Source: Oligoflexales bacterium (GTDB taxonomy: Bacteria > Bdellovibrionota_B > Oligoflexia > Oligoflexales > JAPPIL01). Taken from it: a stretch of 64,000 nucleotides of DNA. The notes beneath the pieces were generated by a model. That model worked only from the letters and a program-made list of their open reading frames with translations, had not been told where the DNA came from and did no database searches. A program made the position numbers and the translations under genes. Positions 1-64,000 of this stretch are shown piece by piece. The stretch covers positions 416,001-480,000 of the forward strand of contig OZ244057.1 of the NCBI GenBank assembly GCA_965215515.1, written 5' to 3'. The first letter of the stretch is position 1. Every line of letters begins with the position of its first letter.

Positions 1-875
1 GTTACCCGCCTATTTCGTGCCTCTCTTGGACAGGGAGGCCATCCACTACAGGTTCTCGTCTGTGGTTCATATTCATATCTCGATTCGCCCTCACAAGCGT
101 TGGGATCTGTCCTACTATCACTCACCGCAGGCTGCCAAGGAGTACATCCGCATCTCCTACAGCAGCCCTTATTAGGGGCACTATCATTGAACGTCCCCCA
201 CCACCCGTTGCAGGTTAAGCTAAATGTATTAGCCACCTCGGTATTACCATCACAGCACTGTGTTGTCGGATCACATGGTGGCGGAGGCGGTGGTGTTGGT
301 GTTGGCGGCGGCGGCGGAGGTGGTGCCCCTAAGCCTGCGGGGCAGTACTTGGTGATGTTGCGGCAGACCGTGGGCTTGGCATCGCGCAACGCCATCCTCA
401 CCGCATCACCCCGCGTATAGTCACACTCCTCGCTCCCCCCGCCATGACAATCGGGATAAATATACCTGCCCTCAGCATCGGCATAGGCAAAGGCAACCGC
501 AACATTACCAGGACGCAACTGATAAAAATAACGTAACTGTCCACAGGCTTGCGGACGGAAACCCAAACGGTTATTCAACCCCAGATCGCGATCATCGGCG
601 TAGTCCCCACAATCACCCCTAGTACCGTCCTCATTCTTGTAGCCGATACCACCATCAGGGGCGAGCAACGCGGAGCCACTATAGTAATTACCGTGCTCGA
701 CTTTATACATATCTTGTAAGGTGGCCAGGTGGGCGAGATTGCTCTTCGCCTCCCCCCGCCGTGCCTGCGCCAAGAAAGCATGATAACGCGGCACTGCCAA
801 GGCGACCAAAATGCCGATAATCGCCACCGCGACCATCAACTCCACCAAACTTAAACCCGCCTTCGTCCGCACCAC
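1..875 (-). CDS. Type IV pilin-like protein (prepilin N-terminal cleavage/methylation motif) with Pro-rich linker and Cys-rich C-terminal region; 3' end lies outside the window
   Basis: Manual translation (absent from the ORF track because no stop codon lies in the window): VVRTKAG|LSLVELMVAVAIIGILVALAVPRYHAFLAQARRGEAKSNL...GAPPPPPPPTPTPPPPPPCDPTTQCC...CCRRCGCTPWQP...QTRTCSG. Start is GTG at 875 or TTG at 899. Confidence 0.85.
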   Translation of the reverse strand, partial: MVRTKAGLSLVELMVAVAIIGILVALAVPRYHAFLAQARRGEAKSNLAHLATLQDMYKVEHGNYYSGSALLAPDGGIGYKNEDGTRGDCGDYADDRDLGLNNRLGFRPQACGQLRYFYQLRPGNVAVAFAYADAEGRYIYPDCHGGGSEECDYTRGDAVRMALRDAKPTVCRNITKYCPAGLGAPPPPPPPTPTPPPPPPCDPTTQCCDGNTEVANTFSLTCNGWWGTFNDSAPNKGCCRRCGCTPWQPAVSDSRTDPNACEGESRYEYEPQTRTCSGWPPCPREARNRRV

Positions 876-923
876 TTCCCTTTTTTTGGCTAAAAACAAA
901 ACTTTCCCGCGCGAACACCATCG

Positions 924-1051
924 GCGTTTTTTTTTTCACTTTAGTTACGTTGCCAAAACCCCCAAATTACAGTTGTCTGCCTGCAATATTGCGGGAGAGA
1001 GGGAAGATGGGGCGCTGCCCCATACCCCGCACAACTTTTTGAAAAAAGTTG
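924..1051. repeat. ~125-bp structured direct repeat, copy 1 (slightly diverged)
   Basis: GCG-T(n)-CACTTTAGTTACGTTGCC...ATGGGGCGCTGCCCCATACCCCGCACAACTTTTTGAAAAAAGTTG recurs at 1872-1996 and 3287-3411. This copy has T10 instead of T7 and about 6 substitutions. Confidence 0.95.
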
Positions 1052-1206
1052 GTACAGAAACTTAATTAACCTCAGGGGGTTGGAGCAGTTGTTTGATTTT
1101 GCCGTGTGATTTTATCTTAGCGGTGAGCAGAAAATTTTTGCTGTCGTGGCTGTGCTATCTACGGCAAGCAGTGCCTGCTGGCACTTGCACAGCATCGAGC
1201 TGTTTG

Positions 1207-1809
1207 CTAGCTGCAATTAAGAGTGCGCTTAATGTCGGCCAGCTCCTCTCCGCTGAGCTGTATAACGTCACAAATCTGCTCGTCAGGCATACCTTTCGCC
1301 AGCATCCGAGCGACAACATCCCGCTGCTTCCGTTCGATACCCTGTTCGATACCACGCCTCTCCGCCTTGTCAAGACTGAATTCTATCGTGGGCATAAGTC
1401 TCTCCTCCTCACGTAGACCTGGCCAATACTCCCGCTCAATGCGATCAAACTCACCCCTCCCAAACCCCCCATCGGTATATTCATAGTAGTCCGTTAGCGG
1501 AATCATCACAATACCCCTGTGCACAGCTGGAATCTCACGCGCTTTCCGCAACAGCAACGCCACATCTTCTTCCGTCGCACGCCAAAAACGGCGAATAGCC
1601 TCGATAACTACCCCCGTAGATTCAGCCCGACGCAAAACACTGTCCGACAGTTTGTGCAGATTTATGATTTTACAGAAAAAATTAGGATTGAGATGTGACA
1701 GCGACTGCACCGCCGCAGGTATCTCCCCCCTCCTATTCCTGAACACCCAAATGTGGATGGCCAGCCTGCAGTTGCCTACCCCGCATTCCCCTTTGCTCTC
1801 CAGCCACAA
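1207..1809 (-). pseudogene. Internally deleted, frameshifted copy of the Rpn-family gene; small C-terminal ORF 1207-1395 remains intact
   Basis: Near-identical to 2152-3276 but lacks the 374 bp equivalent to 2792-3165 (junction GAACACCCAA|ATGTGGATGG), which removes the PD..ExK core and shifts the frame. It also has 8 fewer 12-bp repeat units. Confidence 0.9.
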
Positions 1810-1871
1810 ACCTATCTCCCCAAATCAAATAACTAATTAGCAAGGTAGCACAAAGAAACATGGAGACTCTA

Positions 1872-1996
1872 GCGTTTTTTTCACTTTAGTTACGTTGCCA
1901 AACCCCCCCAATTACCATTGTCTACCTGCAATATTGCGGGAGAGAGAGAAGATGGGGCGCTGCCCCATACCCCGCACAACTTTTTGAAAAAAGTTG
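1872..1996. repeat. ~125-bp structured direct repeat, copy 2
   Basis: Identical to 3287-3411; separates the two Rpn cassettes. Confidence 0.95.
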
Positions 1997-2151
1997 GTAC
2001 AGAAACTTAATTAACCTCAGGGGGTTGGAGCAGTTGTTTGATTTTGCCGTGTGATTTTATCTTAGCGGTGAGCAGAAAATTTTTGCTGTCGTGGCTGTGC
2101 TATCTACGGCAAGCAGTGCCTGCTGGCACTTGCACAGCATCGAGCTGTTTG

Positions 2152-3276
2152 CTAGCTGCAATTAAGAGTGCGCTTAATGTCGGCCAGCTCCTCTCCGCTG
2201 AGCTGTATAACGTCACAAATCTGCTCGTCAGGCATACCTTTCGCCAGCATCCGAGCGACAACATCCCGCTGCTTCCGTTCGATACCCTGTTCGATACCCT
2301 GTTCGATACCCTGTTCGATACCCTGTTCGATACCCTGTTCGATACCCTGTTCGATACCCTGTTCGATACCCTGTTCGATACCACGCTCAACACCACGCCT
2401 CTCCGCCTTGTCAAGACTGAATTCTATCGTGGGCATAAGTCTCTCCTCCTCACGTAGACCTGGCCAATACTCCCGCTCAATGCGATCAAACTCACCCCTC
2501 CCAAACCCCCCATCGGTATATTCATAGTAGTCCGTTAGCGGAATCATCACAATACCCCTGTGCACAGCTGGAATCTCACGCGCTTTCCGCAACAGCAACG
2601 CCACATCTTCTTCCGTCGCACGCCAAAAACGGCGAATAGCCTCGATAACTACCCCCGTAGATTCAGCCCGACGCAAAACACTGTCCGACAGTTTGTGCAG
2701 ATTTATGATTTTACAGAAAAAATTAGGATTGAGATGTGACAGCGACTGCACCGCCGCAGGTATCTCCCCCCTCCTATTCCTGAACACCCAACTGTTGTAG
2801 TCACTAGGAGGAGCGAAATTCTCGTCCTCGCAACACAGCAAAACGATAGGAATGACGATGCCACCTGTGCGACGACACAGTTCCGTGTGGTACTCCTTGA
2901 TCTGTAGAAGAACATCGTTTACCCTATGCGCCTTGAACTCAAAAACTATGCAGATGGTTAGCGGCGGCTCACCTGCATCGCCTTTGAGATCGACAGAGAC
3001 GACAAGATCAGGGCGGCGACTCTTGCCTGCAATATCCCTCGCTTCGCTCTCATCGATGCGCACCCTAGTTAAGTCTAACACCTCTAACTCTGCCTCGGTG
3101 AAGCTTAGCGCCACAATTTCTTGCACAAATTCTTTATTTTTGTAGATCTTTTGAAAGATGGCATCATGTGGATGGCCAGCCTGCAGATGCCTACCCCGCA
3201 TTCCCCTTTGCTCTCCAGCCACAAACCTATCTCCCCAAATCAAATAACTAATTAGCAAGGTAGCACAAAGAAACAT
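2152..3276 (-). CDS. Rpn family recombination-promoting nuclease / PD-(D/E)XK putative transposase
   Basis: HDAIFQK, RRPDLVV, IVFEFK and VIPIVL motifs, then (GIEQ)n and a C-terminal VARMLAKGMPDEQICDVIQLS helix bundle typical of Rpn/YhgA proteins. The true start may be GTG 3222 or ATG 3201. Confidence 0.88.
   Translation of the reverse strand: MFLCATLLISYLIWGDRFVAGEQRGMRGRHLQAGHPHDAIFQKIYKNKEFVQEIVALSFTEAELEVLDLTRVRIDESEARDIAGKSRRPDLVVSVDLKGDAGEPPLTICIVFEFKAHRVNDVLLQIKEYHTELCRRTGGIVIPIVLLCCEDENFAPPSDYNSWVFRNRRGEIPAAVQSLSHLNPNFFCKIINLHKLSDSVLRRAESTGVVIEAIRRFWRATEEDVALLLRKAREIPAVHRGIVMIPLTDYYEYTDGGFGRGEFDRIEREYWPGLREEERLMPTIEFSLDKAERRGVERGIEQGIEQGIEQGIEQGIEQGIEQGIEQGIEQGIERKQRDVVARMLAKGMPDEQICDVIQLSGEELADIKRTLNCS
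2277..2382. repeat. 12-bp coding tandem repeat (GATACCCTGTTC)n encoding GIEQ x8
   Basis: Directly visible. The deleted copy carries a single GIEQ at the equivalent position (~1332-1352). Confidence 0.95.
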
Positions 3277-3286
3277 GGAGACTCTA

Positions 3287-3416
3287 GCGTTTTTTTCACT
3301 TTAGTTACGTTGCCAAACCCCCCCAATTACCATTGTCTACCTGCAATATTGCGGGAGAGAGAGAAGATGGGGCGCTGCCCCATACCCCGCACAACTTTTT
3401 GAAAAAAGTTGTGCGG
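3287..3416. repeat. ~125-bp structured direct repeat, copy 3, ending in a 14-bp-arm hairpin (3387-3416)
   Basis: CCGCACAACTTTTT-GA-AAAAAGTTGTGCGG; lies just downstream of the 3445-4563 gene and may act as a terminator. Confidence 0.9.
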
Positions 3417-3444
3417 TGGCATCTACACTTCTAACGTGCATATT

Positions 3445-4563
3445 TCAATCGTCAAACTTAGGATTAATAGGGGTCTCGTGCGGTGTTTTGACAAATGACC
3501 CCATAGCACGACCCACTACGTGGGCGGCAACAATCACAGGAATAATTATGCCGAACCTCGCCGCACTCTTCCCAAGTCGTGTAGCACTCGGTAAGGCTGT
3601 GTCTCCTTTGCCAAAAACCCTGCGCATCCACGCAGCTACACCTTCAGCTCTCCTGTCTAGCCATTTCGTCAGACGCGTACTTTCTTTGCCCGCCAACTTT
3701 TTTCCTCTATCTATCATACCATTGGCAGCAAAAATAGAGGCTGCCAAGTACGTACCGAAAGCGGGAAACAAAAGGGCATACGAACTTCTGACATCTTCAC
3801 TAGCTCCGTGCTCCGCAGTAAATTCAAATGCCTTCCCCGTTGCTACTGCTTCTTGATAGAGCTGTATGGGGAAAAAGAATCTTCCCAATGTATATAGGCC
3901 AGGACCAAGCCCCTTTTTCTGTTTTTCAGAAAAATCTATCGCGTGACCAGCTTCATGGAGAGCAAGATCCAAGTTATCAGAGTAGAGTACCACGGTGTCG
4001 GCAAAAGGGTTGTAGTGATCACCCATCCCATACAGCAACCGCCCTGGCATTACCGTATAGATCAAAGCATTCATTGTCCCTAGAGTGAGCTTAGTTAGAA
4101 CAGATGTTTTGTCGTTTCTAAAGGTGCGTTGCCAGATTATTTTTGGATTATATTCATTGACAGATACGTGTGTGCTCGCCGAGTCTCCATCGGCAAGAGC
4201 TAATCTTACCGCCTTTTCCGCATCTTCATGCAACTCACCAGAACCGACGGTGCGATTCCAAAGCAATAGCTTTTGGGGCCAAGAAAAGAAACTACGCAGT
4301 GCATCGACGATCTTATTCTCCTTACCTCGGGTTACCAGCACCTCATGCAGTTTTTCCTCCAGCTGAGGGTCATTTTGAAGACGCTTTTCGATCTCATTAT
4401 CAGAATCTTGCGTCAACAGCACAACCTGCCTAGCTACAGGCTGACCTTGATCTTTGGTTGCGACACTAGGGGAAAACACCTGCCCTTGGCGCACAAGTGG
4501 CTTGCATGCAGTGGCAAAAAAGACAAAGACCAGCACCCATTCCTTCGTAACCCAGCTTCCCAT
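3445..4563 (-). CDS. Hypothetical lipoprotein/membrane protein with HExxH putative zinc-peptidase motif
   Basis: 372-aa ORF; hydrophobic N-terminus ending FATAC (lipobox-like); LALHEAGH followed by LYQEAVA; C-terminal hydrophobic segments. Confidence 0.6.
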   Translation of the reverse strand: MGSWVTKEWVLVFVFFATACKPLVRQGQVFSPSVATKDQGQPVARQVVLLTQDSDNEIEKRLQNDPQLEEKLHEVLVTRGKENKIVDALRSFFSWPQKLLLWNRTVGSGELHEDAEKAVRLALADGDSASTHVSVNEYNPKIIWQRTFRNDKTSVLTKLTLGTMNALIYTVMPGRLLYGMGDHYNPFADTVVLYSDNLDLALHEAGHAIDFSEKQKKGLGPGLYTLGRFFFPIQLYQEAVATGKAFEFTAEHGASEDVRSSYALLFPAFGTYLAASIFAANGMIDRGKKLAGKESTRLTKWLDRRAEGVAAWMRRVFGKGDTALPSATRLGKSAARFGIIIPVIVAAHVVGRAMGSFVKTPHETPINPKFDD

Positions 4564-4819
4564 AACATCACCTCACAGTATTGAAACAAAAACCAAAAAC
4601 CGACATTCGATGTGCTCATCGTCCGTTTTTTTTTTTTTTTCTTTAATGTTTTTCTATATCATACCGATTTAATTTAGAAATTTCGCTAATTTCACCCAGA
4701 AGTATAATCTCCCATCGACTCGCAACCCGTCCATCATTATACCTGAGTGCACAACACCTTTGCTAGCTGAGATGCAAAGGTTCAACCACACAGGTATAAT
4801 GATAGACAGGAGGTGTTGC

Positions 4820-5305
4820 ATGCAAGACGGCTGGATCTCTATCAACGACTATGCGCGCAAGTTCAGTGTTTCGGACATAACCGTGCGCCGACGCATCAAA
4901 CAAGGCAAAATTCCCGCCGAGCTTAAAAACGGCAAGTACTACATCAAAGCCGACTACCAAGATGCAAGCACACCGCCCGAGCAAAACCATACCCCGCCAG
5001 GAGTCGTGCCTGCGACACGTCCCTCGTTTTCTCCGCCCCCCCCTATCGCTAGCGAACAAATAACGACAGAACTGCCCCTTACCAACACCCCCACGCCCAG
5101 TACACAAGACAAAGAACTGCTGCAATTCTGCGACCGTTACCTCGCTGAACTTAAAACCAGAGAACAGCACCTCACCAAATGCCACGCGACCGAAATCGCT
5201 CTACTCGAAGCCAGACTTGCCAAGAAAGATAGCGAAATTAATGCTTTAAAACAACAAATAGAAGATTTGCAACTGCTAGTTAAAATTCTCGAGAACAAAA
5301 TTTAA
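4820..5305 (+). CDS. N-terminal HTH (excisionase/MerR-like) plus Pro-rich linker plus coiled-coil protein
   Basis: GGAGG SD before ATG 4820; WISINDYARKFSVSDITVRRRIKQGKI; heptad-rich C-terminus. Confidence 0.7.
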   Translation: MQDGWISINDYARKFSVSDITVRRRIKQGKIPAELKNGKYYIKADYQDASTPPEQNHTPPGVVPATRPSFSPPPPIASEQITTELPLTNTPTPSTQDKELLQFCDRYLAELKTREQHLTKCHATEIALLEARLAKKDSEINALKQQIEDLQLLVKILENKI

Positions 5306-5321
5306 GCGAATACAATTATTG

Positions 5322-5621
5322 CTACAGCTGAGCGACTTCGCGACGAGTCAAGCCAGTAGTTTTGCAGATGACGGTGTGCGCAAAACCCATCTTGAGCATA
5401 CGTTGTGCAATGCAGGCACGTTCTTGTTGCCGTCCTTGCCGCTTGCCTGTGCTGACACCACGGCGGTAAACAAAGCGGGCAGCCGTTATCGCTCCTCTAT
5501 ACTTGCGACGTAAATCGGCAAAAAGACTACCGCTGCTACCGATACGGCGTTTGATGAACGGTAATAGCCGCTCGATAACTTGTACGGCAAAGAGCAGACC
5601 TGTGAAAAATTTTCTGGCCAT
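5322..5621 (-). CDS. Small stand-alone protein resembling the Rpn C-terminal domain
   Basis: RRGVSTGKRQGRQQERACIAQRMLKMGFAHTVICKTTGLTRREVAQL matches the G..EG.....IA..ML..G.....I...TGL pattern of Rpn C-termini; ATG 5621 lies 4 nt after the secDF stop. Confidence 0.6.
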   Translation of the reverse strand: MARKFFTGLLFAVQVIERLLPFIKRRIGSSGSLFADLRRKYRGAITAARFVYRRGVSTGKRQGRQQERACIAQRMLKMGFAHTVICKTTGLTRREVAQL

Positions 5622-5625
5622 CGTT

Positions 5626-8319
5626 TCAGTTGCTTGCCGTGGCAGGACGGCGATGCTTTTTGCGTAGTAACTGAAGTTTTTCCGTCCAAATAACAAACGA
5701 ACTGGCGACGAAAGTTGAAGACAACGTTGCGATCAACACCCCTAAAGCCATTGCCATAGCAAAGTTCCAAATCTGCCCTGTGCCAAAAATCAAAATGCCA
5801 CTCAAGGCAAGCAGCGTTGTCACCGACGTGTTGATGGTGCGGGATAGAGTTTCATTGAGCGAAGTGTTGATGTTCTGTCGTAAATCACGCTTGGCATGAG
5901 TAAGTAAATTCTCCCGAATACGGTCGTAAATAACGATAGTGTCATTTACCGAATAACCGACAACGGTTAAGAAGGCTGCCACTGAAGTTAAATCAAAAGT
6001 GCGGCGGAAGAAAATATAAAAACCCAGCATAATGAAAATGTCCATTGTCATCTTGACCACCGCACCTGGTGCAAAACGCATGTCGAAACGAAACCCAATG
6101 TACAGCAAAACCCAAAAAATCGCATAGATAACCGACAACATACCTTGATTGCGTAACTCCGCACCTATTTGCGGCCCGACAAAATCCGCCTGCAATACCT
6201 CTGGTTGATGAACTTGCAAGTTACTCAGCAACGCCTCTTGGAATTCCTTGTAGTTGCGTGTCGCATCCTCTTGCCTGCTGTCGAAACGCAACAGATACTG
6301 CGTCTGCCCGCCTTCTAGTGCTTGGATCGAGACGTTGCGCAAACCACTGGTAGTAGCTGACTCCCGTATTGTGGTGGCAGACACATCGTTGGCAAAACCC
6401 AGCCGCATCTCCATTCCGCCTGCGAAATCAACACCCCAATTGACTCCGCTGATTGCTCCCGTGCCGAGCACGGATACGCCCAGCACAAGTGCGATGCCGA
6501 CAGCAAGACGGGCAGGCTTGAGAAAATTAAAAACTGTCTTCTTATCGCCCAAAACCTTGCCCGACAAAATCCAATGACGCAGCTGTGTGTCAGAATTCAT
6601 ACGGGCAACCACCGCAGCAAAAATCGCTCGTGAACAGTAGAGTGAGGTGAACATAGAGACAATCAAGCCGAGAATCAAAGTCACCGCAAAACCCTTAATC
6701 GGCCCTGAACTGTTCGTTTCAATCAATACGATTGCAGCAATCAAAGTCGTGACGTTGGCATCGACAATTGTCCAGAAGGCTTTTTGAAAACCATTACTTA
6801 CTGCATTCTTGGCATTGCGTCCTTCCCGTAACTCTTGGCGAATGCGTTCGTTAATCAAAACATTGGCATCGACCGCCATCCCCAAAGTCAGAATAAAACC
6901 CGCGATACCAGGCAATGATAACGCAAAACCAAAACTCGCCATCATCGCTAAGAGCAGAACGCCATTCAATAACAAGGCAAGGCAGGCGATCACTCCTGTG
7001 CGGCGGTAGAAGATGATCATAAATAGGAACACCAAACCCAATCCTAACAAGACACCCAGCACACCTTGATTGGCAAGCTCAGGGCCAAGACTTGCCCCGA
7101 CCTGTCGTTCCTCCATCACCTCGATCCTGGCGGGCAGTGCCCCCGACTTGAGAATAAGCGAGAGGTCGTTCGCCTCCTCCAGAATTTCATTGTAGCTGCG
7201 GCCGCTGCCAAGCGTGATGGAGGCTCGTCCCCCAGCAATTTTTTGCTGTATAACAGGGGCTGATTCAATCAAACCATCGAGCACGATGGCCATGCGTTTC
7301 TTGACATTGTTGCCTGTCACCGCGGCAAAACGCCGTCCGCCAGGGCCTGTGAAGCGCAACAGAACTTCAGGAGTGCGGTCGATGTTGTCGCCTTGCCCTA
7401 CCTGTGCATCGAGTACATCTTCGCCACCGACATCCGACTGAGGAAAAACTACCCACGAAGTAAAACGCGACTGTTTGCCACCTGCCATGACTTCACGCTG
7501 GAAAAGTAACTCACGATCATCAGGTACCGCGGGCTGCAAAAATTCACGCAGCACCTCCTGATCGTAAGAAGTGAAGGCCAACTGGCTGCCAGATTCATCG
7601 ACCAGCTCAACACCCTCAGGTAAATTGTTCTTGAGTCGATCGAAGCCTGTGAACTCATCATCGACAATCTGAAACTTCAACTGCGCCGTGCGTCCCAACA
7701 ACTCCTTTGCTTTTTCGGGATTCTTAAAACCAGGCAACTGCACCAAAATCGAGCCGTCAACACGTCGATTGATAACGGGCTCGGTCACACCCCACTTGTC
7801 GATACGGTTGCGTACCACCCGCTCGGCTTGCTCAAGGGCACTGTTCTTGATACGTTCCAGTTCGTCTTCCTCAAACTGAAAATCAAGATAATTATCGCCT
7901 CGCCCACTCTGCCTGAGACCAGGGTACTCCTTGCGCAGCTTGCCGCTGAGGTTAGCAGGCTGCTCGCCCTGCCACTCAACTCGTAGTGCCTGCCGTTGTT
8001 TGAGCGCACGCGCCGACTGCAATCCCAGCTTCTCAGCTTCGCTCCAACGCATAACCTCCGCAGCTAGTCGCCCAATCTTGTTCGCGACCGCCTCGCCTAC
8101 CGTCACCCCCAAGACCAGCTGCACCCCTCCCTGTAAGTCGAGGCCGAGCTTGACATGCTTGCGCGGCAACCACTGCGGGACACGTTTTTGAAATTCGGCA
8201 TCGTCGTTGCGAATCTCCTTCGGCAAGCTGAAATAAATAAGCGAGGGGGCGACGGCATACACGCCAAGTACAGCCAGACACGTTATGAACAACAACTTTC
8301 CCTTGAGCGCAGCAGACAT
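5626..8319 (-). CDS. secDF: Protein translocase subunit SecDF (fused)
   Basis: KLGLDLQGG, RNRIDKWGVTEP, LKSGALPA, GMAVDANVLINERIRQEL, GVDFAGG, GYSVNDTIVIYDRIREN, TLSRTINTS. Confidence 0.97.
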   Translation of the reverse strand: MSAALKGKLLFITCLAVLGVYAVAPSLIYFSLPKEIRNDDAEFQKRVPQWLPRKHVKLGLDLQGGVQLVLGVTVGEAVANKIGRLAAEVMRWSEAEKLGLQSARALKQRQALRVEWQGEQPANLSGKLRKEYPGLRQSGRGDNYLDFQFEEDELERIKNSALEQAERVVRNRIDKWGVTEPVINRRVDGSILVQLPGFKNPEKAKELLGRTAQLKFQIVDDEFTGFDRLKNNLPEGVELVDESGSQLAFTSYDQEVLREFLQPAVPDDRELLFQREVMAGGKQSRFTSWVVFPQSDVGGEDVLDAQVGQGDNIDRTPEVLLRFTGPGGRRFAAVTGNNVKKRMAIVLDGLIESAPVIQQKIAGGRASITLGSGRSYNEILEEANDLSLILKSGALPARIEVMEERQVGASLGPELANQGVLGVLLGLGLVFLFMIIFYRRTGVIACLALLLNGVLLLAMMASFGFALSLPGIAGFILTLGMAVDANVLINERIRQELREGRNAKNAVSNGFQKAFWTIVDANVTTLIAAIVLIETNSSGPIKGFAVTLILGLIVSMFTSLYCSRAIFAAVVARMNSDTQLRHWILSGKVLGDKKTVFNFLKPARLAVGIALVLGVSVLGTGAISGVNWGVDFAGGMEMRLGFANDVSATTIRESATTSGLRNVSIQALEGGQTQYLLRFDSRQEDATRNYKEFQEALLSNLQVHQPEVLQADFVGPQIGAELRNQGMLSVIYAIFWVLLYIGFRFDMRFAPGAVVKMTMDIFIMLGFYIFFRRTFDLTSVAAFLTVVGYSVNDTIVIYDRIRENLLTHAKRDLRQNINTSLNETLSRTINTSVTTLLALSGILIFGTGQIWNFAMAMALGVLIATLSSTFVASSFVIWTEKLQLLRKKHRRPATASN

Positions 8320-8539
8320 CTCGACAAACCCCCGCGGTGATAGAAGCACAAACCGTGAAGCCTCCTTGTACCGCTAAGCACACAGTAGTTAAAGACAAAA
8401 GTGCCCCCAGCCCCAGAACCCCAACCCCACGATATGATCGGGATGCAAGAAGCTAAACCCTTTTTCGATACCATGGCTTGTATTCGCCCCCCCATGTATG
8501 CGAACATGCACGACACTGCGTGCTTGCAACGAGAGACGA

Positions 8540-9601
8540 ATGCCCGAGCTGATCACCGCCCGCAAAGAACAACACATCGACCTCTGCATAAACCGCGATG
8601 TCGAAGCAAGCGAGCACAACACAGGTTTCGAACAGGTATGCTTCCTCCCCCGCACCCTACCCGAGCTTGCCTGGGACGACCTCAATATCCACACCAAAAT
8701 GTGGGGTCGCACCTTCTCCGCACCCTTCATCATCAGCGGTATGACCTTCGGTATAGAACGCAGCACCACCATCAACCGTAACCTTGCCCGCTGCGCCGCA
8801 CACCACAACATCCCCCTAGGAATCGGCTCGCAACGCATCGCTCTCGAACAACCTGACCTCGTCCAAAAAAATAACCCCCGCCACCATGCCCCCGATATCT
8901 TTCTGCTCGCTAACCTCGGCATCTCACACCTACACCGCGATCTCTGCCTGCGGGCGGTGGAAATGATCGAAGCAAACGCCCTCGCTATCCACCTCAACGT
9001 CATGCAAGAGCTCATCCAACCCGAAGGTAGCCGCAACTTCCACGGTATCCTGCAAAAATTACACGATCTGACACAAAATTTTCCCGTGCCAATCATCGTC
9101 AAAGAAGTTGGTTTTGGCCTCGATGTACAAACGGCAACACACCTCCACGCAAGCGGTATCGCCGCACTGGACGTAGGCGGCAAAGGTGGTACGTCATGGA
9201 GCTGGATAGAAGGACTACGCAGCGACGATCCCGCAACATACCAATTGGCGCAAACATTCCGTAACTGGGGTATCCCTACCGCCTACAACACCGCAATGCT
9301 GCGCGTCGCCCTACCACATTGCCCCATACTAGCCACAGGCGGCATACGCGACGGCTTGATGGCTGCAAAAGCACTAGCACTCGGCGCAAATATGGTCGGC
9401 CTCGGCTTGCCCCTGCTGCAAGCAGCAACAATCAACGAAGAAGAAGTGATCAAAGTTATGGACAACTTCATCAAAGGACTGAAAATTACCATGCTAACCA
9501 CAGGCAGCAGCAACATAAACGAACTAACACCCTCACTCCACCTCACCGCACCCTACCACCACGAATTCATAAACCTCATGAAGCGGGGAAAAGGGGAATG
9601 A
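8540..9601 (+). CDS. fni: Type 2 isopentenyl-diphosphate delta-isomerase
   Basis: RKEQHI, APFIISGMT, GIGSQR, IHLNVMQELIQPEG, PIIVKEVGFG, GKGGTSW, ATGGIRDG. Confidence 0.95.
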   Translation: MPELITARKEQHIDLCINRDVEASEHNTGFEQVCFLPRTLPELAWDDLNIHTKMWGRTFSAPFIISGMTFGIERSTTINRNLARCAAHHNIPLGIGSQRIALEQPDLVQKNNPRHHAPDIFLLANLGISHLHRDLCLRAVEMIEANALAIHLNVMQELIQPEGSRNFHGILQKLHDLTQNFPVPIIVKEVGFGLDVQTATHLHASGIAALDVGGKGGTSWSWIEGLRSDDPATYQLAQTFRNWGIPTAYNTAMLRVALPHCPILATGGIRDGLMAAKALALGANMVGLGLPLLQAATINEEEVIKVMDNFIKGLKITMLTTGSSNINELTPSLHLTAPYHHEFINLMKRGKGE

Positions 9602-9620
9602 AGGGAGAGAAGAGGAGAAA

Positions 9621-10856
9621 ATGAAACAGCGCTGGACAGCACGAGCAGGACAACAACAACGACAATTTTCCTCGCGCCTACCTGGTTTCTACCGCTTGCC
9701 ACTGCGAGAACGTACCCGCATCGCCACACATGTCGGTAACCTGTCCGAAAACGAAACAACCAGCATCGAAAACTACCACAGTATCACACGAGAACTAACC
9801 GACACCTTCGTCGAAAATGCCATCGGTACTTACAGCCTACCCCTGGGAATCGCCACCAACTTTCTCATCAACAACAGCGAATACCTGTTGCCCATGGTAG
9901 TGGAAGAGACCAGCGTGCTGGCAGCAGCTAGCCACGCGGCAAAGATGGTACGAATCGGAGGAGGATTCTACTCACAAAGCACCGAACCAATTATGACAGG
10001 ACAAATACAACTCTTCCTCAAAGAAAACTGCGATTTCGACACAGTGCTGCACACACAGCGCGCACAACTAATCGCCACGGCTAACGCACGGCAAGAACGC
10101 CTCGTCGCACGCGGCGGTGGAGTATGCGGGCTCGACTGGAGATTCATCAAACCACTCTCCACCCTCGTCGTGCTCGTACACGTCAACAGCGGGGAAGCAA
10201 TGGGGGCAAACATCGTCAACACCATCTGCGAACACCTGTCGGCGCAACTAATTAAACTACTGCCATGCGAAGTCGGCCTGCAAATCCTTACCAACCTCAC
10301 CGACCACCGCCTCGTACGTGCCACCTGCGAAATTCCCGCCTCGGCACTATCCTGCTCACGGTTTCAAGGCACAGACATCATCGACCGCCTCGTACGTGCT
10401 CACCAATTCGCCTGCCACGACCCCCACCGCGCCGCTACCAACAACAAAGGGATCATGAACGGGATCGACGCAGTAGTCATCGCTACAGGTAACGACTGGC
10501 GCGCCGTAGAAGCAGGTGCACACGCCTATGCAGCCCGCAACGGCAGCTACCAACCCCTCGCACAATGGAGCAAACTCGGCAACGAGTGCCTACACGGAAA
10601 ACTGGAACTGCCGCTGGCAGTCGGCACAGTCGGTGGTGTAACTAAACTACACCCCGCAGCACGTGCCGCCCTCAAAATTCTCGGTTCACCATCAGCACAA
10701 GAACTAGCGGAAATTATTTGCTGCGCAGGACTAGGACAAAACCTCGCCGCCCTGCGCGCGCTCAGCAGCGAAGGTATCCAACGCGGCCACATGAACCTCC
10801 ACCACAAAAACCTCCTCCACCACCGTCGCCAGCCCAACGAACTTGCCCTTTCCTAA
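9621..10856 (+). CDS. mvaA: Hydroxymethylglutaryl-CoA reductase, class II
   Basis: ENAIG, PMVVEETSVLAAAS, EAMGANIVNT, RAATNNKGIMNG, ATGNDWRAVEAGAHAYA, GIQRGHMNLH. Confidence 0.95.
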   Translation: MKQRWTARAGQQQRQFSSRLPGFYRLPLRERTRIATHVGNLSENETTSIENYHSITRELTDTFVENAIGTYSLPLGIATNFLINNSEYLLPMVVEETSVLAAASHAAKMVRIGGGFYSQSTEPIMTGQIQLFLKENCDFDTVLHTQRAQLIATANARQERLVARGGGVCGLDWRFIKPLSTLVVLVHVNSGEAMGANIVNTICEHLSAQLIKLLPCEVGLQILTNLTDHRLVRATCEIPASALSCSRFQGTDIIDRLVRAHQFACHDPHRAATNNKGIMNGIDAVVIATGNDWRAVEAGAHAYAARNGSYQPLAQWSKLGNECLHGKLELPLAVGTVGGVTKLHPAARAALKILGSPSAQELAEIICCAGLGQNLAALRALSSEGIQRGHMNLHHKNLLHHRRQPNELALS

Positions 10857-10934
10857 AGACGCACTAGCGAGGTTTTGTTTGACAACCATACGCCGTCTGT
10901 CCTACGCTGCCCCCTCTACCTCTTTGGTTGACAG

Positions 10935-12077
10935 ATGCTGTTCAGTAACCGCGATCGCCTGTTCACCCCAGGGCCAACTCCCCTGTCACACGAAGTCCAG
11001 CAACAACTCAACTACAACTGCTACCACCGCCAGCAAGACTTCACCACCCTCTTCCAAAACTGTCGGCAAAAACTCGCACACCTAGTCGGAACTGCATCAC
11101 CACCCGTGCTGCTAGCCACCTCAGGTAGCGGCGCGATGGAAGCAGCACTGGCAAGCTTGACCGCACCAGACACCCAAGTGTTAGTGCTAAACGGCGGAAA
11201 ATTCGGTGAACGCTGGCAAGAAATAGCACTGACGCACGGCTGCAAGGTTATCAGCCATACCTTCGCTTGGGGTAGTGCACCCGACTTGGAACAGCTGGAA
11301 GACCTGCTACAAAGCACGAAAACTGCCAACTGCAAAGCACTCTTCATGCAGGCTTGCGAAACCTCCACCGCAGTGTACTACCCTGTGCTCGAAATAGCCG
11401 CACTGCTGCGTAGACACCGCCCTGACTGTTTGCTGGTCGTCGATGCCATATCCAGCCTCGTTGCACACGAACTGCACATGGACAAATGGGATATCGATTG
11501 CGTGGTGGCAGCTTCTCACAAAGGGCTGGGATTGCCGCCAGGCCTCTCTTTCATCTTCCTCTCGGCACGAGCACAACACAATTTTTCGGCACGGGCACAA
11601 TTCTACCTCGATCTCAAGGCGGAACTGCGCACCCAGCAGGAAGGCCACCCCCGCTTCACCCCCGCGATCAATACCATCGCTGCACTCAACCACGTGCTCG
11701 ATCGCCTGCTTGCCACAGGCACCGCGCGGCTGCAAGAGCAGCACGCAGCCCTAGCCCGTGCCTGTCGTGCCGCGGGCACAGCACTGCAACTCGAACCCTT
11801 CGCGGGCACGCACCCTGCCAACTCGTTGACTGCCCTACGTACCCCTATCGATGCCAGCAAACTGTGTGCCGCGTTGCACAAAAACCACCGCATGCAGTTC
11901 GCCGCGGGCCAAGGCAAGATGCGGATACGACTGCTGCGCATCGCACACCTCGGCCACGTCGATGCCTTCGACCTATTGACAGCCATCAGTGCTCTGGAGT
12001 TTGCTCTGCACACCTGCCGACACGACTTTACCCTCGGCGCTGGCACGCAAGTGGCAATGCAATGCCTAGCGAGCTGA
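10935..12077 (+). CDS. Class V PLP aminotransferase (alanine-glyoxylate/serine-pyruvate type)
   Basis: LFTPGPTP, SGSGAMEAA, GKFGERW, VVDAISSL, ASHKGLGLPPGL, RIAHLG. Confidence 0.9.
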   Translation: MLFSNRDRLFTPGPTPLSHEVQQQLNYNCYHRQQDFTTLFQNCRQKLAHLVGTASPPVLLATSGSGAMEAALASLTAPDTQVLVLNGGKFGERWQEIALTHGCKVISHTFAWGSAPDLEQLEDLLQSTKTANCKALFMQACETSTAVYYPVLEIAALLRRHRPDCLLVVDAISSLVAHELHMDKWDIDCVVAASHKGLGLPPGLSFIFLSARAQHNFSARAQFYLDLKAELRTQQEGHPRFTPAINTIAALNHVLDRLLATGTARLQEQHAALARACRAAGTALQLEPFAGTHPANSLTALRTPIDASKLCAALHKNHRMQFAAGQGKMRIRLLRIAHLGHVDAFDLLTAISALEFALHTCRHDFTLGAGTQVAMQCLAS

Positions 12078-12275
12078 ACCAGCCCTGTTCCTGTTCCGCA
12101 AATACCAGATGAGCGCTCCAATGAACAACAGCGGCGCAAGACTTAACAAGATGGTTGTCAAGACAAACGCTGTCCGTGAGGCAGGAGCGGCGTAACCACA
12201 GACACTACAGGCCAGCACCGATTCTGCGAAATACAATGCTGTTAGAAGTACACTAAACCGTATAACAATGGCCAT
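12066..12275 (-). CDS. Small membrane protein with CxxC motif, overlapping the cox3 stop
   Basis: MAIVIRF...VLACSVCG...TTILLSLAPLLFIGALIWYLR: signal-like segment, CxxC, one TM helix. Confidence 0.6.
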   Translation of the reverse strand: MAIVIRFSVLLTALYFAESVLACSVCGYAAPASRTAFVLTTILLSLAPLLFIGALIWYLRNRNRAGSAR

Positions 12276-12799
12276 ATCCCCACCACAAACCACCAGAACA
12301 TCCGCAAAGCTCGCAAACTAGTGACATGCTCCCGCCGCAGATAAAAGTATGCCATCACCAAGACAGTCGCGGCGGCATGCAAGGCATGTGACCCCACAAG
12401 CAGAAAAAAACAAGCGGCAAAGATACCCGATGTCATCGTCATGCCATATGAGAGCAGCCTGACCCATTCATAGCCCTGTGCGGTAACGAAAACCAACCCT
12501 CCCACGATAGCAGCAAGAAAGAAACCTTCTCCTACTCTGCGCTTCTCTTCCCATCGTAACGTAGCAAGATGCAAAAAGTAACCGCTTAACAGCAATATCA
12601 CCGTGTTCAGACCAGTCGCTAAAACGGGCAACGTTACGTGCGCAGGGAGCACGAACGCCTCCCCTCGCCCCGCTTTGATAATCAAGAACGCACTTACCAA
12701 GGCGACGAAAAACATCAGCTCTGTGCCGATGAAAATAAGCGTGCCCAACTCCGCATCGCTCAACAACGGACGCGATCTGTAAGTAGCCGTGGTTGCCAT
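12242..12799 (-). CDS. Cytochrome c oxidase subunit III family protein
   Basis: LGTLIFIGTELMFF, LNTVILLLSG, FVTAQGYEW, FFLLVGSHALH, MFWWFVVGIW. Confidence 0.9.
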   Translation of the reverse strand: MATTATYRSRPLLSDAELGTLIFIGTELMFFVALVSAFLIIKAGRGEAFVLPAHVTLPVLATGLNTVILLLSGYFLHLATLRWEEKRRVGEGFFLAAIVGGLVFVTAQGYEWVRLLSYGMTMTSGIFAACFFLLVGSHALHAAATVLVMAYFYLRREHVTSLRALRMFWWFVVGIWPLLYGLVYF

Positions 12800-12935
12800 C
12801 GTCCTGAGCTAAAAACAACAAACCGAGCACAGCTAAACATTTTTCGCTAAATTGTCAAGCTTCCTATCCCCCCGTCAGAAGAACTCTACACCCGCGGCCA
12901 TCTACACAAGTAGCACATAAATGCAGTGGTGCGTG

Positions 12936-12964
12936 TTGACAATTTTGGGAAGCGAATGTATAAC
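12936..12964 (+). promoter_or_regulatory. Putative sigma70 promoter for the 13015 gene
   Basis: TTGACA-17 nt-TATAAC about 50 nt upstream of an ATG with a GGAGGGAG SD. Confidence 0.6.
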
Positions 12965-13014
12965 CCGCGGTAGAGCAATCGTGCTGAAAATAACATTTCG
13001 GAGGGAGAGAACCG

Positions 13015-13743
13015 ATGCGGATTTTTTCTGTGGTGGTTAGTTGTGGGCTGAGTTTGATGTGTATGGTGGGCAATGCCGAACAGGCACGGGGCGAGGTTAA
13101 CCGAGACGGTGTCTTCGAGTCGCTCGATAACATGGAAGCTGCACACGCGGGTACGCTGGCACATTTACAGCGTCACCGCGACATGCTGGGCATGATGCTA
13201 GGTGCTCTAGGAGCAGAACTGAAGACCGTGGCAGAGTGGCGCACCGAGTGGGCGAAAAGCGGAAAGACGGAGCGTATCGCACGTTACCTGAAAGGCAAAG
13301 CGGACAGCACTCGCCTGTGGTATCTGAGCCAAAACAAAGCCCATGCCGCTGAGATGGCCGCAATGGGCATGGGTGACATACGTATCGGTTACGTCGAGCA
13401 CTGGTATAAATTCCAAGAACTTGCTGACGAGTACAACGAGATTACACAAAACATCCGCAGACTGATGCGTTTGCAGTTTATCAGAGACATCAAGCATTTG
13501 CGTAAACGCCTGCGAGCACTCAACGGCGATCTCGGTGCGGTGCACGAGGATATCGTGACTCTGCGCAAACAGGTGAAAGAACAGAAAAAAATTGTGAAAC
13601 GCCTGCTCGAGAAAGTAAACACACAGAACTTCGGGTTACAACTCGTGCTCGCTTTTCTACACGGTGCACTGTATGCCTGGGGCGAAATCGACGAAGATGC
13701 CGATGACACGTCCTCCTGTGCAGACGATGACACACCTTGCTAA
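13015..13743 (+). CDS. Hypothetical secreted coiled-coil protein
   Basis: 242-aa ORF with SD and promoter, signal-like N-terminus, heptad-rich region and an acidic C-terminus. Confidence 0.7.
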   Translation: MRIFSVVVSCGLSLMCMVGNAEQARGEVNRDGVFESLDNMEAAHAGTLAHLQRHRDMLGMMLGALGAELKTVAEWRTEWAKSGKTERIARYLKGKADSTRLWYLSQNKAHAAEMAAMGMGDIRIGYVEHWYKFQELADEYNEITQNIRRLMRLQFIRDIKHLRKRLRALNGDLGAVHEDIVTLRKQVKEQKKIVKRLLEKVNTQNFGLQLVLAFLHGALYAWGEIDEDADDTSSCADDDTPC

Positions 13744-13760
13744 ACAACCTAGCTATGCGT

Positions 13761-13799
13761 TCGCGACTAGGGCTGCCACGCGGGCGGTTCTAGCCGCGA
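13761..13799 (+). terminator. Intergenic stem-loop (possible terminator or processing site)
   Basis: TCGCGACTAGGGCTGCC...GGCGGTTCTAGCCGCGA pairs with G-U wobbles and one mismatch; no immediate U-tract. Confidence 0.3.
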
Positions 13800-13826
13800 C
13801 ATCGCCGTTGTCGCTCAGCCAGTTTT

Positions 13827-15272
13827 TTGCTACACACCTGCCTGCCCATACATCGAGCGAGAGGCAGGGTTATCGCCATCAAACGTATCCTCATCGCTAA
13901 CCGCGGCGAAATTGCCGTGCGCATCGCACGTTCGGCACAGGAACTCGGCATCGAGACGGTTGCCGTCTACAACGCTGCCGACGCAGCCAGCGCACACCGT
14001 TTTACCAGCGACTATGCCGTGCAGTTGCACGGTGAGACGCTGGCCGAGACCTACTTGAACGCCGCCCTGCTCGTCACCGTCGCACAACGCAGCGGTTGCG
14101 ATGCCGTGCATCCTGGCTACGGGTTTCTGTCCGAGAACAGTGCCTTCGTGCAGGCCAGTGAGGAGGCAGGCCTAACCTTCATCGGCCCCCAAGCCGCCGC
14201 CGTGCGGCTACTAGGCGACAAGCTACGTGCCAAACAAACGCTCGCCGCGCACGGTATCCCCACCGTGCCTGGCGCGACACAGGCGTTACAAAACGTGGCG
14301 GAAGTCGACGCACCTCCCGATGCCTACCCGATTTTGCTCAAGGCTTCCCTCGGCGGAGGTGGTAAGGGTATTCGGGAGGTTAACAGCACCGCAGAGTTGC
14401 CCGCCGCCTTTGCGGCTTGTCAGCGCGAGGCACAGAATTATTTCGGCCACAGTGCTCTGCTGTGGGAAAAAAAATTAACCCAGCCGCGCCACATAGAGGT
14501 GCAAATTCTCGCCGACCAACATGGCAATGTCGTACACCTCTACGAACGCGACTGTTCCCTGCAACGCCGTTATCAGAAAATTTTAGAAGAGGCACCGAGC
14601 TGCTACCTCAACGCAGCGCAACGTGACCAGCTCGGTGCGTTGGCCGTGCAAGCCGCACGTGCTGTCAACTATCACGGTGTGGGCACGGTGGAATTTATCT
14701 GTGCCAGCCCCGACGAATGTTATTTTATGGAAGTAAACACCCGCATTCAAGTCGAGCACCCTGTGACCGAAATGGTGACGGGTATCGACCTTATCAAAGA
14801 GCAGATCGCCGTCGCGGCAAAGCAAGAACTACCTTTCACGCAAGCAGACATCGCGCTGCGTGGACACGCCATCGAAGTGCGCCTCAACTGCGAAGATGCG
14901 CAGCGGAACTTCGTCCCTTGCCCTGGCCTTATCACCGCACTCAGTTGGCCTGCAGGGGCGTTCGTACGGGTCGATTCGCACATCTATCGCGGGTATCGAG
15001 TACCTGCCGAGTTCGATTCCTTGCTGGCTAAAATCATCTGCCAAGGACGCGATCGCCGTGAGGCTATCGCCCGTACCTGCCGTGCCTTGCAAGAACTACA
15101 CATCGAAGGTGTGCCGACCACCGCAGCTTTTCACCGTCTGCTGTTGGAGCAAGAAGAATTTCGCACAGGTAATTTTGACACCGCTTTTCTCGAGCGCATG
15201 GCAACTCGTGATTTCGCCCCTGACCAGCATGCAGCACTGCTCGCCACCTTAAGCAGTCGAGGCACGGGATGA
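13827..15272 (+). CDS. accC: Biotin carboxylase
   Basis: ILIANRGEIAVR, HPGYGFLSEN, GGGGKG, RHIEVQ, ERDCSLQRR, FMEVNTRIQVEHPVTE. Start codon uncertain. Confidence 0.93.
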   Translation: MLHTCLPIHRARGRVIAIKRILIANRGEIAVRIARSAQELGIETVAVYNAADAASAHRFTSDYAVQLHGETLAETYLNAALLVTVAQRSGCDAVHPGYGFLSENSAFVQASEEAGLTFIGPQAAAVRLLGDKLRAKQTLAAHGIPTVPGATQALQNVAEVDAPPDAYPILLKASLGGGGKGIREVNSTAELPAAFAACQREAQNYFGHSALLWEKKLTQPRHIEVQILADQHGNVVHLYERDCSLQRRYQKILEEAPSCYLNAAQRDQLGALAVQAARAVNYHGVGTVEFICASPDECYFMEVNTRIQVEHPVTEMVTGIDLIKEQIAVAAKQELPFTQADIALRGHAIEVRLNCEDAQRNFVPCPGLITALSWPAGAFVRVDSHIYRGYRVPAEFDSLLAKIICQGRDRREAIARTCRALQELHIEGVPTTAAFHRLLLEQEEFRTGNFDTAFLERMATRDFAPDQHAALLATLSSRGTG

Positions 15273-15826
15273 AGTGGCAGGTACAAATTAACGCGGACAA
15301 TACCCACCACTGCTCGCTACCCGTGCAGTTGTGTGACGGTGTGCCGTTTGTGGCGGAAGTCGATGGAAAACAAGTGCACATTGTGCAACACGGGCGACAG
15401 GTATCGTTGTTGCGCGACATCGGCAGTGGTTTAAGTTTGGAAGAACACGTGACTATACTGACACAGAAGCGCTCGCCGTTACCGCACGGGCGACAGGCAG
15501 TACAGGTGTTATACGCGACGCACACAGGTGAGGTGCATAGCTGCCATGCCTGTGTGGGACTAGCGGCCGTGGTTACACCGCCGCGGCAGGCAGATAACAT
15601 GCCACCTGCGGAAATCATCTCGCCCTTGACAGGCAAGGTTATCAAGGTTTTGGTGGCGCGGGGGACGAGGGTACGGAAGGGTGCAGCGCTGCTGATAGTG
15701 GAAGCCATGAAGATGGAAAATATCGTGCACGCGGAAGGAGAGGGGGTAGTTGCCGCTCTCAACGTCAAAGTTGGCGACGCAGTGCGTAGCGGAGACGTGC
15801 TGTTAGTGTTACGGAGGGAGAATTGA
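15269..15826 (+). CDS. accB: Biotin carboxyl carrier protein
   Basis: SPLTGKV...EAMKMEN biotinylation motif. Confidence 0.88.
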   Translation: MKWQVQINADNTHHCSLPVQLCDGVPFVAEVDGKQVHIVQHGRQVSLLRDIGSGLSLEEHVTILTQKRSPLPHGRQAVQVLYATHTGEVHSCHACVGLAAVVTPPRQADNMPPAEIISPLTGKVIKVLVARGTRVRKGAALLIVEAMKMENIVHAEGEGVVAALNVKVGDAVRSGDVLLVLRREN

Positions 15827-16482
15827 ACGCTGATCCACAACAGGACGATGCTCGGTTGGAAAATTTTTTTGCCGCTGTTGCTGATCCGTGTGCGAACATC
15901 TGTGCAGCGGAGAAACAAGCGGCCTTGCGATTGTTGCAAAAAAAAGTCGCGGTTTGCACTCACTGCGATGAATTAGCTCGTCAGCGGCACAAGACAGTGT
16001 TCGGTGTCGGTCATCCTGCGCCAGAGATATGCTTCGTCGGCGAAGCCCCTGGCGCTGATGAAGACCACCAAGGCGAACCGTTCGTCGGCCGTGCGGGGCA
16101 GCTGCTAACCCGCATTCTGCAAGCCTGCCACTGGACACGAGAGGATGTTTACATCACTAATATTTTGAAGTGCCGTCCCCCTGGCAACCGCAACCCCCAG
16201 CCCGCTGAGGTCGCTAACTGTGTGCCTTACTTGCGCAAACAGCTGCGTATTATCCAGCCGCGGGTTATCTGTGCCCTAGGTGGTGTTGCCGCCCAAACTT
16301 TGTTGCACAGCGCAGAGAGCATCGGCAAATTGCGTGGTCGCTGGCATCGTTGGCAAGGTTTGCCGTTGCTTTGCACCTATCACCCCGCCTACCTGTTGCG
16401 TAATCCCTCGCAGAAGCGTGCTGTATGGGAAGACATGCAGGTACTGATGCGTTTCGTGAAAGGTGAAGCAAAGGCGACTTGA
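15823..16482 (+). CDS. Uracil-DNA glycosylase family 4
   Basis: [38 protein letters not shown]. Confidence 0.93.
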
Positions 16483-16508
16483 AGCGCGGGAGGCAAGCCT
16501 GCTATAAT
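16479..16508 (+). promoter_or_regulatory. Putative sigma70 promoter of mreB
   Basis: TTGAAG-18 nt-TATAAT with an extended -10 TG. Confidence 0.45.
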
Positions 16509-16528
16509 CCTGAGGAGCTGTGGGTTAA

Positions 16529-17584
<1,056 letters not shown>

Positions 17585-17585
17585 C

Positions 17586-18446
17586 GTGGCGGCACGTTCT
17601 GCGCGGGTGGTGCGATGGTTGCTGGTACTGGCGATGGTGGTCGTACCGTTTGTGTTTTTTTCCAGCGGCCTGCGCCCGCATCAAGATCGGGTCACATCGT
17701 CCTTGCAGGAGATCGTCTATCCGTTTGAATACGCTATGCATGCCAGTGCTGCCTTTATCGCACGTATCTGGCATGGCTACATCGACTTGCGACGTGTCGC
17801 CGCCGACAATGCGCGCCTCAAGCTTAGGGTAGTGGAACTACAGACGAAACTGCAACTTTACGAGGAAAAGGAAGCCGAAAGCAGGAGGCTACGTGCTTTG
17901 CTTGGTTTGTCGCGGAGTTATGCGGTGGCAACGGTCACTGCGGAGGTCGTTGCCAAAGCGGGGTCGTTTCCTTTTCTCGCGGTACGGGTCAATCGTGGAC
18001 GGCAGGCCGAAATCGCCGCGGGTATGCCCGTCATCGGTGCGGCGGGGGTCGTAGGACGTGTCTTACGGGTGGGGCACAATTATGCGGATGTGCAACTGTT
18101 GGTCGACAGCGGTTTTTATCTCGACATCCTTGTGCAGCGCACTCGTGTGCGTGGTTTACTGCGCGGCAACTTGCGCAACTGTATACTACAAATGCCACAG
18201 GAGGCAGAGCTGCGCATCGGCGACACGATTGTGACTTCGGGGTTGACGGGTAGTTTCCCGAAAGGTGTGCTTGTCGGTCGTGTTGTGCGCATCAGCTATG
18301 AGGCGAACCGTGTCACACAACAGATAACCGTCGAGCCTGCGATCGACCACCGCCAACTCGAGGAGGTCAGCATTTTGCAGCAACGTGCTCCCAGTACGCA
18401 ACGTATCGTCGCTGCCACCCGCACACCGTCGGACGACAGTCCCTAA
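17586..18446 (+). CDS. mreC: Rod shape-determining protein MreC
   Basis: Follows mreB; N-terminal TM helix, coiled coil, GVVGRV, IVTSGL.G.FPKGVLVG.V. Confidence 0.9.
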   Translation: MAARSARVVRWLLVLAMVVVPFVFFSSGLRPHQDRVTSSLQEIVYPFEYAMHASAAFIARIWHGYIDLRRVAADNARLKLRVVELQTKLQLYEEKEAESRRLRALLGLSRSYAVATVTAEVVAKAGSFPFLAVRVNRGRQAEIAAGMPVIGAAGVVGRVLRVGHNYADVQLLVDSGFYLDILVQRTRVRGLLRGNLRNCILQMPQEAELRIGDTIVTSGLTGSFPKGVLVGRVVRISYEANRVTQQITVEPAIDHRQLEEVSILQQRAPSTQRIVAATRTPSDDSP

Positions 18447-18536
18447 CGGGCGGTGTCGCTGGTGTGCACAAAATCACGCTAGACGCGGTGTTGTGCAAGT
18501 AGTTCTGTGTGCTTACAAAAAATTAAATTAAGTGCC

Positions 18537-19196
18537 CTACCCACGGAACTCAGGAAAAACACACAGATCGTTGATGACACATCCGTCGCAGGCTGGACGA
18601 CGGGCATGGCAGGTGTCGCGCCCGTGGGCGATGAACAGATGATGAGCGTGAGGCAGATGATGACGTGCGATGACGGTAAGCAGCTGCTGCTCGCAGGCCG
18701 TCGCACTTTTGGCGGCGTGAAGACCGAGACGCAAAGTGGTGCGGAAAACATGGGTATCGACAGCCAGTACCCGCTGCTGGAAAAGTTCACCGAGTATGAC
18801 GTTGGCGGTCTTGCGTCCGACCCCAGGCAAGGCCTCCAGTGCCTGGCGCACATCAGGCACCTGTCCCGCATGTTGGCGGTGGAGCATTTTGCTCAAGGCA
18901 ATGATATGCTTGGCTTTGGTCGGGGCTAGGCCGATCCGTTCGATAGTGCGTAGCAGCCGTACATAGCCCCACCGCAACACGGTGGCGAGATCAAAACCGC
19001 GTTCGTAGTGCGGCCGCATGCAACGATTGACGGTGCGGTCATTGGCCTGCGCCGAAAGCACCACCGACACGAGCAACTGGTAGGGGGTTTCATAGTAGAG
19101 AGCGCACCCCGCCTGCGGATAGGCGGTACGCAAACGGGCGAGAATAGCCTCAACTCGCGCCACCAATTTCCCATGTCCCGTGCCTGCACACCCCAC
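18537..19196 (-). CDS. nth: Endonuclease III
   Basis: LLVSVVLSAQ, LPGVGRKTANV (HhH), VDTHVFR, C-x6-C-x2-C-x5-C. Confidence 0.95.
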   Translation of the reverse strand: MGCAGTGHGKLVARVEAILARLRTAYPQAGCALYYETPYQLLVSVVLSAQANDRTVNRCMRPHYERGFDLATVLRWGYVRLLRTIERIGLAPTKAKHIIALSKMLHRQHAGQVPDVRQALEALPGVGRKTANVILGELFQQRVLAVDTHVFRTTLRLGLHAAKSATACEQQLLTVIARHHLPHAHHLFIAHGRDTCHARRPACDGCVINDLCVFPEFRG

Positions 19197-19477
19197 TACT
19201 CAGAAACTTCGAGACGCACATCGCCGCTGACCCGACATTGACAAGCAAGGCGTTCGTCAGGCTCAGCAGCCATCGTCTCCAAGAAATCGCGCTCGTCATC
19301 CTGCATGGGGGACAAGTTCTCCGCCCCGTCAAGGACGCGCACCATGCAAGCCCCACACGCACCGTCACGACAGCCGAACAGAATAGAAGTGTCGTGATCG
19401 TCACACATGTCGATCAAAGCGTAGCCGTCGGCGACATCGATGACCTTCGCATCGGTGGTAATTTCTACTTTAGGCAA
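19196..19477 (-). CDS. [2Fe-2S] ferredoxin
   Basis: GCRDGACGAC...RLACQC. Confidence 0.9.
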   Translation of the reverse strand: MPKVEITTDAKVIDVADGYALIDMCDDHDTSILFGCRDGACGACMVRVLDGAENLSPMQDDERDFLETMAAEPDERLACQCRVSGDVRLEVSE

Positions 19478-19600
19478 TATCAGGCCGTGGCTTGTTATCC
19501 ATCATGCAACACACCCTAGCACCCGTGCACTGTAGCCGAAAGACACGGCAGAGGTAAAGCAGAATTTTGTTGCTCTTGAGTTCCGTGGGTAGGGCGCTTT

Positions 19601-20377
19601 CTAGGCTACCACGCACATGAATACGCCTTCCATTTCTTGGCGAATCAGTTGGAGGGCTTGGCGGGTGACGGGGGAGTTGAGGTCAACTTTGTCGCGGAAA
19701 TAGTCGCCTTCGTTCATTCTGGTACGCAGCATTTTTGTCTGCCAGATGTTAGCATTGTTTATTTGGTGGTCGCAGCAGCGGTAATCTTGCAGTGTGGTGG
19801 TATCGATGTAGTCTCTGATGCTGGAGATTTGGTGGTCGAGGTAGACTCTTTTTCCTTGTTCGTCTCTGGTGAAACCGCGCACGAAGTAGTCGATAACCAC
19901 GACATCGGATGCGATCGCGTTGAGCATGAAGTTAAGTGCTTTCAGGGGCGAGATGTCCCCGCAGGTGGAGATGTTGATATCGATTCTGAACGAGCATACC
20001 TGTCCTTCGCCGCGAAAGTCTGGGTAGGTATGGGCACAGACGTGGCTTTTGTCGAGGTGCAGGGCTTGCAGGGCGGGGGCGGCGGCGGCATCACCGAGCA
20101 GCAGTAATGAGCTTGCTCCCCACGGCTCGTAGTCTTGTGACGAGGCAGCTAGCACGCGGGCGTTGATGATACGGGCGATACTGTGCAGCAGGTCAGCGAT
20201 ATGGTGACGGTTGAAGTTGCGATTGATGTAGGCGACGTATGAGTCTTTTTCCGCGGGGGTACGGGCAGCACAAAAGTCGTAGAGGTTGAAGTTCAGGGTT
20301 TTGGTTAGGTTGTTAAACCCTTGCAATTTGATGCAGGGGGGCTTGATCAGGCGTTGCATTTTAACATCGCTGTTCAT
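19601..20377 (-). CDS. speD: S-adenosylmethionine decarboxylase proenzyme (E. coli type)
   Basis: LQGFNNLTKTL, QDYEPWGAS, HLDKSH self-cleavage site, STCGDISPLKALN. Confidence 0.92.
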   Translation of the reverse strand: MNSDVKMQRLIKPPCIKLQGFNNLTKTLNFNLYDFCAARTPAEKDSYVAYINRNFNRHHIADLLHSIARIINARVLAASSQDYEPWGASSLLLLGDAAAAPALQALHLDKSHVCAHTYPDFRGEGQVCSFRIDINISTCGDISPLKALNFMLNAIASDVVVIDYFVRGFTRDEQGKRVYLDHQISSIRDYIDTTTLQDYRCCDHQINNANIWQTKMLRTRMNEGDYFRDKVDLNSPVTRQALQLIRQEMEGVFMCVVA

Positions 20378-22693
20378 TCAACTTTCCTCCTCGTAGGAGG
20401 GGGTAGCAAAATTAACTTGTAGAGACAACATATAAGAGGCCTCGTGTTCGTGTTCGTCCCAATCTTTCACGCGACGGAAGGCAAGTCCCCAGCATTGTTG
20501 CTGTCCTCGGTATTCACCACCGACCTGCCAGCGGTATTGCCGTTGTCCGTGTGCGGCCAGTGGTTTACGGGTGGCATATGCTGCTTGCAACTCCGTATGT
20601 CTTGCCAGTCGTGCAGCAATTTCCAAGCGTTGCACCTGTACTCGTGGTACAGCCGCCTCTCCTGTAACGAACACGTGGGGCATTATTTCCCAGCTTGGTT
20701 TGAGTTGCACCTTATCGCCTAAGGGCAGGCTTAGGACTAGCCGCAGCTGTTCGAATTCGTGTCGGTAGGTGTTCCATGCCAGTTCTTGTCGCAGTGAGAG
20801 CGAACCGTATTGCAGGCGCAGGTCGAGTTGTAGTGGACTCCATGCTTGGGGCAACACGGCATCACCGCGTCGTTTTGCCCTTGTGCGTCGTGTCGCTTGT
20901 CGTCGATCCCAGGTTGTGCTGACTCGCAGGCTGAGGGGGGTGTGGATGGGCGTGGGTGACATGCCTGCTAGTTCTCGGGAGGGCGAGGGTTGTGTGTTGA
21001 TTCGCCAGGCTTGCTCGAGTTCTAGTTCCCACACCTCGCTGCTCACGAGGTATGGGGTGGTGGGGTGGTCATCGTTGTTGTCGTGGAGTTGAAAAGCACC
21101 TGTCTTCCATACTTGTGGTTGTACAACTATGCCTGTGTTGAGGCGCACGAGGTGTTGCAGGAGGCGGGTTTGTTCTGGAGGGGAGGGGAGAAAGGTGTGT
21201 CCTGTGAGTGGTAAACTGAAACGCAGGCCTGTGCGCCAAGTGTATTGCTGGCTGTGTTGGTGGTCGAGCAGGTGGTGTGCTTCTACTTCCCAGAACTGTG
21301 TGACATCGAGTATTTTTTTATCCGTCAGGATGTTGGTGATGTGCAGTTGTGCTTGTCGGTGGGTGTGTATCTGTGACCATTTTCCGTAGTGTTGTTGTCG
21401 TAGGTGTAGCTGTGTCCAGGTTTGCAGGGGGGGCAGGTTGAGCAGTTGCAGGTGGCGTGATTGCAGGGTGAAGTTAGCTGGCAGTTGTACATTGTTGGGG
21501 GAGTAAGCATTATCACCAGCTAGGTGGCTGCTAGCTCCTATGTAGAGCTCGGGATGATCGAAGTGCAACCATAGTCGGCGAGCTGTGTAGGGGTGAAGGT
21601 CGTACGGTGCCTCGCCGCGTCGTGTTTGGTATAGGTTTTGGTTGTAGGCCATATCGCTGTGCAGGTCACCTTCACTGCCCAGGGAGAGTCGTGGGGTAAG
21701 AAAGTGTAGGTGTCGCCATTTCAGTGTCCCTCGCCAGGGTGGTTTATCGTTGTCGTTGCTGTGGCGGTTGTACAGTCCTTCGGCCAGCAATTGCCAGTGT
21801 TGTTGTTCCGAGAGGCGGCCACGGCTGCTCAGTGCGAGACGTAGGCCGTGTTGTTGTAGCCAGTCGAAGTAGATGGTGGCATCGGCTTCAGGGTTGAAGG
21901 CAACGAAGGCTGGTTGGCTGAGACTGAACCCTGTGTGCTTACGCCATCTGAACACGGGTCGTAGCAGCCCTGATTTGCGTTTCAGGGGCAGGCGCAGGAA
22001 GGGCAGGAAGAGTACTGGCCAACCGTGCACTTTCAGCACTGCGTGGTTAAAGTCGATGTGTTCGTCCAGGGTTGCGTTAATTTGTCGTGCTTGCAGTGCA
22101 AATACGGGTGGTTCGTCGTCTTGGCAGCGGCAGGGTGTGAGCGTTGCGGCGTTGGCTTGTAGTAGGTTTTGTTGTTTTTGTCGTGTGAGTTGGGTGCTGT
22201 GGAATTTGAGATAGTATGACGATTGTGTTGTGGGTGTATTGGCGTGGCGTGTTTGCAACCAGAGCTTTTGGCGGCGAGCGTGACGTGTTGTGTTGCTTGT
22301 GCCGTGTGTGAGGATTTGTTGGCGTAGGCGTTTACTTGCGGTGGGGTCGGAGATTATCAGTTGAGCATTGGTAACGATGAAGTCGTGTGTTTTCAGCCAG
22401 TAGCGTGCTGTGTCGGCGGACAGGGTGTGTTTTTCGCTTGCTGCGAGTATGTTACCTTTTGCTTCTAGTATTCCTGTATGTCGGTCGATGCTGATGTGGT
22501 CTGCTGTCATGACATAGCCGCCGCCGATGATTACTATGTTGCCGTTGAAGATTTGTCGTGTGCCGTTTTGTCGGAAGTAGGCTTCCGTCGCGTCGTAGAA
22601 CATTTTTTTGGTGGTGGGCAGTGGGGTTGCCGCGATGGTTTGGCCGCACAGTAATATCGTGTGCAGGGCGAGTGTAGGTGCGGTAGCTTGCAT
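20378..22693 (-). CDS. lptD: LPS-assembly protein LptD-like outer membrane protein
   Basis: 771 aa; OstA-like N-terminus, TPCRC, PVLFLP...RKSGLL.P, C-terminal QQCWG beta strands. Highly divergent. Confidence 0.7.
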   Translation of the reverse strand: MQATAPTLALHTILLCGQTIAATPLPTTKKMFYDATEAYFRQNGTRQIFNGNIVIIGGGYVMTADHISIDRHTGILEAKGNILAASEKHTLSADTARYWLKTHDFIVTNAQLIISDPTASKRLRQQILTHGTSNTTRHARRQKLWLQTRHANTPTTQSSYYLKFHSTQLTRQKQQNLLQANAATLTPCRCQDDEPPVFALQARQINATLDEHIDFNHAVLKVHGWPVLFLPFLRLPLKRKSGLLRPVFRWRKHTGFSLSQPAFVAFNPEADATIYFDWLQQHGLRLALSSRGRLSEQQHWQLLAEGLYNRHSNDNDKPPWRGTLKWRHLHFLTPRLSLGSEGDLHSDMAYNQNLYQTRRGEAPYDLHPYTARRLWLHFDHPELYIGASSHLAGDNAYSPNNVQLPANFTLQSRHLQLLNLPPLQTWTQLHLRQQHYGKWSQIHTHRQAQLHITNILTDKKILDVTQFWEVEAHHLLDHQHSQQYTWRTGLRFSLPLTGHTFLPSPPEQTRLLQHLVRLNTGIVVQPQVWKTGAFQLHDNNDDHPTTPYLVSSEVWELELEQAWRINTQPSPSRELAGMSPTPIHTPLSLRVSTTWDRRQATRRTRAKRRGDAVLPQAWSPLQLDLRLQYGSLSLRQELAWNTYRHEFEQLRLVLSLPLGDKVQLKPSWEIMPHVFVTGEAAVPRVQVQRLEIAARLARHTELQAAYATRKPLAAHGQRQYRWQVGGEYRGQQQCWGLAFRRVKDWDEHEHEASYMLSLQVNFATPSYEEES

Positions 22694-22772
22694 GAGGTTC
22701 TCTGTTCCCTCTCCCTGTCAGCCTAGCAGACGTTGTAGGGGGGAGCAAGTGTGGTCAGTTCAGGATTATTTT

Positions 22773-24131
22773 TTATCGTAGTTCCCATTCGTGGTCGGTG
22801 TCGATTATGTTTAGTGCCTCACCCAGTCCGTAGAATGAGCCGCAGATGACTAGGGGGTGTGTGTCGTGTTTATTGGCGATGTTGTGCCAGGCGGCGGTGA
22901 AGTCATTGTACCAGAGGTGTCGGTATGGTGTGGGCAGTTGGGAGCGGATCATGCTGCGTTCATTTTTTAGGGCGAAGATTGCCAGTGGTTTTAGCCGTGA
23001 TGCGAGTAGGGGGATGATTTTATTAATTTCTTTATCGTGCAGCAGGGAGAGCATACCTGTTACGGTATGGTAGCGTGTTTTTAGTTCTGTGACCAGTGCT
23101 AGTGTTCCGTCGTAGTTGTGGCAGGCATCGAGCAGTAGTGGTCGTTTTTGTTTTGTGTAGCGGTGGTGTAGGTGCCGCAGTTGAAAGCGGGCGGGCAGGT
23201 GGGGGGGGAGTGTTATCGTGTGGTTGTGGCTGGTCGTGGTGGTGAAGTTTGGCGTGGAGAGGTTGGGGTAGTGTAGCAGCCACCAGTGCAGGGCGGAGGC
23301 GAGGCAGAAGTTGTGTTGTAGCCAGTGTGGTTGTGTTTGCAGGTGGAGGGGGAGGGGAAGGTTGAGGGGGGGGAGGTCGGGCAGGGTGATGTTGAGGGCG
23401 TGGTCGGGGTTAAGCTTGAAGTCGTGTCCTGCGCTGAATAGGGTAAGTTGTTTTTGTGTGACGATTTTTTGCAGGGTGTGGTGTAGGCCGCTATCGTTTG
23501 CGCCTGAGCCTTGCTTACCCCAGAAGAGGGGGCGGTGGGGGCGGGCGATGCCTATCTTGTCGGCGAGGATGGCGCGGTAGGTAGTGCCGAGGTATTGTTG
23601 GTGGTCTGTGCCGATTGAGACGATAGCTGCGGCGAGTGGTTCGCAGATATTGACGGCATCCCAGGTACCGCCGAGTCCGACTTCCAACACGTTGATGTCG
23701 GTGGCGTTGTTATTGAAGACGTGGAAGGAGAGTAGGGTGGTACATTCGAAGAAGGTCAGTTGTCCGTGCCAGCACGGGGTGAGAAGCGTTTCCAGTTTTT
23801 GCCATTCGTTGAGGAGGGTCGTATCGTCCAGTGGTATGTGTGAGGTTTGGATACGTTCGCAGAAGTTTGATACATGTGGCGAAGTGTAGAGTCCCACTTT
23901 CAAGCCCGCGATTTTGCTCAGCAAGGAGAAGAGAAAACCCGCGGTTGTTCCTTTCCCGTTTGTGCCTCCGATGAGCACGCAGGGGGCGTGTAGTTGCAGT
24001 TGAGGTAGGGCGGTAGTCACGGCGCGCATTTGCACGAGGCTTGGGTTAATGCGGTGTGGGGAGGAACGGGCGAAGGCGAGAATTTTGTTGATGATCGTGG
24101 ATATGGCGGTAGTCCTAGGGTGTGTTAGCAA
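22773..24131 (-). CDS. folC: Folylpolyglutamate synthase/dihydrofolate synthase
   Basis: GGTNGKGTT, GLYTSPH, TFFE, LEVGLGG, DACHN, ICGSFY. Confidence 0.92.
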   Translation of the reverse strand: MLTHPRTTAISTIINKILAFARSSPHRINPSLVQMRAVTTALPQLQLHAPCVLIGGTNGKGTTAGFLFSLLSKIAGLKVGLYTSPHVSNFCERIQTSHIPLDDTTLLNEWQKLETLLTPCWHGQLTFFECTTLLSFHVFNNNATDINVLEVGLGGTWDAVNICEPLAAAIVSIGTDHQQYLGTTYRAILADKIGIARPHRPLFWGKQGSGANDSGLHHTLQKIVTQKQLTLFSAGHDFKLNPDHALNITLPDLPPLNLPLPLHLQTQPHWLQHNFCLASALHWWLLHYPNLSTPNFTTTTSHNHTITLPPHLPARFQLRHLHHRYTKQKRPLLLDACHNYDGTLALVTELKTRYHTVTGMLSLLHDKEINKIIPLLASRLKPLAIFALKNERSMIRSQLPTPYRHLWYNDFTAAWHNIANKHDTHPLVICGSFYGLGEALNIIDTDHEWELR

Positions 24132-24963
24132 TTTGGTCAGGGGTGGTAGGCCAGAGGATGTGGAGAATTTTGCTTATGGTGCCGCGCAGTTGGGCGCGAT
24201 GGCAGATCATGTCGAGCATACCGTGTTCGAGAAGGTATTCGGAGCGTTGAAAGCCTGGCGGTAGTTTTTCTCTGATCGTTTGGCTGATAACTCGTGGACC
24301 AGCGAAGCCGATCAGGGCGTTTGGTTCTGCGATGTTGACATCCGCGAGGAGGGCGAAGCTTGCTGCCACTCCTCCTGTGGTGGGGTTGGTGAGGATGGAG
24401 ATGAAGGGTATGCCCTCTTGTTGCAGTTCGGCGAGGGCGGTGCAGGTTTTGGCCATTTGCAGCAGGCTGATTAGTCCTTCTTGCATTCGTGCGCCACCTG
24501 AGGCGGAGAAAATAACTGTCGGTTGGCGTGCGGTGCGGGCGCGATCGAAGAGGCGGGTGATTTTTTCGCCTACCACCGCTCCCATGCTTCCGCCTAGGAA
24601 GGCGAAATCGAAGGCGGCTACCATGATTGGCATACCGTTTAGTTTGCCTTGTCCGCTGACGACAGCATCGCGATGTTTGAGTTTTCGTTGCAGCTCGGCG
24701 AGGCGTTGGGCGTAGGGTTTGCGGTCGGCGAATTGCAGTGGGTCGGTGCTGCGCAGTGTTTGGTCGTGTTCGTGGAAGCTGTTGCCATCGAGAAAGAGGG
24801 CAAGGCGACGGTCGGCGTTGAGCGGCACGTGATGGCCGCACAGCGGGCAGACGTTGAGGTTATTCTCGAAGTCGTCGCGGTAGACAATTTCTTTGCACTT
24901 ACTGCATTTGTGCCACAGTGCTTCGGAGGTAACACGGCGTTCGTGGTCGCTATCGCTGCTCAT
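24115..24963 (-). CDS. accD: Acetyl-CoA carboxylase carboxyltransferase beta subunit
   Basis: LWHKCSKC...VCPLC, FLGGSMG, SGGARMQEG, PTTGGVAAS, FAGPRVI. Confidence 0.97.
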   Translation of the reverse strand: MSSDSDHERRVTSEALWHKCSKCKEIVYRDDFENNLNVCPLCGHHVPLNADRRLALFLDGNSFHEHDQTLRSTDPLQFADRKPYAQRLAELQRKLKHRDAVVSGQGKLNGMPIMVAAFDFAFLGGSMGAVVGEKITRLFDRARTARQPTVIFSASGGARMQEGLISLLQMAKTCTALAELQQEGIPFISILTNPTTGGVAASFALLADVNIAEPNALIGFAGPRVISQTIREKLPPGFQRSEYLLEHGMLDMICHRAQLRGTISKILHILWPTTPDQIANTP

Positions 24964-24996
24964 GCTTGCCTCTCGGGGGTAGCGTGCAGGGGGCTA

Positions 24997-25977
24997 TCAC
25001 TTATCTAGCGTTATTTCCATCAGCCGTGTCTTTCTGTCTAAACTCCCGCGTCGTAGTTTTTCGTTGCCTTCGTAGACCTTGTAGGTGATGTAATTCAGCC
25101 TTGATCCGTTCAGTGCCATTATCATTCTCGAGGTAGGCATGAGGTATTCGACCAGCAGTTTACCGTCTGGCTGGGTAATGCGGCCTAGTTCCCGCAGTGC
25201 GGCGGTACACTCGTCAAATGGACAGGTTACCCTCTTCAGTGGCCCGCCGAGCGCGATGACAGCCCCGAAGGTATCGTCGGGCAACCCAGTGCTATACATG
25301 CTACCGAACAGGTACCAGGGATTATCGCTGAAGGTGCGGTATGTGCCGCTGATATCGAAACTAAAAACCGTCATATTTTTCCATTCGGCACGTGGTGTAC
25401 CTGCTTGCTCTTGTCGGATGGCGCTCAACTTGCGGAGCAGGTAGGAGAAGTGGTAACCGCCTGCGGCGACATTTAGTACTGGCGGCTCAACTCGAGCGAG
25501 GAAATCTTCAAAACGAAAACCCGATTCTTCGAACAGTCCGTGCAGATAGTTAACCATACGTTCGCTGTAGATGTATTCGCCTTGCACGTTCCCTTCGGAG
25601 TCACTGATGCTGACGACTGTAGGGGCGTTGTTCCTTGCTGTGCGGTGCTTAAATTGTCCATAGCCAGGAGTTTCTTCGGCGACGATGTGGTGAGTTGTCA
25701 CCGTGCCATCCGCATATGTCAACACGGTGCGTTTATATGAAAGAAAGTCGGGCGGCAGCCCTGGCGCAAGAAAATTATCTCGAAAAACATGTAAGGCATA
25801 GCCATCTTCGACAGATGCAGTGGGCTGTTCTAACTGTTTCAGCCAGGGGTAGTGAAGGACAATCCTGCCTATTCTCCCCCGCGTAGGTTGGGACGCTACG
25901 GAGAAGCGTTGCAGATAGCTAGCGACAGCAACTTGTGACACACAAGCGATCGACAGTAAGGCAATTAAGGTCTTCAC
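24997..25977 (-). CDS. Signal-peptide protein with C-terminal class I SAM-methyltransferase-like fold
   Basis: MKTLIALLSIACVSQVAVA; VLNVAAGG, VFSFDIS, GLPDDTFGAVI, ALRELGRITQPDGKLLV. Confidence 0.6.
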   Translation of the reverse strand: MKTLIALLSIACVSQVAVASYLQRFSVASQPTRGRIGRIVLHYPWLKQLEQPTASVEDGYALHVFRDNFLAPGLPPDFLSYKRTVLTYADGTVTTHHIVAEETPGYGQFKHRTARNNAPTVVSISDSEGNVQGEYIYSERMVNYLHGLFEESGFRFEDFLARVEPPVLNVAAGGYHFSYLLRKLSAIRQEQAGTPRAEWKNMTVFSFDISGTYRTFSDNPWYLFGSMYSTGLPDDTFGAVIALGGPLKRVTCPFDECTAALRELGRITQPDGKLLVEYLMPTSRMIMALNGSRLNYITYKVYEGNEKLRRGSLDRKTRLMEITLDK

Positions 25978-26252
25978 AGTTCGTAAAACTCCCCTCTCAC
26001 GAGTACCACCCCGCCGTCAGGATAACGACAACGGATGCGCCGCCTTGTATCGCACAAGGCATGATCTGTCAAGAGTAAACCATGAACATCAGCTTTCATA
26101 AAATAAAGATAATAAAATCAATCAATTATCCAGAGTTTTACGTACAAAGCCTTACCTATCCTGAAATATTGTCAAGATAGGGGATGAATAGCCACTGATT
26201 TTTCTCTTTTGATGCTGCTGTGTTAAAATGTAGTTAGCCTAATCATGATCGG

Positions 26253-27386
26253 GTGGTCTCTGTGCACGGTAAGCCGCAGGTCTATTTTGACAACAATGCA
26301 ACGACGCGGCTTTCACGCAGAGTCGAAGCTTGGCTTAGGAGCGATTTTGTCGCTAGATACGCTAACCCCTCTTCCACACACCTGCTAGGGCAAGAGCTGA
26401 GCGCCGAGATCGACAATGATCGAAGCTATATAGCTGATTTTGTTGGTGCAAATCCAAGCAATATCTTTTTTACCAGTGGTGCGACGGAGGCAATTAACAG
26501 CATCTTGCATCCGCTGTTTTTACAGGAGAGTGGCATTGAGGTAGTGCTCACCTCGCGACTTGAACACAGTGCTGTCGATGGTTGTATAGAGAGATTGAGA
26601 CAGCATCATACCAAGGTGATCTACCTCAACAATGGTAGCAATGGCCTGCTCTGTCCCGAACATTTGGCGGCACAAGTGCGGGCACATCCGCATGCGTTAG
26701 TGACCTTGCTTGGTGCAAATAATGAAACTGGCGTTGTGCAAGATATTGTACAGCTTACCACAATATGCCAAGCACACGACTGTCTTGTGCATCTTGATGG
26801 TGTGCAGATGCTTGGCAAGTTGCCTGTCAATCTCACCGAGATGGGTGTTAACTTCGCTAGTTTTTCCGCACACAAGCTCGGTGGTTTGAAGGGCGTGGGT
26901 TTTACTTATGTGCGTGAGCCATCACAATTCACCCCACTTATCGTCGGCGGAGGCCAGGAAAGTGGCTTACGTGCTGGCACATACAACGCGGGTGGTATTA
27001 AGAGTTTGCGCTTGGCGTTAGAGGACACAAGACATTGGGATTTACAAAAAATAAAAAGCATCCGTGATGCTTTTGAAGATGAGATAAAAAATTTCAAAAT
27101 AAAAGCAGAGGTTAATTGCCAAAATGCTCCTCGCTTGTGCAACACTAGCAACATACATCTCCCTAGCTTGCCTGCTCAAGCAATAGTAATGGGGCTTGCT
27201 ACGCGAGGAGTATACGTTTCGGTAGGGTCAGCTTGTCATGGTGCAGAACCAAGCCGTGTGTTAATGGGGCTCGGCTTTGACAGAGACTATGCGGCATCGT
27301 CTTTGCGGTTTTCTTTTGCTGATTTTAACCGCAGTGCAGAAATTGAATATGCTACTGAAGTTTTGCGTGAGATATTAGATAGATGA
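26253..27386 (+). CDS. sspA: Cysteine desulfurase (SspA/DndA-like)
   Basis: YFDNNATT, FFTSGATEAIN, SAHKLGG (PLP Lys), GGGQESGLRAGT, SVGSACH; ATGA overlap with the DUF4007 gene. Confidence 0.88.
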   Translation: MVSVHGKPQVYFDNNATTRLSRRVEAWLRSDFVARYANPSSTHLLGQELSAEIDNDRSYIADFVGANPSNIFFTSGATEAINSILHPLFLQESGIEVVLTSRLEHSAVDGCIERLRQHHTKVIYLNNGSNGLLCPEHLAAQVRAHPHALVTLLGANNETGVVQDIVQLTTICQAHDCLVHLDGVQMLGKLPVNLTEMGVNFASFSAHKLGGLKGVGFTYVREPSQFTPLIVGGGQESGLRAGTYNAGGIKSLRLALEDTRHWDLQKIKSIRDAFEDEIKNFKIKAEVNCQNAPRLCNTSNIHLPSLPAQAIVMGLATRGVYVSVGSACHGAEPSRVLMGLGFDRDYAASSLRFSFADFNRSAEIEYATEVLREILDR

Positions 27387-28252
27387 AATTTGGTGGTCAC
27401 GAAACATTTCATCTGCGTGATAATTGGCTGTTCAAAGGCCTGCGAATGCTAGCAAACGAGGGCGATTTGTTCAGCGATAGAGACGAAGCGATTGCGGTGC
27501 TCGGTGTTGGCACAAACATGGTAAAGTCAATGCGCTATTGGCTGTTAGCGACAGAGTTTGCCACAATTACAGACGGAACACTTACCTCGAGCCATATCGG
27601 CAAACTAATGCTGGCACGTGATCCATACTGCGATTGGCTAGGCTCGGCGTGGTTACTACATTATTCGTTAGCTTGTAACAAGAGCTATGCCACTACGTGG
27701 TTTTGGTTTTTCAATAAGTTTGGTATAAGCGAGTTCACCCCCGAATCAGCGGTGTATTATCTTGAAAACTACTGCTTACTCAACAACAAAAAAATAAACC
27801 GCAACACCCTCACTAAAGACATCAACACGCTTTTACGCATGTATGTTGAGCCAATCTTTGATGGACGCAGAACACCAGAAGATGTTGATGTTTGTCCTTT
27901 AACGAGGCTGTCCCTAATTAAGAAAGATACTAGCAATACTTATCGCTTAAATACACCTGATATTGATGAATTACCTGTGCAAATTTTTGGCTATACTCTA
28001 GTGCAGTTTTGGACACAGCAGTTGCAAAAGGTTGCACAGTTTTCTTTTGATGAGTTGCTTAAACGTGATTGCTCCCCTACGAAAGTATTTTGCTTGAACA
28101 CTGAGCGCACCATAGATCTACTGAATAAACTGGTGGAAAAGTTCCCACGTTGGTTTAGCTATCACCATACAGGAGGATTTTTTTCTATTGAAATAAATAC
28201 TAAAGTGCGGGAAGAAAAATTGCTAGACAGCTACTATGGAGAGGCAACTTGA
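27383..28252 (+). CDS. sspB: DUF4007 protein (SspB-like)
   Basis: KFGGHETFHLRDNWLFKG, LGVGTNMVKSMRYWL, DPY...WLLHY, WFWFFN. Confidence 0.88.
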   Translation: MKFGGHETFHLRDNWLFKGLRMLANEGDLFSDRDEAIAVLGVGTNMVKSMRYWLLATEFATITDGTLTSSHIGKLMLARDPYCDWLGSAWLLHYSLACNKSYATTWFWFFNKFGISEFTPESAVYYLENYCLLNNKKINRNTLTKDINTLLRMYVEPIFDGRRTPEDVDVCPLTRLSLIKKDTSNTYRLNTPDIDELPVQIFGYTLVQFWTQQLQKVAQFSFDELLKRDCSPTKVFCLNTERTIDLLNKLVEKFPRWFSYHHTGGFFSIEINTKVREEKLLDSYYGEAT

Positions 28253-31200
28253 AAAATATTTTTGTAAAAATAAAACGTAATTTTTCTCGCTCTAGCAATA
28301 TAAAGATTGATTTTAGCGACGATATAAATATCAAGAACATTGTATTGTCCGATAAGTTACAACGTGCTTTCGTTGATATCACTACTTCTATGCTCAACGA
28401 TAAGTCTAATCAGCGTGTGCATGTCTTAGCTGGCACACCTGGCACGGGCAAGTCAACTTTTGCTTTATTTACGGCACACAATCTTACTGCAAATAGCAAA
28501 GCAAAAGTTACCGCAACAGTTAAAAAACAGCGTCATATTGCTTCTCCTGATTTTTACAAAATATGGTCAGCGGTGAAGAATGTTAACTACCTACCTGTCT
28601 TTCTCAATGGCGATGAGGGTGAGATAGAAGAGGCTTTTCATGCGGCACTCAACGATGCTTTTGTTGCACATGGCTGGCGCAAGGAATTTGAACAACTGTC
28701 TATGAGCTGCTCGATACGGGCGGTAGCAATCATCAATGGCTGGCAAAAGAATTATCCCGATAAGCATCAGGAGTTGCAAAATTTTATTGCCGCACAGCCA
28801 ATTGGTAGCTTCCCAAAATTTATGCGTGCGTTACGTCAACACAGACGCTATGCACAGAAACTTTTTGTCGAGGCTTATCGTCAGATTACTGGTGGGGCAA
28901 GTGTAGGTTCGTATCGTCATGGTCAAGTTGTGGCTCTGTATCGTGGTGCTGTGAAATTTTTGCAGGAAGCAAAGGGGTTTGAGGGTATCTTTATCATCTA
29001 CGATGAGTTTGGCAAATATCTTGCCCGCGGAGTGCGCCAACCACATGATTTTGATCTACATTTTCTACAGGATATAGCAGAGCTGTGCAACAAGAGCGGC
29101 AAGCTGCACCTTCACATGCTGTTGATTACGCACTTGCCTGTTTCACAGTATACAACACAGTTGCCCAATGCTATTCAACAGGAATGGAAAAAAATTGAGG
29201 GGCGATTTCAGCAATCTTCTTTCAACAGCGGCTACGAGTCAAGCTATACACTGGTTGCAGCGGTGTTTTCCTCTGACATAAAACGGCGCAGCAAAAAGCT
29301 TTGGCAACACTTGTGTGCCTTGACCCGCGAGTGGCAGACACACAACAGAGCTTCAGGCAACATCGCCTCAGCGTGTGATTGTGCTGCAGAAACACTGAGC
29401 GACTGTTATCCCCTGCATCCGTCGGTGTTTGCTTTATTGCCGTTGTTGAGTGAAAAGGTTGCTCAAAATGAGCGCACCATGTTTTCTTTTCTTACCCGTA
29501 ACGAAGAGTTTTCATTGCCACATTTTCTGGAAAAAACGGCACTTAGCGAGAACAATTTACACTTTATGCGCCCCTATGATCTCTATTGCTACTTTCGTCC
29601 TTTGCTTGCTAGTGATGTTGGTATAGGTGGTGCTTGTAAGATAGCTATTGTTGTTGATAGTGTGTTAAACAGCCTTGATGCTGAGCAGAGCTGTGCGCAA
29701 GACATCGTTGCTGTGTTAGGTATTGCTGCCATTATCAACAATCGTTCGCTGCTTAAGACAAGCGAGCAATCACTCTTATCATTGCTGCATGGATTACATG
29801 ACTCGCAAGACATTGACGACACGCTGAAATTTTTACAGAAAAACAAAATGATCATCTTCGACAAAATAAAAACAGAATTCAGTCTTTTTGAGGGTTCTCC
29901 TGTTGATTTGCGAGAGGAGTTGAATAAAATCAGACAAAAAAGGCTTACAACGGATGGCTATACCAAAAATTTTCGAGACAATTTTCACGTTAATTTTGTC
30001 GTTCCCAAAAAATATAATTACGACAACGGTATCACGAGATTTTTTCGTGAACAACTACTATCTTTAGAGGAACTTGCCGCAGGTAAATATCGTGTTGACT
30101 ACAGCAAAGAAGACGGGCGAGTTTTTTATGTTGTGCCCTTCAACAACGAAGAAGTTCTGCGTATTAAAGATTATTGTCAACAAGCATCGTTAGCGTCTGC
30201 TCTGTTTGTAACTACTGATAAGCCAGTAGAAATAACTTCCGAGTTACTTGAGTTACAGGCAGTGACACAGCTGTATTCACACAAAGAGCTGCTGGCTACA
30301 GGAACGATGGTCAGCAAGGAGCTTAACCATTATCGTGAGACAGCACGTGAGTTGATCAGGAAAGCGTTGCGCCGTGTGCGCTCTAATCTGCATATGGGCG
30401 TTTCAGTTTTTTATCGTGGCAAGTGTGTAGAGGAAGGGGTAAAGACGATGGCGAGGTTAGCACAACTTGCCAGTCAGGTATGTACTGATGAGTATAGTAG
30501 TTATCCGTGCTTTTACAATGAGATGATTAACAAGCATCGTGTTAGCAACCCGATAATTCAGGGACGTATTCGTTTTGTCGAGGCTTGCCATAACAACTTT
30601 GCTCAACCTCGCTTTGGTATTGAGGGCGGCGGGCCTGAGTTTGCTATGTATCAAGCACTGATACGCACTAACAGCTTTGTATCCAAGGGTAGCAAGTGTG
30701 GATTTAAGCAGGGCAGTGCTCTGTTACCATTATTTAAAGATTTTTGTTCTCATCTACAAGCATCCGAGCGATCACCTATTAGCATGTTTGAGTTGATTGA
30801 GCGTTGGCAAAAACCACCGTTTGGGGTGCGTTTAGCATTGGTCCCTATCTATCTTAATATTTTTAGCAAGATGTCGCCCTCGCCGCTCAGTTTTTTCTAC
30901 GAGGGTCTTTATGTCAGCAAAGTTGATACCGATATGTTTGAGGCTTTGATCAAGCAACCCAAAAAATACAACCTACGCATGGTGATTATAGATACTAAAA
31001 AACGCAGCTATCTTCATGAACTTGCTAGTAAGTTTGCAGCACATCGACCCGATGCTTCATCTGTGGATAAGTCAACACTTGATTTTATTGCCGTTGCCAA
31101 GATTATCACGCGCTTTTATGCTCTCATCCCTAATTACACTCGCCGACACCCTTCATTGACAACGAGGGAAAAGCAACTGATCACTGCCCTTGATGGGTTT

Positions 31201-31965
31201 CGGCAGCCAGAAAATTTTATTTTAACAGAGTTACCGCTGTTGTATGCCAAGAAGCCGTTTAGTGATCTGGCTTTGCAGGAGCGGTCGTTATTTTTGCAGG
31301 CGTTGGAGCACGACATCGCTTCTTTATTCGGGCGTTATGTTGAGCTGATCAAGTGTTTAGCGCGGCATCAGAAGTCTGCTTTACAAAAACTACAACGCCT
31401 GAGTGGCAAGGTTGTTGTTGAAGAAATTACACGCGGCGCACCGCTGGCAACGTATTGGCAGCAGGTTGTGGGTAATTTTCCTGCGGATGTGTTGCTGTTT
31501 CCTTTTAGTGCCGTGACTACACGCTTTGTCAATCGAGCTATACAGTTAGGCAGTGATGCCAGCAATCAGCAGGCAGTTGAGAATATTGCCGATGCCTTGA
31601 CAGGTGCTAATCCCAAGAACTGGAGCGAGAAAGGCGAGACGTTGTTCAACTTCAATTTACGCCGCACTATTGCCGAAATTGAAGAAGTCAGCTGTTTGAA
31701 GGCACACAACAACACCAATCTTGTGAGAATTTCCAGTCTCCACCGAGCAGACAGCGAACCAGTCGTGCGTGAAATAGTGCGTGCCGAATTGCAACAGGAC
31801 AAGCACAAGCGTCTGCTAGAACGTTTCTGTCGCGAACTATCACACCTGCCAGACGAAGAAAAGAACAGTATCCTTCTGGCTGTGCTTGAACGCGTCAACA
31901 ACAAGGAACTACCCTCGCCATCAAAAATCACGGGCGAGGCCAGCATCAGTGCAGCTTGGGGTTGA
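28249..31965 (+). CDS. sspC: Large P-loop ATPase (SspC-like)
   Basis: GTPGTGKS (Walker A), IIYDEFGKYL (Walker B), EWKKIEGRF, YPLHP, AQNERTMFSFL, PPFGVR; overlaps the sspB stop. Confidence 0.85.
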   Translation: MKNIFVKIKRNFSRSSNIKIDFSDDINIKNIVLSDKLQRAFVDITTSMLNDKSNQRVHVLAGTPGTGKSTFALFTAHNLTANSKAKVTATVKKQRHIASPDFYKIWSAVKNVNYLPVFLNGDEGEIEEAFHAALNDAFVAHGWRKEFEQLSMSCSIRAVAIINGWQKNYPDKHQELQNFIAAQPIGSFPKFMRALRQHRRYAQKLFVEAYRQITGGASVGSYRHGQVVALYRGAVKFLQEAKGFEGIFIIYDEFGKYLARGVRQPHDFDLHFLQDIAELCNKSGKLHLHMLLITHLPVSQYTTQLPNAIQQEWKKIEGRFQQSSFNSGYESSYTLVAAVFSSDIKRRSKKLWQHLCALTREWQTHNRASGNIASACDCAAETLSDCYPLHPSVFALLPLLSEKVAQNERTMFSFLTRNEEFSLPHFLEKTALSENNLHFMRPYDLYCYFRPLLASDVGIGGACKIAIVVDSVLNSLDAEQSCAQDIVAVLGIAAIINNRSLLKTSEQSLLSLLHGLHDSQDIDDTLKFLQKNKMIIFDKIKTEFSLFEGSPVDLREELNKIRQKRLTTDGYTKNFRDNFHVNFVVPKKYNYDNGITRFFREQLLSLEELAAGKYRVDYSKEDGRVFYVVPFNNEEVLRIKDYCQQASLASALFVTTDKPVEITSELLELQAVTQLYSHKELLATGTMVSKELNHYRETARELIRKALRRVRSNLHMGVSVFYRGKCVEEGVKTMARLAQLASQVCTDEYSSYPCFYNEMINKHRVSNPIIQGRIRFVEACHNNFAQPRFGIEGGGPEFAMYQALIRTNSFVSKGSKCGFKQGSALLPLFKDFCSHLQASERSPISMFELIERWQKPPFGVRLALVPIYLNIFSKMSPSPLSFFYEGLYVSKVDTDMFEALIKQPKKYNLRMVIIDTKKRSYLHELASKFAAHRPDASSVDKSTLDFIAVAKIITRFYALIPNYTRRHPSLTTREKQLITALDGFRQPENFILTELPLLYAKKPFSDLALQERSLFLQALEHDIASLFGRYVELIKCLARHQKSALQKLQRLSGKVVVEEITRGAPLATYWQQVVGNFPADVLLFPFSAVTTRFVNRAIQLGSDASNQQAVENIADALTGANPKNWSEKGETLFNFNLRRTIAEIEEVSCLKAHNNTNLVRISSLHRADSEPVVREIVRAELQQDKHKRLLERFCRELSHLPDEEKNSILLAVLERVNNKELPSPSKITGEASISAAWG

Positions 31966-31978
31966 TGTGGATGTTAAC

Positions 31979-34459
31979 TTAGTCTTCACTTAGCTGCCGT
32001 ATTTTTTCTTCGTTAAGTCCCAACAAAAACTCGACATAATGGTTGGAAAAAAGATTTTCTATATATTCCCTGATTTCAATGACATTTTTATCTTGATTCT
32101 CTTCTTGTGATATCACAACCTTTTCTTTTTTAGTGATAGTAAAAAGAAATAGTGCATGGTAGTAAACAGTCATGAAATAATTTTTCTCATTCATTTTAAT
32201 TTTTTCTTCACTGGGATTTTTGTCTTTGTGGTTAAACTTTTTGAATACTGAACTATCCATATTAATGAATATTTGTTCTAGCTTGTCATCAACAAGTAAG
32301 TACACTACCTTGTTGTAATCCATAGTCCCGCCCATGTTTTCTATATCACTCCAGCATTTAGCTTTTGAGTCGTTATCGTTCTCCTTGTAAACTCTCACTG
32401 CCGGTGGCAACTTCAAATTAGCGGAATTAGTCTCTGTTCTTCTTGGTGTCTTTTGTAGGGCAGCAGTGGGTTCGCTTATCTTCACCCAAAAAATTTCGTC
32501 AAACTCTCCTTCAGGAGCGTTAGGGCTGCTTAGGCTCACCTTAATTTTTGCCTCATCACCAACCATGAGCTGCTTGTTGGGTGATAAGTGAAGTTTTATC
32601 TTGCCCTCTTGTGGGCTGCTCTTCGTTACAGTGAAAACATCCTCAATCTTTTCTGCTCTTCCTGTAGTGCAATCACTATCAGTATCGTTAGAGTTAAAAT
32701 CAAGCAAGCCAACATCCATATTGCCAGCCTCTTCAACACGATCAAAATAATTGTTTTCCACATCGGTATCGAAATAAATAGTTTTCTCACCTCCTCGTGG
32801 CACACTCACTGCATTAGTATCGTCACGTTTGCTGCGAAGCTTGAAATGTGCGGGAAAACGTTGGGGAGAAAATGGTTTCTCATCTTCGTGTCGCTTCTTT
32901 TTTATAGTTTTATAGGTGGGAAATATATCCCTACCCGCCTTACTTTTACCTGACTTTATAACTTGACTACACAGCCTTGCCAGTTCTTCACTCAACGGCA
33001 GATTGTGTGAAGTGGATTCGATTAGCTCCTCATTACCCTCATTGCCTGAAACAATAGATGCTTTACGCCGCTCTGAAATTTCTTTTAAACGTCCATCTTT
33101 GAGCTCACTTTTAAGAAACTCTCGCAGCTTTTTAGTTTCTTCACCGCCCTTCAGACGATCACGGGAAGCCATAAACAGCTCATCACGAAAACTTCTTTGC
33201 ACATCAGTGCAATCAACGTGAATGAGAAGATAGTCATTGAGCAAGTTCATCTTCAGCGACATGCTGATGAACTCACTAGTGAGATGGCCATGTACTTGAC
33301 CGTTGATAGAGAACAGTACTGACATGTTGTTCTTAAAAAACTCTCGTCGTATACTTTCTTTGGATTCTTTAGCGGTTTTGCCATCAATTTTTGCTTTAAA
33401 CACATAGCAGGTAATCTTTGTTGCTCCGATAGTCCTGTTACTCAAGCTAAGTGAAAAACTATCTTCAACATATTTATTCCCTTCCTCTTCCTCACTATTC
33501 TTGTCTCTGTTATCGCCCTTTTTTTCAAGCTTTCTCTTTAGACCATACAAGCCTCTCTTTAGGCTACTTTTAGGGTAACGTTCTTCCTTTTCAATGGTAT
33601 AAACAGGCAGAACAGGTTCAAATAGGTACTCGTTGATGCTTGCATTGAGGTCTCTAGATATATCAGATATTCCTTTAAGGGTGTAGGAATATAACTTGAT
33701 GATTGTGCCAGTAGTGAAGCTTCTCTTGAATAAGTTCAGCTCAAGGGTATCTACCGCAAAAGATGGTATTTCACCGTCAATTTTAAGGTATTCATACCAA
33801 GTATTTTTCTTGTTTTTCTCCTCTTCTGCAGTCATAGGGTGCTTTCTGATCAAGGTGAAGCCAAACTTGCCAGTGTCATCATATTTTTTTGAACCGATCA
33901 ATTGATAGCGTTTTTTGCCACAAAAGACGATAGCACCACTGCCACCCATATTGTATTTACCTTGCACAAACTGAATTTCATTCTTGTTGCCACGCACTAG
34001 AGACAGAAACGTATTCTCAAAATCATCTGGGTGCTGTCCTTCACCATCATCGTAAATTATCAAAGATGTGTCTCTCCTCTTCCCATCCGCTAATATTTGG
34101 ATATTCTCTGCCTGCTTATTTCTATTTTCAGTTAGATCCCAGTCCTTATATTCAGGGAAAAATTTTTCCTTTGCCTCTATCATCGACTGAGGAGCGTCTT
34201 TAGATTTGGGGTCAATACCTGCCTCTAAACATTTTTTAGTAAGCACTGCATCAATTGAGTTGGTGATTTTTTCTATCAATGCCGCTACAGGGTTAGCTTG
34301 CTGGTTCTCTACAATGCCATAGTTATTATCATTTCCACCGAGTGGCTGCCAATTACAGTCTGGCAATGCGTCAATGCTTTGCACAACCTTATCAACATCA
34401 GCTTCAGTGCCAGCGAAGTAGAGACGATTGAAAAGATCTTTCAATTCAGATTCTTGCAT
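31979..34459 (-). CDS. Uncharacterised 826-aa protein with N-terminal GHKL (Hsp90/MutL/MORC-like) ATPase
   Basis: EKITNSIDA (N box), IYDDGEGQ (G1), QGKYNMGGSG (G2), TGTIIKL (G3). C-terminal half not recognised. Confidence 0.75.
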   Translation of the reverse strand: MQESELKDLFNRLYFAGTEADVDKVVQSIDALPDCNWQPLGGNDNNYGIVENQQANPVAALIEKITNSIDAVLTKKCLEAGIDPKSKDAPQSMIEAKEKFFPEYKDWDLTENRNKQAENIQILADGKRRDTSLIIYDDGEGQHPDDFENTFLSLVRGNKNEIQFVQGKYNMGGSGAIVFCGKKRYQLIGSKKYDDTGKFGFTLIRKHPMTAEEEKNKKNTWYEYLKIDGEIPSFAVDTLELNLFKRSFTTGTIIKLYSYTLKGISDISRDLNASINEYLFEPVLPVYTIEKEERYPKSSLKRGLYGLKRKLEKKGDNRDKNSEEEEGNKYVEDSFSLSLSNRTIGATKITCYVFKAKIDGKTAKESKESIRREFFKNNMSVLFSINGQVHGHLTSEFISMSLKMNLLNDYLLIHVDCTDVQRSFRDELFMASRDRLKGGEETKKLREFLKSELKDGRLKEISERRKASIVSGNEGNEELIESTSHNLPLSEELARLCSQVIKSGKSKAGRDIFPTYKTIKKKRHEDEKPFSPQRFPAHFKLRSKRDDTNAVSVPRGGEKTIYFDTDVENNYFDRVEEAGNMDVGLLDFNSNDTDSDCTTGRAEKIEDVFTVTKSSPQEGKIKLHLSPNKQLMVGDEAKIKVSLSSPNAPEGEFDEIFWVKISEPTAALQKTPRRTETNSANLKLPPAVRVYKENDNDSKAKCWSDIENMGGTMDYNKVVYLLVDDKLEQIFINMDSSVFKKFNHKDKNPSEEKIKMNEKNYFMTVYYHALFLFTITKKEKVVISQEENQDKNVIEIREYIENLFSNHYVEFLLGLNEEKIRQLSED

Positions 34460-34682
34460 CTTGATAGCCTATCTTAATAGGTCTCCTTATCGTCATAATT
34501 TATGTAAAACTTAACATTGTTGTTAAAAAGTAGAGATTTCAAATTGTTAGACGATAAATAATCTTCTCCCTACGAGTAAACCCTCTTATTCCACACTTCC
34601 TGTTTCGGCAAGATTATTGTGTGATTTCTCATGAAAATAGTCTTTTATATTCAGTATGTTATGGTTAAAAAATACATGAAAC

Positions 34683-34723
34683 TTTACTTTTTGGCAGAAT
34701 TATCCGATAATAGGTGTAGGAGG
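34683..34723 (+). promoter_or_regulatory. Putative promoter and SD of the AbiE pair
   Basis: TTTACT-17 nt-GATAAT, then AGGAGG 5 nt before GTG 34729. Confidence 0.45.
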
Positions 34724-34728
34724 TTGTT

Positions 34729-35331
34729 GTGAAAAGGAAGACATCGCTACAAATGATGCAGGATGCTCTCAAGCCTGGCGGGGTATATCGTCGCTCCGAT
34801 TTTACTAAGCTGTCGTCTAACGTAGACCGAGACTTAGCCCAGCTGGTTGAGAACCGCAGTCTTCAGAGATTGCAACGTGGTATCTACCTATGTCCAAAAC
34901 ATACGATTTTTGGTCAAGACATACCAGACGAGAAAAAACTGCTATACAAGTTTCTGAATGACAATCGGTTTATTGTCTACAGCCCTTGCATGTTCAATAT
35001 GCTTGGGTTCGGCACTACCCAGCTGTATAATAAAGTAGTTGTTCTCAACTACAAAAGACAAGGCAAAATAGCAGTTGGCGATCGCGTTTTCTTTTTTCGC
35101 CGTCGCAAAAGAGTGCCTCGTACTGCAACCAAAGAATTTTTGTTAGTAGAAATGCTCAACTGTCGTTATGAGCTAGCCGAGGACATGCCGTGGGTTATAG
35201 GAAATATGCAGAAGCAATTACACCGATTTGATCGCAAGCTTCTTAAACGATCCGCTAAACTTTTTGGCAAAAGATCAACCCAAAAAACTGTAACACAACT
35301 CCTACAAGGACAGATACGTGTATCTCCATAA
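34729..35331 (+). CDS. abiEi: AbiEi-like antitoxin/transcriptional regulator (wHTH)
   Basis: VYRRSDF...VDRDLAQLV...LQRLQRGIY; FNMLGFGTTQL; overlaps the downstream AbiEii gene. Confidence 0.75.
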   Translation: MKRKTSLQMMQDALKPGGVYRRSDFTKLSSNVDRDLAQLVENRSLQRLQRGIYLCPKHTIFGQDIPDEKKLLYKFLNDNRFIVYSPCMFNMLGFGTTQLYNKVVVLNYKRQGKIAVGDRVFFFRRRKRVPRTATKEFLLVEMLNCRYELAEDMPWVIGNMQKQLHRFDRKLLKRSAKLFGKRSTQKTVTQLLQGQIRVSP

Positions 35332-36283
35332 CCGCAAGGACTTCAAAACCATAGTTAGATTATCTGCCGCTAAAAATAACGTCTTCAACCCCTATTTAGC
35401 AGAAAAAGACTACTGGATTATGCATTGCTTGCACAGCCTTTCATGTCTTGGTTTGCAGTTAGAACTAAAGGGGGGCACGTCTCTATCAAAGGGCTATGGC
35501 ATAGTTGAAAGATTTTCAGAAGATATTGACATAAAAATAGAGCCTGATGAACCTGTAACAGGTCTTAAGGTATACACAGGTAAAAATCACGACAAGAAAG
35601 CACACCGTCAGTCTAGAAAAAATTATTTTGATTGGCTTGCACGTGCTTTACATGGCAAAATTAATGGCATAACTAGTGTTGCAAGAGCTGAAAGCCTTGA
35701 CGACAAAAAGTTCAGAAACGGTGCTATTTTGTTGAGTTACAAATCACATTTCCGCGAAATAGAAGGGATAAGGCCTACCATCCTTCTAGAGGTTGGCTTT
35801 GACAAGACAGTTCCCAACAGCAAAAGAGACATCACTTCGTGGACTTTTGATGAAGGGCACGCCGCATTAGGTGATGCTATTACCGATAACAGAGCAAAGA
35901 ATATGCTCTGTTACGACCCAAGATATACGTTTGTGGAAAAACTGCAAGCAATTGTCAGCAAATACACTACATATAAAAATAACAAGCATGGTGTCAATCT
36001 TCCCAACAATTTTTTACGTCACTACTACGATATCTACTATTTGTTAGGAGTAAAAGAAGTTGTAAATTTTATTAATACTGATGAGTATAAGCGATACAAG
36101 CAAGAACGTTTCCGAAGTCATGACACTGTTATTAAGAATTGCGAGGGATTTAGTCTCAAAGATACCGAAGAGCGGAAAATATTCATGCACAGCTATCAAA
36201 CATCATCTGCTCTCTACTATAAAGGGCAGATCCCACTTGACAAAATACTAAAAAGAATCGCTGACTTTCTTCACATCCTCTAG
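35318..36283 (+). CDS. abiEii: AbiEii/AbiGii family nucleotidyltransferase toxin
   Basis: EKDYW, LKGGTSLSKGY, RFSEDIDI, TFVEKL, RHYYDIY. Confidence 0.9.
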   Translation: MYLHNRKDFKTIVRLSAAKNNVFNPYLAEKDYWIMHCLHSLSCLGLQLELKGGTSLSKGYGIVERFSEDIDIKIEPDEPVTGLKVYTGKNHDKKAHRQSRKNYFDWLARALHGKINGITSVARAESLDDKKFRNGAILLSYKSHFREIEGIRPTILLEVGFDKTVPNSKRDITSWTFDEGHAALGDAITDNRAKNMLCYDPRYTFVEKLQAIVSKYTTYKNNKHGVNLPNNFLRHYYDIYYLLGVKEVVNFINTDEYKRYKQERFRSHDTVIKNCEGFSLKDTEERKIFMHSYQTSSALYYKGQIPLDKILKRIADFLHIL

Positions 36284-36459
36284 CTGAGTGATTGCTTTGA
36301 TTTGCATGTTTCTGCCTCTCCTACCCACAATTTGTGTAAAAATTAAATTTATTGCTAAAAAAATAATCATATCAAACCACTAGACTATATTTATTGCTTT
36401 TGCCGACTTTATTTTCCATAGTGAAATATTAGGGCTAATTTAACAATTTATGGCGAGGC

Positions 36460-37281
36460 ATGATGAGCTATCTTAATGTTGAAGAGCAGGCACGCCACAT
36501 CGTTTCGTTGTCAGGGGGTAAGGACTCGACTGCACTAGCGGTGTATTTGAAAAACAAAATCCCCAACTTGGAGTATGTTTTTTGTGATACGGGGGCTGAG
36601 TTGGTCGAAACCTATGATTATTTGGATCGGGTCGAATCTTATTTGGAACGCAAGATTGTGCGCCTCAACAGCGGCAAGACGTTTGAGGAATTTCTCGATA
36701 AGCACCGCCAGTTTTTGCCTTCGCCACAGGCGCGTTGGTGTACGGCAGAGATGAAAATCAAGCCGTATGAGGACTATATCGGCAAAGATCGCTGCTACTC
36801 CTACATTGGCATTCGTGCTGATGAGCGGCGGGGTGGCTATATCTCTAGGCTACCGAACATCACGCCTGTATATCCATTCAAAGATGATGGCATCAATCGG
36901 GCAGGTGTTTACAAAATTCTGGAGGATTCAGGGCTAGGATTGCCAAAGTATTACGAATGGCGGTCACGTTCAGGTTGCTATTTTTGTTTTTTTCAGCGTA
37001 CCATTGAATGGGTTGGCTTGCTGGAGAGGCATCCCCAGCTATTTGCTAAAGCTGAAGAGTTTGAGCGACAGGGTTATGCAGGTGATGACGTAAAATTTAC
37101 GTGGGTGCAAGGAAGAACACTTGACTGGATCAGAGAAAACAAGGATAAGATCAAGGAATCGCACCGCATGAGGATGGAGAAGGCAGCTGCGATGCGGAAG
37201 AGCACTAATATTCACGATGTGTTTGCCGAAGCTACCGATCAGGAAACGGCCACCAAGCCTTGTGATATATGTGAGATATGA
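36460..37281 (+). CDS. sspD: PAPS-reductase family protein (SspD-like)
   Basis: SLSGGKDS (PP-loop), FCDTGAE, LPSPQARWCT, GIRADE, RSRSGCYFCFFQR, C-terminal CDIC. Confidence 0.88.
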   Translation: MMSYLNVEEQARHIVSLSGGKDSTALAVYLKNKIPNLEYVFCDTGAELVETYDYLDRVESYLERKIVRLNSGKTFEEFLDKHRQFLPSPQARWCTAEMKIKPYEDYIGKDRCYSYIGIRADERRGGYISRLPNITPVYPFKDDGINRAGVYKILEDSGLGLPKYYEWRSRSGCYFCFFQRTIEWVGLLERHPQLFAKAEEFERQGYAGDDVKFTWVQGRTLDWIRENKDKIKESHRMRMEKAAAMRKSTNIHDVFAEATDQETATKPCDICEI

Positions 37282-38750
37282 CTACTGCTGACGGCGAGCG
37301 TACCATTCACAGAGGGAGAACAGCTATTGAACGCCATTCCTGTTCGCAGCCAGTCAGACTTGCCTTGCGTGATGCGATCATCAGGCGTGAGTTAAGTTTC
37401 TTTGATTATGGCTGTGGTCGTGGGGCTGACGTATCTTTTCTCGCGACTCAAGGTGTGGCGGCGAATGGCTACGATCCTTGTTTTTTTCCACAAGCCCCTA
37501 AGACTGCTGCCCATGTCGTTAATCTTGGCTACGTTATCAATGTCATCGAAGACCATACCGAGCGTATCTCAGTGATCAAAGATGCCTTTGCTCTTGCCCA
37601 ACTGTGCCTAATCGTTGCAGCACAAACAAAGGCCGCGGCTATCAGTGGTGCAGCTGTTTTCAATGATGGCTATGTCACCAAGCGCAACACTTTCCAAAAG
37701 TACTACGGTCAGAACGAGCTACGTGACTTACTGCACAAGGTGCTGAACATTACTCCTTACCCCGCGGGGCCTGGTATCTTCTATATTTTCAAGGACGAGA
37801 AGGCACGCAATACTTATCTCGCAGTGAGATATGACTCGACAAGGTTGTTGCGTTTCAACAGCAACCGCACGTGGCAACGTCAACAGGTGCAAGAGTTACG
37901 GGAACAACGGTTGCAAAATTCTGACGCAGCTGGTCCGCTAATTGAATGGGTTAGCATACATGCTCGTTTTCCTACTGATTTTGAGTTTCCAGCACTAGAC
38001 AAAATCCTTGCTCTAGGAATATCATATAAATTTTTGCAAGAGTGGGTCTTTGCTAATCTCGATCAAGAAATTTTGGCAACCACACGTAAGATTCGGCAAC
38101 AAGATATTCTGCTAATGCTTGCTTTGACACGTTTTGAAGGAAGACCTAAGCTAAGTGCCTTGCCTGACAGGGCCAGACATGACATCAAATCTTTTTTCAA
38201 CAGCTACCAGAATGCCTGTGAAGAGGCTGACCGTTTGCTGTTCAGTGTTGGCAAGGTTGATACGATTCGCCAAGCAATTGAACAAGCAACAGTAGGCAAA
38301 AAACTTCCTGACAGCCTCTATGTGCATACTTCCGCCGTCCCCTACTTACCCTTGGCCTTGCAGGTCTTTGTCGGTTGTGGGCGTGCTGTTGTCGGTGATA
38401 TGGAGGGTGACGTAATTGTAAAAATTCTCAAAAAGGCAACTTCGGTGTCTTTTTTGCTTTACCGCAACTTTGACACCGACCCACACCCAGAACTGTTATT
38501 GTCAACGAAGGTTGATTTGCGCAGTGGACACTCCTACCCACGTGATTACAGCAAATCGGATAATCCGCCCATACTGCATCGCAAGGAAACCTTCGTCACC
38601 AAAGACTACCCACACTATGAAGAATTTTGTCGTACTACAGCACACGAAGAAAAACTTGGCTTGCTGAGCAGAAACGGCATTGGCTTTCGCAAAAGCTGGC
38701 AGAGGTTACTCACCGAAATCAGCGAGGGCAATCAGCCGCCCACTGCTTAA
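37278..38750 (+). CDS. DNA phosphorothioation-associated putative methyltransferase
   Basis: HRGRTAIER...SQPV, FDYGCGRGAD, GYDP, VVNLGYVINVIED..ER, DGYVTKRNTFQKYY, GKKLPDSLYVH, FDTDPHPEL, ILHRKETFV; ATGA overlap with sspD. Confidence 0.85.
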   Translation: MTTADGERTIHRGRTAIERHSCSQPVRLALRDAIIRRELSFFDYGCGRGADVSFLATQGVAANGYDPCFFPQAPKTAAHVVNLGYVINVIEDHTERISVIKDAFALAQLCLIVAAQTKAAAISGAAVFNDGYVTKRNTFQKYYGQNELRDLLHKVLNITPYPAGPGIFYIFKDEKARNTYLAVRYDSTRLLRFNSNRTWQRQQVQELREQRLQNSDAAGPLIEWVSIHARFPTDFEFPALDKILALGISYKFLQEWVFANLDQEILATTRKIRQQDILLMLALTRFEGRPKLSALPDRARHDIKSFFNSYQNACEEADRLLFSVGKVDTIRQAIEQATVGKKLPDSLYVHTSAVPYLPLALQVFVGCGRAVVGDMEGDVIVKILKKATSVSFLLYRNFDTDPHPELLLSTKVDLRSGHSYPRDYSKSDNPPILHRKETFVTKDYPHYEEFCRTTAHEEKLGLLSRNGIGFRKSWQRLLTEISEGNQPPTA

Positions 38751-38799
38751 GTGCGCTCTTGCTCCATCCACCAATTGTAGACAGCATCGGGGCACAATT

Positions 38800-40071
38800 C
38801 TATCCATCCGTCCAGCCAAGCCAATCCTCCGCGAGCGTTTCCCACACTGCATGCCCAAGCCGTTCACCTCTTTTCTTGATAGCTTCGTCGTTGAGGTGGT
38901 TGTTTTTGTCGAGATAGCTATCACCATAGGAAATTACCTCTCTCAAGATTTCAAGATAAGGCATACCATCACCAGTGTCTTTCCTCTCTAGGCATTGTTC
39001 GTATATTCTTCTTTTGGAGACAAAGTTTTCTTTCCCTGCTTTGGCGTTAATCTTTTGTGGAAGCAGAACTAAGTTGCCAATTCTGTTGATTGTCTTGTAG
39101 CTTTGTGGGACAATGTGCTCTATCGATTTGTAGTCATATTCTTCATAGTTTTGTATAGTGAGAAACTTCAATTTTGATTTTACAAAAGCTTGTGTTTCTG
39201 GGTCAAAATGCATTTTATGAAATGCAACAAACAAAACAAACCTCGTAAATTTTATTCGCTTATAGATGTTAATGTCTGCGAATTCTTTAATCCACTCTCC
39301 TCTAGTCATATCTCTATTTTTCCATTTCTTTAGTAGACATTTTCTGAGCTCGTTTCTTAATCCAGCAGCATCGTAGCCTTCACGAAAGAGAGCTTCTGTA
39401 ATATTTTTGTACTGGTTATCTATTCTATCTGTACCAGCGTCAGCAGCAACCCCACGCCAAAGACAGCTAAATGCAGCACATGCCTTGACTACCTCGTCTC
39501 TCTCCCTATTTTCTGCAAATTTAAACAGGATAGGAATGACTCTGTCATGAGCTATGGACTTCAGAAATTCAAAGCAGACGGCGGCTTCTCCAGTCGTAAA
39601 TATACTTTTACCGTTCGCTTTTTCCCAGTTGTTTTCTATAATAAAGTTATGGATATCACAAATACTGTCAATGTAATCCGGAATTTTATCTTCCATCTCA
39701 TTTGATATTTTATCGAGAATAACTCTCTTATCACGTAGACTAGTGAATTTATCTGTATTCAACTCCTCATGCATCATGCTTAGGAACAGAAGCAATCTAT
39801 CTGTGTACTTGTTCTGTTTGTTTTTTTTCATTTTCATATTACTAAGTGATGTTTCAACTTTATTTAGCCGATCTGCTATTTTTTCCTTTTGTGTCTTTTT
39901 GTAAATACGAGATTTTAGCATTTCAAATGCAGTTAGTGGCTCTCCTGTTGAGTTGAAGGTATTGAATATATCAATAGCATAGTCCTCAGAAAGCTCGCCT
40001 TGAACAACAAGAAAGCAAAACTGTGATCTGTCAAGAACATACGAGGCATATTTTAGAAAATCACCTCCCAT
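38800..40071 (-). CDS. sspE: SspE-like protein, C-terminal part (end of DUF262 plus DUF1524 nuclease)
   Basis: FNTFNSTGEPLTAFE, AFSCLWRG...GTDRID..YK, SIEHIVPQ, IGNLVLLP..IN. The frame is open upstream to ~40146. Confidence 0.75.
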   Translation of the reverse strand: MGGDFLKYASYVLDRSQFCFLVVQGELSEDYAIDIFNTFNSTGEPLTAFEMLKSRIYKKTQKEKIADRLNKVETSLSNMKMKKNKQNKYTDRLLLFLSMMHEELNTDKFTSLRDKRVILDKISNEMEDKIPDYIDSICDIHNFIIENNWEKANGKSIFTTGEAAVCFEFLKSIAHDRVIPILFKFAENRERDEVVKACAAFSCLWRGVAADAGTDRIDNQYKNITEALFREGYDAAGLRNELRKCLLKKWKNRDMTRGEWIKEFADINIYKRIKFTRFVLFVAFHKMHFDPETQAFVKSKLKFLTIQNYEEYDYKSIEHIVPQSYKTINRIGNLVLLPQKINAKAGKENFVSKRRIYEQCLERKDTGDGMPYLEILREVISYGDSYLDKNNHLNDEAIKKRGERLGHAVWETLAEDWLGWTDG

Positions 40072-40076
40072 TTCTT

Positions 40077-40685
40077 CTATTTCTTCCCCAAAAATACTGG
40101 GTATTTTAAAAATACTGGGTATTTTTTTGCATCGATGTTGGTTATTTCATTACTCTTAAAAAGATATTTCAGAATATCTGCTTCAAGAGCTAGAGCGCTA
40201 TCATGTTCGACACTGCGCTCCCTTTCCAGTCTTTCAGTGGTGGATAAGGCGTTACAAATAGTATCAACTATTTTTTCCTCTTCAATCTTTTTTCTAATTA
40301 AAATTTCCTTTTTGTTATTATCAGTTTCCTGCTCTATGGTCTCTTTGAGATGTTGTCCCCCCGAAGTAAGTTCTTTTTTAATAAGCTTCAACAAAATTAA
40401 AAATGAAGTTATCCTCTGCTGTCCATCAATCAGAATATATTTCTTCTCCATGCGTCTTCCTTCAACTTTCTCTGCCACAATTATTGAGCCAAAGAATGCT
40501 GGTAAATTTTGTTCTTTGCTATCTCTTATGGTTGTCATTAAATCTTTAAAATTTTCACTAATCCACGAATAAGGTCGCTGATAGACAGGAATGATAAAAC
40601 GATTTTTGAGAATTTCCCTTAGCGAAATAAGTCTTGAGTTCCTGTTTTCGTTCTCTACGATAATTATTTCTGCTTCACTACTCAC
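40077..40685 (-). CDS. sspE: SspE-like protein, N-terminal DUF262 part (out of frame with the C-terminal part)
   Basis: IPVYQRPYSW, FFGSII, LIDGQQRITS; ends KKYPVFLKYPVFLGKK* just after an A7 run. Confidence 0.78.
   Translation of the reverse strand: MSSEAEIIIVENENRNSRLISLREILKNRFIIPVYQRPYSWISENFKDLMTTIRDSKEQNLPAFFGSIIVAEKVEGRRMEKKYILIDGQQRITSFLILLKLIKKELTSGGQHLKETIEQETDNNKKEILIRKKIEEEKIVDTICNALSTTERLERERSVEHDSALALEADILKYLFKSNEITNIDAKKYPVFLKYPVFLGKK
40090..40125. repeat. 18-bp tandem duplication of a quasi-palindromic unit at the sspE frameshift
   Basis: AAAAATACTGGGTATTTT x2; the second unit runs into the T7 tract at 40122-40128. Confidence 0.95.
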
Positions 40686-40884
40686 CCCTCCGCCCCTTCC
40701 TATTTAATTACAATCAAATCACTCCCCGTGATCGGAAGATTGCGTTATTTCTTTAGTGGCAGTATTTGCCTGGTCTGTGTGATTTAGATTGGATGTCTTA
40801 TCATTCTTGCCTGCCCAGCCCTGTTGGGAGAAGCATCTACAACCCCTGCGCGGACATTTTGCAGTGGTGCTGCGACGACCCCGA

Positions 40885-41331
40885 TTATTCAGCTAGCACG
40901 TCAGGGAACACAGTTATCTCCCCCCGCACATCGTAAAGACAGAGATCGAAACGGCAATGATCGACATCAGGTTGGTGCGCGTTAAGAAAATGTTGTGCGC
41001 CACGCCTTAACGCCTTACGCTTGCGTGGAGTAATGAACTCAACTAGAGGGCGCGTCACGTCGCGCTGTCGTGCCTTGACCTCGATAAAAACCAAGTTACG
41101 TGCTTGGCGAGCGACGAGATCTATCTCAAACCCCCTACCACGATAATTACGTGCCAACACCTGCCAACCACGCGCCACCCACCACTCCGCAACCGCATCT
41201 TCGCCTTCACGAGCACGCCGATGCCAGGAAATCCTTGATGGGTGCGAAGTTACGGCGGTGCAGGGGGCAGATACCGTGGGCGCGGATTTTTTGGAGATGC
41301 AGACGTGTGCCATAACCGACATGCCGCTCAA
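40885..41331 (-). CDS. yraN: YraN family endonuclease-like protein
   Basis: EGED.VA, VLARNYR...EIDLVAR, LVFIEVKAR, CRFD. Start uncertain (overlaps rnhB). Confidence 0.85.
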   Translation of the reverse strand: MSGMSVMAHVCISKKSAPTVSAPCTAVTSHPSRISWHRRAREGEDAVAEWWVARGWQVLARNYRGRGFEIDLVARQARNLVFIEVKARQRDVTRPLVEFITPRKRKALRRGAQHFLNAHQPDVDHCRFDLCLYDVRGEITVFPDVLAE

Positions 41332-41806
41332 AACAATACTGCGGATAACGCCTCGCCTGTGCCGTCATCCAACCGTCACGCACCACCTTCGCCACAATCG
41401 AGGCCGCGGCAATCTCCGCGTGCAGACGATCACCGCCGACAACCGCCTGCTGTGCACAGCCAACCCCAGGGACGACAAAACGTCCATCGACCCGTACCAG
41501 CTCAGGCACTGGCGACAGCAGACACAAAGCACGCCGCATGGCCAAAAAAGTAGCGGCCTGAATACCCTGCCGCTCGATCTCGACAACCCACGCGGCCGCG
41601 TAAGCATAGCTTCGCGCAACCCGCACGATGATAGGCAACACCTGCCTGCGTTGCCGTGCCGTCAGTTGCTTCGAATCACGTATCAGAGCGCGGCCAGCAG
41701 CAGGCAAACGCGCCAGCCTCCGCCGATCGAGCACCACGCCAGCCGCATACACAGGCCCCGCCCAACAGCCTCGCCCTACCTCGTCCAGGCCCGCGATCAC
41801 CGTCAA
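41207..41806 (-). CDS. rnhB: Ribonuclease HII
   Basis: AGLDEVGRG, IRDSKQL, IAAASIVAKVVRD, HVGYGT, HRRNF. Confidence 0.95.
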   Translation of the reverse strand: MTVIAGLDEVGRGCWAGPVYAAGVVLDRRRLARLPAAGRALIRDSKQLTARQRRQVLPIIVRVARSYAYAAAWVVEIERQGIQAATFLAMRRALCLLSPVPELVRVDGRFVVPGVGCAQQAVVGGDRLHAEIAAASIVAKVVRDGWMTAQARRYPQYCFERHVGYGTRLHLQKIRAHGICPLHRRNFAPIKDFLASACS

Positions 41807-42129
41807 CCGAGATTTTTTTCGAGCATAGCCGTTATTTTCTCTTTGGAAGCTCCGACCACGGTGTCGATGACCTCACCATCTTTGACGAGCACGAAGTAAG
41901 GGATCGAACGCACACCATAAGTCGCGGGCGTGTTGGCATTCTCATCGACGTTCAGCTTGCCGACCGTCACCTTCCCCTGCCACTCGGCCGCGATGGTCTC
42001 CACTGTCGGCGTGATCGAGACGCAGGGGCCACACCAAGGTGCCCAGAAATCCACCAACACTGGCTGTGACGACTTGAGTACCTCAGCATCAAAATTGTCG
42101 TCGGTAAAAACCTGCAAACCCACAATCAA
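41803..42129 (-). CDS. trxA: Thioredoxin
   Basis: VLVDFWAPWCGPC, GVRSIP. Confidence 0.95.
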   Translation of the reverse strand: MIVGLQVFTDDNFDAEVLKSSQPVLVDFWAPWCGPCVSITPTVETIAAEWQGKVTVGKLNVDENANTPATYGVRSIPYFVLVKDGEVIDTVVGASKEKITAMLEKNLG

Positions 42130-42255
42130 CTCTCCCCGTCCGATGCAAGACGAGCACGACTACCACTCGTGCCACACGACCGTCAACCAGCCGCAGGAAA
42201 AAGCCGAAGGTAATTACGCCCTCGGCTCTCGTTGCGACAATTCACTTCACCGCGG

Positions 42256-43467
42256 TCAGATTTTTCCGTAGACACCGAAACCGAAACTGTGGCTTGTCTG
42301 ATCCTCCGTCTCGCTGTCTTCTTCACCCCAGTCAGGATCGAGCTTGTGCATCTCCATCGTGTAGCGGAGATAAGGAATAAGCTTGTCATCCACGCAATTG
42401 ATTTCCATCCCAGCATCGAACACCATCATGTTGGTGGCGTACTTCTGGTAGTATTTGAGATCTTCGTAGCCCCCTTTGTGACCAGCAAACGTCGCTTCGA
42501 GCTTTTTCTCGTACGAGGTGTCCATCTGACCGTTATCGGTCTCGTCACCGTCGCCAGGAGTCATGAAGTTGCCTTCAATACCCGCCCGATCGTCATTGCT
42601 CGCGGTCAGCAGCGACAAACTCGCCCACGGTGCGAACATGCCATACTCGTAGCTAAGACCCGCCGTGTAGTTGCGATAGACGGTAGTGGTGGGATCTTCC
42701 TTGCCGCCGTCTTTGTTCTTGCGGTTGTCATGAATGTAATCGAGATGCACCGTCAAGTCGTGCAACGCAAGCTTCAAACCTGCTGTCAATAACCACGACT
42801 GCCACCTGTTGTTGGCCTCATCGTCATCGTCATTGCTGGCTTTGAAGTCATACATAGAAAACTGCAACAGAGGCGAGACCACTCCGAAGTCACCCCTGTA
42901 TTGCAAGTGACCAGTTATCGCCTCGTCGTCGTTATACCAACGCTTGTCGTCGTCGCTTGCCCTCACATCACTGCTAACCATCAACGACAACTCACCAAAA
43001 CCCTCGATCGGAGCGAAGATCCTTACCATCGGAGCATAAGTAGGGAAGGGGTTGTGGTAGCTCAGGTAGGGGGAAAGATACTCCTGCCAACCAGCGACAG
43101 CTAGCGCATCTCTACCGACCGCAACGCTCAAGTAACTGCGGGGCAAATCAGCGGTCACCCTAGCGACCTCCAACGGTGTCCTCCCTTCGTGATTCAACTT
43201 GACGAGGTTTAAGCTGAGACGCACCTTGATGTCATCCCACTTCTTACGGTAATGAACCGTGGCATCGTAAAGATCATGCTTGATCGCCCTGACTTTGAAA
43301 TCACCATCATCGTCGGTGTCTCGTCCAAGGTTTTCGTCGGTGACATACACACCCCAGTCGTACTCAAACTTAAACTTTTTCTTCCGTTTCTTGTCGTCCT
43401 CGCTACCAGCATCGGCATGGGCAAGCGAAGCCAGGCCAAAGACAAGGGTGGTGATCAGAAAACGCAT
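42256..43467 (-). CDS. Putative outer-membrane beta-barrel/porin with acidic loops
   Basis: Signal peptide MRFLITTLVFGLASLAHA; alternating aromatic strands; C-terminal SFGFGVYGKI. Confidence 0.55.
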   Translation of the reverse strand: MRFLITTLVFGLASLAHADAGSEDDKKRKKKFKFEYDWGVYVTDENLGRDTDDDGDFKVRAIKHDLYDATVHYRKKWDDIKVRLSLNLVKLNHEGRTPLEVARVTADLPRSYLSVAVGRDALAVAGWQEYLSPYLSYHNPFPTYAPMVRIFAPIEGFGELSLMVSSDVRASDDDKRWYNDDEAITGHLQYRGDFGVVSPLLQFSMYDFKASNDDDDEANNRWQSWLLTAGLKLALHDLTVHLDYIHDNRKNKDGGKEDPTTTVYRNYTAGLSYEYGMFAPWASLSLLTASNDDRAGIEGNFMTPGDGDETDNGQMDTSYEKKLEATFAGHKGGYEDLKYYQKYATNMMVFDAGMEINCVDDKLIPYLRYTMEMHKLDPDWGEEDSETEDQTSHSFGFGVYGKI

Positions 43468-43662
43468 AACTTCTCTCCTACACAAGTGATTGTAATCAAA
43501 ACCCTACCCACTGCTAACAAGTTTATCTGCAAAAAAAAATAAAATCAAATAACTACAGCACAGATCGTTATTTTTTCTTCCATCATCACCCTTTACCTCT
43601 ACAATTCTACCTTGAATTTGGGGGCATTTCCTGCTTAAACTGCCCCACCGAAGGAGGCTAGG

Positions 43663-44019
43663 TTGAGTATCACTCTATCAGCGCGCGCTATCGCAAAAGC
43701 AGAAGAACTGCAATGTCACGCGGGAAAACCCAGTCTGCGTCTGTATCTCGAAGGGAAGGGGTGCGATGGTTTTTATTACGGTGTGGCTTTCGACCACCCC
43801 ACCACCCACGATCGCCACTTCCCACAAGGGCGAGTCGATGTTATCGTCGATGCCGACAGCCTGCGTTTTGTCACAGGCTCGACTATCGATTGGGTCGATG
43901 ACCAGCGCGGCCGCGGTTTTCTAGTCACCAACCCCGCCCACAAAAAATACCGCGGCAAGTTCTACAAAAAATCCTTCTGGCGCAAACAACTACTGCCTGC
44001 AGTACAGGAGGAGTCGTGA
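43663..44019 (+). CDS. HesB/IscA family protein (atypical)
   Basis: LRLYLEGKGCDGFYYG, VDADSL.FV.GSTIDW, GFLVTNP; lacks the C-terminal CGCG. Confidence 0.8.
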   Translation: MSITLSARAIAKAEELQCHAGKPSLRLYLEGKGCDGFYYGVAFDHPTTHDRHFPQGRVDVIVDADSLRFVTGSTIDWVDDQRGRGFLVTNPAHKKYRGKFYKKSFWRKQLLPAVQEES

Positions 44020-44321
44020 AAAATTCCTGTACCGTCACCATCACCAAACCGCCTGCACCGTCTCGCACGTGGCAGGTGCGGCGTGGGCTGGGGTTTCAAG
44101 CCCTGTGTGCGCGACACACCGACACCCCCGTCGAGTTCGGTTGTCGTAACGCCGATTGCGGCACGTGCATCTTGCGTGTCGTGCAGGGCATGGCAAACCT
44201 CTCGCCGCGTAACGCGCAAGAGACAGATTTTTTGCAAGCCATGCGAGCTGACCCCGACGAACGCCTCGCCTGTCAGACCCGCATCATGGGCGACGTAGAA
44301 ATATACATCGATGCCGACTAA
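44016..44321 (+). CDS. [2Fe-2S] ferredoxin-like protein
   Basis: FGCRNADCGTC...ERLACQ. Confidence 0.85.
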   Translation: MKNSCTVTITKPPAPSRTWQVRRGLGFQALCARHTDTPVEFGCRNADCGTCILRVVQGMANLSPRNAQETDFLQAMRADPDERLACQTRIMGDVEIYIDAD

Positions 44322-45417
44322 AAGCCCCCTCACGACCAGCGCATATCTGTTTGCCTGCAGCCTGCTCGCACCGCTGCGCCGCGTGCGCTACGATCTCGGC
44401 AAGGAAATTACCGTGTTCCTTTGTGCTCTCACCGTCGCCGCCACCTTCGTCTATATCTTTCACGATTTTCTTAACCGAGCTGTTGCAGCCATCTCTCCCG
44501 CCATGCGCGACAGCTTTGCACACGTCGCTGCACTGCTCTGTACCGCCGTCATCGCCTTTCGTCTCGGTAAGTTTTTGTACCATGCCAACCACGATCGCTA
44601 TTGCCAATTTCAGCACCAGCTCGGCGCAGAACCTCGCCAGCTGCGCCGTTTTTTCTTGCTGCGCGGTAGCGGAGCACTGCTGCTGAGTGCCGCCAGCCTC
44701 GTGCTGCTCTGCCACCTGCTGTTGCGGGTGTCTTCTTTCACCTACCTCCTCGCTATCTCTCCGCCTGCGTTGTTGCTCGGTGCATACCTTGCCCGTCGTC
44801 CCCACCCCGTGCCGCAACGCCAGGCCCGTCAGCACACGCTGTTCTCGTGGCGCTGGCAGCAGATCATGCAAGGGGAACGTTTGCTGCTAGCCTGTGCAGC
44901 CAGTGCAGCAGCGAGCTGCTTGCCGTTGAGCTACTTGCACGCCCCCCTACAGCTGTACGGCGGTGCGGCACTCCTCTGCGGTTTGCTCGCCTCCTTTAGC
45001 TTGGCATCACAGGCCGCTCGTGACGCACAGTTTGCTTGGGCCGAGAGAAATTTCGGCATTTCACACGCCCAGTACGTCAGCACATGCGAAAAAATCGGAG
45101 TGAGCCTTGCCCTGTGCTGTGCCCTGTGCTGCGCATGTTGTTTTCTTGTCGGGCAACTGCTGTTCACCGCCGCGACATTCGCCCTGCTGCCTGCCGTGCT
45201 GAAAATTATCCTGCTAGCAGGACTGGCTCCCTTGCTGATGCCGCTGCTGCTGTTGCAGATCGATGTGCGTCGCCCCGCGGTACAGTACATCACCGCTACG
45301 CTGAGCGCTTTGTTTGTCGGCACTGCCATCCTTGCCAGCTGGTTCAGCGTGCTGCTCTACCCGCTCTTGCGCTGGTACGCCTTACGCTACGGCGACGGGA
45401 GGTTTTACCGCGCATGA
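44311..45417 (+). CDS. Multi-pass membrane protein (probable ABC permease)
   Basis: Many hydrophobic segments; overlaps the ABC ATPase start. Confidence 0.6.
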   Translation: MPTKSPLTTSAYLFACSLLAPLRRVRYDLGKEITVFLCALTVAATFVYIFHDFLNRAVAAISPAMRDSFAHVAALLCTAVIAFRLGKFLYHANHDRYCQFQHQLGAEPRQLRRFFLLRGSGALLLSAASLVLLCHLLLRVSSFTYLLAISPPALLLGAYLARRPHPVPQRQARQHTLFSWRWQQIMQGERLLLACAASAAASCLPLSYLHAPLQLYGGAALLCGLLASFSLASQAARDAQFAWAERNFGISHAQYVSTCEKIGVSLALCCALCCACCFLVGQLLFTAATFALLPAVLKIILLAGLAPLLMPLLLLQIDVRRPAVQYITATLSALFVGTAILASWFSVLLYPLLRWYALRYGDGRFYRA

Positions 45418-46109
45418 TGACCCTGACAGATATTCGCAAAACCTTCGCGGCGGGTTTCCAACTCGGTGCAGTCAACCTGCAGGTCGACGCAGGGGAGACA
45501 CTCGGTGTGCTGGGCAAGAACGGTGCGGGGAAATCCACCCTCTTCAACCTGATGACCGCGAACCTCGATCCCGATGCGGGAGAGATAACTTTTCGCCAGC
45601 AGCGGCTTACCCCCGCAACCTATACCCTGAAAAAAGCGTTGGGCTTCCTGCCCCAAGCCCCTGTCTTTCCCCCCTGGGTATGCGGCGAGGAACTGCTGTG
45701 CTACGCCGCTCGCCTCTATCGTTTAACTAGCACCCAAGTTGTGCCGCAGGCGTTGCAACGTTGGGACTGTGTTCACTACAAGAACTTGCCCCTGACCCTC
45801 TGTTCACACGGCATGCAGAAAAGAATCGGCCTGGCTATAGCCACCCTGCACCAACCCCCGCTGCTGGTACTGGACGAACCCTTCTCTGGTCTCGATGTCT
45901 TTCATCTCAAGACCCTGCACGAATTGCTCGCCAACCGCAAACGACAGCAGCTCAGCAACGTGCTCAGCACACACATCTTACCGCTCGCGGCACAGCTGTG
46001 CGATCGTGCGGTCGTGCTAAAAAACGGCAACCTACACCCGCTGCCCGATTGGGCACAGCTGAACCACGAACAACGCAGCGCAGCACTGGCACGGCTGCTC
46101 TTTGCCTGA
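45414..46109 (+). CDS. ABC transporter ATP-binding protein
   Basis: GKNGAGKST, CSHGMQKR, LLVLDEPFSGLD, STH. Confidence 0.92.
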   Translation: MMTLTDIRKTFAAGFQLGAVNLQVDAGETLGVLGKNGAGKSTLFNLMTANLDPDAGEITFRQQRLTPATYTLKKALGFLPQAPVFPPWVCGEELLCYAARLYRLTSTQVVPQALQRWDCVHYKNLPLTLCSHGMQKRIGLAIATLHQPPLLVLDEPFSGLDVFHLKTLHELLANRKRQQLSNVLSTHILPLAAQLCDRAVVLKNGNLHPLPDWAQLNHEQRSAALARLLFA

Positions 46110-46231
46110 GTTTTACCGCCCACACGAGGGAAGGTCAGGCGGCAAGAAATTGACACTGCCGTCAACTTGCCGATGCTATCTGGAGTCGGAATTTTGGCAC
46201 TCATGCCTCCGATACCCTGTCGTTACAGAGC

Positions 46232-46247
46232 TGGCACGTTTTTTGCT
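46232..46247 (+). promoter_or_regulatory. Sigma-54 (-24/-12) promoter
   Basis: TGGCACG-TTTT-TTGCT, a perfect consensus match about 55 nt upstream of ATG 46303. Confidence 0.75.
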
Positions 46248-46302
46248 CAGAGCCTGAGGTGAATGGTTGTTCTGGAAAAATTTAATCACGGAGAGTGTAA
46301 TC

Positions 46303-46593
46303 ATGTCAGCTGTGGAGAACCTCGACTCGTTGGATTGGATTCAGAAGCTACCCATCGGGATTGCGATCAAGGATTTGGAAACGCAGTTCATTCTGCAAAC
46401 CCTGAAGCACCACAACGGTAACCGCACGCATGCCGCGCGCACTCTGGGTATCAGTCTGCGTACGTTACGTAACCGCATCAACGAGTTGACAGGTCTCGGT
46501 TTTGCTGTTGCACCACCCTCGCCACGCCGTCAGGTGGAAGTGTCTGGCAAAGACGTTACTGGCAAGAATGACAACACACTGCTAAGCTTCTGA
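46303..46593 (+). CDS. Stand-alone Fis-type HTH protein
   Basis: LETQFILQTLKHHNGNRTHAARTLGISLRTLRNRI. Confidence 0.85.
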   Translation: MSAVENLDSLDWIQKLPIGIAIKDLETQFILQTLKHHNGNRTHAARTLGISLRTLRNRINELTGLGFAVAPPSPRRQVEVSGKDVTGKNDNTLLSF

Positions 46594-46653
46594 GGTCGCC
46601 CGCAGAACCGAGCTACGGAATGAGGCGAGGTACGGGCACGGCTTGTACTGTGT

Positions 46654-47514
46654 TCAGACACGCCGCACGCTAACTGCAACTTCGAGCTGGGTGTTGCCTC
46701 CACCCTGGCGGGTGCCGCGGGTCGGGGGCACGTCCTGGTAATCACGGCCGCGCGCGATACACACGTGGCGGGCATCGTTGTAACTGCAGTTGGTGGGATC
46801 GAAACCGACCCAGCCGCGCCCTGGCAGCAGGCATTCCACCCATGCGTGCGTGGCATCGCTCGCTGCCTGTTCGTACCGCTGACCAGTCGTGCACAGATAG
46901 CCAGACACGTAGCGGGTCGGAATGCCCCACGCCCGTGCAATGGCGATCATGACATGTGCATAGTCCTGACACACGCCTTGCCGTGTCGCGAGGATATGGT
47001 CGAGCGACGACTCGACCGAAGTGCTGCCTGGCACGTACTCGAAACACTCGAACAACCTGCCGTTCAAGCGCCGCAAACTCGTCAGCGGATCAGCGGTCAG
47101 TACTACCCCGTTGTCCCGCATAAAATTTTCTAGCGCGGCGGACGGTGTGGTCATAGCACTCGCATGCGTAAAATCCCACAGCTCGAAAGAATTTTGCCAA
47201 CCGCGCACCACCTGCCATGCGTCCGTGGTGAGTGCCGCGGGAAGCGGAGTCGGACACAGAGCGACTTCGGCCTGCATAGTGATCTTCACCTCACCGTGAG
47301 GGCGATGGATACTGAAGTAGTGGTAGTAATTGCCGAAACTATCCCGCTCGCGACTCAATGTCGCCGCAGGTTCGATGTGCAGCGCAAACTCCTGCAACTG
47401 CTGCTGCCCGTCTTGCCGCGGCTGCAGACATAGTGCCATCACGCTCCCGCGGGCGGGCAGCTGGTAACGGTAGTGCGAAATATGTTCAATCTGGTAACGG
47501 ACTGTCTCACTCAT
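46654..47514 (-). CDS. Transglutaminase family protein
   Basis: YQIEHISHYRY, DSFGN, GVCQDYAH, RYVSGYL, HAWVE, GFDPTN, ARGRDYQDVPP. Confidence 0.92.
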   Translation of the reverse strand: MSETVRYQIEHISHYRYQLPARGSVMALCLQPRQDGQQQLQEFALHIEPAATLSRERDSFGNYYHYFSIHRPHGEVKITMQAEVALCPTPLPAALTTDAWQVVRGWQNSFELWDFTHASAMTTPSAALENFMRDNGVVLTADPLTSLRRLNGRLFECFEYVPGSTSVESSLDHILATRQGVCQDYAHVMIAIARAWGIPTRYVSGYLCTTGQRYEQAASDATHAWVECLLPGRGWVGFDPTNCSYNDARHVCIARGRDYQDVPPTRGTRQGGGNTQLEVAVSVRRV

Positions 47515-48485
47515 GACGGAGGCGGCTGATCGGCAACGTCGTAATCGAACCAACGTGCCGCAAGCAGGAGATCGAGTTGACGCAGCTGCAGGTGGCATTC
47601 TCCCAGGTCGGTCTGTGTACTCGCCGTAGCTGGAGGAGAAGCACAAAAGCGGCGCGCTATTCTTTCACTGAACTGTTGCAAAGATCGATCTTGGGACGCA
47701 GTCGCGGTCGATAGTGCGTCGATTTCACGCTGCACATGCAGCATCGTGTATGCCAGCGAGTGCGGCAGTAGAGGATCGTTACACAGCAGTTGCGCAGCTG
47801 GCACAGGATCGATGTGGCCAGGGTGATGCCACTGGTAAGTATCGAGGGCCTGGTAAAAACGCAGCAAACTCACCCAGTCGGCAGTATGGATGGTGTTTTG
47901 GGCACGGCAGAGCTGTTGTTGAGCCTGCAGCAGAGCGCTAGTCTGTTGGGCACGTTCTATGGCGCGGCCGAGTTGCAGAAAATGCCAGCCCTGAGCACGA
48001 TACATGGTAGTGGCCGTTATGCCTGCAAAGGCAGCGAGCTGCTCGCTGATGCGGGCGTAGAAGTTTTCTGGGGTCGGTTGCCAAATTTTTTCCAAACTGC
48101 TGTCCTGTAAGCGCAACCAAGCACGATTGAGGCACATCCACATCTCGAAGCTGAGGTAGTTGCGCGCTTGACGTGCACTCTCCCGTCCGCGCGCAAAACA
48201 ACTGCGCAGCGAGTCAGGGTTGGAAGTTTCGAAAGTCAAATCGTCGGCCAGGGTATAAGCATCGGCCAGGGTAAGATCATCGTCGTGATAAACTTCGAAA
48301 TCGACCGTCGCCACAGGAGGGCGGCGGTGCTGGCTGGTATAGATGCGTCGCCAGCCGTAGTGTATTTCTCGCCGTGGGCGATCGACCAGCGTCTCCACCT
48401 GGAGTTGCAGCAAACGGCATAGGTGCTCGGCACGGACGAGATAACGGGAGAGCCAGTATAAATTTTGGGCGCTGCGAGCTAGCAT
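47511..48485 (-). CDS. Alpha-E domain protein
   Basis: MLARSAQNLYWLSRYLVRAE, RESARQAR, FLQLGRAIERA. Confidence 0.9.
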   Translation of the reverse strand: MLARSAQNLYWLSRYLVRAEHLCRLLQLQVETLVDRPRREIHYGWRRIYTSQHRRPPVATVDFEVYHDDDLTLADAYTLADDLTFETSNPDSLRSCFARGRESARQARNYLSFEMWMCLNRAWLRLQDSSLEKIWQPTPENFYARISEQLAAFAGITATTMYRAQGWHFLQLGRAIERAQQTSALLQAQQQLCRAQNTIHTADWVSLLRFYQALDTYQWHHPGHIDPVPAAQLLCNDPLLPHSLAYTMLHVQREIDALSTATASQDRSLQQFSERIARRFCASPPATASTQTDLGECHLQLRQLDLLLAARWFDYDVADQPPPS

Positions 48486-49913
48486 TTACTGCTCCACCAC
48501 CCATAGGTCTTTGCCTCCCCCGCCTTGCGAGGAATTGACCACCAGACTACCTTCCCGCAACGCGACCCGACAGAACGCCCCAGGCACAATGCGAGTTTCT
48601 CGGCCATGCAGAATGAAGGGACGCAAATCAACATGGCGCGGCTTTGCACGCGTCTCGACCACGCACGGCGCACGGGATAGCGGCAGGGTCGGCTGTGCTA
48701 TGTAGCCGCTAGGGTTCGCGCGCAAGCGTTTTCGAAACACCTCCCGCGCGCACTCGCTGGCATGCGGCCCGACCAGCATGTCGTAGCCGCCCGCACCATC
48801 GACACGCTTGACAACCAGCTCGGCAAGGTGGTCAAGTGTGTAGGCGAGGTGGTCAGGACGGCGGCAGAGGTAGGTGGCTACGTTGGCGAGCAGCGGCTCG
48901 GCATGCAGGTAGTAGCGAATCATGTCGGGCACGTAGGCGTAGACACTCTTGTCATCGGCGATGCCGCTGCCAGGTGCGTTGGCAAGAGCGACGTTGCCGA
49001 GCTTAAAAGCGTGCAATAGCCCTGGCACACCGAGCAGCGAGTCGGGGCGAAAGACGAGAGGGTCGATAAAATCGTCGTCGATGCGGCGGTAGATGACATC
49101 GACTTGCCGCAACCCGCTAGTAGTGCGCATGTAGACATGACCGTTACTGACCAAGAGGTCGCGCCCCTCCACCAACTCGGCTCCGATCTCCTGCGCCAAG
49201 AAGATATGCTCGTAGAACGCGGCGTTGTAAACCCCAGGGGTAAGCAAGGCGATACAGGGATTGGGTTTATCGCTCAGTTCGAGCAGCGTAGTGCGCAACA
49301 TCGCACCGTAGTGTTCTACCTCGCGCACTTTGTAACTGCGGTAGAGGTAGCGCAGGTTTGATTTTATTACCCGACGGTTAGCGATCATATAGGCAACCCC
49401 TGAAGGCACGCGTAAATTGTCTTCCAGCACGAAGAAACCCGCGTTGGTGCGCACGATGTCCGTGCCACAGACGGCGACCCAGGTATGGTGGGGAACGTCA
49501 ACGCCGCGCATGGCAAGGCGATAATGCGGGCAACCGCGTACCATCGCGGCGGGTATTACCCCGTCGGCCACGATACGTGCCTCGTGATAGACATCTTGCA
49601 GAAACATGTTCAGTGCTCGCAGACGTTGCGTCAGTCCCGCGGCCAGCTGTTGCCACTCATGACCCGTCAACAGCCGCGGCATGCAGTCGATCGGGATAAT
49701 GCGCTCCGCCGCCTCCCCCTCGCCATAGACCGTGAAGGTGATGCCAGCGCGGTTAAACGAGCGTGCCACCCGCTCCTGCATGTCGGTAATCTCTGCCGCA
49801 GGCAGTTGCTGCAACGCTCGATACAACAGGTGACAGTGAGGGTGAGGTTTGCCGTTGCTCTGAAACATCTCGTCATAGAAGCAAGGGTCGATTTCGTAGC
49901 TGGAAAAATCCAA
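48486..49913 (-). CDS. Circularly permuted type 2 ATP-grasp protein
   Basis: YDEM, GITFTVY, LEDNLRVPSG, VDVIYRRIDDDF, NAPGSGIADDK, PRHVDLRPF, VVNSSQGGGGKD. Start TTG 49913 is inferred. Confidence 0.93.
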   Translation of the reverse strand: MDFSSYEIDPCFYDEMFQSNGKPHPHCHLLYRALQQLPAAEITDMQERVARSFNRAGITFTVYGEGEAAERIIPIDCMPRLLTGHEWQQLAAGLTQRLRALNMFLQDVYHEARIVADGVIPAAMVRGCPHYRLAMRGVDVPHHTWVAVCGTDIVRTNAGFFVLEDNLRVPSGVAYMIANRRVIKSNLRYLYRSYKVREVEHYGAMLRTTLLELSDKPNPCIALLTPGVYNAAFYEHIFLAQEIGAELVEGRDLLVSNGHVYMRTTSGLRQVDVIYRRIDDDFIDPLVFRPDSLLGVPGLLHAFKLGNVALANAPGSGIADDKSVYAYVPDMIRYYLHAEPLLANVATYLCRRPDHLAYTLDHLAELVVKRVDGAGGYDMLVGPHASECAREVFRKRLRANPSGYIAQPTLPLSRAPCVVETRAKPRHVDLRPFILHGRETRIVPGAFCRVALREGSLVVNSSQGGGGKDLWVVEQ

Positions 49914-50121
49914 CGCGCTAACTCGAAAACGGAAGTGAACCTTCGCCCCTGCTACCGCAAGGAGAAAAATTTTGCAAGCTGGGGTTTTGCAGAGACAGTG
50001 TACGTCACAGACAAGCCTGTGTTGTCTGCAGAAGTTGACGAGGGGCGCGGTTCTTCTGCAAGTGAGCGACTGTTGCCTTCGCTGACCAGCTAGACTAGTA
50101 TGCTCCCGCCTGCAGGGGGGC

Positions 50122-51651
50122 TTGGCGGTGAAAATTGGGGTTATCGACATCGGCACTAATTCCTGCCATCTGTTGGTCGCGGATATCGGGCGGCAGGGCG
50201 AGATTGCGGTGCTCGATACCGATAAGATTCCTTTGCAGCTCGGCCGTTATCTCACCGCTCAGGGCGAGTTGTCGGCGCAGGGGATCGCCAATACGCAGGC
50301 TGCCGTCTCCCGTATGAAGGAGATATGTAAGGGCTATCGTGCCGAGGTGAAAGCGGTTGCCACGCATGCGGTGCGCAGCGCTGCCAATCAACACGAGTTG
50401 ATCCGCACCGTGCGAGACGGCTGTGGTGTGTTGATCGAGCCTATCGACGGGATCGAAGAGGCGCGGTTGATTTTTCTCGGCATGCGTTTTGGTCTGTCGC
50501 TCGACCACGTCGGTTGTCTGGGGATCGACATCGGGGGTGGCTCGACCGAGATCATTTGTGGCACGGGTAGCAACATCGACTACGCCGCGTCGTTGCAGCT
50601 CGGTGCGGTGACGATGAGTCTGCGCTTCTTCAGCGCAACACCGACCGCCCCTGAAATCGAGGCGTTACGAGAATTCATTACTACCGAGTTGGAAGCGAAC
50701 GTCGTACCCCCGTCACGGCTTTCCTTCACCACCGCCGTTGTGTCGTCGGGCACAGGCAAGGCGTTGGCGGCGATCGATCATTATCTGCGCAACGGCAAGA
50801 CTTTGAAAGATGTCAACGGCTACGTGCTCGCACATGAAGATTTGCTGCACATCGTGGCACGGATGGAAGAACTGCGTACCCCCGCGGCGATCGCACGTGC
50901 TTTCGCTCTCGATGCGGCACGAGCGGAAATCATTCTAGCGGGCAGCTTGATTCTCAAAAAAATTTCCACCTGGGGCAAAATAGCCGAGTGGAAAATCTCT
51001 ACCTGTTGTCTGCGTGAGGGTATCGTCGTCGATACCTACGAACACGGTCGCGATCACTACGATACGCGCTGGCGGGGGGTGCAGGCGGTCAGTGAAAAAT
51101 TTAAATGCGACCAACGCCAAGCTCGCCGTGTGCTGAACTTCGCCCTCAATGTCTTGCACAACGTGCCCCGCCGCATCTTGCCCGCCGTAGAGATCATGCA
51201 GTTGCGCGAACTGCTGTCAGCCGCGGCCTGGCTGCATGAGGTCGGCAAAATCATCGGACACGAACGTTACCACCGCCATTCGTATTACATTATTCTGCAT
51301 AGTGCTTTGCTGGGCTTCAATCAACGTGAAAAAGAAATCATCGCGCGTGTTGCCCGCCACCATCGCAAGGGCAAGCCCGCGTCACTCGCTCATCTGTCCA
51401 CTACCGATAACGATGTTATCTGCCTGTTATCCACCATCTTGCGCATCGCTGTCGCGGGTTTTCGGCGACGACGCAATACCATTCTCGGCGTAAAAATTCG
51501 CGATCAGGGGATCTTGACGTTTATTTTTTATTACGCCGACAAAAATTTTCCTGCGGTGGAGATGTTTAATTTGCGCAGTGAACAACAAAACGTCGAGGAG
51601 ACATTGCGCACTGCGGTATCTTTTGTCATGCAACGCCGTGTCCGCAACTGA
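50122..51651 (+). CDS. ppx: Ppx/GppA phosphatase
   Basis: IDIGTNS, VATHAVRSAAN, EEARLI, IDIGGGSTE, LREG, HD-like C-terminal domain. Confidence 0.92.
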   Translation: MAVKIGVIDIGTNSCHLLVADIGRQGEIAVLDTDKIPLQLGRYLTAQGELSAQGIANTQAAVSRMKEICKGYRAEVKAVATHAVRSAANQHELIRTVRDGCGVLIEPIDGIEEARLIFLGMRFGLSLDHVGCLGIDIGGGSTEIICGTGSNIDYAASLQLGAVTMSLRFFSATPTAPEIEALREFITTELEANVVPPSRLSFTTAVVSSGTGKALAAIDHYLRNGKTLKDVNGYVLAHEDLLHIVARMEELRTPAAIARAFALDAARAEIILAGSLILKKISTWGKIAEWKISTCCLREGIVVDTYEHGRDHYDTRWRGVQAVSEKFKCDQRQARRVLNFALNVLHNVPRRILPAVEIMQLRELLSAAAWLHEVGKIIGHERYHRHSYYIILHSALLGFNQREKEIIARVARHHRKGKPASLAHLSTTDNDVICLLSTILRIAVAGFRRRRNTILGVKIRDQGILTFIFYYADKNFPAVEMFNLRSEQQNVEETLRTAVSFVMQRRVRN

Positions 51652-52540
51652 ACGTGTCATCGTTATCTATGGCGAAGACGACTATCTGCGTCGTCAAGCC
51701 GAAGACGAGATCAGAACTGGTTTCGGCGCGGTTATCGGTCTCGACCTGCAACAGCTGCGGCACGATGAACTTATCGCCCGCGCTTGCCAACGCGATCTCT
51801 TTCGCACTGAAGCACAGTTGTATGTTATGCGCGGCAAAGACGAGCCGCGCAGCTTGTGGAAAACATTGCTTGCCGTGCAGACAAAACTCTGCCATGTCTT
51901 GCTTTTTAATTGCGGGAAAAAATCGCTCTCGGCTGCGGCGTGCCAAACTCTGCAAACGCTGAACGCCAAGCTGCTTGCTTGTCCTGCCCCGCGCCCTTAC
52001 GAGTATGACAAACATCTGCACCGCATCTGTGCTCGACACGATTTACATCTCGACTGTGACGGTCAGCGATTGCTGCTCGCACACGGTGGACTGCAGCTCG
52101 CTACTCTGGCTAACGAGGTGCAAAAACTGGCGTTGATCTTCGGCACGAGCGACATTACCGCGGCGGACATCGCCCCTCACCTCGGCCTGTTGCGGGAGGA
52201 TCATAGCTTTGTCATTATCGACTTGCTGTTGAACAGGCAGTACAGTCGTGCACAGCTGGTGGTGGAGGATCTCTTACGGCGCGGCGCAAGTCCCCTGGCG
52301 CTCCTCGGTGTGCTGGCTTATTTTTTGCGCAACGTCATCACCGCGGGTGAAGGGCAACTCAAACTCTCTCCTCGTCAAGTTACCCGCTACCGCAGCTTGG
52401 CACGCATCTGCCAGCCTGATACTTGTCTCGAATTGTTGGCTTTTTGCCAGCAGGCGGACATGGCTTTGAAAACCTCCCGCCTACGTCCTGAACTCATACT
52501 GGGCGAGATCCTGCTGCGCTTATCCTCCTGTACGGCATAA
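51638..52540 (+). CDS. holA: DNA polymerase III delta subunit (divergent)
   Basis: VIYGEDDYL, LANEVQKL.L, IT..DI, D.ALKTS...ELIL. Confidence 0.75.
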   Translation: MSATERVIVIYGEDDYLRRQAEDEIRTGFGAVIGLDLQQLRHDELIARACQRDLFRTEAQLYVMRGKDEPRSLWKTLLAVQTKLCHVLLFNCGKKSLSAAACQTLQTLNAKLLACPAPRPYEYDKHLHRICARHDLHLDCDGQRLLLAHGGLQLATLANEVQKLALIFGTSDITAADIAPHLGLLREDHSFVIIDLLLNRQYSRAQLVVEDLLRRGASPLALLGVLAYFLRNVITAGEGQLKLSPRQVTRYRSLARICQPDTCLELLAFCQQADMALKTSRLRPELILGEILLRLSSCTA

Positions 52541-52612
52541 CGGTTGCTTAGCGACGGGCAAGTGCGATAGAATAGGCCACGCCTGGGTGCTAGTTGAACA
52601 ACCGAAGGAGGC

Positions 52613-53941
52613 GTGATGCGTCTGTGGACGAAGCTATGGTTAGTGCTGCTGTGTGTGGGCAGTCGTGGGGTCGAGGCGAAGGAAGGTGATCGTTTGGTCA
52701 TTATTTCACCGCACCGCAAGTCTCTGCAGCGTGAGTTCATCCCGTTGTTTCGGGAGGATTACCAGCGGCGCTACGGCAAGAAGATCGTGGTCGATTGGCT
52801 CGATCAGGGGGGGACGAACGACGACGTGCGTTTTATCCGTGCCAAGTTTGCCAAGAACCATGCCAGTGCGGGGGTAGACGTTTTTTGGGGCGGTGGCGAT
52901 ATTGTCTTCTCCATGTTGGCGAAGGAGGGGTTGTTATCGCCCTATCGACCTTCGGAACAGATACGCAAGGCCATCCCGCAACAGCTGGCGGGTATCACGA
53001 TGCGCGACAAGGACAATCTGTGGCACGGCACGGCTATGTCGACGTTCGGTATTTTTTACAACAAGAAACTCCTCAAGATAGAAAATCTCCCTGTGCCCCG
53101 CCAGTGGGTCGATCTCGCTCGACCTGCATACTACAACCTCGTTGCGGTGACCGACCCGCGTCGTTCGGGAAGCATGTCGCAGATGGCGGAGATCATCATG
53201 CACAGTGCGGGCTGGGACGAGGGGTGGCATCTTTTGGCAGGCTTGGCGGCGAACGCGACACGGTTTACCCACTCCAGCAGCGATCCGATCAAGGCGGTGG
53301 TCGCGGGTGACGCGGTGGCCGCACCTGCGATCGACTTCTATGCCCACTCCCGCATCAGTAGCATCGGCAAGGACAAACTCGGCTTTGCCTTGCCGACGGG
53401 GCAGACGACGGTGGATTGTGACCCCGTCGCCATTCTGCGGGGAGCACCTAACCGTCAGGCCGCGGAACGGTTTGTGGAATTTTTGTTGCGTCCTGACGTG
53501 CAGCAGCGGCTTATCCTACCCAAAGGTGCGGCTCGCGGGCCGCGTTTTTCTTACTTGGGGCGAATGGCGGTCAACCCTGACAGTTATCGAGGGGTGGATC
53601 GGCAGCAGTTGCTGGTTCTCAATCCTTACGAGCTGAAGAACGAGGATGTCACCCATCTCGATCGAGAGAAGACGGTCAAAGCCATCTTAGTGCGCAAAGA
53701 TCTGATCGGCGCGTTGCACGTTGACACGCATCGGGAATTGCGCAAGATTTGGAAGGATGCGGTGCGCAACAAGCACGATGGGTTGCTGCGGCAGTTGAGT
53801 CGTCCGCCGCTGAGCGAGAAGGAGTTTATGCGGCTGACCGAGAGGTGGCACGACCCCGTGTTTCGCAACAAAAAAACCAGTGCGTGGCTGCAATATGCCC
53901 GCCAGAAGTACAAGCGTCTTCAGAAGCTGGCGCGGCTGTAG
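52613..53941 (+). CDS. ABC transporter extracellular solute-binding protein (Fe3+/AfuA-like family)
   Basis: LVIISPH, DVFWGGG, P..WVDL..P, DPRRSGS, AERFVEFLL. Confidence 0.85.
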   Translation: MMRLWTKLWLVLLCVGSRGVEAKEGDRLVIISPHRKSLQREFIPLFREDYQRRYGKKIVVDWLDQGGTNDDVRFIRAKFAKNHASAGVDVFWGGGDIVFSMLAKEGLLSPYRPSEQIRKAIPQQLAGITMRDKDNLWHGTAMSTFGIFYNKKLLKIENLPVPRQWVDLARPAYYNLVAVTDPRRSGSMSQMAEIIMHSAGWDEGWHLLAGLAANATRFTHSSSDPIKAVVAGDAVAAPAIDFYAHSRISSIGKDKLGFALPTGQTTVDCDPVAILRGAPNRQAAERFVEFLLRPDVQQRLILPKGAARGPRFSYLGRMAVNPDSYRGVDRQQLLVLNPYELKNEDVTHLDREKTVKAILVRKDLIGALHVDTHRELRKIWKDAVRNKHDGLLRQLSRPPLSEKEFMRLTERWHDPVFRNKKTSAWLQYARQKYKRLQKLARL

Positions 53942-54016
53942 CGGGATCAGCTATAATGTAATGGGTGACGGTGGGTGCACCGAGGATACCCGCGGTTTTA
54001 ACGATGAGGGTCGAGC

Positions 54017-55465
54017 ATGATAAAGTTTTTTACCCGCGGCGGGCTGTGTTTGGTTTGGCTGCTAGCTGAAGGCAGTTTTGCCTACGATCTGCCACGTGCT
54101 AAGGGGGCGGGGTGGAAGAGTCTCGCCTTGCAGGAGTTGCAGAAAATTTCACGGGAGATCGCGGTGATCGCCAAGCAAGCGCGCAAGGCGATCGTCTATG
54201 TTTCAACTTCCAAGACCATCGAAATGCCTTTTGGTTATTCCGATCCGCTCGAATTTTTTTTCGGCCCCAACTATCGTCGTCACAATCAAGATCGGCCTAA
54301 GCGCAAGCGTGAGGGTTTGGGTTCGGGTTTTTTCATCGATCTTCAACGCGGCTATGTCCTGACCAACAATCACGTCGTTGCCGATGCTGACGAGATCAGT
54401 CTCAAGCTGGCCAACGATGAGGTTTATGATGGCAATGTGGTGGGGCGGGACAGCAACACCGATGTCGCGGTGATTGAGATCAAGGACAAAAGTTTCAACC
54501 GTCGTGGCTTGCAGTCGTTGGTGCTCGGCGATTCCAGCAAGTTGGTGGTCGGTGATCTGGCTTTCGCACTCGGCGCACCGTTCGGCTTGGAGGCTAGTCT
54601 ATCGTTTGGCATTGTCTCGGCGATGGGGCGGGGTAATCTCAACATCACGCGCATGGGCAATTTTATTCAGACCGATGCAGCCATCAATCCTGGCAACAGC
54701 GGCGGCCCCCTGCTCAACGATGCGGGTCTGGTGGTTGGTCTCAACACGGCGATCTACTCTCGTTCTGGTGGTTACAACGGGATCGGCTTTGCCGTGCCCT
54801 CCAACTTAGTGCGGCGTGTTGCGGAACAGTTGATTAACGACGGGCGTGTGCAGCGCGGTTATCTGGGGGTACAGTTGCAGGCGATCAGTCCTGATCTGCA
54901 CAAGAGTCTACGCTTACCGCAGGGGATCAAGGGTGCGCTGGTATCGCAGGTCATGCGGGGTGAGCCTGCGGACAAAGCAGGATTTCGGGCGGGGGATGTG
55001 ATTGTAGCCGTCAACAACCGTAAAATCGAGAGTGTGCCCGACTTGATCAGCATCATCGGCCTGATCAAGCCAGGGGTGAAGACGAAGATAGGAATTTACC
55101 GCGGCGCTCGCCCCCAGACGATTTACGTAACGATCGGTGCGTACCGCGAGGAGCGACAAGTGTCGCGTAGAGCTGGGAGTGACAGCCGTAACAGTGTTTT
55201 GGGGATGACCTGCAGCAAGGTTAGTGATCGCCTTCGCCAGAAGTTTGGTTTCGAGAGTCAGCACGGCTTGGTGGTGGTTGAGGTTGCGAGCAATTCTCCC
55301 GCCAGCAGGTCGGGACTACAGCCTGGTGATGTGTTGCTCAGCGTTAACGGAGCAAAGGTCACCAGTTTACGGAAATTGCGTAAACTGATCGATGCGGCCA
55401 CTCGCCCACATATTCGCATCGAACGGCAAGGGCAGTTTCTCTTCGTCGCACTGCGTAAAAAATGA
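54017..55465 (+). CDS. degP: DegP/HtrA serine protease with two PDZ domains
   Basis: GLGSGF, LTNNHVV, TDVAVI, FIQTDAAINPGNSGGPL. Confidence 0.95.
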   Translation: MIKFFTRGGLCLVWLLAEGSFAYDLPRAKGAGWKSLALQELQKISREIAVIAKQARKAIVYVSTSKTIEMPFGYSDPLEFFFGPNYRRHNQDRPKRKREGLGSGFFIDLQRGYVLTNNHVVADADEISLKLANDEVYDGNVVGRDSNTDVAVIEIKDKSFNRRGLQSLVLGDSSKLVVGDLAFALGAPFGLEASLSFGIVSAMGRGNLNITRMGNFIQTDAAINPGNSGGPLLNDAGLVVGLNTAIYSRSGGYNGIGFAVPSNLVRRVAEQLINDGRVQRGYLGVQLQAISPDLHKSLRLPQGIKGALVSQVMRGEPADKAGFRAGDVIVAVNNRKIESVPDLISIIGLIKPGVKTKIGIYRGARPQTIYVTIGAYREERQVSRRAGSDSRNSVLGMTCSKVSDRLRQKFGFESQHGLVVVEVASNSPASRSGLQPGDVLLSVNGAKVTSLRKLRKLIDAATRPHIRIERQGQFLFVALRKK

Positions 55466-56220
55466 ACAGGCCGCTCGCCCGCACTCTACAGGGGGTTGTG
55501 TGGGTAGCGGCGCAGGACAGTCTCGTGTTGCCCCCTGCAGTCCCTGCTCCATGTGCGTACAGCCCTTTGTTGCGCAAGTACGGTATTCGGCATGCCTTTC
55601 TGGGAAGAGGGGGGCGGGTTGCAGCGGTGCAGCATGTCAAGCAGGTGCACAGCACGGGAATCGTGGCCGCGGGGGCGGGGACTGCGGCACAGGCGGTGGT
55701 GCGCACTCAGGCCGATGGGGTGTTCACTCTGCGGCGCGGGGAAAGCGTGGCGGTAAAAACGGCTGACTGTGTGCCGATTCTCTACTGTGATCGGGAGGCG
55801 AGGTATTTTGCTCTAGCATTACATGCGGGGCGGCGCGGTTTGTTAGCGGGGATTGTCGCACGTGCGCTCAGTTGTCTCAGCACGCAGGAGGTGCGATGTC
55901 GTGGCGGTTTCTGGTCGATCGGGCCCGCGATCGGAGCGGCAGCTTATGAGGTCGGTGCTGCCGAAATGGAAGCGGTGTATGACGAGGCGGTGGGTTTGTC
56001 TGCGGAGGGGGTAGCTTTGTGTCTCGGCAAGGGGCATGGCGATCGTTGGTATCTCGATTTGCAGCTGTTGGCGGTTTTGCAGCTGTTGCATTGTGGGGTC
56101 AGTGCTGCACACCTCAGCGTGGTCAGGATTTGCACCTATAGGGCTGCAAAGTTGTTTTATAGTTTTCGTTTTGACAAGCGGCATCTAGGATCGAACTGGA
56201 GTTATATATCCCTGTCATGA
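55462..56220 (+). CDS. pgeF: YfiH/PgeF polyphenol-oxidase family protein
   Basis: KQVHS, ADG, VKTADCVPIL, LHAGRRG, IGPAI, YEVG, FYSFR. Confidence 0.9.
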   Translation: MNRPLARTLQGVVWVAAQDSLVLPPAVPAPCAYSPLLRKYGIRHAFLGRGGRVAAVQHVKQVHSTGIVAAGAGTAAQAVVRTQADGVFTLRRGESVAVKTADCVPILYCDREARYFALALHAGRRGLLAGIVARALSCLSTQEVRCRGGFWSIGPAIGAAAYEVGAAEMEAVYDEAVGLSAEGVALCLGKGHGDRWYLDLQLLAVLQLLHCGVSAAHLSVVRICTYRAAKLFYSFRFDKRHLGSNWSYISLS

Positions 56221-57287
56221 TGCAAGACGAACATGTTTATGCGGTGGTGTTAGCAGGCGGAAGCGGAACGCGTCTATGGCCTGCGTCGCGGCGTGCGCGC
56301 CCCAAACAATTCTGTCGCATCGGCGGCGAGAAGACGTTGTTGGAACAGACGTTGTTGCGTCTCGATGGTTGTGTGCCCGCGGCGCGGCGGTTGGTGGCTA
56401 CTCGACAGGAGCAGTATGAGTGCACCGCACAAATCGTGCGGGTGGGGGAAGGAAGTGCGCTGGCCGCGGAGATCGTCGCAGAGCCTGTGGGGCGGGGGAC
56501 ACTCGCCGCGGTGAGTTTAGCGACGCTGGCCTTGGCGGCACGTGATCCGCACGCGGTGGTTATTTCTTTGCATGCTGATGCGTTTATTGCGGATGTGTCT
56601 GCTTTGCAGCACACCCTTGTCGCTGCGGTGCAGGCGGCACGGCACGGTTATTTGGTGTTGCTCGGTGCTAAACCGCGTTATGCTGCGGTGTGTTACGATT
56701 ATATCGAGCGTGGGCGGCAGTGTGCTGAGCAGGCGGGGGTTTATCGAGCGCGGGTTCATTATCGCCCTGCACCCAGTGAAGCTGCGAGCTATGCGCAGAG
56801 AGATGATTATTTTTGGAACAGCGGCATTTTCGTGTGGCGGGCAGGGTTTTTCTGCCAGCAGCTGAGGGTTTTACAGCCACGGGTGGCGAAATCTTTGGCG
56901 GCTTGCGTCGCAGCACGGGGGAGCGTTGTTTCTTCGCTGTTGTGCAAAAATTACCCTCTTGTCGCAGAGATGTCGATCGATGCGTTTTTGGCGCAGAGCC
57001 GTCACTGTGTGATGTTGCCTGTGGATTGTGGGTGGCTGGACATCGGCAGTTGGGATATGTTCGCGCAAGCTTTCCAGACCGATAGGGACGGCAATCTTTC
57101 CTTTGGTGCGGTGTTGATGCGTGATTGTCGCGGCACGACGGTAAAGACAGACGGGATACAGGTAGCTGCACTGGGGCTACAGGATGTGGTTGTCGTCGTG
57201 ACGGACGACGCGGTGCTGGTGTGTGCGAAGGAGCGTGCCCAGGAGGTGCGCACCCTCGTGGCCTGCTTGCCTGATGCTGTTGTCTAG
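56217..57287 (+). CDS. manC: Mannose-1-phosphate guanylyltransferase
   Basis: VVLAGGSGTRLWPASR...PKQF, EPVGRGT, WNSGIF, W.DIGSW. Confidence 0.9.
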   Translation: MMQDEHVYAVVLAGGSGTRLWPASRRARPKQFCRIGGEKTLLEQTLLRLDGCVPAARRLVATRQEQYECTAQIVRVGEGSALAAEIVAEPVGRGTLAAVSLATLALAARDPHAVVISLHADAFIADVSALQHTLVAAVQAARHGYLVLLGAKPRYAAVCYDYIERGRQCAEQAGVYRARVHYRPAPSEAASYAQRDDYFWNSGIFVWRAGFFCQQLRVLQPRVAKSLAACVAARGSVVSSLLCKNYPLVAEMSIDAFLAQSRHCVMLPVDCGWLDIGSWDMFAQAFQTDRDGNLSFGAVLMRDCRGTTVKTDGIQVAALGLQDVVVVVTDDAVLVCAKERAQEVRTLVACLPDAVV

Positions 57288-57366
57288 GTTTTTGCCTTCC
57301 CTGTCCGCTTCTGCGGGCAAAGCAAGCCTGTGTACAGCGCTGCAAACGATAAAAAATAATGCCTGT

Positions 57367-58644
57367 CTAGCTGCCGCGCCTGAACGCAGCCCAGCCCTTG
57401 AGGTAGGTGAAGGCGGTGGTCAGCTGACGGTCTTGTTGTTGTTGGGGTGGCCAGTTTTTGATCTCTCGCAACAGACCGATGTTCTCGGAAAGATCGCTCA
57501 AATCCTGCCCCTTGATATGACGCTTCAGATCGGACTCTCTGGGACCGCGCGGCGGGGCGACGGTCGGGCCGCGGGGCACATGTATATCTGGCTCGATGCC
57601 CTTGGCTTGGATGGAACGATCGTTGGGTGTGTAGTAACGCGCCACGGTAAGTTTCAAGCCTGACCCGTCGGGTAATACGATCAGTGTTTGCACCGACCCT
57701 TTGCCGAAAGTAGTCGTACCGATGACGAGTGCACGTCCGTGATCTTGCAATGCGCCTGCGACGATCTCCGCAGCACTCGCCGTGCCGTTGTTAACCAGCA
57801 CCACAATGGGAAACCCCCGATAGGTGTTGCGCTTGTGGGCAAATTCACGCTCGATGCGGTTGCGGTCTCTGCCTACCGTAGACACGATCAAACCCGATTC
57901 GATGAACAGATCGCTGACCTTAACCGACTGCTCCAACAGACCACCTGGGTTATTGCGTAAATCAAGCACCATGCCCTTAAGTGACGCGTGCTCGGTTTGC
58001 ATAATTTTTTCTAATTCCACCCCCGTATCGCTCTGAAAACTGTTGATTTTGACGTACAATATCCCCCGACTGAGGCTCGTGGTCTGCACGGACTTGATCT
58101 TGATAACTTCCCGCACCAACTCGAAGGTCAACACCTCTTCACCGTGTCGCTTGACGACAAAGGTTACCTTGGTGCCCGCCTTGCCACGCATTTTCTTAAG
58201 AGCATTGCCGCTTCCGATAACCTCGATTTTGTGCCCATCGATGGCGACGATCTCATCGCCTGACCTGATGCCCGCCCGCGCCGCGGGCGTGCCCTCGATG
58301 GCCGAGACCACGATTAGTTTCTCACGTTCACGCGACACGATAATGCCGACACCGCCGAACTTCCCTTGCGTATCCATCGTCAGCTGACGGAAAGCTTCTC
58401 GCGGCATAATCACCGTATGCGGGTCGAGTTTGCCGACCATACCCTGCAAGGCATGGGCGATCAATTTGCTCTGTGTCACTTGCTGGGGGTCGAAATAACT
58501 CATCTCCAAAAAATAAATGACCTTTGCAAACGTCTCTAACGCCTGATAACGCCCCCCATCCGCCCGCAGCACACCGAAGTGCAACGCCAGAAAAGACACG
58601 AAGACGAGGCGGGTAAACTTGATCCGCTGAGCCATGCTCACCAT
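57367..58644 (-). CDS. ctpA: S41 family C-terminal processing protease
   Basis: LDPHT, FGGVGI (PDZ), LDLRNNPGG, TASAAEIVAGALQD, TFGKGSVQ. Confidence 0.95.
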   Translation of the reverse strand: MVSMAQRIKFTRLVFVSFLALHFGVLRADGGRYQALETFAKVIYFLEMSYFDPQQVTQSKLIAHALQGMVGKLDPHTVIMPREAFRQLTMDTQGKFGGVGIIVSREREKLIVVSAIEGTPAARAGIRSGDEIVAIDGHKIEVIGSGNALKKMRGKAGTKVTFVVKRHGEEVLTFELVREVIKIKSVQTTSLSRGILYVKINSFQSDTGVELEKIMQTEHASLKGMVLDLRNNPGGLLEQSVKVSDLFIESGLIVSTVGRDRNRIEREFAHKRNTYRGFPIVVLVNNGTASAAEIVAGALQDHGRALVIGTTTFGKGSVQTLIVLPDGSGLKLTVARYYTPNDRSIQAKGIEPDIHVPRGPTVAPPRGPRESDLKRHIKGQDLSDLSENIGLLREIKNWPPQQQQDRQLTTAFTYLKGWAAFRRGS

Positions 58645-58668
58645 CCTACCACATAGCCTCAGGCACGG

Positions 58669-59433
58669 CTATCTTTTCTGCAAGCTTTGTCGCAAAGCCA
58701 TCGCTGCCCGCCGCTCTTGAAGATTGAGTCCCGCCTGACGGCTGTAAATATCGACAGTGCTAAACGCTTGTCGCCATTTACCCACCCGCACGTAGGCATC
58801 GCTCAGGTGTCGTATAGGTTCTAGACATTTGCGGCAGAAGTTTTTCGCTTTGTTCAGCCAGGCGATAGCACCCTCATAACGCCGCTGCTGGAAGCGCAAC
58901 AACCCCATCTTCAACAGCGTCAAGTAGTAGGAGGGATTCTCTGCCAGTGCTCGGCGATAGTAGTACTCGGCACGTTTATGGTTGCCGCGCTCTTGGCAAA
59001 TAAGACCGAGATTGTGGTAAAAACGTTCGCGGCGCGGGTAGGTCTCGCTACCCTTCTCCCGTAACAGAGTGTGGAGCAATTTCTGTGCCTGCGACCGCGA
59101 GCCCGCCGCGATGAGAGCCGAGCTGAGATTTAGACCTGTCTTGGCTTTGCCGTTTTGCCGATACGCACGGCGCAAGTAGGAGATCGCCTTGCTAGGATTG
59201 TGCAGAGCGAGTTGGGTAACACCCATCAATTCTACAAAAACGATGTTATCAGGGTTTTCAGCAAGAATTTTACGCAGCTCTCCGTGCGCCTGCGACGGCA
59301 AACCTGAATTCAAATAGTTGATGATGATGTTTTTTTGGGAGGCGAGAATCTTCGCCGCATCCCGTTCGGCTCTACCGCTGGTTTGACAACTGCCCAACAG
59401 CCAGACGGCGACGGTTGCAATGATAAACGGCAT
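58669..59433 (-). CDS. TPR lipoprotein (PilF/PilW-like)
   Basis: Lipobox LLGSC; TPR motifs such as YHNLGLI and AEYYYRRALAENP. Start inferred. Confidence 0.7.
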   Translation of the reverse strand: MPFIIATVAVWLLGSCQTSGRAERDAAKILASQKNIIINYLNSGLPSQAHGELRKILAENPDNIVFVELMGVTQLALHNPSKAISYLRRAYRQNGKAKTGLNLSSALIAAGSRSQAQKLLHTLLREKGSETYPRRERFYHNLGLICQERGNHKRAEYYYRRALAENPSYYLTLLKMGLLRFQQRRYEGAIAWLNKAKNFCRKCLEPIRHLSDAYVRVGKWRQAFSTVDIYSRQAGLNLQERRAAMALRQSLQKR

Positions 59434-59512
59434 GGCGTACTCATTAGGGTTATGCTGGCGATCGGCTCTGCTTAGCATTATACCCTGTTCTCGCGACAAA
59501 GTGTGCACAACG

Positions 59513-60262
59513 ATGGCAGACACAACCCCCACCCTAGCAGAACTACTCCGCACTGCACGCATGCAGCACGGCTACAGCCGCACCCAGTTGGCGGCGGCGA
59601 CCAAAGTGCCTCTCGCCTTCATTGTCGCCGTCGAAGAAGAGGACTGCGCCGCCCTCCCCGCGGCGGTATTTTGCCGCGGTTTTCTGCGTATCCTCGCCCC
59701 GCATCTGCAACTCGACTGCGAGCATCTGCTCAATGCCTACGACACTCTGCCCCTGACTTCGGCACCCGTCAGTCCATCGCTTGTCGCACGCGACATGCTC
59801 AGCGATCTGCGCACTTACCCGTCAACAGTGCGACATCGGCAACGCTGGCTGTTCGTGCTCGCCTTCGTGTTGCTCGGTGGCACAGTTTGGTATTTTTTCG
59901 CACCGCACAAACCGCCTTCTCCCCAGTTTACCCCGCGGCACATAGCTTCGCCCCCTCCTGTCTCGATCACACCCTCTGCGGTGCGGCAAAACTTGCGCGT
60001 GCAAGTGCTGCGCCCGCTGCAGGTTGACCTAACCCTCGATGCTGAACCACATCGTACACGCCTGTTGTTACCGCAAAGTTATGAATTTACCTTCGAGCAG
60101 CGAGCACGTCTGGTGCTCAGCGATGCGACCGCGGTCAAGCTGTGGTTCAACGGCGAAACGATCGGTAACTTGGTACATGGTGAGCGACGACGAGTATTAA
60201 TCTTTCAGGCGACCACCACCGCACGGGCGGAGGAAAATGCAGATCATCATTTCCAGCGCTGA
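59513..60262 (+). CDS. RodZ-like HTH membrane protein
   Basis: LRTARMQHGYS...LP.AVFCRGFLR; one TM helix; C-terminal AVKLWFNG. Confidence 0.8.
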   Translation: MADTTPTLAELLRTARMQHGYSRTQLAAATKVPLAFIVAVEEEDCAALPAAVFCRGFLRILAPHLQLDCEHLLNAYDTLPLTSAPVSPSLVARDMLSDLRTYPSTVRHRQRWLFVLAFVLLGGTVWYFFAPHKPPSPQFTPRHIASPPPVSITPSAVRQNLRVQVLRPLQVDLTLDAEPHRTRLLLPQSYEFTFEQRARLVLSDATAVKLWFNGETIGNLVHGERRRVLIFQATTTARAEENADHHFQR

Positions 60263-61079
60263 GCTCAAGCACGTCTTGCGCACGACATCCCGCACGTTGG
60301 CCTTCGTGCCCACGATGGGGGCATTGCATGACGGACATTTAAGCCTCGTCACCTTGGCGGCGAAGAACGCCACGCACACCCTCGTCAGCATCTTCATCAA
60401 TCCCCGCCAGTTCGCCCCCCACGAAGACCTCGCACTCTACCCTCGTCCGCTTAGCGAGGATTTGGAAAAACTAAAAAAATGCGGAGTTGATTTTGTTTTT
60501 ACCCCATCTGCACAGGATATCTATCCGCACAATTTCCAAACTGCCATCATCAACGACACGCTGTCCCACGACCTCTGTGGCAAAACTCGGCCGCAACATT
60601 TCAGCGGCGTGCTGACCGTAATGCTCAGACTGCTGCTCCTCATCAACCCTCAGGTGCTAGTGCTAGGGAAGAAAGACTACCAACAACTCGTCATCATCAC
60701 GCGTCTCGTCGCTGACTTACAGCTACCCACCACCGTGCTCGCGGGAGAAACACAGCGAGATGCCACGGGTCTTGCTCTGAGCAGCCGCCTTGCCTACCTC
60801 AGCGAGACGGAGCGGCAGGCAGCCCGTGCCCTCTACCCTGCACTGTGTGCAGCTCGACAGGCCTACAGCAGCGGTGAACGCCGCAGTGCGACACTCGTGC
60901 ACAGCTGCGCCGCGTCCTTACACAAAACCCCCGCGCTACAGATCGAATACCTTGAACTGCGCGAGGGCGATGACCTCTCCCCCATCACGGCCGCGGACGT
61001 GCCACCCACCGCGGTGTTGCTGGTGGCAGCACATGTCGGCCACACACGACTGATAGATAACATCGCACTGTGCTCGTAA
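60237..61079 (+). CDS. panC: Pantoate--beta-alanine ligase
   Basis: FVPTMGALHDGHLSL, SIFINPRQF, RPQHFSGV, GKKDYQQ, GLALSSR, RLIDNI. Confidence 0.97.
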   Translation: MQIIISSAELKHVLRTTSRTLAFVPTMGALHDGHLSLVTLAAKNATHTLVSIFINPRQFAPHEDLALYPRPLSEDLEKLKKCGVDFVFTPSAQDIYPHNFQTAIINDTLSHDLCGKTRPQHFSGVLTVMLRLLLLINPQVLVLGKKDYQQLVIITRLVADLQLPTTVLAGETQRDATGLALSSRLAYLSETERQAARALYPALCAARQAYSSGERRSATLVHSCAASLHKTPALQIEYLELREGDDLSPITAADVPPTAVLLVAAHVGHTRLIDNIALCS

Positions 61080-61309
61080 TAAAAACATGAAATTGCCACT
61101 ACCAGATAAAAGAGCATAATCTCAGCTGGTTATATCAACTTTCAGCTGTTATCGGACACGATTTATCTGGTAATTTAGCTGGCGGTATTATTAAAAATAA
61201 AAAATATGGAAAAAAGTAAGAGATATCTTGATAAATTAAATATATGTGCTACGCTCGGCGGTTGCACGGTGGAGGACATTTTGGCCCTGACGCGGGTGAG
61301 GAGGTGGTT

Positions 61310-64000
61310 ATGACGAGTAAGCTCGGCGGTGTTTTTTTGAGAAACATCATGGTTTCGTTGGTCGTGGCAACCGTCGCGGTGCCGCTACAGTTGGTAGCCG
61401 CGACAGGGGCGGCACGAGGCGAGGGTGACGATCCCGCGTTCAGGAGCGGGGTGTCGTCGGCGTTGCGGGAGCAGATGGCTGTGCTACGCCGTGATCCGCT
61501 GTTGAAGGATGCGGTCGCGGGCATCGAAGGTGTCATCAGCGAGTTGGAGCAGGCCGCGGGGGACACCTACCCAGAGGATATTCCCGACCCTTTTCATCTT
61601 ACGGCACAGTATTTGCTGGAGATGCGCAAGGATGGCAACACTGGCGATCGCTACCATCTCGCGGGGACAGAGGGTGGCTTGCCGCGCATCGTTCCTCAGC
61701 CAGACCTGGTGCAGGCGGTGATCTATGACGGCAAGTTGTCCTTTCGTTACAAACACGCGCTGCATGTCATCGAGAGCATCGCACCAGAGGTGATGGCTTA
61801 CGACAATGAACTGCTGGTATTGGTTGATAAGAGCGGCGATGTTTACGCGGCTGACTTGGTGTTTGTGCGCCGTGAGCTGTTTAAAGCTCCTGTGCCTGTA
61901 TATAAAGTGGCGTTCGCTCCGCAGAACGCGCGTGGTTTGCAGCTGAGCTTCGTTACCCGCGGCTTTAGCCCCTTTGCTCACGAGCAAGGCGAGGATGGTG
62001 AGTTATTGCCCGTTGCGCCGACGCGTCGCTTCACTGCAGGCGATCTTGTCTTGTGGCGCAACGTCGATGGGGAAGACGGGCGACGGGTGTTGCTGGACGT
62101 GCTCCCGCGCGATGTTATCGTCGATACTGTTAACGACGGCAATCACTTGCTCGGCAGTCTCGCCTTCGCTCTCAGAGCGGACAACCCCGCCGCAATCTCG
62201 ACAGCACTCAACACCGAGAAGCAACAGGAAGGTCGCAAGCTACCTACAGGGGAGGTGGAACGTTACCGCGACGGGGCATCGCAGCAGGCGAAGCAAGTGT
62301 TGCAGAGCATGAACCCCCGCCGTTTACAGGCTATGATCGCTAACGATGTGCGTCGCAACAGTTATCGTGATGAGTTTACTTACGCTACCTGGCAGCGCGA
62401 TTATCTCATCATTAGAGATCAGGCTAGGACACTGAGCAAGAGGCTCGAGGGGAAGTTCATCAAGGACGCGGTCAGCAAAGAAAAACTCGCCACCCTGAAA
62501 CGACAGCTGCGTGAAGGTGATTTCGCTTCGTCATGGATTATGTTGAGCAAGCTGTATGTGAAGGAAAGCGAAGATCTGGTTATCGATCGTATCAACAGCT
62601 TGAAAACATTACACACTCCTGCCGCCAATGCACAAATCGCTGTATTGGAAGATGTCCTGAAAACAAAAGATTATCAGCGTCTGTGGGACGAACCTGAGTT
62701 GTTCACCGATACCACTGCCGATGGGCAAGTCCTCTCGCCGCTGCGCAAGAAAATCAGCCGCGCCTCCTACAAATATTTCAGCGCTGACGATCTGCGCAGC
62801 CATGCCTCGACGATTCTAGGGTTGGGAACTCTCGGGGCGGCTGGTATCGGGGCGGCGTGGGCACTGAAGGCAGGCTTCAGCCTGTCACGTTTTTGGCCTC
62901 CCAACCCCTTCAGGGCCGCGGATCTACCACCCCGCCATGAATTAGGCAACTCGCTGGACAACTATCCCTATCGCAAAATCAGGAAAGGCTACAGGCGTTA
63001 CGTGACCCGTGGCACGCTCACGGGTTTCGCCCTGATTCCTCTGGTGGCAATGATCGCCCACGTTGCCGCGCGTAGCAGTGGGCATGATTGGGATTTTCGC
63101 CGCCAACTGATGCTGATCGGGATGCGCACCTATGCCGCGGTGGCTCTCCCTCTTTGGCATTATCTCGCTAAAGCGTTGGGACAGACGACTCTGTTGCCCG
63201 CGCTGGCGACGGGTATCCCGCCGTATGCTGCTGTGAACGGCAACTCCGCGGTGGGCAGGAGTATCGGTCTTCCTCCTTCCGAGACAATTCTTGTTGGCTT
63301 GCAGACACCGCACATCCACGGCAAGGAGGCGGAAGCCATACGTCGGAAAGCGATCGCGGCCTTGCAGCAGCAGCGTGCCCGAGCTCAGGGGCTCGCTTGG
63401 GAGATGGCGGCACGCATCGTCTTGCGTGACTATTTGCAGCGACGCGGCAGTGACGCGAGGTTCGACCAAGACGCGTTCGTCGCCCACATCGACCGCAGCA
63501 GTTTCAAAGAGCAATGGAAAAAACTGGCACGCGGGCTGGAGAAAGAGGTCTACCGACTGCACACAGACGGTATCTTCCCCGACTTGCGTGCGGTGAACTA
63601 CGGGTATGTCTATGATTTTTTGCACAAGACCAAGCGACAGCTGCTGGAGACTTCCTACTACGACGGAATTGCTCACCAGGCTGGACATTGGTTTAACAGC
63701 GCAGCAGAGGCAAGCGGTAAGTTTTTCGCGACCTTTTCGACCGATAATGTCAATTTCCTCCAGCTCGCCGATCCCGATCGCTTCATCGCCTCGATAAACT
63801 GGAAATCGTTCATGATTGATTTTTTTACCGTCGTCGTTTGGGAAGCTACGTACGGCGGCAGGTCACACGTTTTCCACCGTCAAGTGTTGGACAGCGATCA
63901 TGGAGGGATCGGCAACCTGGCCGCCACCAATCGCTTCCCTTACTGGAGTCTTGAACATAGCAGCGAAGCACTCGGGCAGATCTGGGCACATCAGATTGCG
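61310..64000 (+). CDS. Large hypothetical secreted/membrane protein (at least 897 aa, truncated by the window edge)
   Basis: GAGGAGGTGG SD before ATG 61310. Manual translation is open to 64000: MTSKLGGVFLRNIMVSLVVATVAVPLQLVAA...ILGLGTLGAAGIGAAWAL...GFALIPLVAMIAH. Missing from the ORF track because it has no stop codon. Confidence 0.85.
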   Translation, partial: MTSKLGGVFLRNIMVSLVVATVAVPLQLVAATGAARGEGDDPAFRSGVSSALREQMAVLRRDPLLKDAVAGIEGVISELEQAAGDTYPEDIPDPFHLTAQYLLEMRKDGNTGDRYHLAGTEGGLPRIVPQPDLVQAVIYDGKLSFRYKHALHVIESIAPEVMAYDNELLVLVDKSGDVYAADLVFVRRELFKAPVPVYKVAFAPQNARGLQLSFVTRGFSPFAHEQGEDGELLPVAPTRRFTAGDLVLWRNVDGEDGRRVLLDVLPRDVIVDTVNDGNHLLGSLAFALRADNPAAISTALNTEKQQEGRKLPTGEVERYRDGASQQAKQVLQSMNPRRLQAMIANDVRRNSYRDEFTYATWQRDYLIIRDQARTLSKRLEGKFIKDAVSKEKLATLKRQLREGDFASSWIMLSKLYVKESEDLVIDRINSLKTLHTPAANAQIAVLEDVLKTKDYQRLWDEPELFTDTTADGQVLSPLRKKISRASYKYFSADDLRSHASTILGLGTLGAAGIGAAWALKAGFSLSRFWPPNPFRAADLPPRHELGNSLDNYPYRKIRKGYRRYVTRGTLTGFALIPLVAMIAHVAARSSGHDWDFRRQLMLIGMRTYAAVALPLWHYLAKALGQTTLLPALATGIPPYAAVNGNSAVGRSIGLPPSETILVGLQTPHIHGKEAEAIRRKAIAALQQQRARAQGLAWEMAARIVLRDYLQRRGSDARFDQDAFVAHIDRSSFKEQWKKLARGLEKEVYRLHTDGIFPDLRAVNYGYVYDFLHKTKRQLLETSYYDGIAHQAGHWFNSAAEASGKFFATFSTDNVNFLQLADPDRFIASINWKSFMIDFFTVVVWEATYGGRSHVFHRQVLDSDHGGIGNLAATNRFPYWSLEHSSEALGQIWAHQIA

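Follow-up and report, generated by a model that had tools for sequence, protein, structure and literature searches.

Which genes of a composite defence locus act together, and which only share its position, is the question raised by positions 26253-40685 of the 64-kb stretch of DNA analysed here (hereafter the window). The gene content of this region is sspA-sspB-sspC, a gene for a GHKL ATPase, abiEi/abiEii, sspD, a methyltransferase gene and a broken sspE. Judged from its sequence, the region is a low-GC, laterally acquired defence island of ~14.4 kb, the core of which is an Ssp single-strand DNA phosphorothioation (PT) system. As the best explanation overall, held with slightly more confidence than doubt, we propose that the GHKL protein of this Ssp island is a PT-linked clamp on the restriction or reader side of an Ssp subtype. 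The initial annotation had listed three extra modules, all of which are present, and their status differs: the methyltransferase is already catalogued, the GHKL ATPase appears to be linked to Ssp, and only AbiE looks like independent cargo.

Composition and origin of the island

The locus had been described as an AT-rich block, and GC content is indeed 0.36-0.49 in the island and 0.52-0.60 in its flanks. Island proteins share 55-93% identity with those of a genome from another genus (G049), whereas two flanking housekeeping proteins (n=2) share merely 49% and 46% with the same genome. No match for sspD, the GHKL gene or TIGR04096 could be found in G048, which belongs to the same genus as the window. 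Taken together, low GC content, the contrast between island and flank identities and the lack of these genes in G048 point to a lateral origin. Direct repeats of att type were sought at both borders of the island with no convincing result, and no tRNA gene is present in the 64-kb window. Since synteny of the island-flanking genes is absent in G047 and G048, an empty site could not be demonstrated. Promoter and terminator scans gave numbers close to chance (34 versus 28.6 expected and 21 versus 13.3, respectively) and were left unused.

The PT-writing genes and their relation to known systems

Xiong et al. reportedly described SspABCD-SspE in 2020 as a phosphorothioation-sensing defence. The locus had been assigned to this type, which was borne out by PADLOC Ssp models matching SspA, SspB, SspC and SspD as well as SspE. 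All genes named in the initial annotation (desulfurase, DUF4007, P-loop ATPase, PAPS reductase and DUF262/DUF1524) were recovered by ORF analysis and HMM scans where it had placed them. On the forward strand, sspA (26253..27386) encodes a cysteine desulfurase of 377 aa (PADLOC SspA 1.9e-95, Pfam Aminotran_5 1.6e-57) with SAHK as PLP-lysine motif (residue 205) and SVGSAC as cysteine loop (323). It is followed on the same strand by sspB (27383..28252), coding for a DUF4007 DNA-binding subunit of 289 aa (Pfam DUF4007 6.9e-74, PADLOC SspB 4.7e-67), and by sspC (28249..31965), coding for a P-loop ATPase of 1238 aa with the Walker A motif GTPGTGKS at residue 62 (PADLOC SspC 2.1e-143 versus BrxC 4.6e-47). 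The fourth gene, sspD (36460..37281, forward strand), encodes a PAPS-reductase-like ATP pyrophosphatase of 273 aa (PADLOC SspD 3.5e-104, Pfam PAPS_reduct 1e-10) with the PP-loop SGGKDS at residue 18; this short ORF, and not the 490-aa methyltransferase ORF that follows, is the PAPS-reductase gene. As the catalytic motifs of all four genes are intact, PT marks should be installed. The overlapping stop and start codons reported before were found to span 4 nt each, namely ATGA (sspA/sspB), TTGA (sspB/sspC) and ATGA (sspD/methyltransferase). The detachment of sspD from sspABC by ~4.5 kb holding the GHKL gene and the AbiE pair was also confirmed, with a distance of 4494 nt between sspC and sspD.

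SspABCD-SspE is outlined as a PT-sensing defence in the available text of PMC8092258 and PMC10853773. The island shares with it a desulfurase, a DUF4007 protein, a large P-loop ATPase, a PAPS-reductase-like protein and a DUF262/DUF1524 nuclease. It differs in that sspD lies apart from sspABC, that a GHKL ATPase and a TIGR04096 protein come in addition, and that sspE, besides its frameshift, is of reduced length (about 630 aa, a size shared by two relatives).

A reading of the locus as BREX type 4, against which a check by HMMs had been advised, could draw on weak PADLOC BrxP matches of SspB (9.5e-08) and SspD (3.8e-11) and on the BrxC match of SspC. Such matches are accounted for by the homology between Ssp and BREX type 4 components stated in PMC12839542, and for SspC and SspD the Ssp models outscore the BREX models by far. 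In addition, DUF4007 and PAPS reductase are separate genes in the island, whereas they are usually fused in the BrxP of BREX type 4, and none of the 10 island ORFs matches PglZ or BrxL in PADLOC. On the basis of these scores and missing components, BREX type 4 was dropped as extremely improbable, and the Ssp assignment is retained.

SspFGH has been described as an alternative partner module acting with the same PT-writing genes (SspBCD-SspFGH; PMC8092258, Wang et al., 2021, as far as its text was available). In that text, 83.9% of 2,678 sspBCD loci lack both sspE and sspFGH and more partners are predicted, while for SspF just a Walker A motif is given and for SspH a likeness to FtsK. In contrast with the three genes of SspFGH, the GHKL protein is encoded by a single gene and has a different fold class. 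Profile scans placed all 10 island ORFs in families other than SspF, SspG and SspH, although the libraries may lack models for these three. In the portions of the SspABCD-SspE and SspFGH descriptions available, both the GHKL and the methyltransferase genes are absent.

A frameshift in sspE

Two ORFs on the reverse strand correspond to sspE. The proximal ORF (40077..40685, 202 aa) covers the N-terminal part of DUF262 (GmrSD_N 3.7e-22) and ends at a premature TAG, and its alignment with the orthologues stops at DAKK. The distal ORF (38800..40071, 423 aa) carries the end of DUF262 together with DUF1524/HNH (PADLOC SspE 4e-49, GmrSD_C 3.6e-09, HNH_4 3.3e-04) and is collinear with intact orthologues of 636 and 638 aa. 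Three-frame translation and orthologue alignments revealed that homology changes frame (-1) exactly at a run of seven A (A7; 40122..40128, reverse strand). At the same spot, Tandem Repeats Finder detected a perfect 18-bp tandem duplication (40090..40125, reverse strand; period 18, 2.0 copies, 100% match), which encodes KIPSIF twice in the distal frame and is absent in both orthologues. On these alignments, sspE has been knocked out where its frame moves by -1, at the A7 run beside the 18-bp duplication. The initial annotation had regarded sspE as inverted and split. Its convergent orientation is normal, being found in both relatives with intact sspE; the split is the special feature and represents a frameshift lesion.

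An assembly error behind the split was considered and dropped, because the contigs assembled separately from four runs were identical. For 39600-40600, contigs from four runs of three samples had 0 differences, with a depth of 87.6 in one run; these runs come from one study and may themselves include the source sample of the genome, and contigs conceal rare variants.

The split gene might still be alive if slippage, either ribosomal (-1, on A_AAA_AAA) or transcriptional, yielded full-length SspE at a low level, or if the A-run worked as a phase-variable on/off switch. Read in the proximal frame, the A7 run makes up an X_XXY_YYZ heptamer, moving by -1 at this point gives exactly the orthologue-like junction DAKK-IPSIF, and the duplication unit after the run is itself a small palindrome. 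However, no spacer separates the slippery run from the hairpin, the orthologues are plainly in-frame and have no A-run that long, the contigs of the four runs contain no A7 variant (minor variants may hide), and the 18-bp duplication adds another lesion right there. Slippage or switching is thus rather unlikely, and inactivation of sspE remains our preferred reading.

A PT-associated putative methyltransferase

The gene overlapping sspD by 4 nt (ATGA), as noticed before, lies on the forward strand (37278..38750) and encodes a protein of 490 aa that belongs to TIGR04096 (NCBIfam, 7.9e-137; 456.9 bits with a cut-off of 150, profile positions 2-466 of 478). This family (dnd_rel_methyl) is already named DNA phosphorothioation-associated putative methyltransferase by NCBI and JGI. 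The initial annotation had placed the gene outside the described modules; it is absent from the SspABCD-SspE and SspFGH descriptions, but membership in a curated family means that its PT link was already catalogued. Motif I (FDYGCGxGxD) is conserved, and similarity to class I methyltransferases is confined to the motif-I level (Methyltransf_23 0.0021; PDB profile E 0.015 or weaker). Against solved structures, the single sequence gave no match and the profile gave matches at motif I only.

We also examined the neighbourhoods of this family, in small samples (a single-protein search of genome contigs gave three loci). The TIGR04096 gene is directly 3' of sspD in G000, G049 and G047, is ~10 kb from sspC/D/A in G059 and has SspC and SspD within 8 kb in G131. 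In G175 it follows dndC-dndD-dndE, in G305 its neighbour is a cysteine desulfurase, and in G151 and G400 neither Ssp nor Dnd genes were seen next to it. The island protein is a full-length match whose gene comes last among the modification genes, at their 3' end, like that of G175, with no difference at the family level. Cyanobacterial forms are 680-800 aa long and have an extra N-terminal copy of the C-terminal domain. Our literature search found no experimental work on TIGR04096. This very common putative methyltransferase attaches to both Dnd and Ssp modules.

The AbiE pair in a variable slot

The stretch from the GHKL gene to sspD carries, on the forward strand, abiEi (34729..35331; antitoxin/regulator, 200 aa; PADLOC AbiEi 8.3e-63, Pfam DUF6088 1.3e-06) and abiEii (35318..36283; nucleotidyltransferase toxin, 321 aa; Pfam AbiEii 3.3e-28, PADLOC AbiEii 3e-60). 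Both the strong matches and the arrangement, two adjacent genes overlapping by 14 nt, are those of AbiE type IV toxin-antitoxin or abortive infection systems, and the pair differs from them in position only, as it is nested in the ssp cluster. An imperfect direct repeat of ~48 nt, detected by local alignment, flanks the cassette (34482..34529 and 36317..36361); its alignment score is 38, compared with a mean of 19.1 (sd 2.3, max 26) for 200 shuffles. The left repeat stretch also aligns to the GHKL-sspD spacer of G049, in which the island is collinear, the slot is empty and abiEii is absent. Across 12 annotated loci, genes in this slot include dGTPase, PDC-M62A/B, Mrr, full SspE and DUF262-only proteins with SIR2, HEPN or kinase partners. 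Thus, AbiE looks like a self-contained toxin-antitoxin cargo in a variable slot that houses other defence cassettes elsewhere.

The GHKL ATPase: fold and relatives

The reverse strand between sspC and the AbiE pair (31979..34459) encodes an 826-aa GHKL ATPase of the MORC/MutL/Hsp90-like kind (HATPase_c_3 5e-6), which is linked to Ssp as shown below and has no match in PADLOC or NCBIfam. Searches against solved structures gave no match with the single sequence and only chance-level matches with the profile (E 0.031). In the ESM Atlas, the whole protein led only to unnamed or HATPase clusters, and residues 530-826 gave no usable match. A structure predicted from a 109-row alignment (pLDDT 88.2, pTM 0.85) was used instead of one from a 27-row alignment, which was unusable (pLDDT 45.1). 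It consists of a GHKL domain with transducer (42-470), an Ig-like sandwich (534-665) and a C-terminal domain (685-826). Structural alignment of residues 42-470 to GRP94 (Z 19.4), SMCHD1 (17.1), MORC3 (17.0), MutL (15.7) and MORC2 (15.7) indicated an S5-type transducer after the GHKL domain. According to this model, the protein is folded as a MORC/MutL/Hsp90-type ATPase with transducer. The ATP motifs EKITNSIDA at 63 and DDGEG at 137 are present; in 109 sequences D137, G139, G141, G167 and G172 never vary, and 90% or more of the sequences keep E63, N67 and D70. Structure comparison assigned no fold to the C-terminal 140 residues, and neither Pfam, PADLOC nor structure comparison recognized a nuclease or other effector domain. 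A complex prediction for a pair of chains spanning residues 530-826 scored 0.11, under the mark of 0.42, and weighs on neither side as to dimerisation. No fused forms of at least 1,447 aa turned up, which is weak evidence.

Prokaryotic MORC/paraMORC GHKL+S5 ATPases of restriction-modification systems have been described (PMC2292703, Iyer, Abhiman & Aravind, 2008), in a paper whose available text contains neither 'PAPS reductase' nor 'phosphorothioat'. Like these, the island protein combines an N-terminal GHKL domain, its ATP motifs intact, with an S5-type transducer and an extension at the C-terminus that is specific to the family, and it shares with them a patchy, laterally mobile distribution and linkage to DNA-modification genes. 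It differs by its linkage to the Ssp PT machinery and by having no fixed SFII helicase or recognizable nuclease partner; the likeness is one of fold, motifs and neighbourhood. In VcSduA (Shedu type I-D), a paraMORC3-like GHKL ATPase fused to a DUF4263 nuclease is used in phage defence and, in the text available, proposed to control the effector as a dimeric clamp (PMC12137116). Unlike VcSduA, the C-terminal part of the island protein comprises the Ig-like sandwich and a domain with no assigned fold, and Pfam and PADLOC showed neither DUF4263 nor any other PD-(D/E)xK domain.

Linkage of the GHKL family to Ssp genes

More than 2,800 GHKL homologues were obtained from one search. For the close family, we used 80 metagenome loci with 42-64% identity in the best tblastn segment, and tblastn identified sspD in 49, sspC in 39, sspB in 32 and sspA in 15 of them. 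In each of the 18 loci that extend 8 kb or more to either side, sspB/C/D lay within 10 kb of the GHKL gene, and all 30 loci lacking sspB/C/D were incomplete on one side. The initial annotation had counted the GHKL gene as an extra and suggested a survey of its co-occurrence with ssp loci. It does lie outside the published modules, but this survey indicates an Ssp-tied family and no mere interruption of an operon. In 28 loci with all four genes complete, GHKL was the best-conserved protein, with a median pairwise identity of 0.54 (SspD 0.50, SspB 0.29, SspC 0.24), and its distances correlated with those of SspB/C/D (Spearman 0.51-0.67; observed value reached in 0 of 999 permutations). Within the phylum of the window, GHKL occurs in only two genomes, each time inside an ssp cluster and corresponding to two of seven sspD-positive genomes, and none of six checked Planctomycetota genomes with sspD has it.

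A link of the whole GHKL superfamily to Ssp was rejected, as profile matches in Planctomycetota (25-30% identity) have no Ssp neighbours in the four loci scanned. The link therefore appears confined to the close subfamily. A Type II DNA methyltransferase directly adjoins three of these four distant paralogues, which suggests that the superfamily pairs with modification enzymes of different chemistry. The tie of the close family to sspBCD over many metagenome loci points to a recurrent Ssp subtype. As far as gene neighbourhoods tell, this large, unnamed subfamily is found almost only beside Ssp genes, and the GHKL protein is probably a missing partner of the Ssp immune system. No paper linking Ssp to a GHKL protein was found.

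One could suppose that GHKL is an independent single-gene defence system and just an island-mate of Ssp, like the slot cargo. It has its own strand in the window and no PADLOC model, and clustering in islands is general among defence genes. The constant presence of sspB/C/D at well-flanked loci while the intervening cargo varies, the divergence of GHKL in step with SspB/C/D and the restriction to ssp clusters in its own phylum make this very improbable.

Proposed role of the GHKL ATPase

From these neighbourhoods we propose a putative coupling, physical or functional, of GHKL to Ssp. The protein would work as a dimeric DNA clamp driven by ATP, akin to those of the MORC/MutL/paraMORC group, on the restriction or reader side in a separate Ssp subtype, and would make DNA manipulation, or the slot-encoded effectors, depend on PT status. 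Such a mode would resemble that proposed for paraMORCs in methylation-based restriction-modification systems. Because sspE is broken, GHKL would most likely be the remaining PT-linked effector in this genome.

It should be noted that the high conservation of GHKL and its frequent adjacency to sspA, its immediate neighbour at L034, L085 and L088 among others, fit modification chemistry at least as well as an arms race, that most Ssp genomes examined have no GHKL, and that no effector domain was recognized in the protein; all three speak against this role. GHKL might instead be a modification accessory, an ATP-driven clamp or chaperone that aids DNA loading of, or sulfur delivery to, SspBCD and SspA. 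Besides conservation and sspA adjacency, the lack of a detected nuclease domain and the candidate effectors already supplied by the slot would agree with this. On the other hand, the distant paralogues pair in three of four loci with ordinary DNA methyltransferases that need no helper, and GHKL is missing from most sspD genomes examined. Furthermore, plasmid-borne IscS-SspBCD in E. coli, with no GHKL named in the available text, counters SspFGH toxicity and supports defence (PMC8092258, mBio 2021). An accessory role is a possible explanation, though a doubtful one, and we continue to favour a clamp on the restriction or reader side.

More speculatively, and with no more than tentative confidence, the GHKL family may be the missing restriction or silencing arm of many apparently orphan SspBCD systems: a MORC-like, PT-reading clamp that would either compact and silence unmarked invader DNA itself or license the interchangeable slot effectors, with TIGR04096 providing a second layer (a further DNA mark or a modification of the PT sulfur). 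If true, prokaryotes would possess an equivalent of the MORC/SMCHD1 silencing of eukaryotes, with a backbone mark as its key. The island offers a handy natural test case, with sspE already broken, a simple AbiE pair in the slot and a near-identical relative island free of AbiE. For the sspBCD clusters with no known restriction partner, which make up the large majority in the available text of PMC8092258, GHKL is a concrete and testable candidate for one subtype. The finding would connect phosphorothioation with GHKL clamps working on epigenetic marks both in restriction-modification systems and in eukaryotic chromatin.

Gene content of the island

The genome of this Oligoflexales bacterium consists of one contig of 2.18 Mb. 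Ten ORFs were identified between window positions 26253 and 40685, all of which were scanned with Pfam, PADLOC and NCBIfam models. The sspA, sspB and sspC genes (+ strand; SspA at 1.9e-95, DUF4007 at 6.9e-74 and SspC at 2.1e-143, respectively) form a run joined by 4-nt overlaps (ATGA/TTGA). A convergent gene for an 826-aa GHKL ATPase (31979-34459, - strand) lies 13 nt past sspC; its product showed a weak match to HATPase_c_3 (5e-6) and none to PADLOC or NCBIfam models. Next along the window are abiEi and abiEii (8.3e-63 and 3e-60) and, past abiEii, sspD (273 aa, 3.5e-104), which shares an ATGA overlap with a gene for a 490-aa methyltransferase (37278-38750, + strand; TIGR04096, 456.9 bits; cut-off, 150 bits). 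The final island gene, sspE, is convergent and comprises two ORFs. The PP-loop of SspD (SGGKDS), the Walker A motif of SspC, and the PLP lysine and cysteine loop of SspA were all kept. GC content was 0.36-0.49 within the island, whereas it was 0.52-0.60 outside. The composition of the island is secure: the Ssp gene set and the GHKL, AbiE and methyltransferase modules reported in the initial annotation were all confirmed.

Elsewhere in the window, a 771-aa ORF in housekeeping surroundings (20378-22693, - strand) had no Pfam match at E <= 0.001, and the GC skew changed sign at approximately 12000-14000 (cumulative minimum of -2.20 near 13 kb).

A frame lesion in sspE

The sspE gene had been described as inverted and split; it is indeed both, and the split is a frame lesion at a run of seven A (A7). 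The proximal ORF (40685-40077, - strand) terminates with ...NIDAKKYPVFLKYPVFLGKK*, and the distal frame (40071-38800, - strand) contains ...KKIPSIFKIPSIFGEEIEEMGGDF...; the corresponding regions of two intact orthologues of 636 and 638 aa are ...VDAKNIPRTFKEEVEE... and ...VDLRENPKIFAEWLDD..., respectively. Comparison of these frames with the intact orthologues showed that homology crosses into the -1 frame precisely at the A7 run (40122-40128), where one extra A would restore the frame. Immediately past this run is a perfect 18-bp tandem duplication (40090-40125), found in neither orthologue, each unit of which is a small palindrome (AAAATAC-CCA-GTATTTT). Read-through or phase switching at the A-run appeared quite improbable to us: the run formally matches the slippery heptamer A_AAA_AAA, but it is not conserved, and no spacer separates it from the hairpin behind it. 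Contigs of four Logan runs, which represent three samples of a single study (possibly the source of the genome itself) and in which minor variants are invisible, contained no substitutions or indels relative to the window over 39600-40600, with a depth of 87.6 in one run. Thus, the break does not stem from a fault in the deposited assembly, and the lesion is real. The duplication and the neighbouring 1-nt loss may have resulted from hairpin-mediated slippage.

The variable slot and relatives of the island

We annotated the genes located between sspD and the GHKL gene, hereafter the slot, in 12 loci by Pfam and PADLOC. Slot contents included dGTPase, PDC-M62A/B, Mrr, ParB-like proteins, a DndB-like protein, DUF262-only (NsnA-like) proteins with a SIR2, HEPN or protein kinase partner, double-GHKL paraMORC-histidine-kinase proteins and a complete SspE. 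The paraMORC-histidine-kinase protein was observed in three loci (L026 5679-8069, L088 5544-7910 and L047 16456-18801); it has an N-terminal HATPase_c_3 and a C-terminal histidine-kinase HATPase_c domain and differs from the Ssp-linked GHKL protein. In each of these loci, the next gene is an unannotated one of 400-680 aa.

In the window, the slot is occupied by AbiEi/AbiEii, whereas a 205-nt spacer is present in G049, a MAG from another genus of the same family. An imperfect direct repeat of ~48 nt lies on both sides of AbiE (34482-34529 and 36317-36361; score of 38, whereas shuffled sequences averaged 19.1 and reached 26 at most), and both copies resemble part of the G049 GHKL-sspD spacer, which suggests that the AbiE cassette was inserted into such a spacer. 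Considering the variability of the slot, its empty state in G049 and the bracketing repeat, AbiE is best read as ordinary cargo in a recurrent variable slot.

Apart from AbiE, the G049 island is collinear with that of the window, with identities of 73% for SspA, 82% for SspB, 75% for SspC, 76% for GHKL, 93% for SspD, 80% for the methyltransferase and 55-64% for SspE, whereas two housekeeping proteins beside the window island are 49% and 46% identical between the two genomes. In G047, which belongs to the same genus as the window genome, sspABCD, an internally deleted methyltransferase gene and an unbroken sspE (51-80% identity) were found at a different chromosomal site, without the GHKL gene and AbiE; in G048, also of this genus, no match for sspD, GHKL or TIGR04096 was detected. 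Together, these comparisons of identity, site and gene content indicate that the island has been transferred laterally. The shortened G047 methyltransferase (L022 15118-16206; 362 aa) lacks ~130 internal residues with the frame kept, and aligns to its window counterpart over residues 3-181 and 316-481 of the latter.

At the island borders, we detected neither att-like repeats nor a tRNA gene or an integrase. A YraN/UPF0102-like ORF abuts the island (40885-41331, - strand), and a counterpart with 33% identity is present ~4 kb from the GHKL gene of a metagenome locus (L029 5668-6042); its proximity to both GHKL loci is probably a coincidence.

The putative TIGR04096 methyltransferase

At least 4,512 homologues of the methyltransferase were found, many of which, chiefly cyanobacterial, carry phosphorothioation (PT)-associated names at NCBI or JGI. 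The cyanobacterial proteins are 680-800 aa long and have an additional N-terminal copy of the C-terminal domain. This domain, for which there is no Pfam model, contains the motifs FYPDFDxDPHP and NPPxLHRKE, and its second copy occurs either as the N-terminal fusion or as a separate upstream fragment (L003 9100-9531, L004 3911-4207, L019 15883-16365 and L112 12706-13137; proteins P0280-P0390). Motif I (FDYGCGxGxD) is the sole tie of the methyltransferase to class I SAM methyltransferases, and no DNA-methyltransferase signature was seen in the TIGR04096 protein.

Four of the 131 genomes of the window's phylum contained TIGR04096 above the cut-off, and all four had sspD; the methyltransferase gene was directly 3' of sspD in three of them and ~10 kb away in the fourth (G059). 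Among 301 sampled Planctomycetota genomes, TIGR04096 exceeded the cut-off in five: its neighbours were sspC and sspD in G131, dndC-dndD-dndE (upstream) in G175 and, on a contig of 2.3 kb, a cysteine desulfurase in G305, and no Ssp/Dnd neighbour was found in G151 and G400. The occurrence of the family in both Ssp and Dnd contexts indicates that it is a general accessory of PT-writing modules. The link between TIGR04096 and PT is already known at annotation level; a full-text literature search turned up its name in a single article, on a Rhodococcus genome.

A GHKL ATPase associated with Ssp genes

A single search returned at least 2,881 GHKL homologues; among the matches listed, most were ~57% identical from end to end, and all names were uninformative. 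An alignment of 27 of the 120 listed homologues was used to retrieve 80 metagenome loci, which were queried by tblastn with window proteins. Matches were obtained for sspD in 49, sspC in 39, sspB in 32, sspA in 15, sspE in one and the methyltransferase in none of the 80 loci. Each of the 18 loci in which both flanks extend for 8 kb or more had sspB/C/D, as did 40 of the 47 loci in which one flank reaches 6 kb or more, and each of the 30 loci lacking them ended early on one side. Two layouts were repeated, sspB-C-D > [slot] > GHKL and GHKL > [slot] < sspD-C-B. The GHKL gene is separated from sspD by between 74 nt and 6.5 kb and is often immediately adjoined by sspA. Other defence systems were observed close upstream of the cluster, at its sspA/GHKL end: Tiamat (TmtA, E = 0) in L034 (5677-8778) and Wadjet JetC/JetD-like genes in L055 (5169-9807).

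In the 28 loci with four complete genes, median identity was highest for GHKL (0.54), followed by SspD (0.50), SspB (0.29) and SspC (0.24). GHKL pairwise distances correlated with those of SspB/C/D (Spearman 0.51-0.67; 0 of 999 permutations as high), which reflects co-inheritance rather than interaction because the loci share kinship. However, the converse association fails: sspD was found in seven of 131 genomes of the window's phylum and the GHKL gene in two, and in the Planctomycetota sample sspD was found in seven of 301 genomes and the GHKL gene in none of the six checked.

An AlphaFold2 model built from 109 diverse GHKL sequences (pLDDT 88.2, pTM 0.85) predicted that residues 42-470 superpose on GHKL-plus-transducer modules of GRP94 (Z 19.4), SMCHD1 (17.1), MORC3 (17.0), TRAP1 (16.3), MutL (15.7) and MORC2 (15.7), and Foldseek was concordant. 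Residues 534-665 would form an Ig-like sandwich (Z ~7.5, a commonplace score), and residues 685-826 had no structural match when the whole-protein model was compared. The ATP-binding residues were invariant or almost so in the 109 sequences, and R433 of the transducer was also invariant.

A profile search yielded 2,035 clusters at 50% identity, many covering just the first ~575 positions, and the C-terminal third is subfamily-specific. Distant members, 25-30% identical to the window protein, were present in seven of 301 Planctomycetota genomes; none of five extracted loci had Ssp neighbours, and a Type II DNA methyltransferase immediately adjoined the GHKL gene in three of four scanned loci. 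Thus, the ATPase core partners DNA-modification enzymes of differing chemistry. The same picture, an ATPase core with modification enzymes and a family-specific C-terminus, was described for the MORC/paraMORC ATPases of restriction-modification systems (Iyer et al., 2008; PMC2292703). Both the pairing and this likeness tilt the balance toward a reader or restriction-side role over sulfur chemistry, although we infer the mechanism from predicted fold and neighbourhood only.

The methyltransferase and the GHKL protein had both been proposed as partners outside the described Ssp modules. The former was already catalogued as TIGR04096, whereas for the latter no link to Ssp was found in the full-text literature, including passages of PMC8092258, PMC10853773, PMC12839542, PMC12914056, PMC2292703 and PMC12137116; it should be noted that supplementary tables of surveys could list such neighbours. 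What stands out in the island is the GHKL protein, which marks a recurrent and apparently undescribed subtype of Ssp.

Follow-up and report, generated by a model that had tools for sequence, protein, structure and literature searches.

To our knowledge, phosphorothioation (PT) is the only natural modification known for the DNA backbone. The SspABCD-SspE system, which Xiong et al. reportedly described in 2020, is said to be a PT-sensing defence system, and the characterised systems of this type contain no methyltransferase. In the reconstitutions described by Wang et al. (2021; PMC8092258), sspBCD, iscS and sspE alone were enough for PT modification and defence. The family TIGR04096 is named [quoted passage not shown], and a literature search by family name found no paper characterising these enzymes. 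Of the TIGR04096 members that we found, most either come after dndE in a cyanobacterial dndBCDE cluster or are unlinked and long, with the C-terminal domain present a second time at the N-terminus. Other methyltransferases have been connected with PT-type genes. A phage anti-Dnd protein is reported to join a PAPS-reductase domain and a Dam-type N6-adenine methylase in one fusion (Piel et al., bioRxiv 10.1101/2021.05.05.442762), and DNA cytosine methylases occur in DndDE/CxC-ABC-ATPase neighbourhoods (Rakesh, Aravind & Krishnan, 2024, PMC10853773). The TIGR04096 type is not mentioned in 12 of the 24 methyl-related passages of PMC10853773, nor is the family treated in the accessible sections of PMC12914056.

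The locus studied here lies in a 64,000-nt stretch of DNA (the window) from an Oligoflexales bacterium (GenBank assembly GCA_965215515.1, contig OZ244057.1, positions 416,001 to 480,000 of the forward strand). All five components of SspABCD-SspE, sspA to sspE, were recognisable with PADLOC and Pfam (Table 1). They form a low-GC island with the order sspA-sspB-sspC, a reverse gene for an 826-aa ATPase, an AbiE pair, sspD followed by a methyltransferase gene (MT), and sspE. In contrast to the characterised systems, the window has an sspD-MT pair, which lies 4.5 kb from sspABC, and its sspE is split by a frameshift. The MT product shares the three-module build and the PT-gene company of TIGR04096, while it differs from most members in that its gene overlaps sspD, belongs to an Ssp system and resides in a non-cyanobacterial genome. 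In the phage anti-Dnd protein, too, a SAM methyltransferase and a PP-loop (DndC/SspD-like) module are physically paired, and the setting is one of PT-based conflict. However, its methylase is a canonical Dam, fused and used in phage counter-defence, whereas MT is non-canonical, encoded by an overlapping gene and carried by the host beside the PT writers. The methylases in the passages of PMC10853773 have likewise been recruited to PT-type cores, which suggests marks beyond PT, but they are of the canonical C5 or N4 cytosine type and often replace the PT enzymes, unlike MT.

Table 1 Features of the ssp island and of the MT gene, in window coordinates.
Feature	Position	Strand	Basis
sspA, cysteine desulfurase	26253..27386	+	Pfam Aminotran_5 1.6e-57
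sspB (DUF4007)	27383..28252	+	PADLOC SspB 4.7e-67; Pfam DUF4007 6.9e-74
sspC, 1238-aa BrxC-like ATPase	28249..31965	+	PADLOC SspC 2.1e-143
826-aa ORF, N-terminal HATPase_c_3 (GHKL ATPase) region	31979..34459	-	Pfam HATPase_c_3 5e-06
abiEi-abiEii toxin-antitoxin pair, inserted between sspC and sspD	34729..36283	+	PADLOC AbiEi 8.3e-63, AbiEii 3e-60
sspD, 273-aa PP-loop ATP pyrophosphatase (SGGKDS loop, C-terminal CxxC)	36460..37281	+	PADLOC PDLC02782 SspD 3.5e-104; Pfam PAPS_reduct 1e-10
ATGA stop/start overlap of sspD with MT	37278..37281	+	direct reading; 4-nt overlap also in L001, L100
MT, 490 aa	37278..38750	+	
Methyltransferase domain, residues 1-185, class I SAM fold	37278..37832	+	AF2 model, VIA-align, Foldseek, invariant residues
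DYGCGRG, residues 43-49	37404..37424	+	
NLGYVINVIE, residues 82-91	37521..37550	+	
Middle helical region, about residues 205-333	37890..38276	+	helices 207-336 in AF2 model
C-terminal alpha/beta domain, residues 334-490 (LYVHxS, HP, NPPxLHxK)	38277..38747	+	model pLDDT 91.9
LHRKETFV, residues 433-440	38574..38597	+	
sspE (DUF262 + DUF1524/HNH), frameshift-split: 40685-40077 (202 aa) and 40071-38800 (423 aa)	38800..40685	-	PADLOC SspE 4e-49 (C-terminal piece); Pfam GmrSD_N, GmrSD_C

At the junction, the ATG of MT (37278-37280) is overlapped by the TGA of sspD (37279-37281), just as a preliminary description of this DNA had read it. That description had also correctly named the upstream gene as SspD, quoted three motifs (DYGCGRG, NLGYVINVIE and LHRKETFV) that are all present in the translation, and assigned the product to a family of the TIGR04096 type, which proved right. 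A 4-nt overlap, which is also found between sspA and the start of sspB, says little when taken alone, since such overlaps are common in operons. The same overlap joins the two genes at locus L001 (sspD 9186-10004, MT 10001-11473) and locus L100 (sspD 8803-9621, MT 9618-10706), and these two cases are not independent because both genomes belong to the taxonomic family of the window. The order sspD-then-MT is kept in L001, L100, L104 and L108, the last two being more distant loci where sspD is still upstream, with a 29-nt gap (L104) or one 199-aa ORF between the genes (L108). Prediction of a complex of SspD and the MT protein scored 0.05 and 0.01, where the mark is 0.32, and speaks neither for nor against binding. 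Promoters and terminators predicted in 36200-38900 were about as frequent as in shuffled sequence (4 vs 3.2 and 4 vs 2.9) and are uninformative.

The gene neighbourhood of the family was examined in 83 MT loci, comprising 3 from one search and the best 80 of 549 confirmed loci. Genes for DndC/D/E adjoin MT in 61 of the 83 and Ssp genes in 8, with neither in 14; where the genomes of this last group were tested, a full DndC was encoded elsewhere (5 of 5). dndE immediately precedes MT on the same strand in 60 of the 83 loci, and the median distance between the two is about 51 nt. At some other Ssp loci MT is divergent from sspB, and MT also accompanies one Ssp/BREX-like cluster. Co-occurrence was sampled in the cyanobacteria and in the phylum of the window. 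Among 301 sampled cyanobacterial genomes, MT was present in 97 and DndC in 83, with both in 82 and DndC without MT in 1; the Fisher value for this co-occurrence overstates independence because genomes of one phylum are kin. The 15 MT-only genomes include 4 with SspD and 3 more in which a DndC fragment begins a contig or a DndC-like ORF adjoins MT. In many cyanobacteria MT is unlinked to dndC, yet both are in the genome. We compiled 36 same-contig pairs of MT and DndC by hand. Fifteen pairs lie within 20 kb, all with MT open frames of 483-571 aa, and the remaining 21 are separated by 21 kb to 3.7 Mb, 20 of these with open frames of at least 611 aa; the separation is 0.3-3.7 Mb in 20 of the 36. 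Among 131 genomes of the window's phylum, MT was above the cut-off in 4, all of which have SspD, and SspD was found in 6. The family travels with the Dnd and Ssp writers of PT even when unlinked, and across the sampled genomes it is almost never without PT sulfur enzymes, so that it is an accessory part of the PT machinery. The tie of MT to PT is strong owing to co-occurrence in both phyla and to recurring gene order, and MT is very probably tied to PT in function. The preliminary description had suggested from the coupling to SspD that MT acts in the PT pathway; this suggestion gained strong support, but the tie is not specific to SspD. The chemistries it had put forward, methylation of a base at or near PT sites, methylation of the PT sulfur or a dual self-mark, are candidates still.

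The MT protein is a full-length member of TIGR04096 (dnd_rel_methyl) with intact SAM-binding motifs, matching the model at 456.9 bits (cut-off 150, E 7.9e-137, model positions 2-466 of 478). A TIGR04096 search of the whole genome returned this single locus. MT overlaps sspD inside an sspABCD/E island. It is an ordinary representative of its family in an ordinary setting, and its value lies in the question that it raises for the family. From the sequence and the AF2 model, the protein consists of three parts, namely a class I SAM core, a helical middle region and a C-terminal domain. The landmarks of the core in the model are motif I (DYGCGRG), D66 ending strand 2 and N82-x-G84-Y85 ending strand 4. 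Structure prediction, which the preliminary description had proposed for placing NLGY, put N82-G84 at the C-terminal end of strand 78-84, and by class I topology this would be the motif IV position beside the methyl group of SAM. Residues D43, G45, G47, G49, D51, D66, N82, G84, Y85 and R136-x-TFQKY are invariant in 19 homologues with identities down to 36%. The core combines a Rossmann-like fold with invariant D43-x-G45-x-G47-x-G49 and D66, as in class I SAM methyltransferases.

In VIA-align, 277 chains matched the core at Z of at least 8, with 3sm3_A at Z 14.1 (rmsd 2.8 over 150 residues), and Foldseek aligned the core with 5ufm_A (E 4.2e-04). Residues from about 7 to 175 fit small-molecule-type class I enzymes (3sm3_A, 2p8j_B, 7bgg_A and 5ufm_A; Pfam Methyltransf_23) at Z 13.6-14.1. 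However, the identity is 10-15%, the match of the MT protein to Methyltransf_23 is weak (E 0.0021), and a conserved insert, D130-G-x-x-T-x-R-x-TFQKY, and two extra domains are peculiar to the TIGR04096 family. The best 50 fold neighbours in VIA-align methylate small molecules, peptides, thiols or tRNA/rRNA and include no DNA methyltransferase (0 of 50), but they discriminate poorly because their Z values of 11-14 are nearly tied. The shared small-molecule-methyltransferase fold is uninformative on the substrate. A PDB sequence search with the MT protein gave no match at E of 1 or below. With the family profile, the best match (E 0.055) covered the Gly-rich loop alone, and N-terminal matches to flavivirus NS5/FtsJ-like proteins (E 0.25-1.8) were not significant.

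Motifs of the known DNA methylases were sought in the core. The motif IV of DNA N6-adenine and N4-cytosine enzymes, (D/N/S)PP(Y/F/W), is missing, and its place is taken by N82-L-G84-Y85, which lacks Pro-Pro and in which N, G and Y never vary. The N-x-x-Y spacing is retained, and chemistry like that of the amino-methyltransferases is conceivable on this pattern. As for DNA C5-cytosine methyltransferases, neither a conserved catalytic Cys nor ENV was found; the sole PC (P67-C68) follows strand 2, and C68 of this "DPC" is not conserved among homologues. Kinship with KsgA/Erm (Pfam RrnaAD) was considered from the resemblance of NLGY to NIPY, which is at motif IV of the KsgA encoded in the same genome (L111 1417-2250), and was rejected: hhalign against this KsgA gave a probability of 0.33% (E 0.18) with an unrelated stretch aligned.

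The middle region matches Pfam HNH_repeat (PF18780) in four homologues (P0193, P0249, P0237 and P0058 with 32.9, 29.7, 28.3 and 26.6 bits, respectively; cut-off 26), while Pfam gave no HNH_repeat match in the window protein itself. Judging from a 362-aa homologue of the same genus that lacks it, this region is evidently dispensable. The C-terminal domain is a separable module with no known fold relative: the best matches to PDB folds were Z 3.7 in VIA-align (48,161 chains) and E 0.1 in Foldseek. It occurs as a stand-alone ORF at two loci (L002 and L003) and is duplicated at the N-terminus of the long forms. H350 and K436 of this domain are invariant, and H403, H434, K382 and Y395 nearly so. 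A search of BFVD gave one 1232-aa viral entry (E 3.6e-06) and no annotated match, and an ESM Atlas features search gave 0.80 with clusters without names, which is chance level. The domain family is large, with 2935 cluster representatives at E of 0.001 or below; it is confidently modelled and has no solved relative. Pfam was run on 43 of the 150 best C-domain proteins, picked for odd lengths in search of other fused domains, and found Methyltransf_23 in 7, HNH_repeat in 3 and no match in 33. LHRKE...D was also considered as an HKD (phospholipase D) motif and rejected, as its spacing does not fit, its Asp varies among homologues and no chain of PLD fold is among the 50 matches listed. On a phage contig (L110), a separate C-domain ORF directly follows a ParB-DNA-methyltransferase gene and is close to the portal gene; 3 kb upstream there is an MT-like ORF, also separate.

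We propose that MT is an accessory SAM-dependent methyltransferase of DNA PT modules. At the window locus it would be translationally coupled to SspD, the PP-loop enzyme that inserts sulfur. The non-catalytic modules would bring the methyltransferase core to DNA at sites that are phosphorothioated or becoming so, and the core would transfer a methyl group onto the DNA there. Such an enzyme could leave a second chemical mark on PT-bearing DNA or tune the PT mark. This account as a whole has about an even chance of being correct. The accessory rather than core status of MT follows from the published Ssp reconstitutions, which worked with sspBCD, iscS and sspE only (the reconstitution passages of PMC8092258). 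The link to DNA is drawn from the HNH_repeat matches in homologues and from the phage L110 neighbourhood, and DNA is marginally the better guess for the substrate. As the target, a base amino group, reached through the invariant N-x-G-Y after strand 4, would be somewhat favoured over the PT sulfur, and methylation of a DNA base is itself a tentative suggestion. Several observations weigh against the account: the missing motifs of DNA base methylases, the fold neighbours, the lack of an HNH_repeat match in the window protein, the dispensable middle region, the failed comparison with KsgA, the Ssp systems that work without MT, and the 8 MT-carrying cyanobacterial genomes where neither DndC nor SspD was detected.

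MT could instead act within the sulfur-transfer pathway, on one of its proteins or small molecules, and so regulate or detoxify the pathway with no marking of DNA; candidate substrates are a persulfide or thiol on SspA, SspD or DndC, or a sulfur by-product. The small-molecule and peptide methyltransferases among the fold neighbours, the apparent translational coupling to SspD and the dispensability of the DNA-binding-like middle region in one relative are consistent with such a role. On the other hand, the partner varies by lineage, being sspD here, dndE at most of the sampled loci and neither in the unlinked long forms, which argues against one fixed protein partner. The HNH_repeat matches again point to DNA, and the phage copies adjoin a DNA methylase gene. 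We regard a protein or small-molecule substrate as rather unlikely.

The sulfur of PT is readily alkylated. The core might therefore S-methylate this nucleophilic phosphorothioate sulfur, with the His/Lys-rich C-terminal domain binding or reading the S-methyl triester or resolving it; the outcome would be a new "methyl-PT" backbone mark, or erasure and turnover of PT with loss of methanethiol. In line with this, MT accompanies every kind of PT writer seen (Dnd, Ssp and the Ssp/BREX-like cluster) with no single protein partner, and it lacks a base-methylase motif. Thiol- or chalcogen-directed enzymes are among the fold neighbours (TehB, 3m70_A, Z 11.5; bacillithiol methyltransferase, 9ri2_B, Z 11.7; Ecm18-type, 4nec_A, Z 12.1), but these are tied with dozens of unrelated methyltransferases. 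The core and the C-terminal domain are kept together even where they are split, as in phage L110, which fits two required activities, and the conserved His, Lys and Tyr residues of the C-terminal domain would suit such a chemistry, although they could equally serve binding alone. The literature search found no precedent for phosphorothioate S-methylation of the DNA backbone. Methylation of the sulfur is unlikely in our estimation. If it did occur, MT would be the first known DNA-backbone methyltransferase, and the presence of the pair with every kind of PT writer and as separate genes in phages would be explained.

It is very improbable that MT is an independent passenger of the defence island, an unrelated enzyme or orphan modification gene hitch-hiking beside PT genes: defence islands mix systems, as the AbiE pair and the unexplained ATPase gene illustrate here, methyltransferases beside PT genes "may function independently" by a general remark in the accessible text of PMC12914056, and neither DndC nor SspD was detected, at the thresholds used and in genomes of unstated completeness, in 8 of the 97 MT-carrying cyanobacterial genomes, but the near-complete coverage of DndC-positive cyanobacteria, the co-occurrence over megabase separations, the restriction of MT in the window's phylum to genomes with the rare SspD, and the 4-nt overlap with sspD all argue against it.

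Returning to MT as an accessory PT methyltransferase, its presence in nearly every DndC-bearing cyanobacterial genome sampled and its coupling to sspD in the window make it an obvious missing player in PT. Its part could be to add a further self-mark, to adjust or remove PT, or to serve the sulfur relay. Two things about PT are puzzling: it occupies only about 10-15% of its consensus sites, yet cells are not self-restricted (PMC11931770), and dnd modification genes are retained in cyanobacteria although dndFGH are absent (PMC8569181).

Several smaller features accompany these genes. In Nostocales, the genes downstream of MT (MFS transporter, GNAT and HEAT-repeat) show conserved synteny with no evident PT link. 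In the window, no tRNA gene was found, hence none marking an integration site. The AbiE pair is outside the Ssp system: in tblastn against 84 loci AbiEi had no match and AbiEii a single one, and there is no ORF of this pair in the ATPase-sspD interval of L001 or in the sspC-sspD interval of L100. The 826-aa ATPase ORF has no match in PADLOC, NCBIfam or, by sequence, the PDB; it is missing from L100 and has a 76% identical counterpart at the equivalent place in L001. The two pieces of sspE match intact orthologues of 636 and 638 aa in frames -2 and -1. Being split by a frameshift, the SspE effector of the window may be inactive, and a tandem duplication of about 17 nt lies within the split gene at about 40090-40125.

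The methyltransferase gene (MT) following sspD overlaps it by 4 nt. The first two bases of the sspD TGA are shared with the MT ATG, which bears out the stop/start overlap given in the preliminary description. The upstream ORF was identified as SspD, a PP-loop sulfur enzyme, by PADLOC (3.5e-104) and by Pfam PAPS_reduct (1e-10). The MT protein scored 456.9 bits (cut-off 150) against the NCBIfam model TIGR04096, [quoted passage not shown], in agreement with the family initially proposed, and the three motifs quoted with that proposal are located at residues 43–49, 82–91 and 433–440. No Pfam model reached its threshold on the window's MT (Methyltransf_23, E 0.0021). MT is a regular TIGR04096 member, a new one of a known but uncharacterised family; it is an intact enzyme of predicted SAM-methyltransferase type, co-expressed with SspD.

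Positions of the ssp island genes and of related ORFs in other loci (C-domain, MT residues 334–490)
Feature	Sequence	Position	Strand	Remark
sspA	window	26253–27386		Aminotran_5
sspB	window	27383–28252
sspC	window	28249–31965
826-aa ORF	window	31979–34459	−	between sspC and sspD; N-terminal HATPase_c_3 (GHKL ATPase) match only
abiEi–abiEii	window	34729–36283	+	toxin–antitoxin pair inserted between sspC and sspD
sspD	window	36460–37281	+	273 aa; stop TGA
MT	window	37278–38750	+	490 aa
sspE	window	38800–40685	−	PT-sensing DUF262/DUF1524 effector; convergent; split into 202-aa and 423-aa ORFs
MT orthologue	L100 (genome G047)	9618–10706		362 aa
Copy of the 826-aa ORF	L001	6507–8978	−
C-domain ORF	L002	8962–9567	−	201 aa; 97-aa ORF between it and MT
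C-domain ORF	L003	3608–4276	−	222 aa; beside MT
Ssp/BREX-like cluster	L003	6111–15968		beside MT
MT-like ORF	L110 (IMG/VR phage contig)	52–1008		tblastn E 1e-06 to residues 5–107
ParB–DNA-methyltransferase fusion	L110	2086–3852
C-domain ORF	L110	3951–4484		upstream of portal gene
Portal gene	L110	6421–7866

An AF2 model of MT was built from 19 homologues (mean pLDDT 81.8). Foldseek and VIA-align matches were confined to residues 1–185, a class I methyltransferase domain. The best fold matches were 3sm3_A (Z 14.1, rmsd 2.8, 150 residues), 2p8j_B (13.8), 7bgg_A (13.7) and Trm9 (13.6), and 5ufm_A gave Z 13.6 with a Foldseek E of 4.2e-04. The 50 neighbours listed had nearly tied scores and were all methyltransferases acting on small molecules, peptides, thiols or tRNA/rRNA. 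In this domain the residues D43, G45, C46, G47, G49, D51, D66, N82, G84, Y85, N88, E91, Q116, D130, G131, R136, T138, F139, Q140, K141 and Y142 are invariant. The NLGY motif, left for structure prediction to place, is found in the active-site region of the model, where N82-L-G84-Y85 lies at the end of strand 78–84; by class I topology this would be the motif IV position. NLGY is not the (D/N/S)PP(Y/F/W) motif of DNA amino-methylases, and MT has no conserved C5-type Cys. A KsgA-like reading of NLGY was not supported by profile comparison.

The remainder of the protein consists of a helical region (residues ~205–333) and the C-domain. The helical region of the window's MT has no Pfam match; the equivalent region of homologues matched PF18780 HNH_repeat, a homing-endonuclease-associated repeat (26.6–32.9 bits, cut-off 26), which is assumed to bind DNA. 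The C-domain is a separable module, with a second copy at the N-terminus of the long forms of MT. Two Planctomycetota loci (L002 and L003) encode it alone on the opposite strand beside MT, and it occurs without the MT domain in phage-like contigs and in one phage record, LR745208.1, which alone among 50,697 records gave a match (E 2e-16). Across 24 copies, G340, H350, F398, P404 and K436 are invariant and H403, H434, K382 and Y395 nearly so. The C-domain model has a pLDDT of 91.9, and no solved structure resembling it was found (best VIA-align Z 3.7 among 48,161 chains, best Foldseek E 0.1), a weak or absent fold match not being proof of a new fold. A C-domain profile search of 1.84 billion representatives gave 2935 proteins at E ≤ 0.001. 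In 43 of the best 150, picked for unusual length, Methyltransf_23 was present in 7, HNH_repeat in 3, and nothing else was detected. Because only these two were found beside it, the C-domain appears bound to this methyltransferase. The orthologue in the same-genus genome G047 is missing the helical middle region, and its MTase core is almost directly joined to the C-domain; core plus C-domain would for this reason be the minimal unit.

A word-indexed protein search, with 8000 candidates scored, gave 4512 proteins at E ≤ 0.001, and its best-ranked matches were mostly cyanobacterial proteins of 680–810 aa. Neighbour ORFs within 7 kb of MT were clustered, each cluster being named from one representative, for 83 loci other than the window (L004): 3 from one search and, from another, the top 80 among 549 confirmed loci. 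DndC/D/E lie beside MT in 61/83 loci, usually in the order dndB, HNH gene, dndC, dndD, dndE, MT, and dndE is directly upstream of MT on the same strand in 60/83 (median gap ~51 nt). Ssp genes are near MT in 8/83 loci, including L003, where BrxL-like and weakly PglZ-like genes occur as well. Neither system is near MT in 14/83 (two of these 14 have <300 nt of upstream flank), and a full DndC was found elsewhere in all 5 genomes tested from this group (E ≤ 5e-165; split in one).

Co-occurrence with PT writers was counted in a sample of 301 cyanobacterial genomes (within G131–G435), taking TIGR04096 at E ≤ 1e-20 and DndC (PDLC02662) at E ≤ 1e-40. TIGR04096 was present in 97 (96 above the cut-off) and DndC in 83; both were found in 82 genomes, MT only in 15, DndC only in 1 and neither in 203. 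The Fisher value is 6e-57, which is no true probability because genomes of one phylum are kin. SspD (E ≤ 1e-110) was detected in 4 of the 15 MT-only genomes and DndC remnants in 3 more, namely two fragments at contig starts and a 344-aa DndC-like ORF ~330 nt from MT. A PT-type PP-loop gene is thus carried by 89 of the 97 MT-carrying genomes. None of the 14 control genomes had a TIGR04096 match. Linkage was compared in 36 genomes with MT and DndC on one contig, hand-compiled from the rows listed. Fifteen pairs lie within 20 kb, all with MT open frames of 483–571 aa, and 21 are separated by 21 kb to 3.7 Mb (one at 21 kb, the others 0.3–3.7 Mb), 20 of these having open frames of at least 611 aa. 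By these same-contig pairs, the short forms belong to the dnd operon and the long forms are unlinked from dndC yet co-occur with it; the long forms are almost always in DndC-positive genomes.

As judged from gene content, the MT family is bound to PT writers, and a link of MT to PT is very probable. Of the earlier interpretation, in which MT acts in the PT pathway and might methylate a base at or near PT sites, methylate the PT sulfur or give a dual self-mark, the link to the pathway is upheld by co-occurrence and gene context. MT is an accessory of PT systems, because published Ssp systems make PT and defend without it (PMC8092258). The non-catalytic modules would bring MT to DNA at PT sites, where it would then methylate the DNA. 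The chance that DNA is the substrate is about even or slightly better. A DNA base as the target is a tentative assignment, rather less likely than not though rated above the PT sulfur. The PT sulfur is an improbable target. Methylation of a protein or a small sulfur compound of the PT pathway is unlikely, and that MT is an unrelated passenger is very doubtful, since island hitch-hiking can hardly explain co-occurrence without linkage.

Chen et al. (2017) reportedly found that 6mA and PT can share one consensus sequence. A literature search on the accession TIGR04096 returned no paper. Passages of PMC12914056 describe, for Fischerella, a methyltransferase gene adjacent to dndBCDE and suggest that genes of this sort may work on their own. 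Those of PMC10853773 describe canonical cytosine methylases in Dnd-type neighbourhoods and do not mention the TIGR04096 family. PMC8569181, which reports that dndFGH are missing from cyanobacterial dnd clusters, nowhere uses “methyltransferase” and has “methylase” twice, at least once on the general origin of DNA methylases. Among these sources, the nearest precedent for a PP-loop module paired with a methylase in conflicts over PT is a phage anti-Dnd protein, described in bioRxiv 10.1101/2021.05.05.442762 as a PAPS-reductase domain fused to a Dam methylase. On the phage contig L110, the MT-like and C-domain ORFs are separate; that both halves are kept though split, and next to a methylase of anti-restriction type, is consistent with a part in conflicts over DNA modification. 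The family-level question is more interesting than the window's own case, and is sharpened by MT occurring in 82 of the 83 DndC-bearing genomes, by the split into linked short and unlinked long forms, and by a C-domain without a solved relative.

The window's genome (G000) is one contig of 2.18 Mb. Among 131 genomes of its phylum, TIGR04096 is above the cut-off in four (G000, G047, G049 and G059) and SspD is present in six (the same four, G053 and G090). G047 (locus L100) has an unbroken sspA-B-C-D-MT, an intact convergent sspE and the same 4-nt overlap; G049, taken as L001, again shows the 4-nt overlap, and there sspE is intact and the reverse ATPase gene is present but the AbiE pair is missing. 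In G059 a long-form MT shares its contig with sspD, ~11 kb away. IMG/VR contig L104 has the order sspC-sspD-MT, the last two genes being 29 nt apart, L108 has sspC-sspD followed by a 199-aa ORF and a long-form MT, and MT is divergent from sspB in L002, L063 and L064. Because of these layouts, the sspD–MT adjacency sought in other genomes holds as a recurring Ssp–MT neighbourhood in which the exact partner gene varies. The L003 cluster contains SspB-like, SspC/BrxC-like and weakly PglZ-like genes and a BrxL–kinase fusion, and so combines Ssp components with BREX-type-4-like ones.

The ssp island (~26.2–40.7 kb) has a GC content of 36–48%, compared with 50–60% in the flanking housekeeping DNA (24000–44000 scanned), and is bordered by accD-like and Mur-ligase-like genes at one end and by UPF0102 at the opposite end. 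No tRNA was found within the 64-kb window. The sspE gene is broken and the modification genes are apparently intact. The sspE pieces align in two different frames to intact orthologues (L001, 636 aa; L100, 638 aa), and the break site coincides with a ~17-nt tandem duplication near 40090–40125; the genome may retain PT marking without the SspE effector; alternatively, an error of assembly may account for the break. The 826-aa ATPase ORF had no match in PADLOC, NCBIfam or PDB sequences. A 76% identical copy is in the same place in L001 and none is present in L100; the ORF may be an unrecognised effector joined to this Ssp island. The AbiE insertion was seen in the window's genome only, where sspABC and sspD-MT are 4.5 kb apart.
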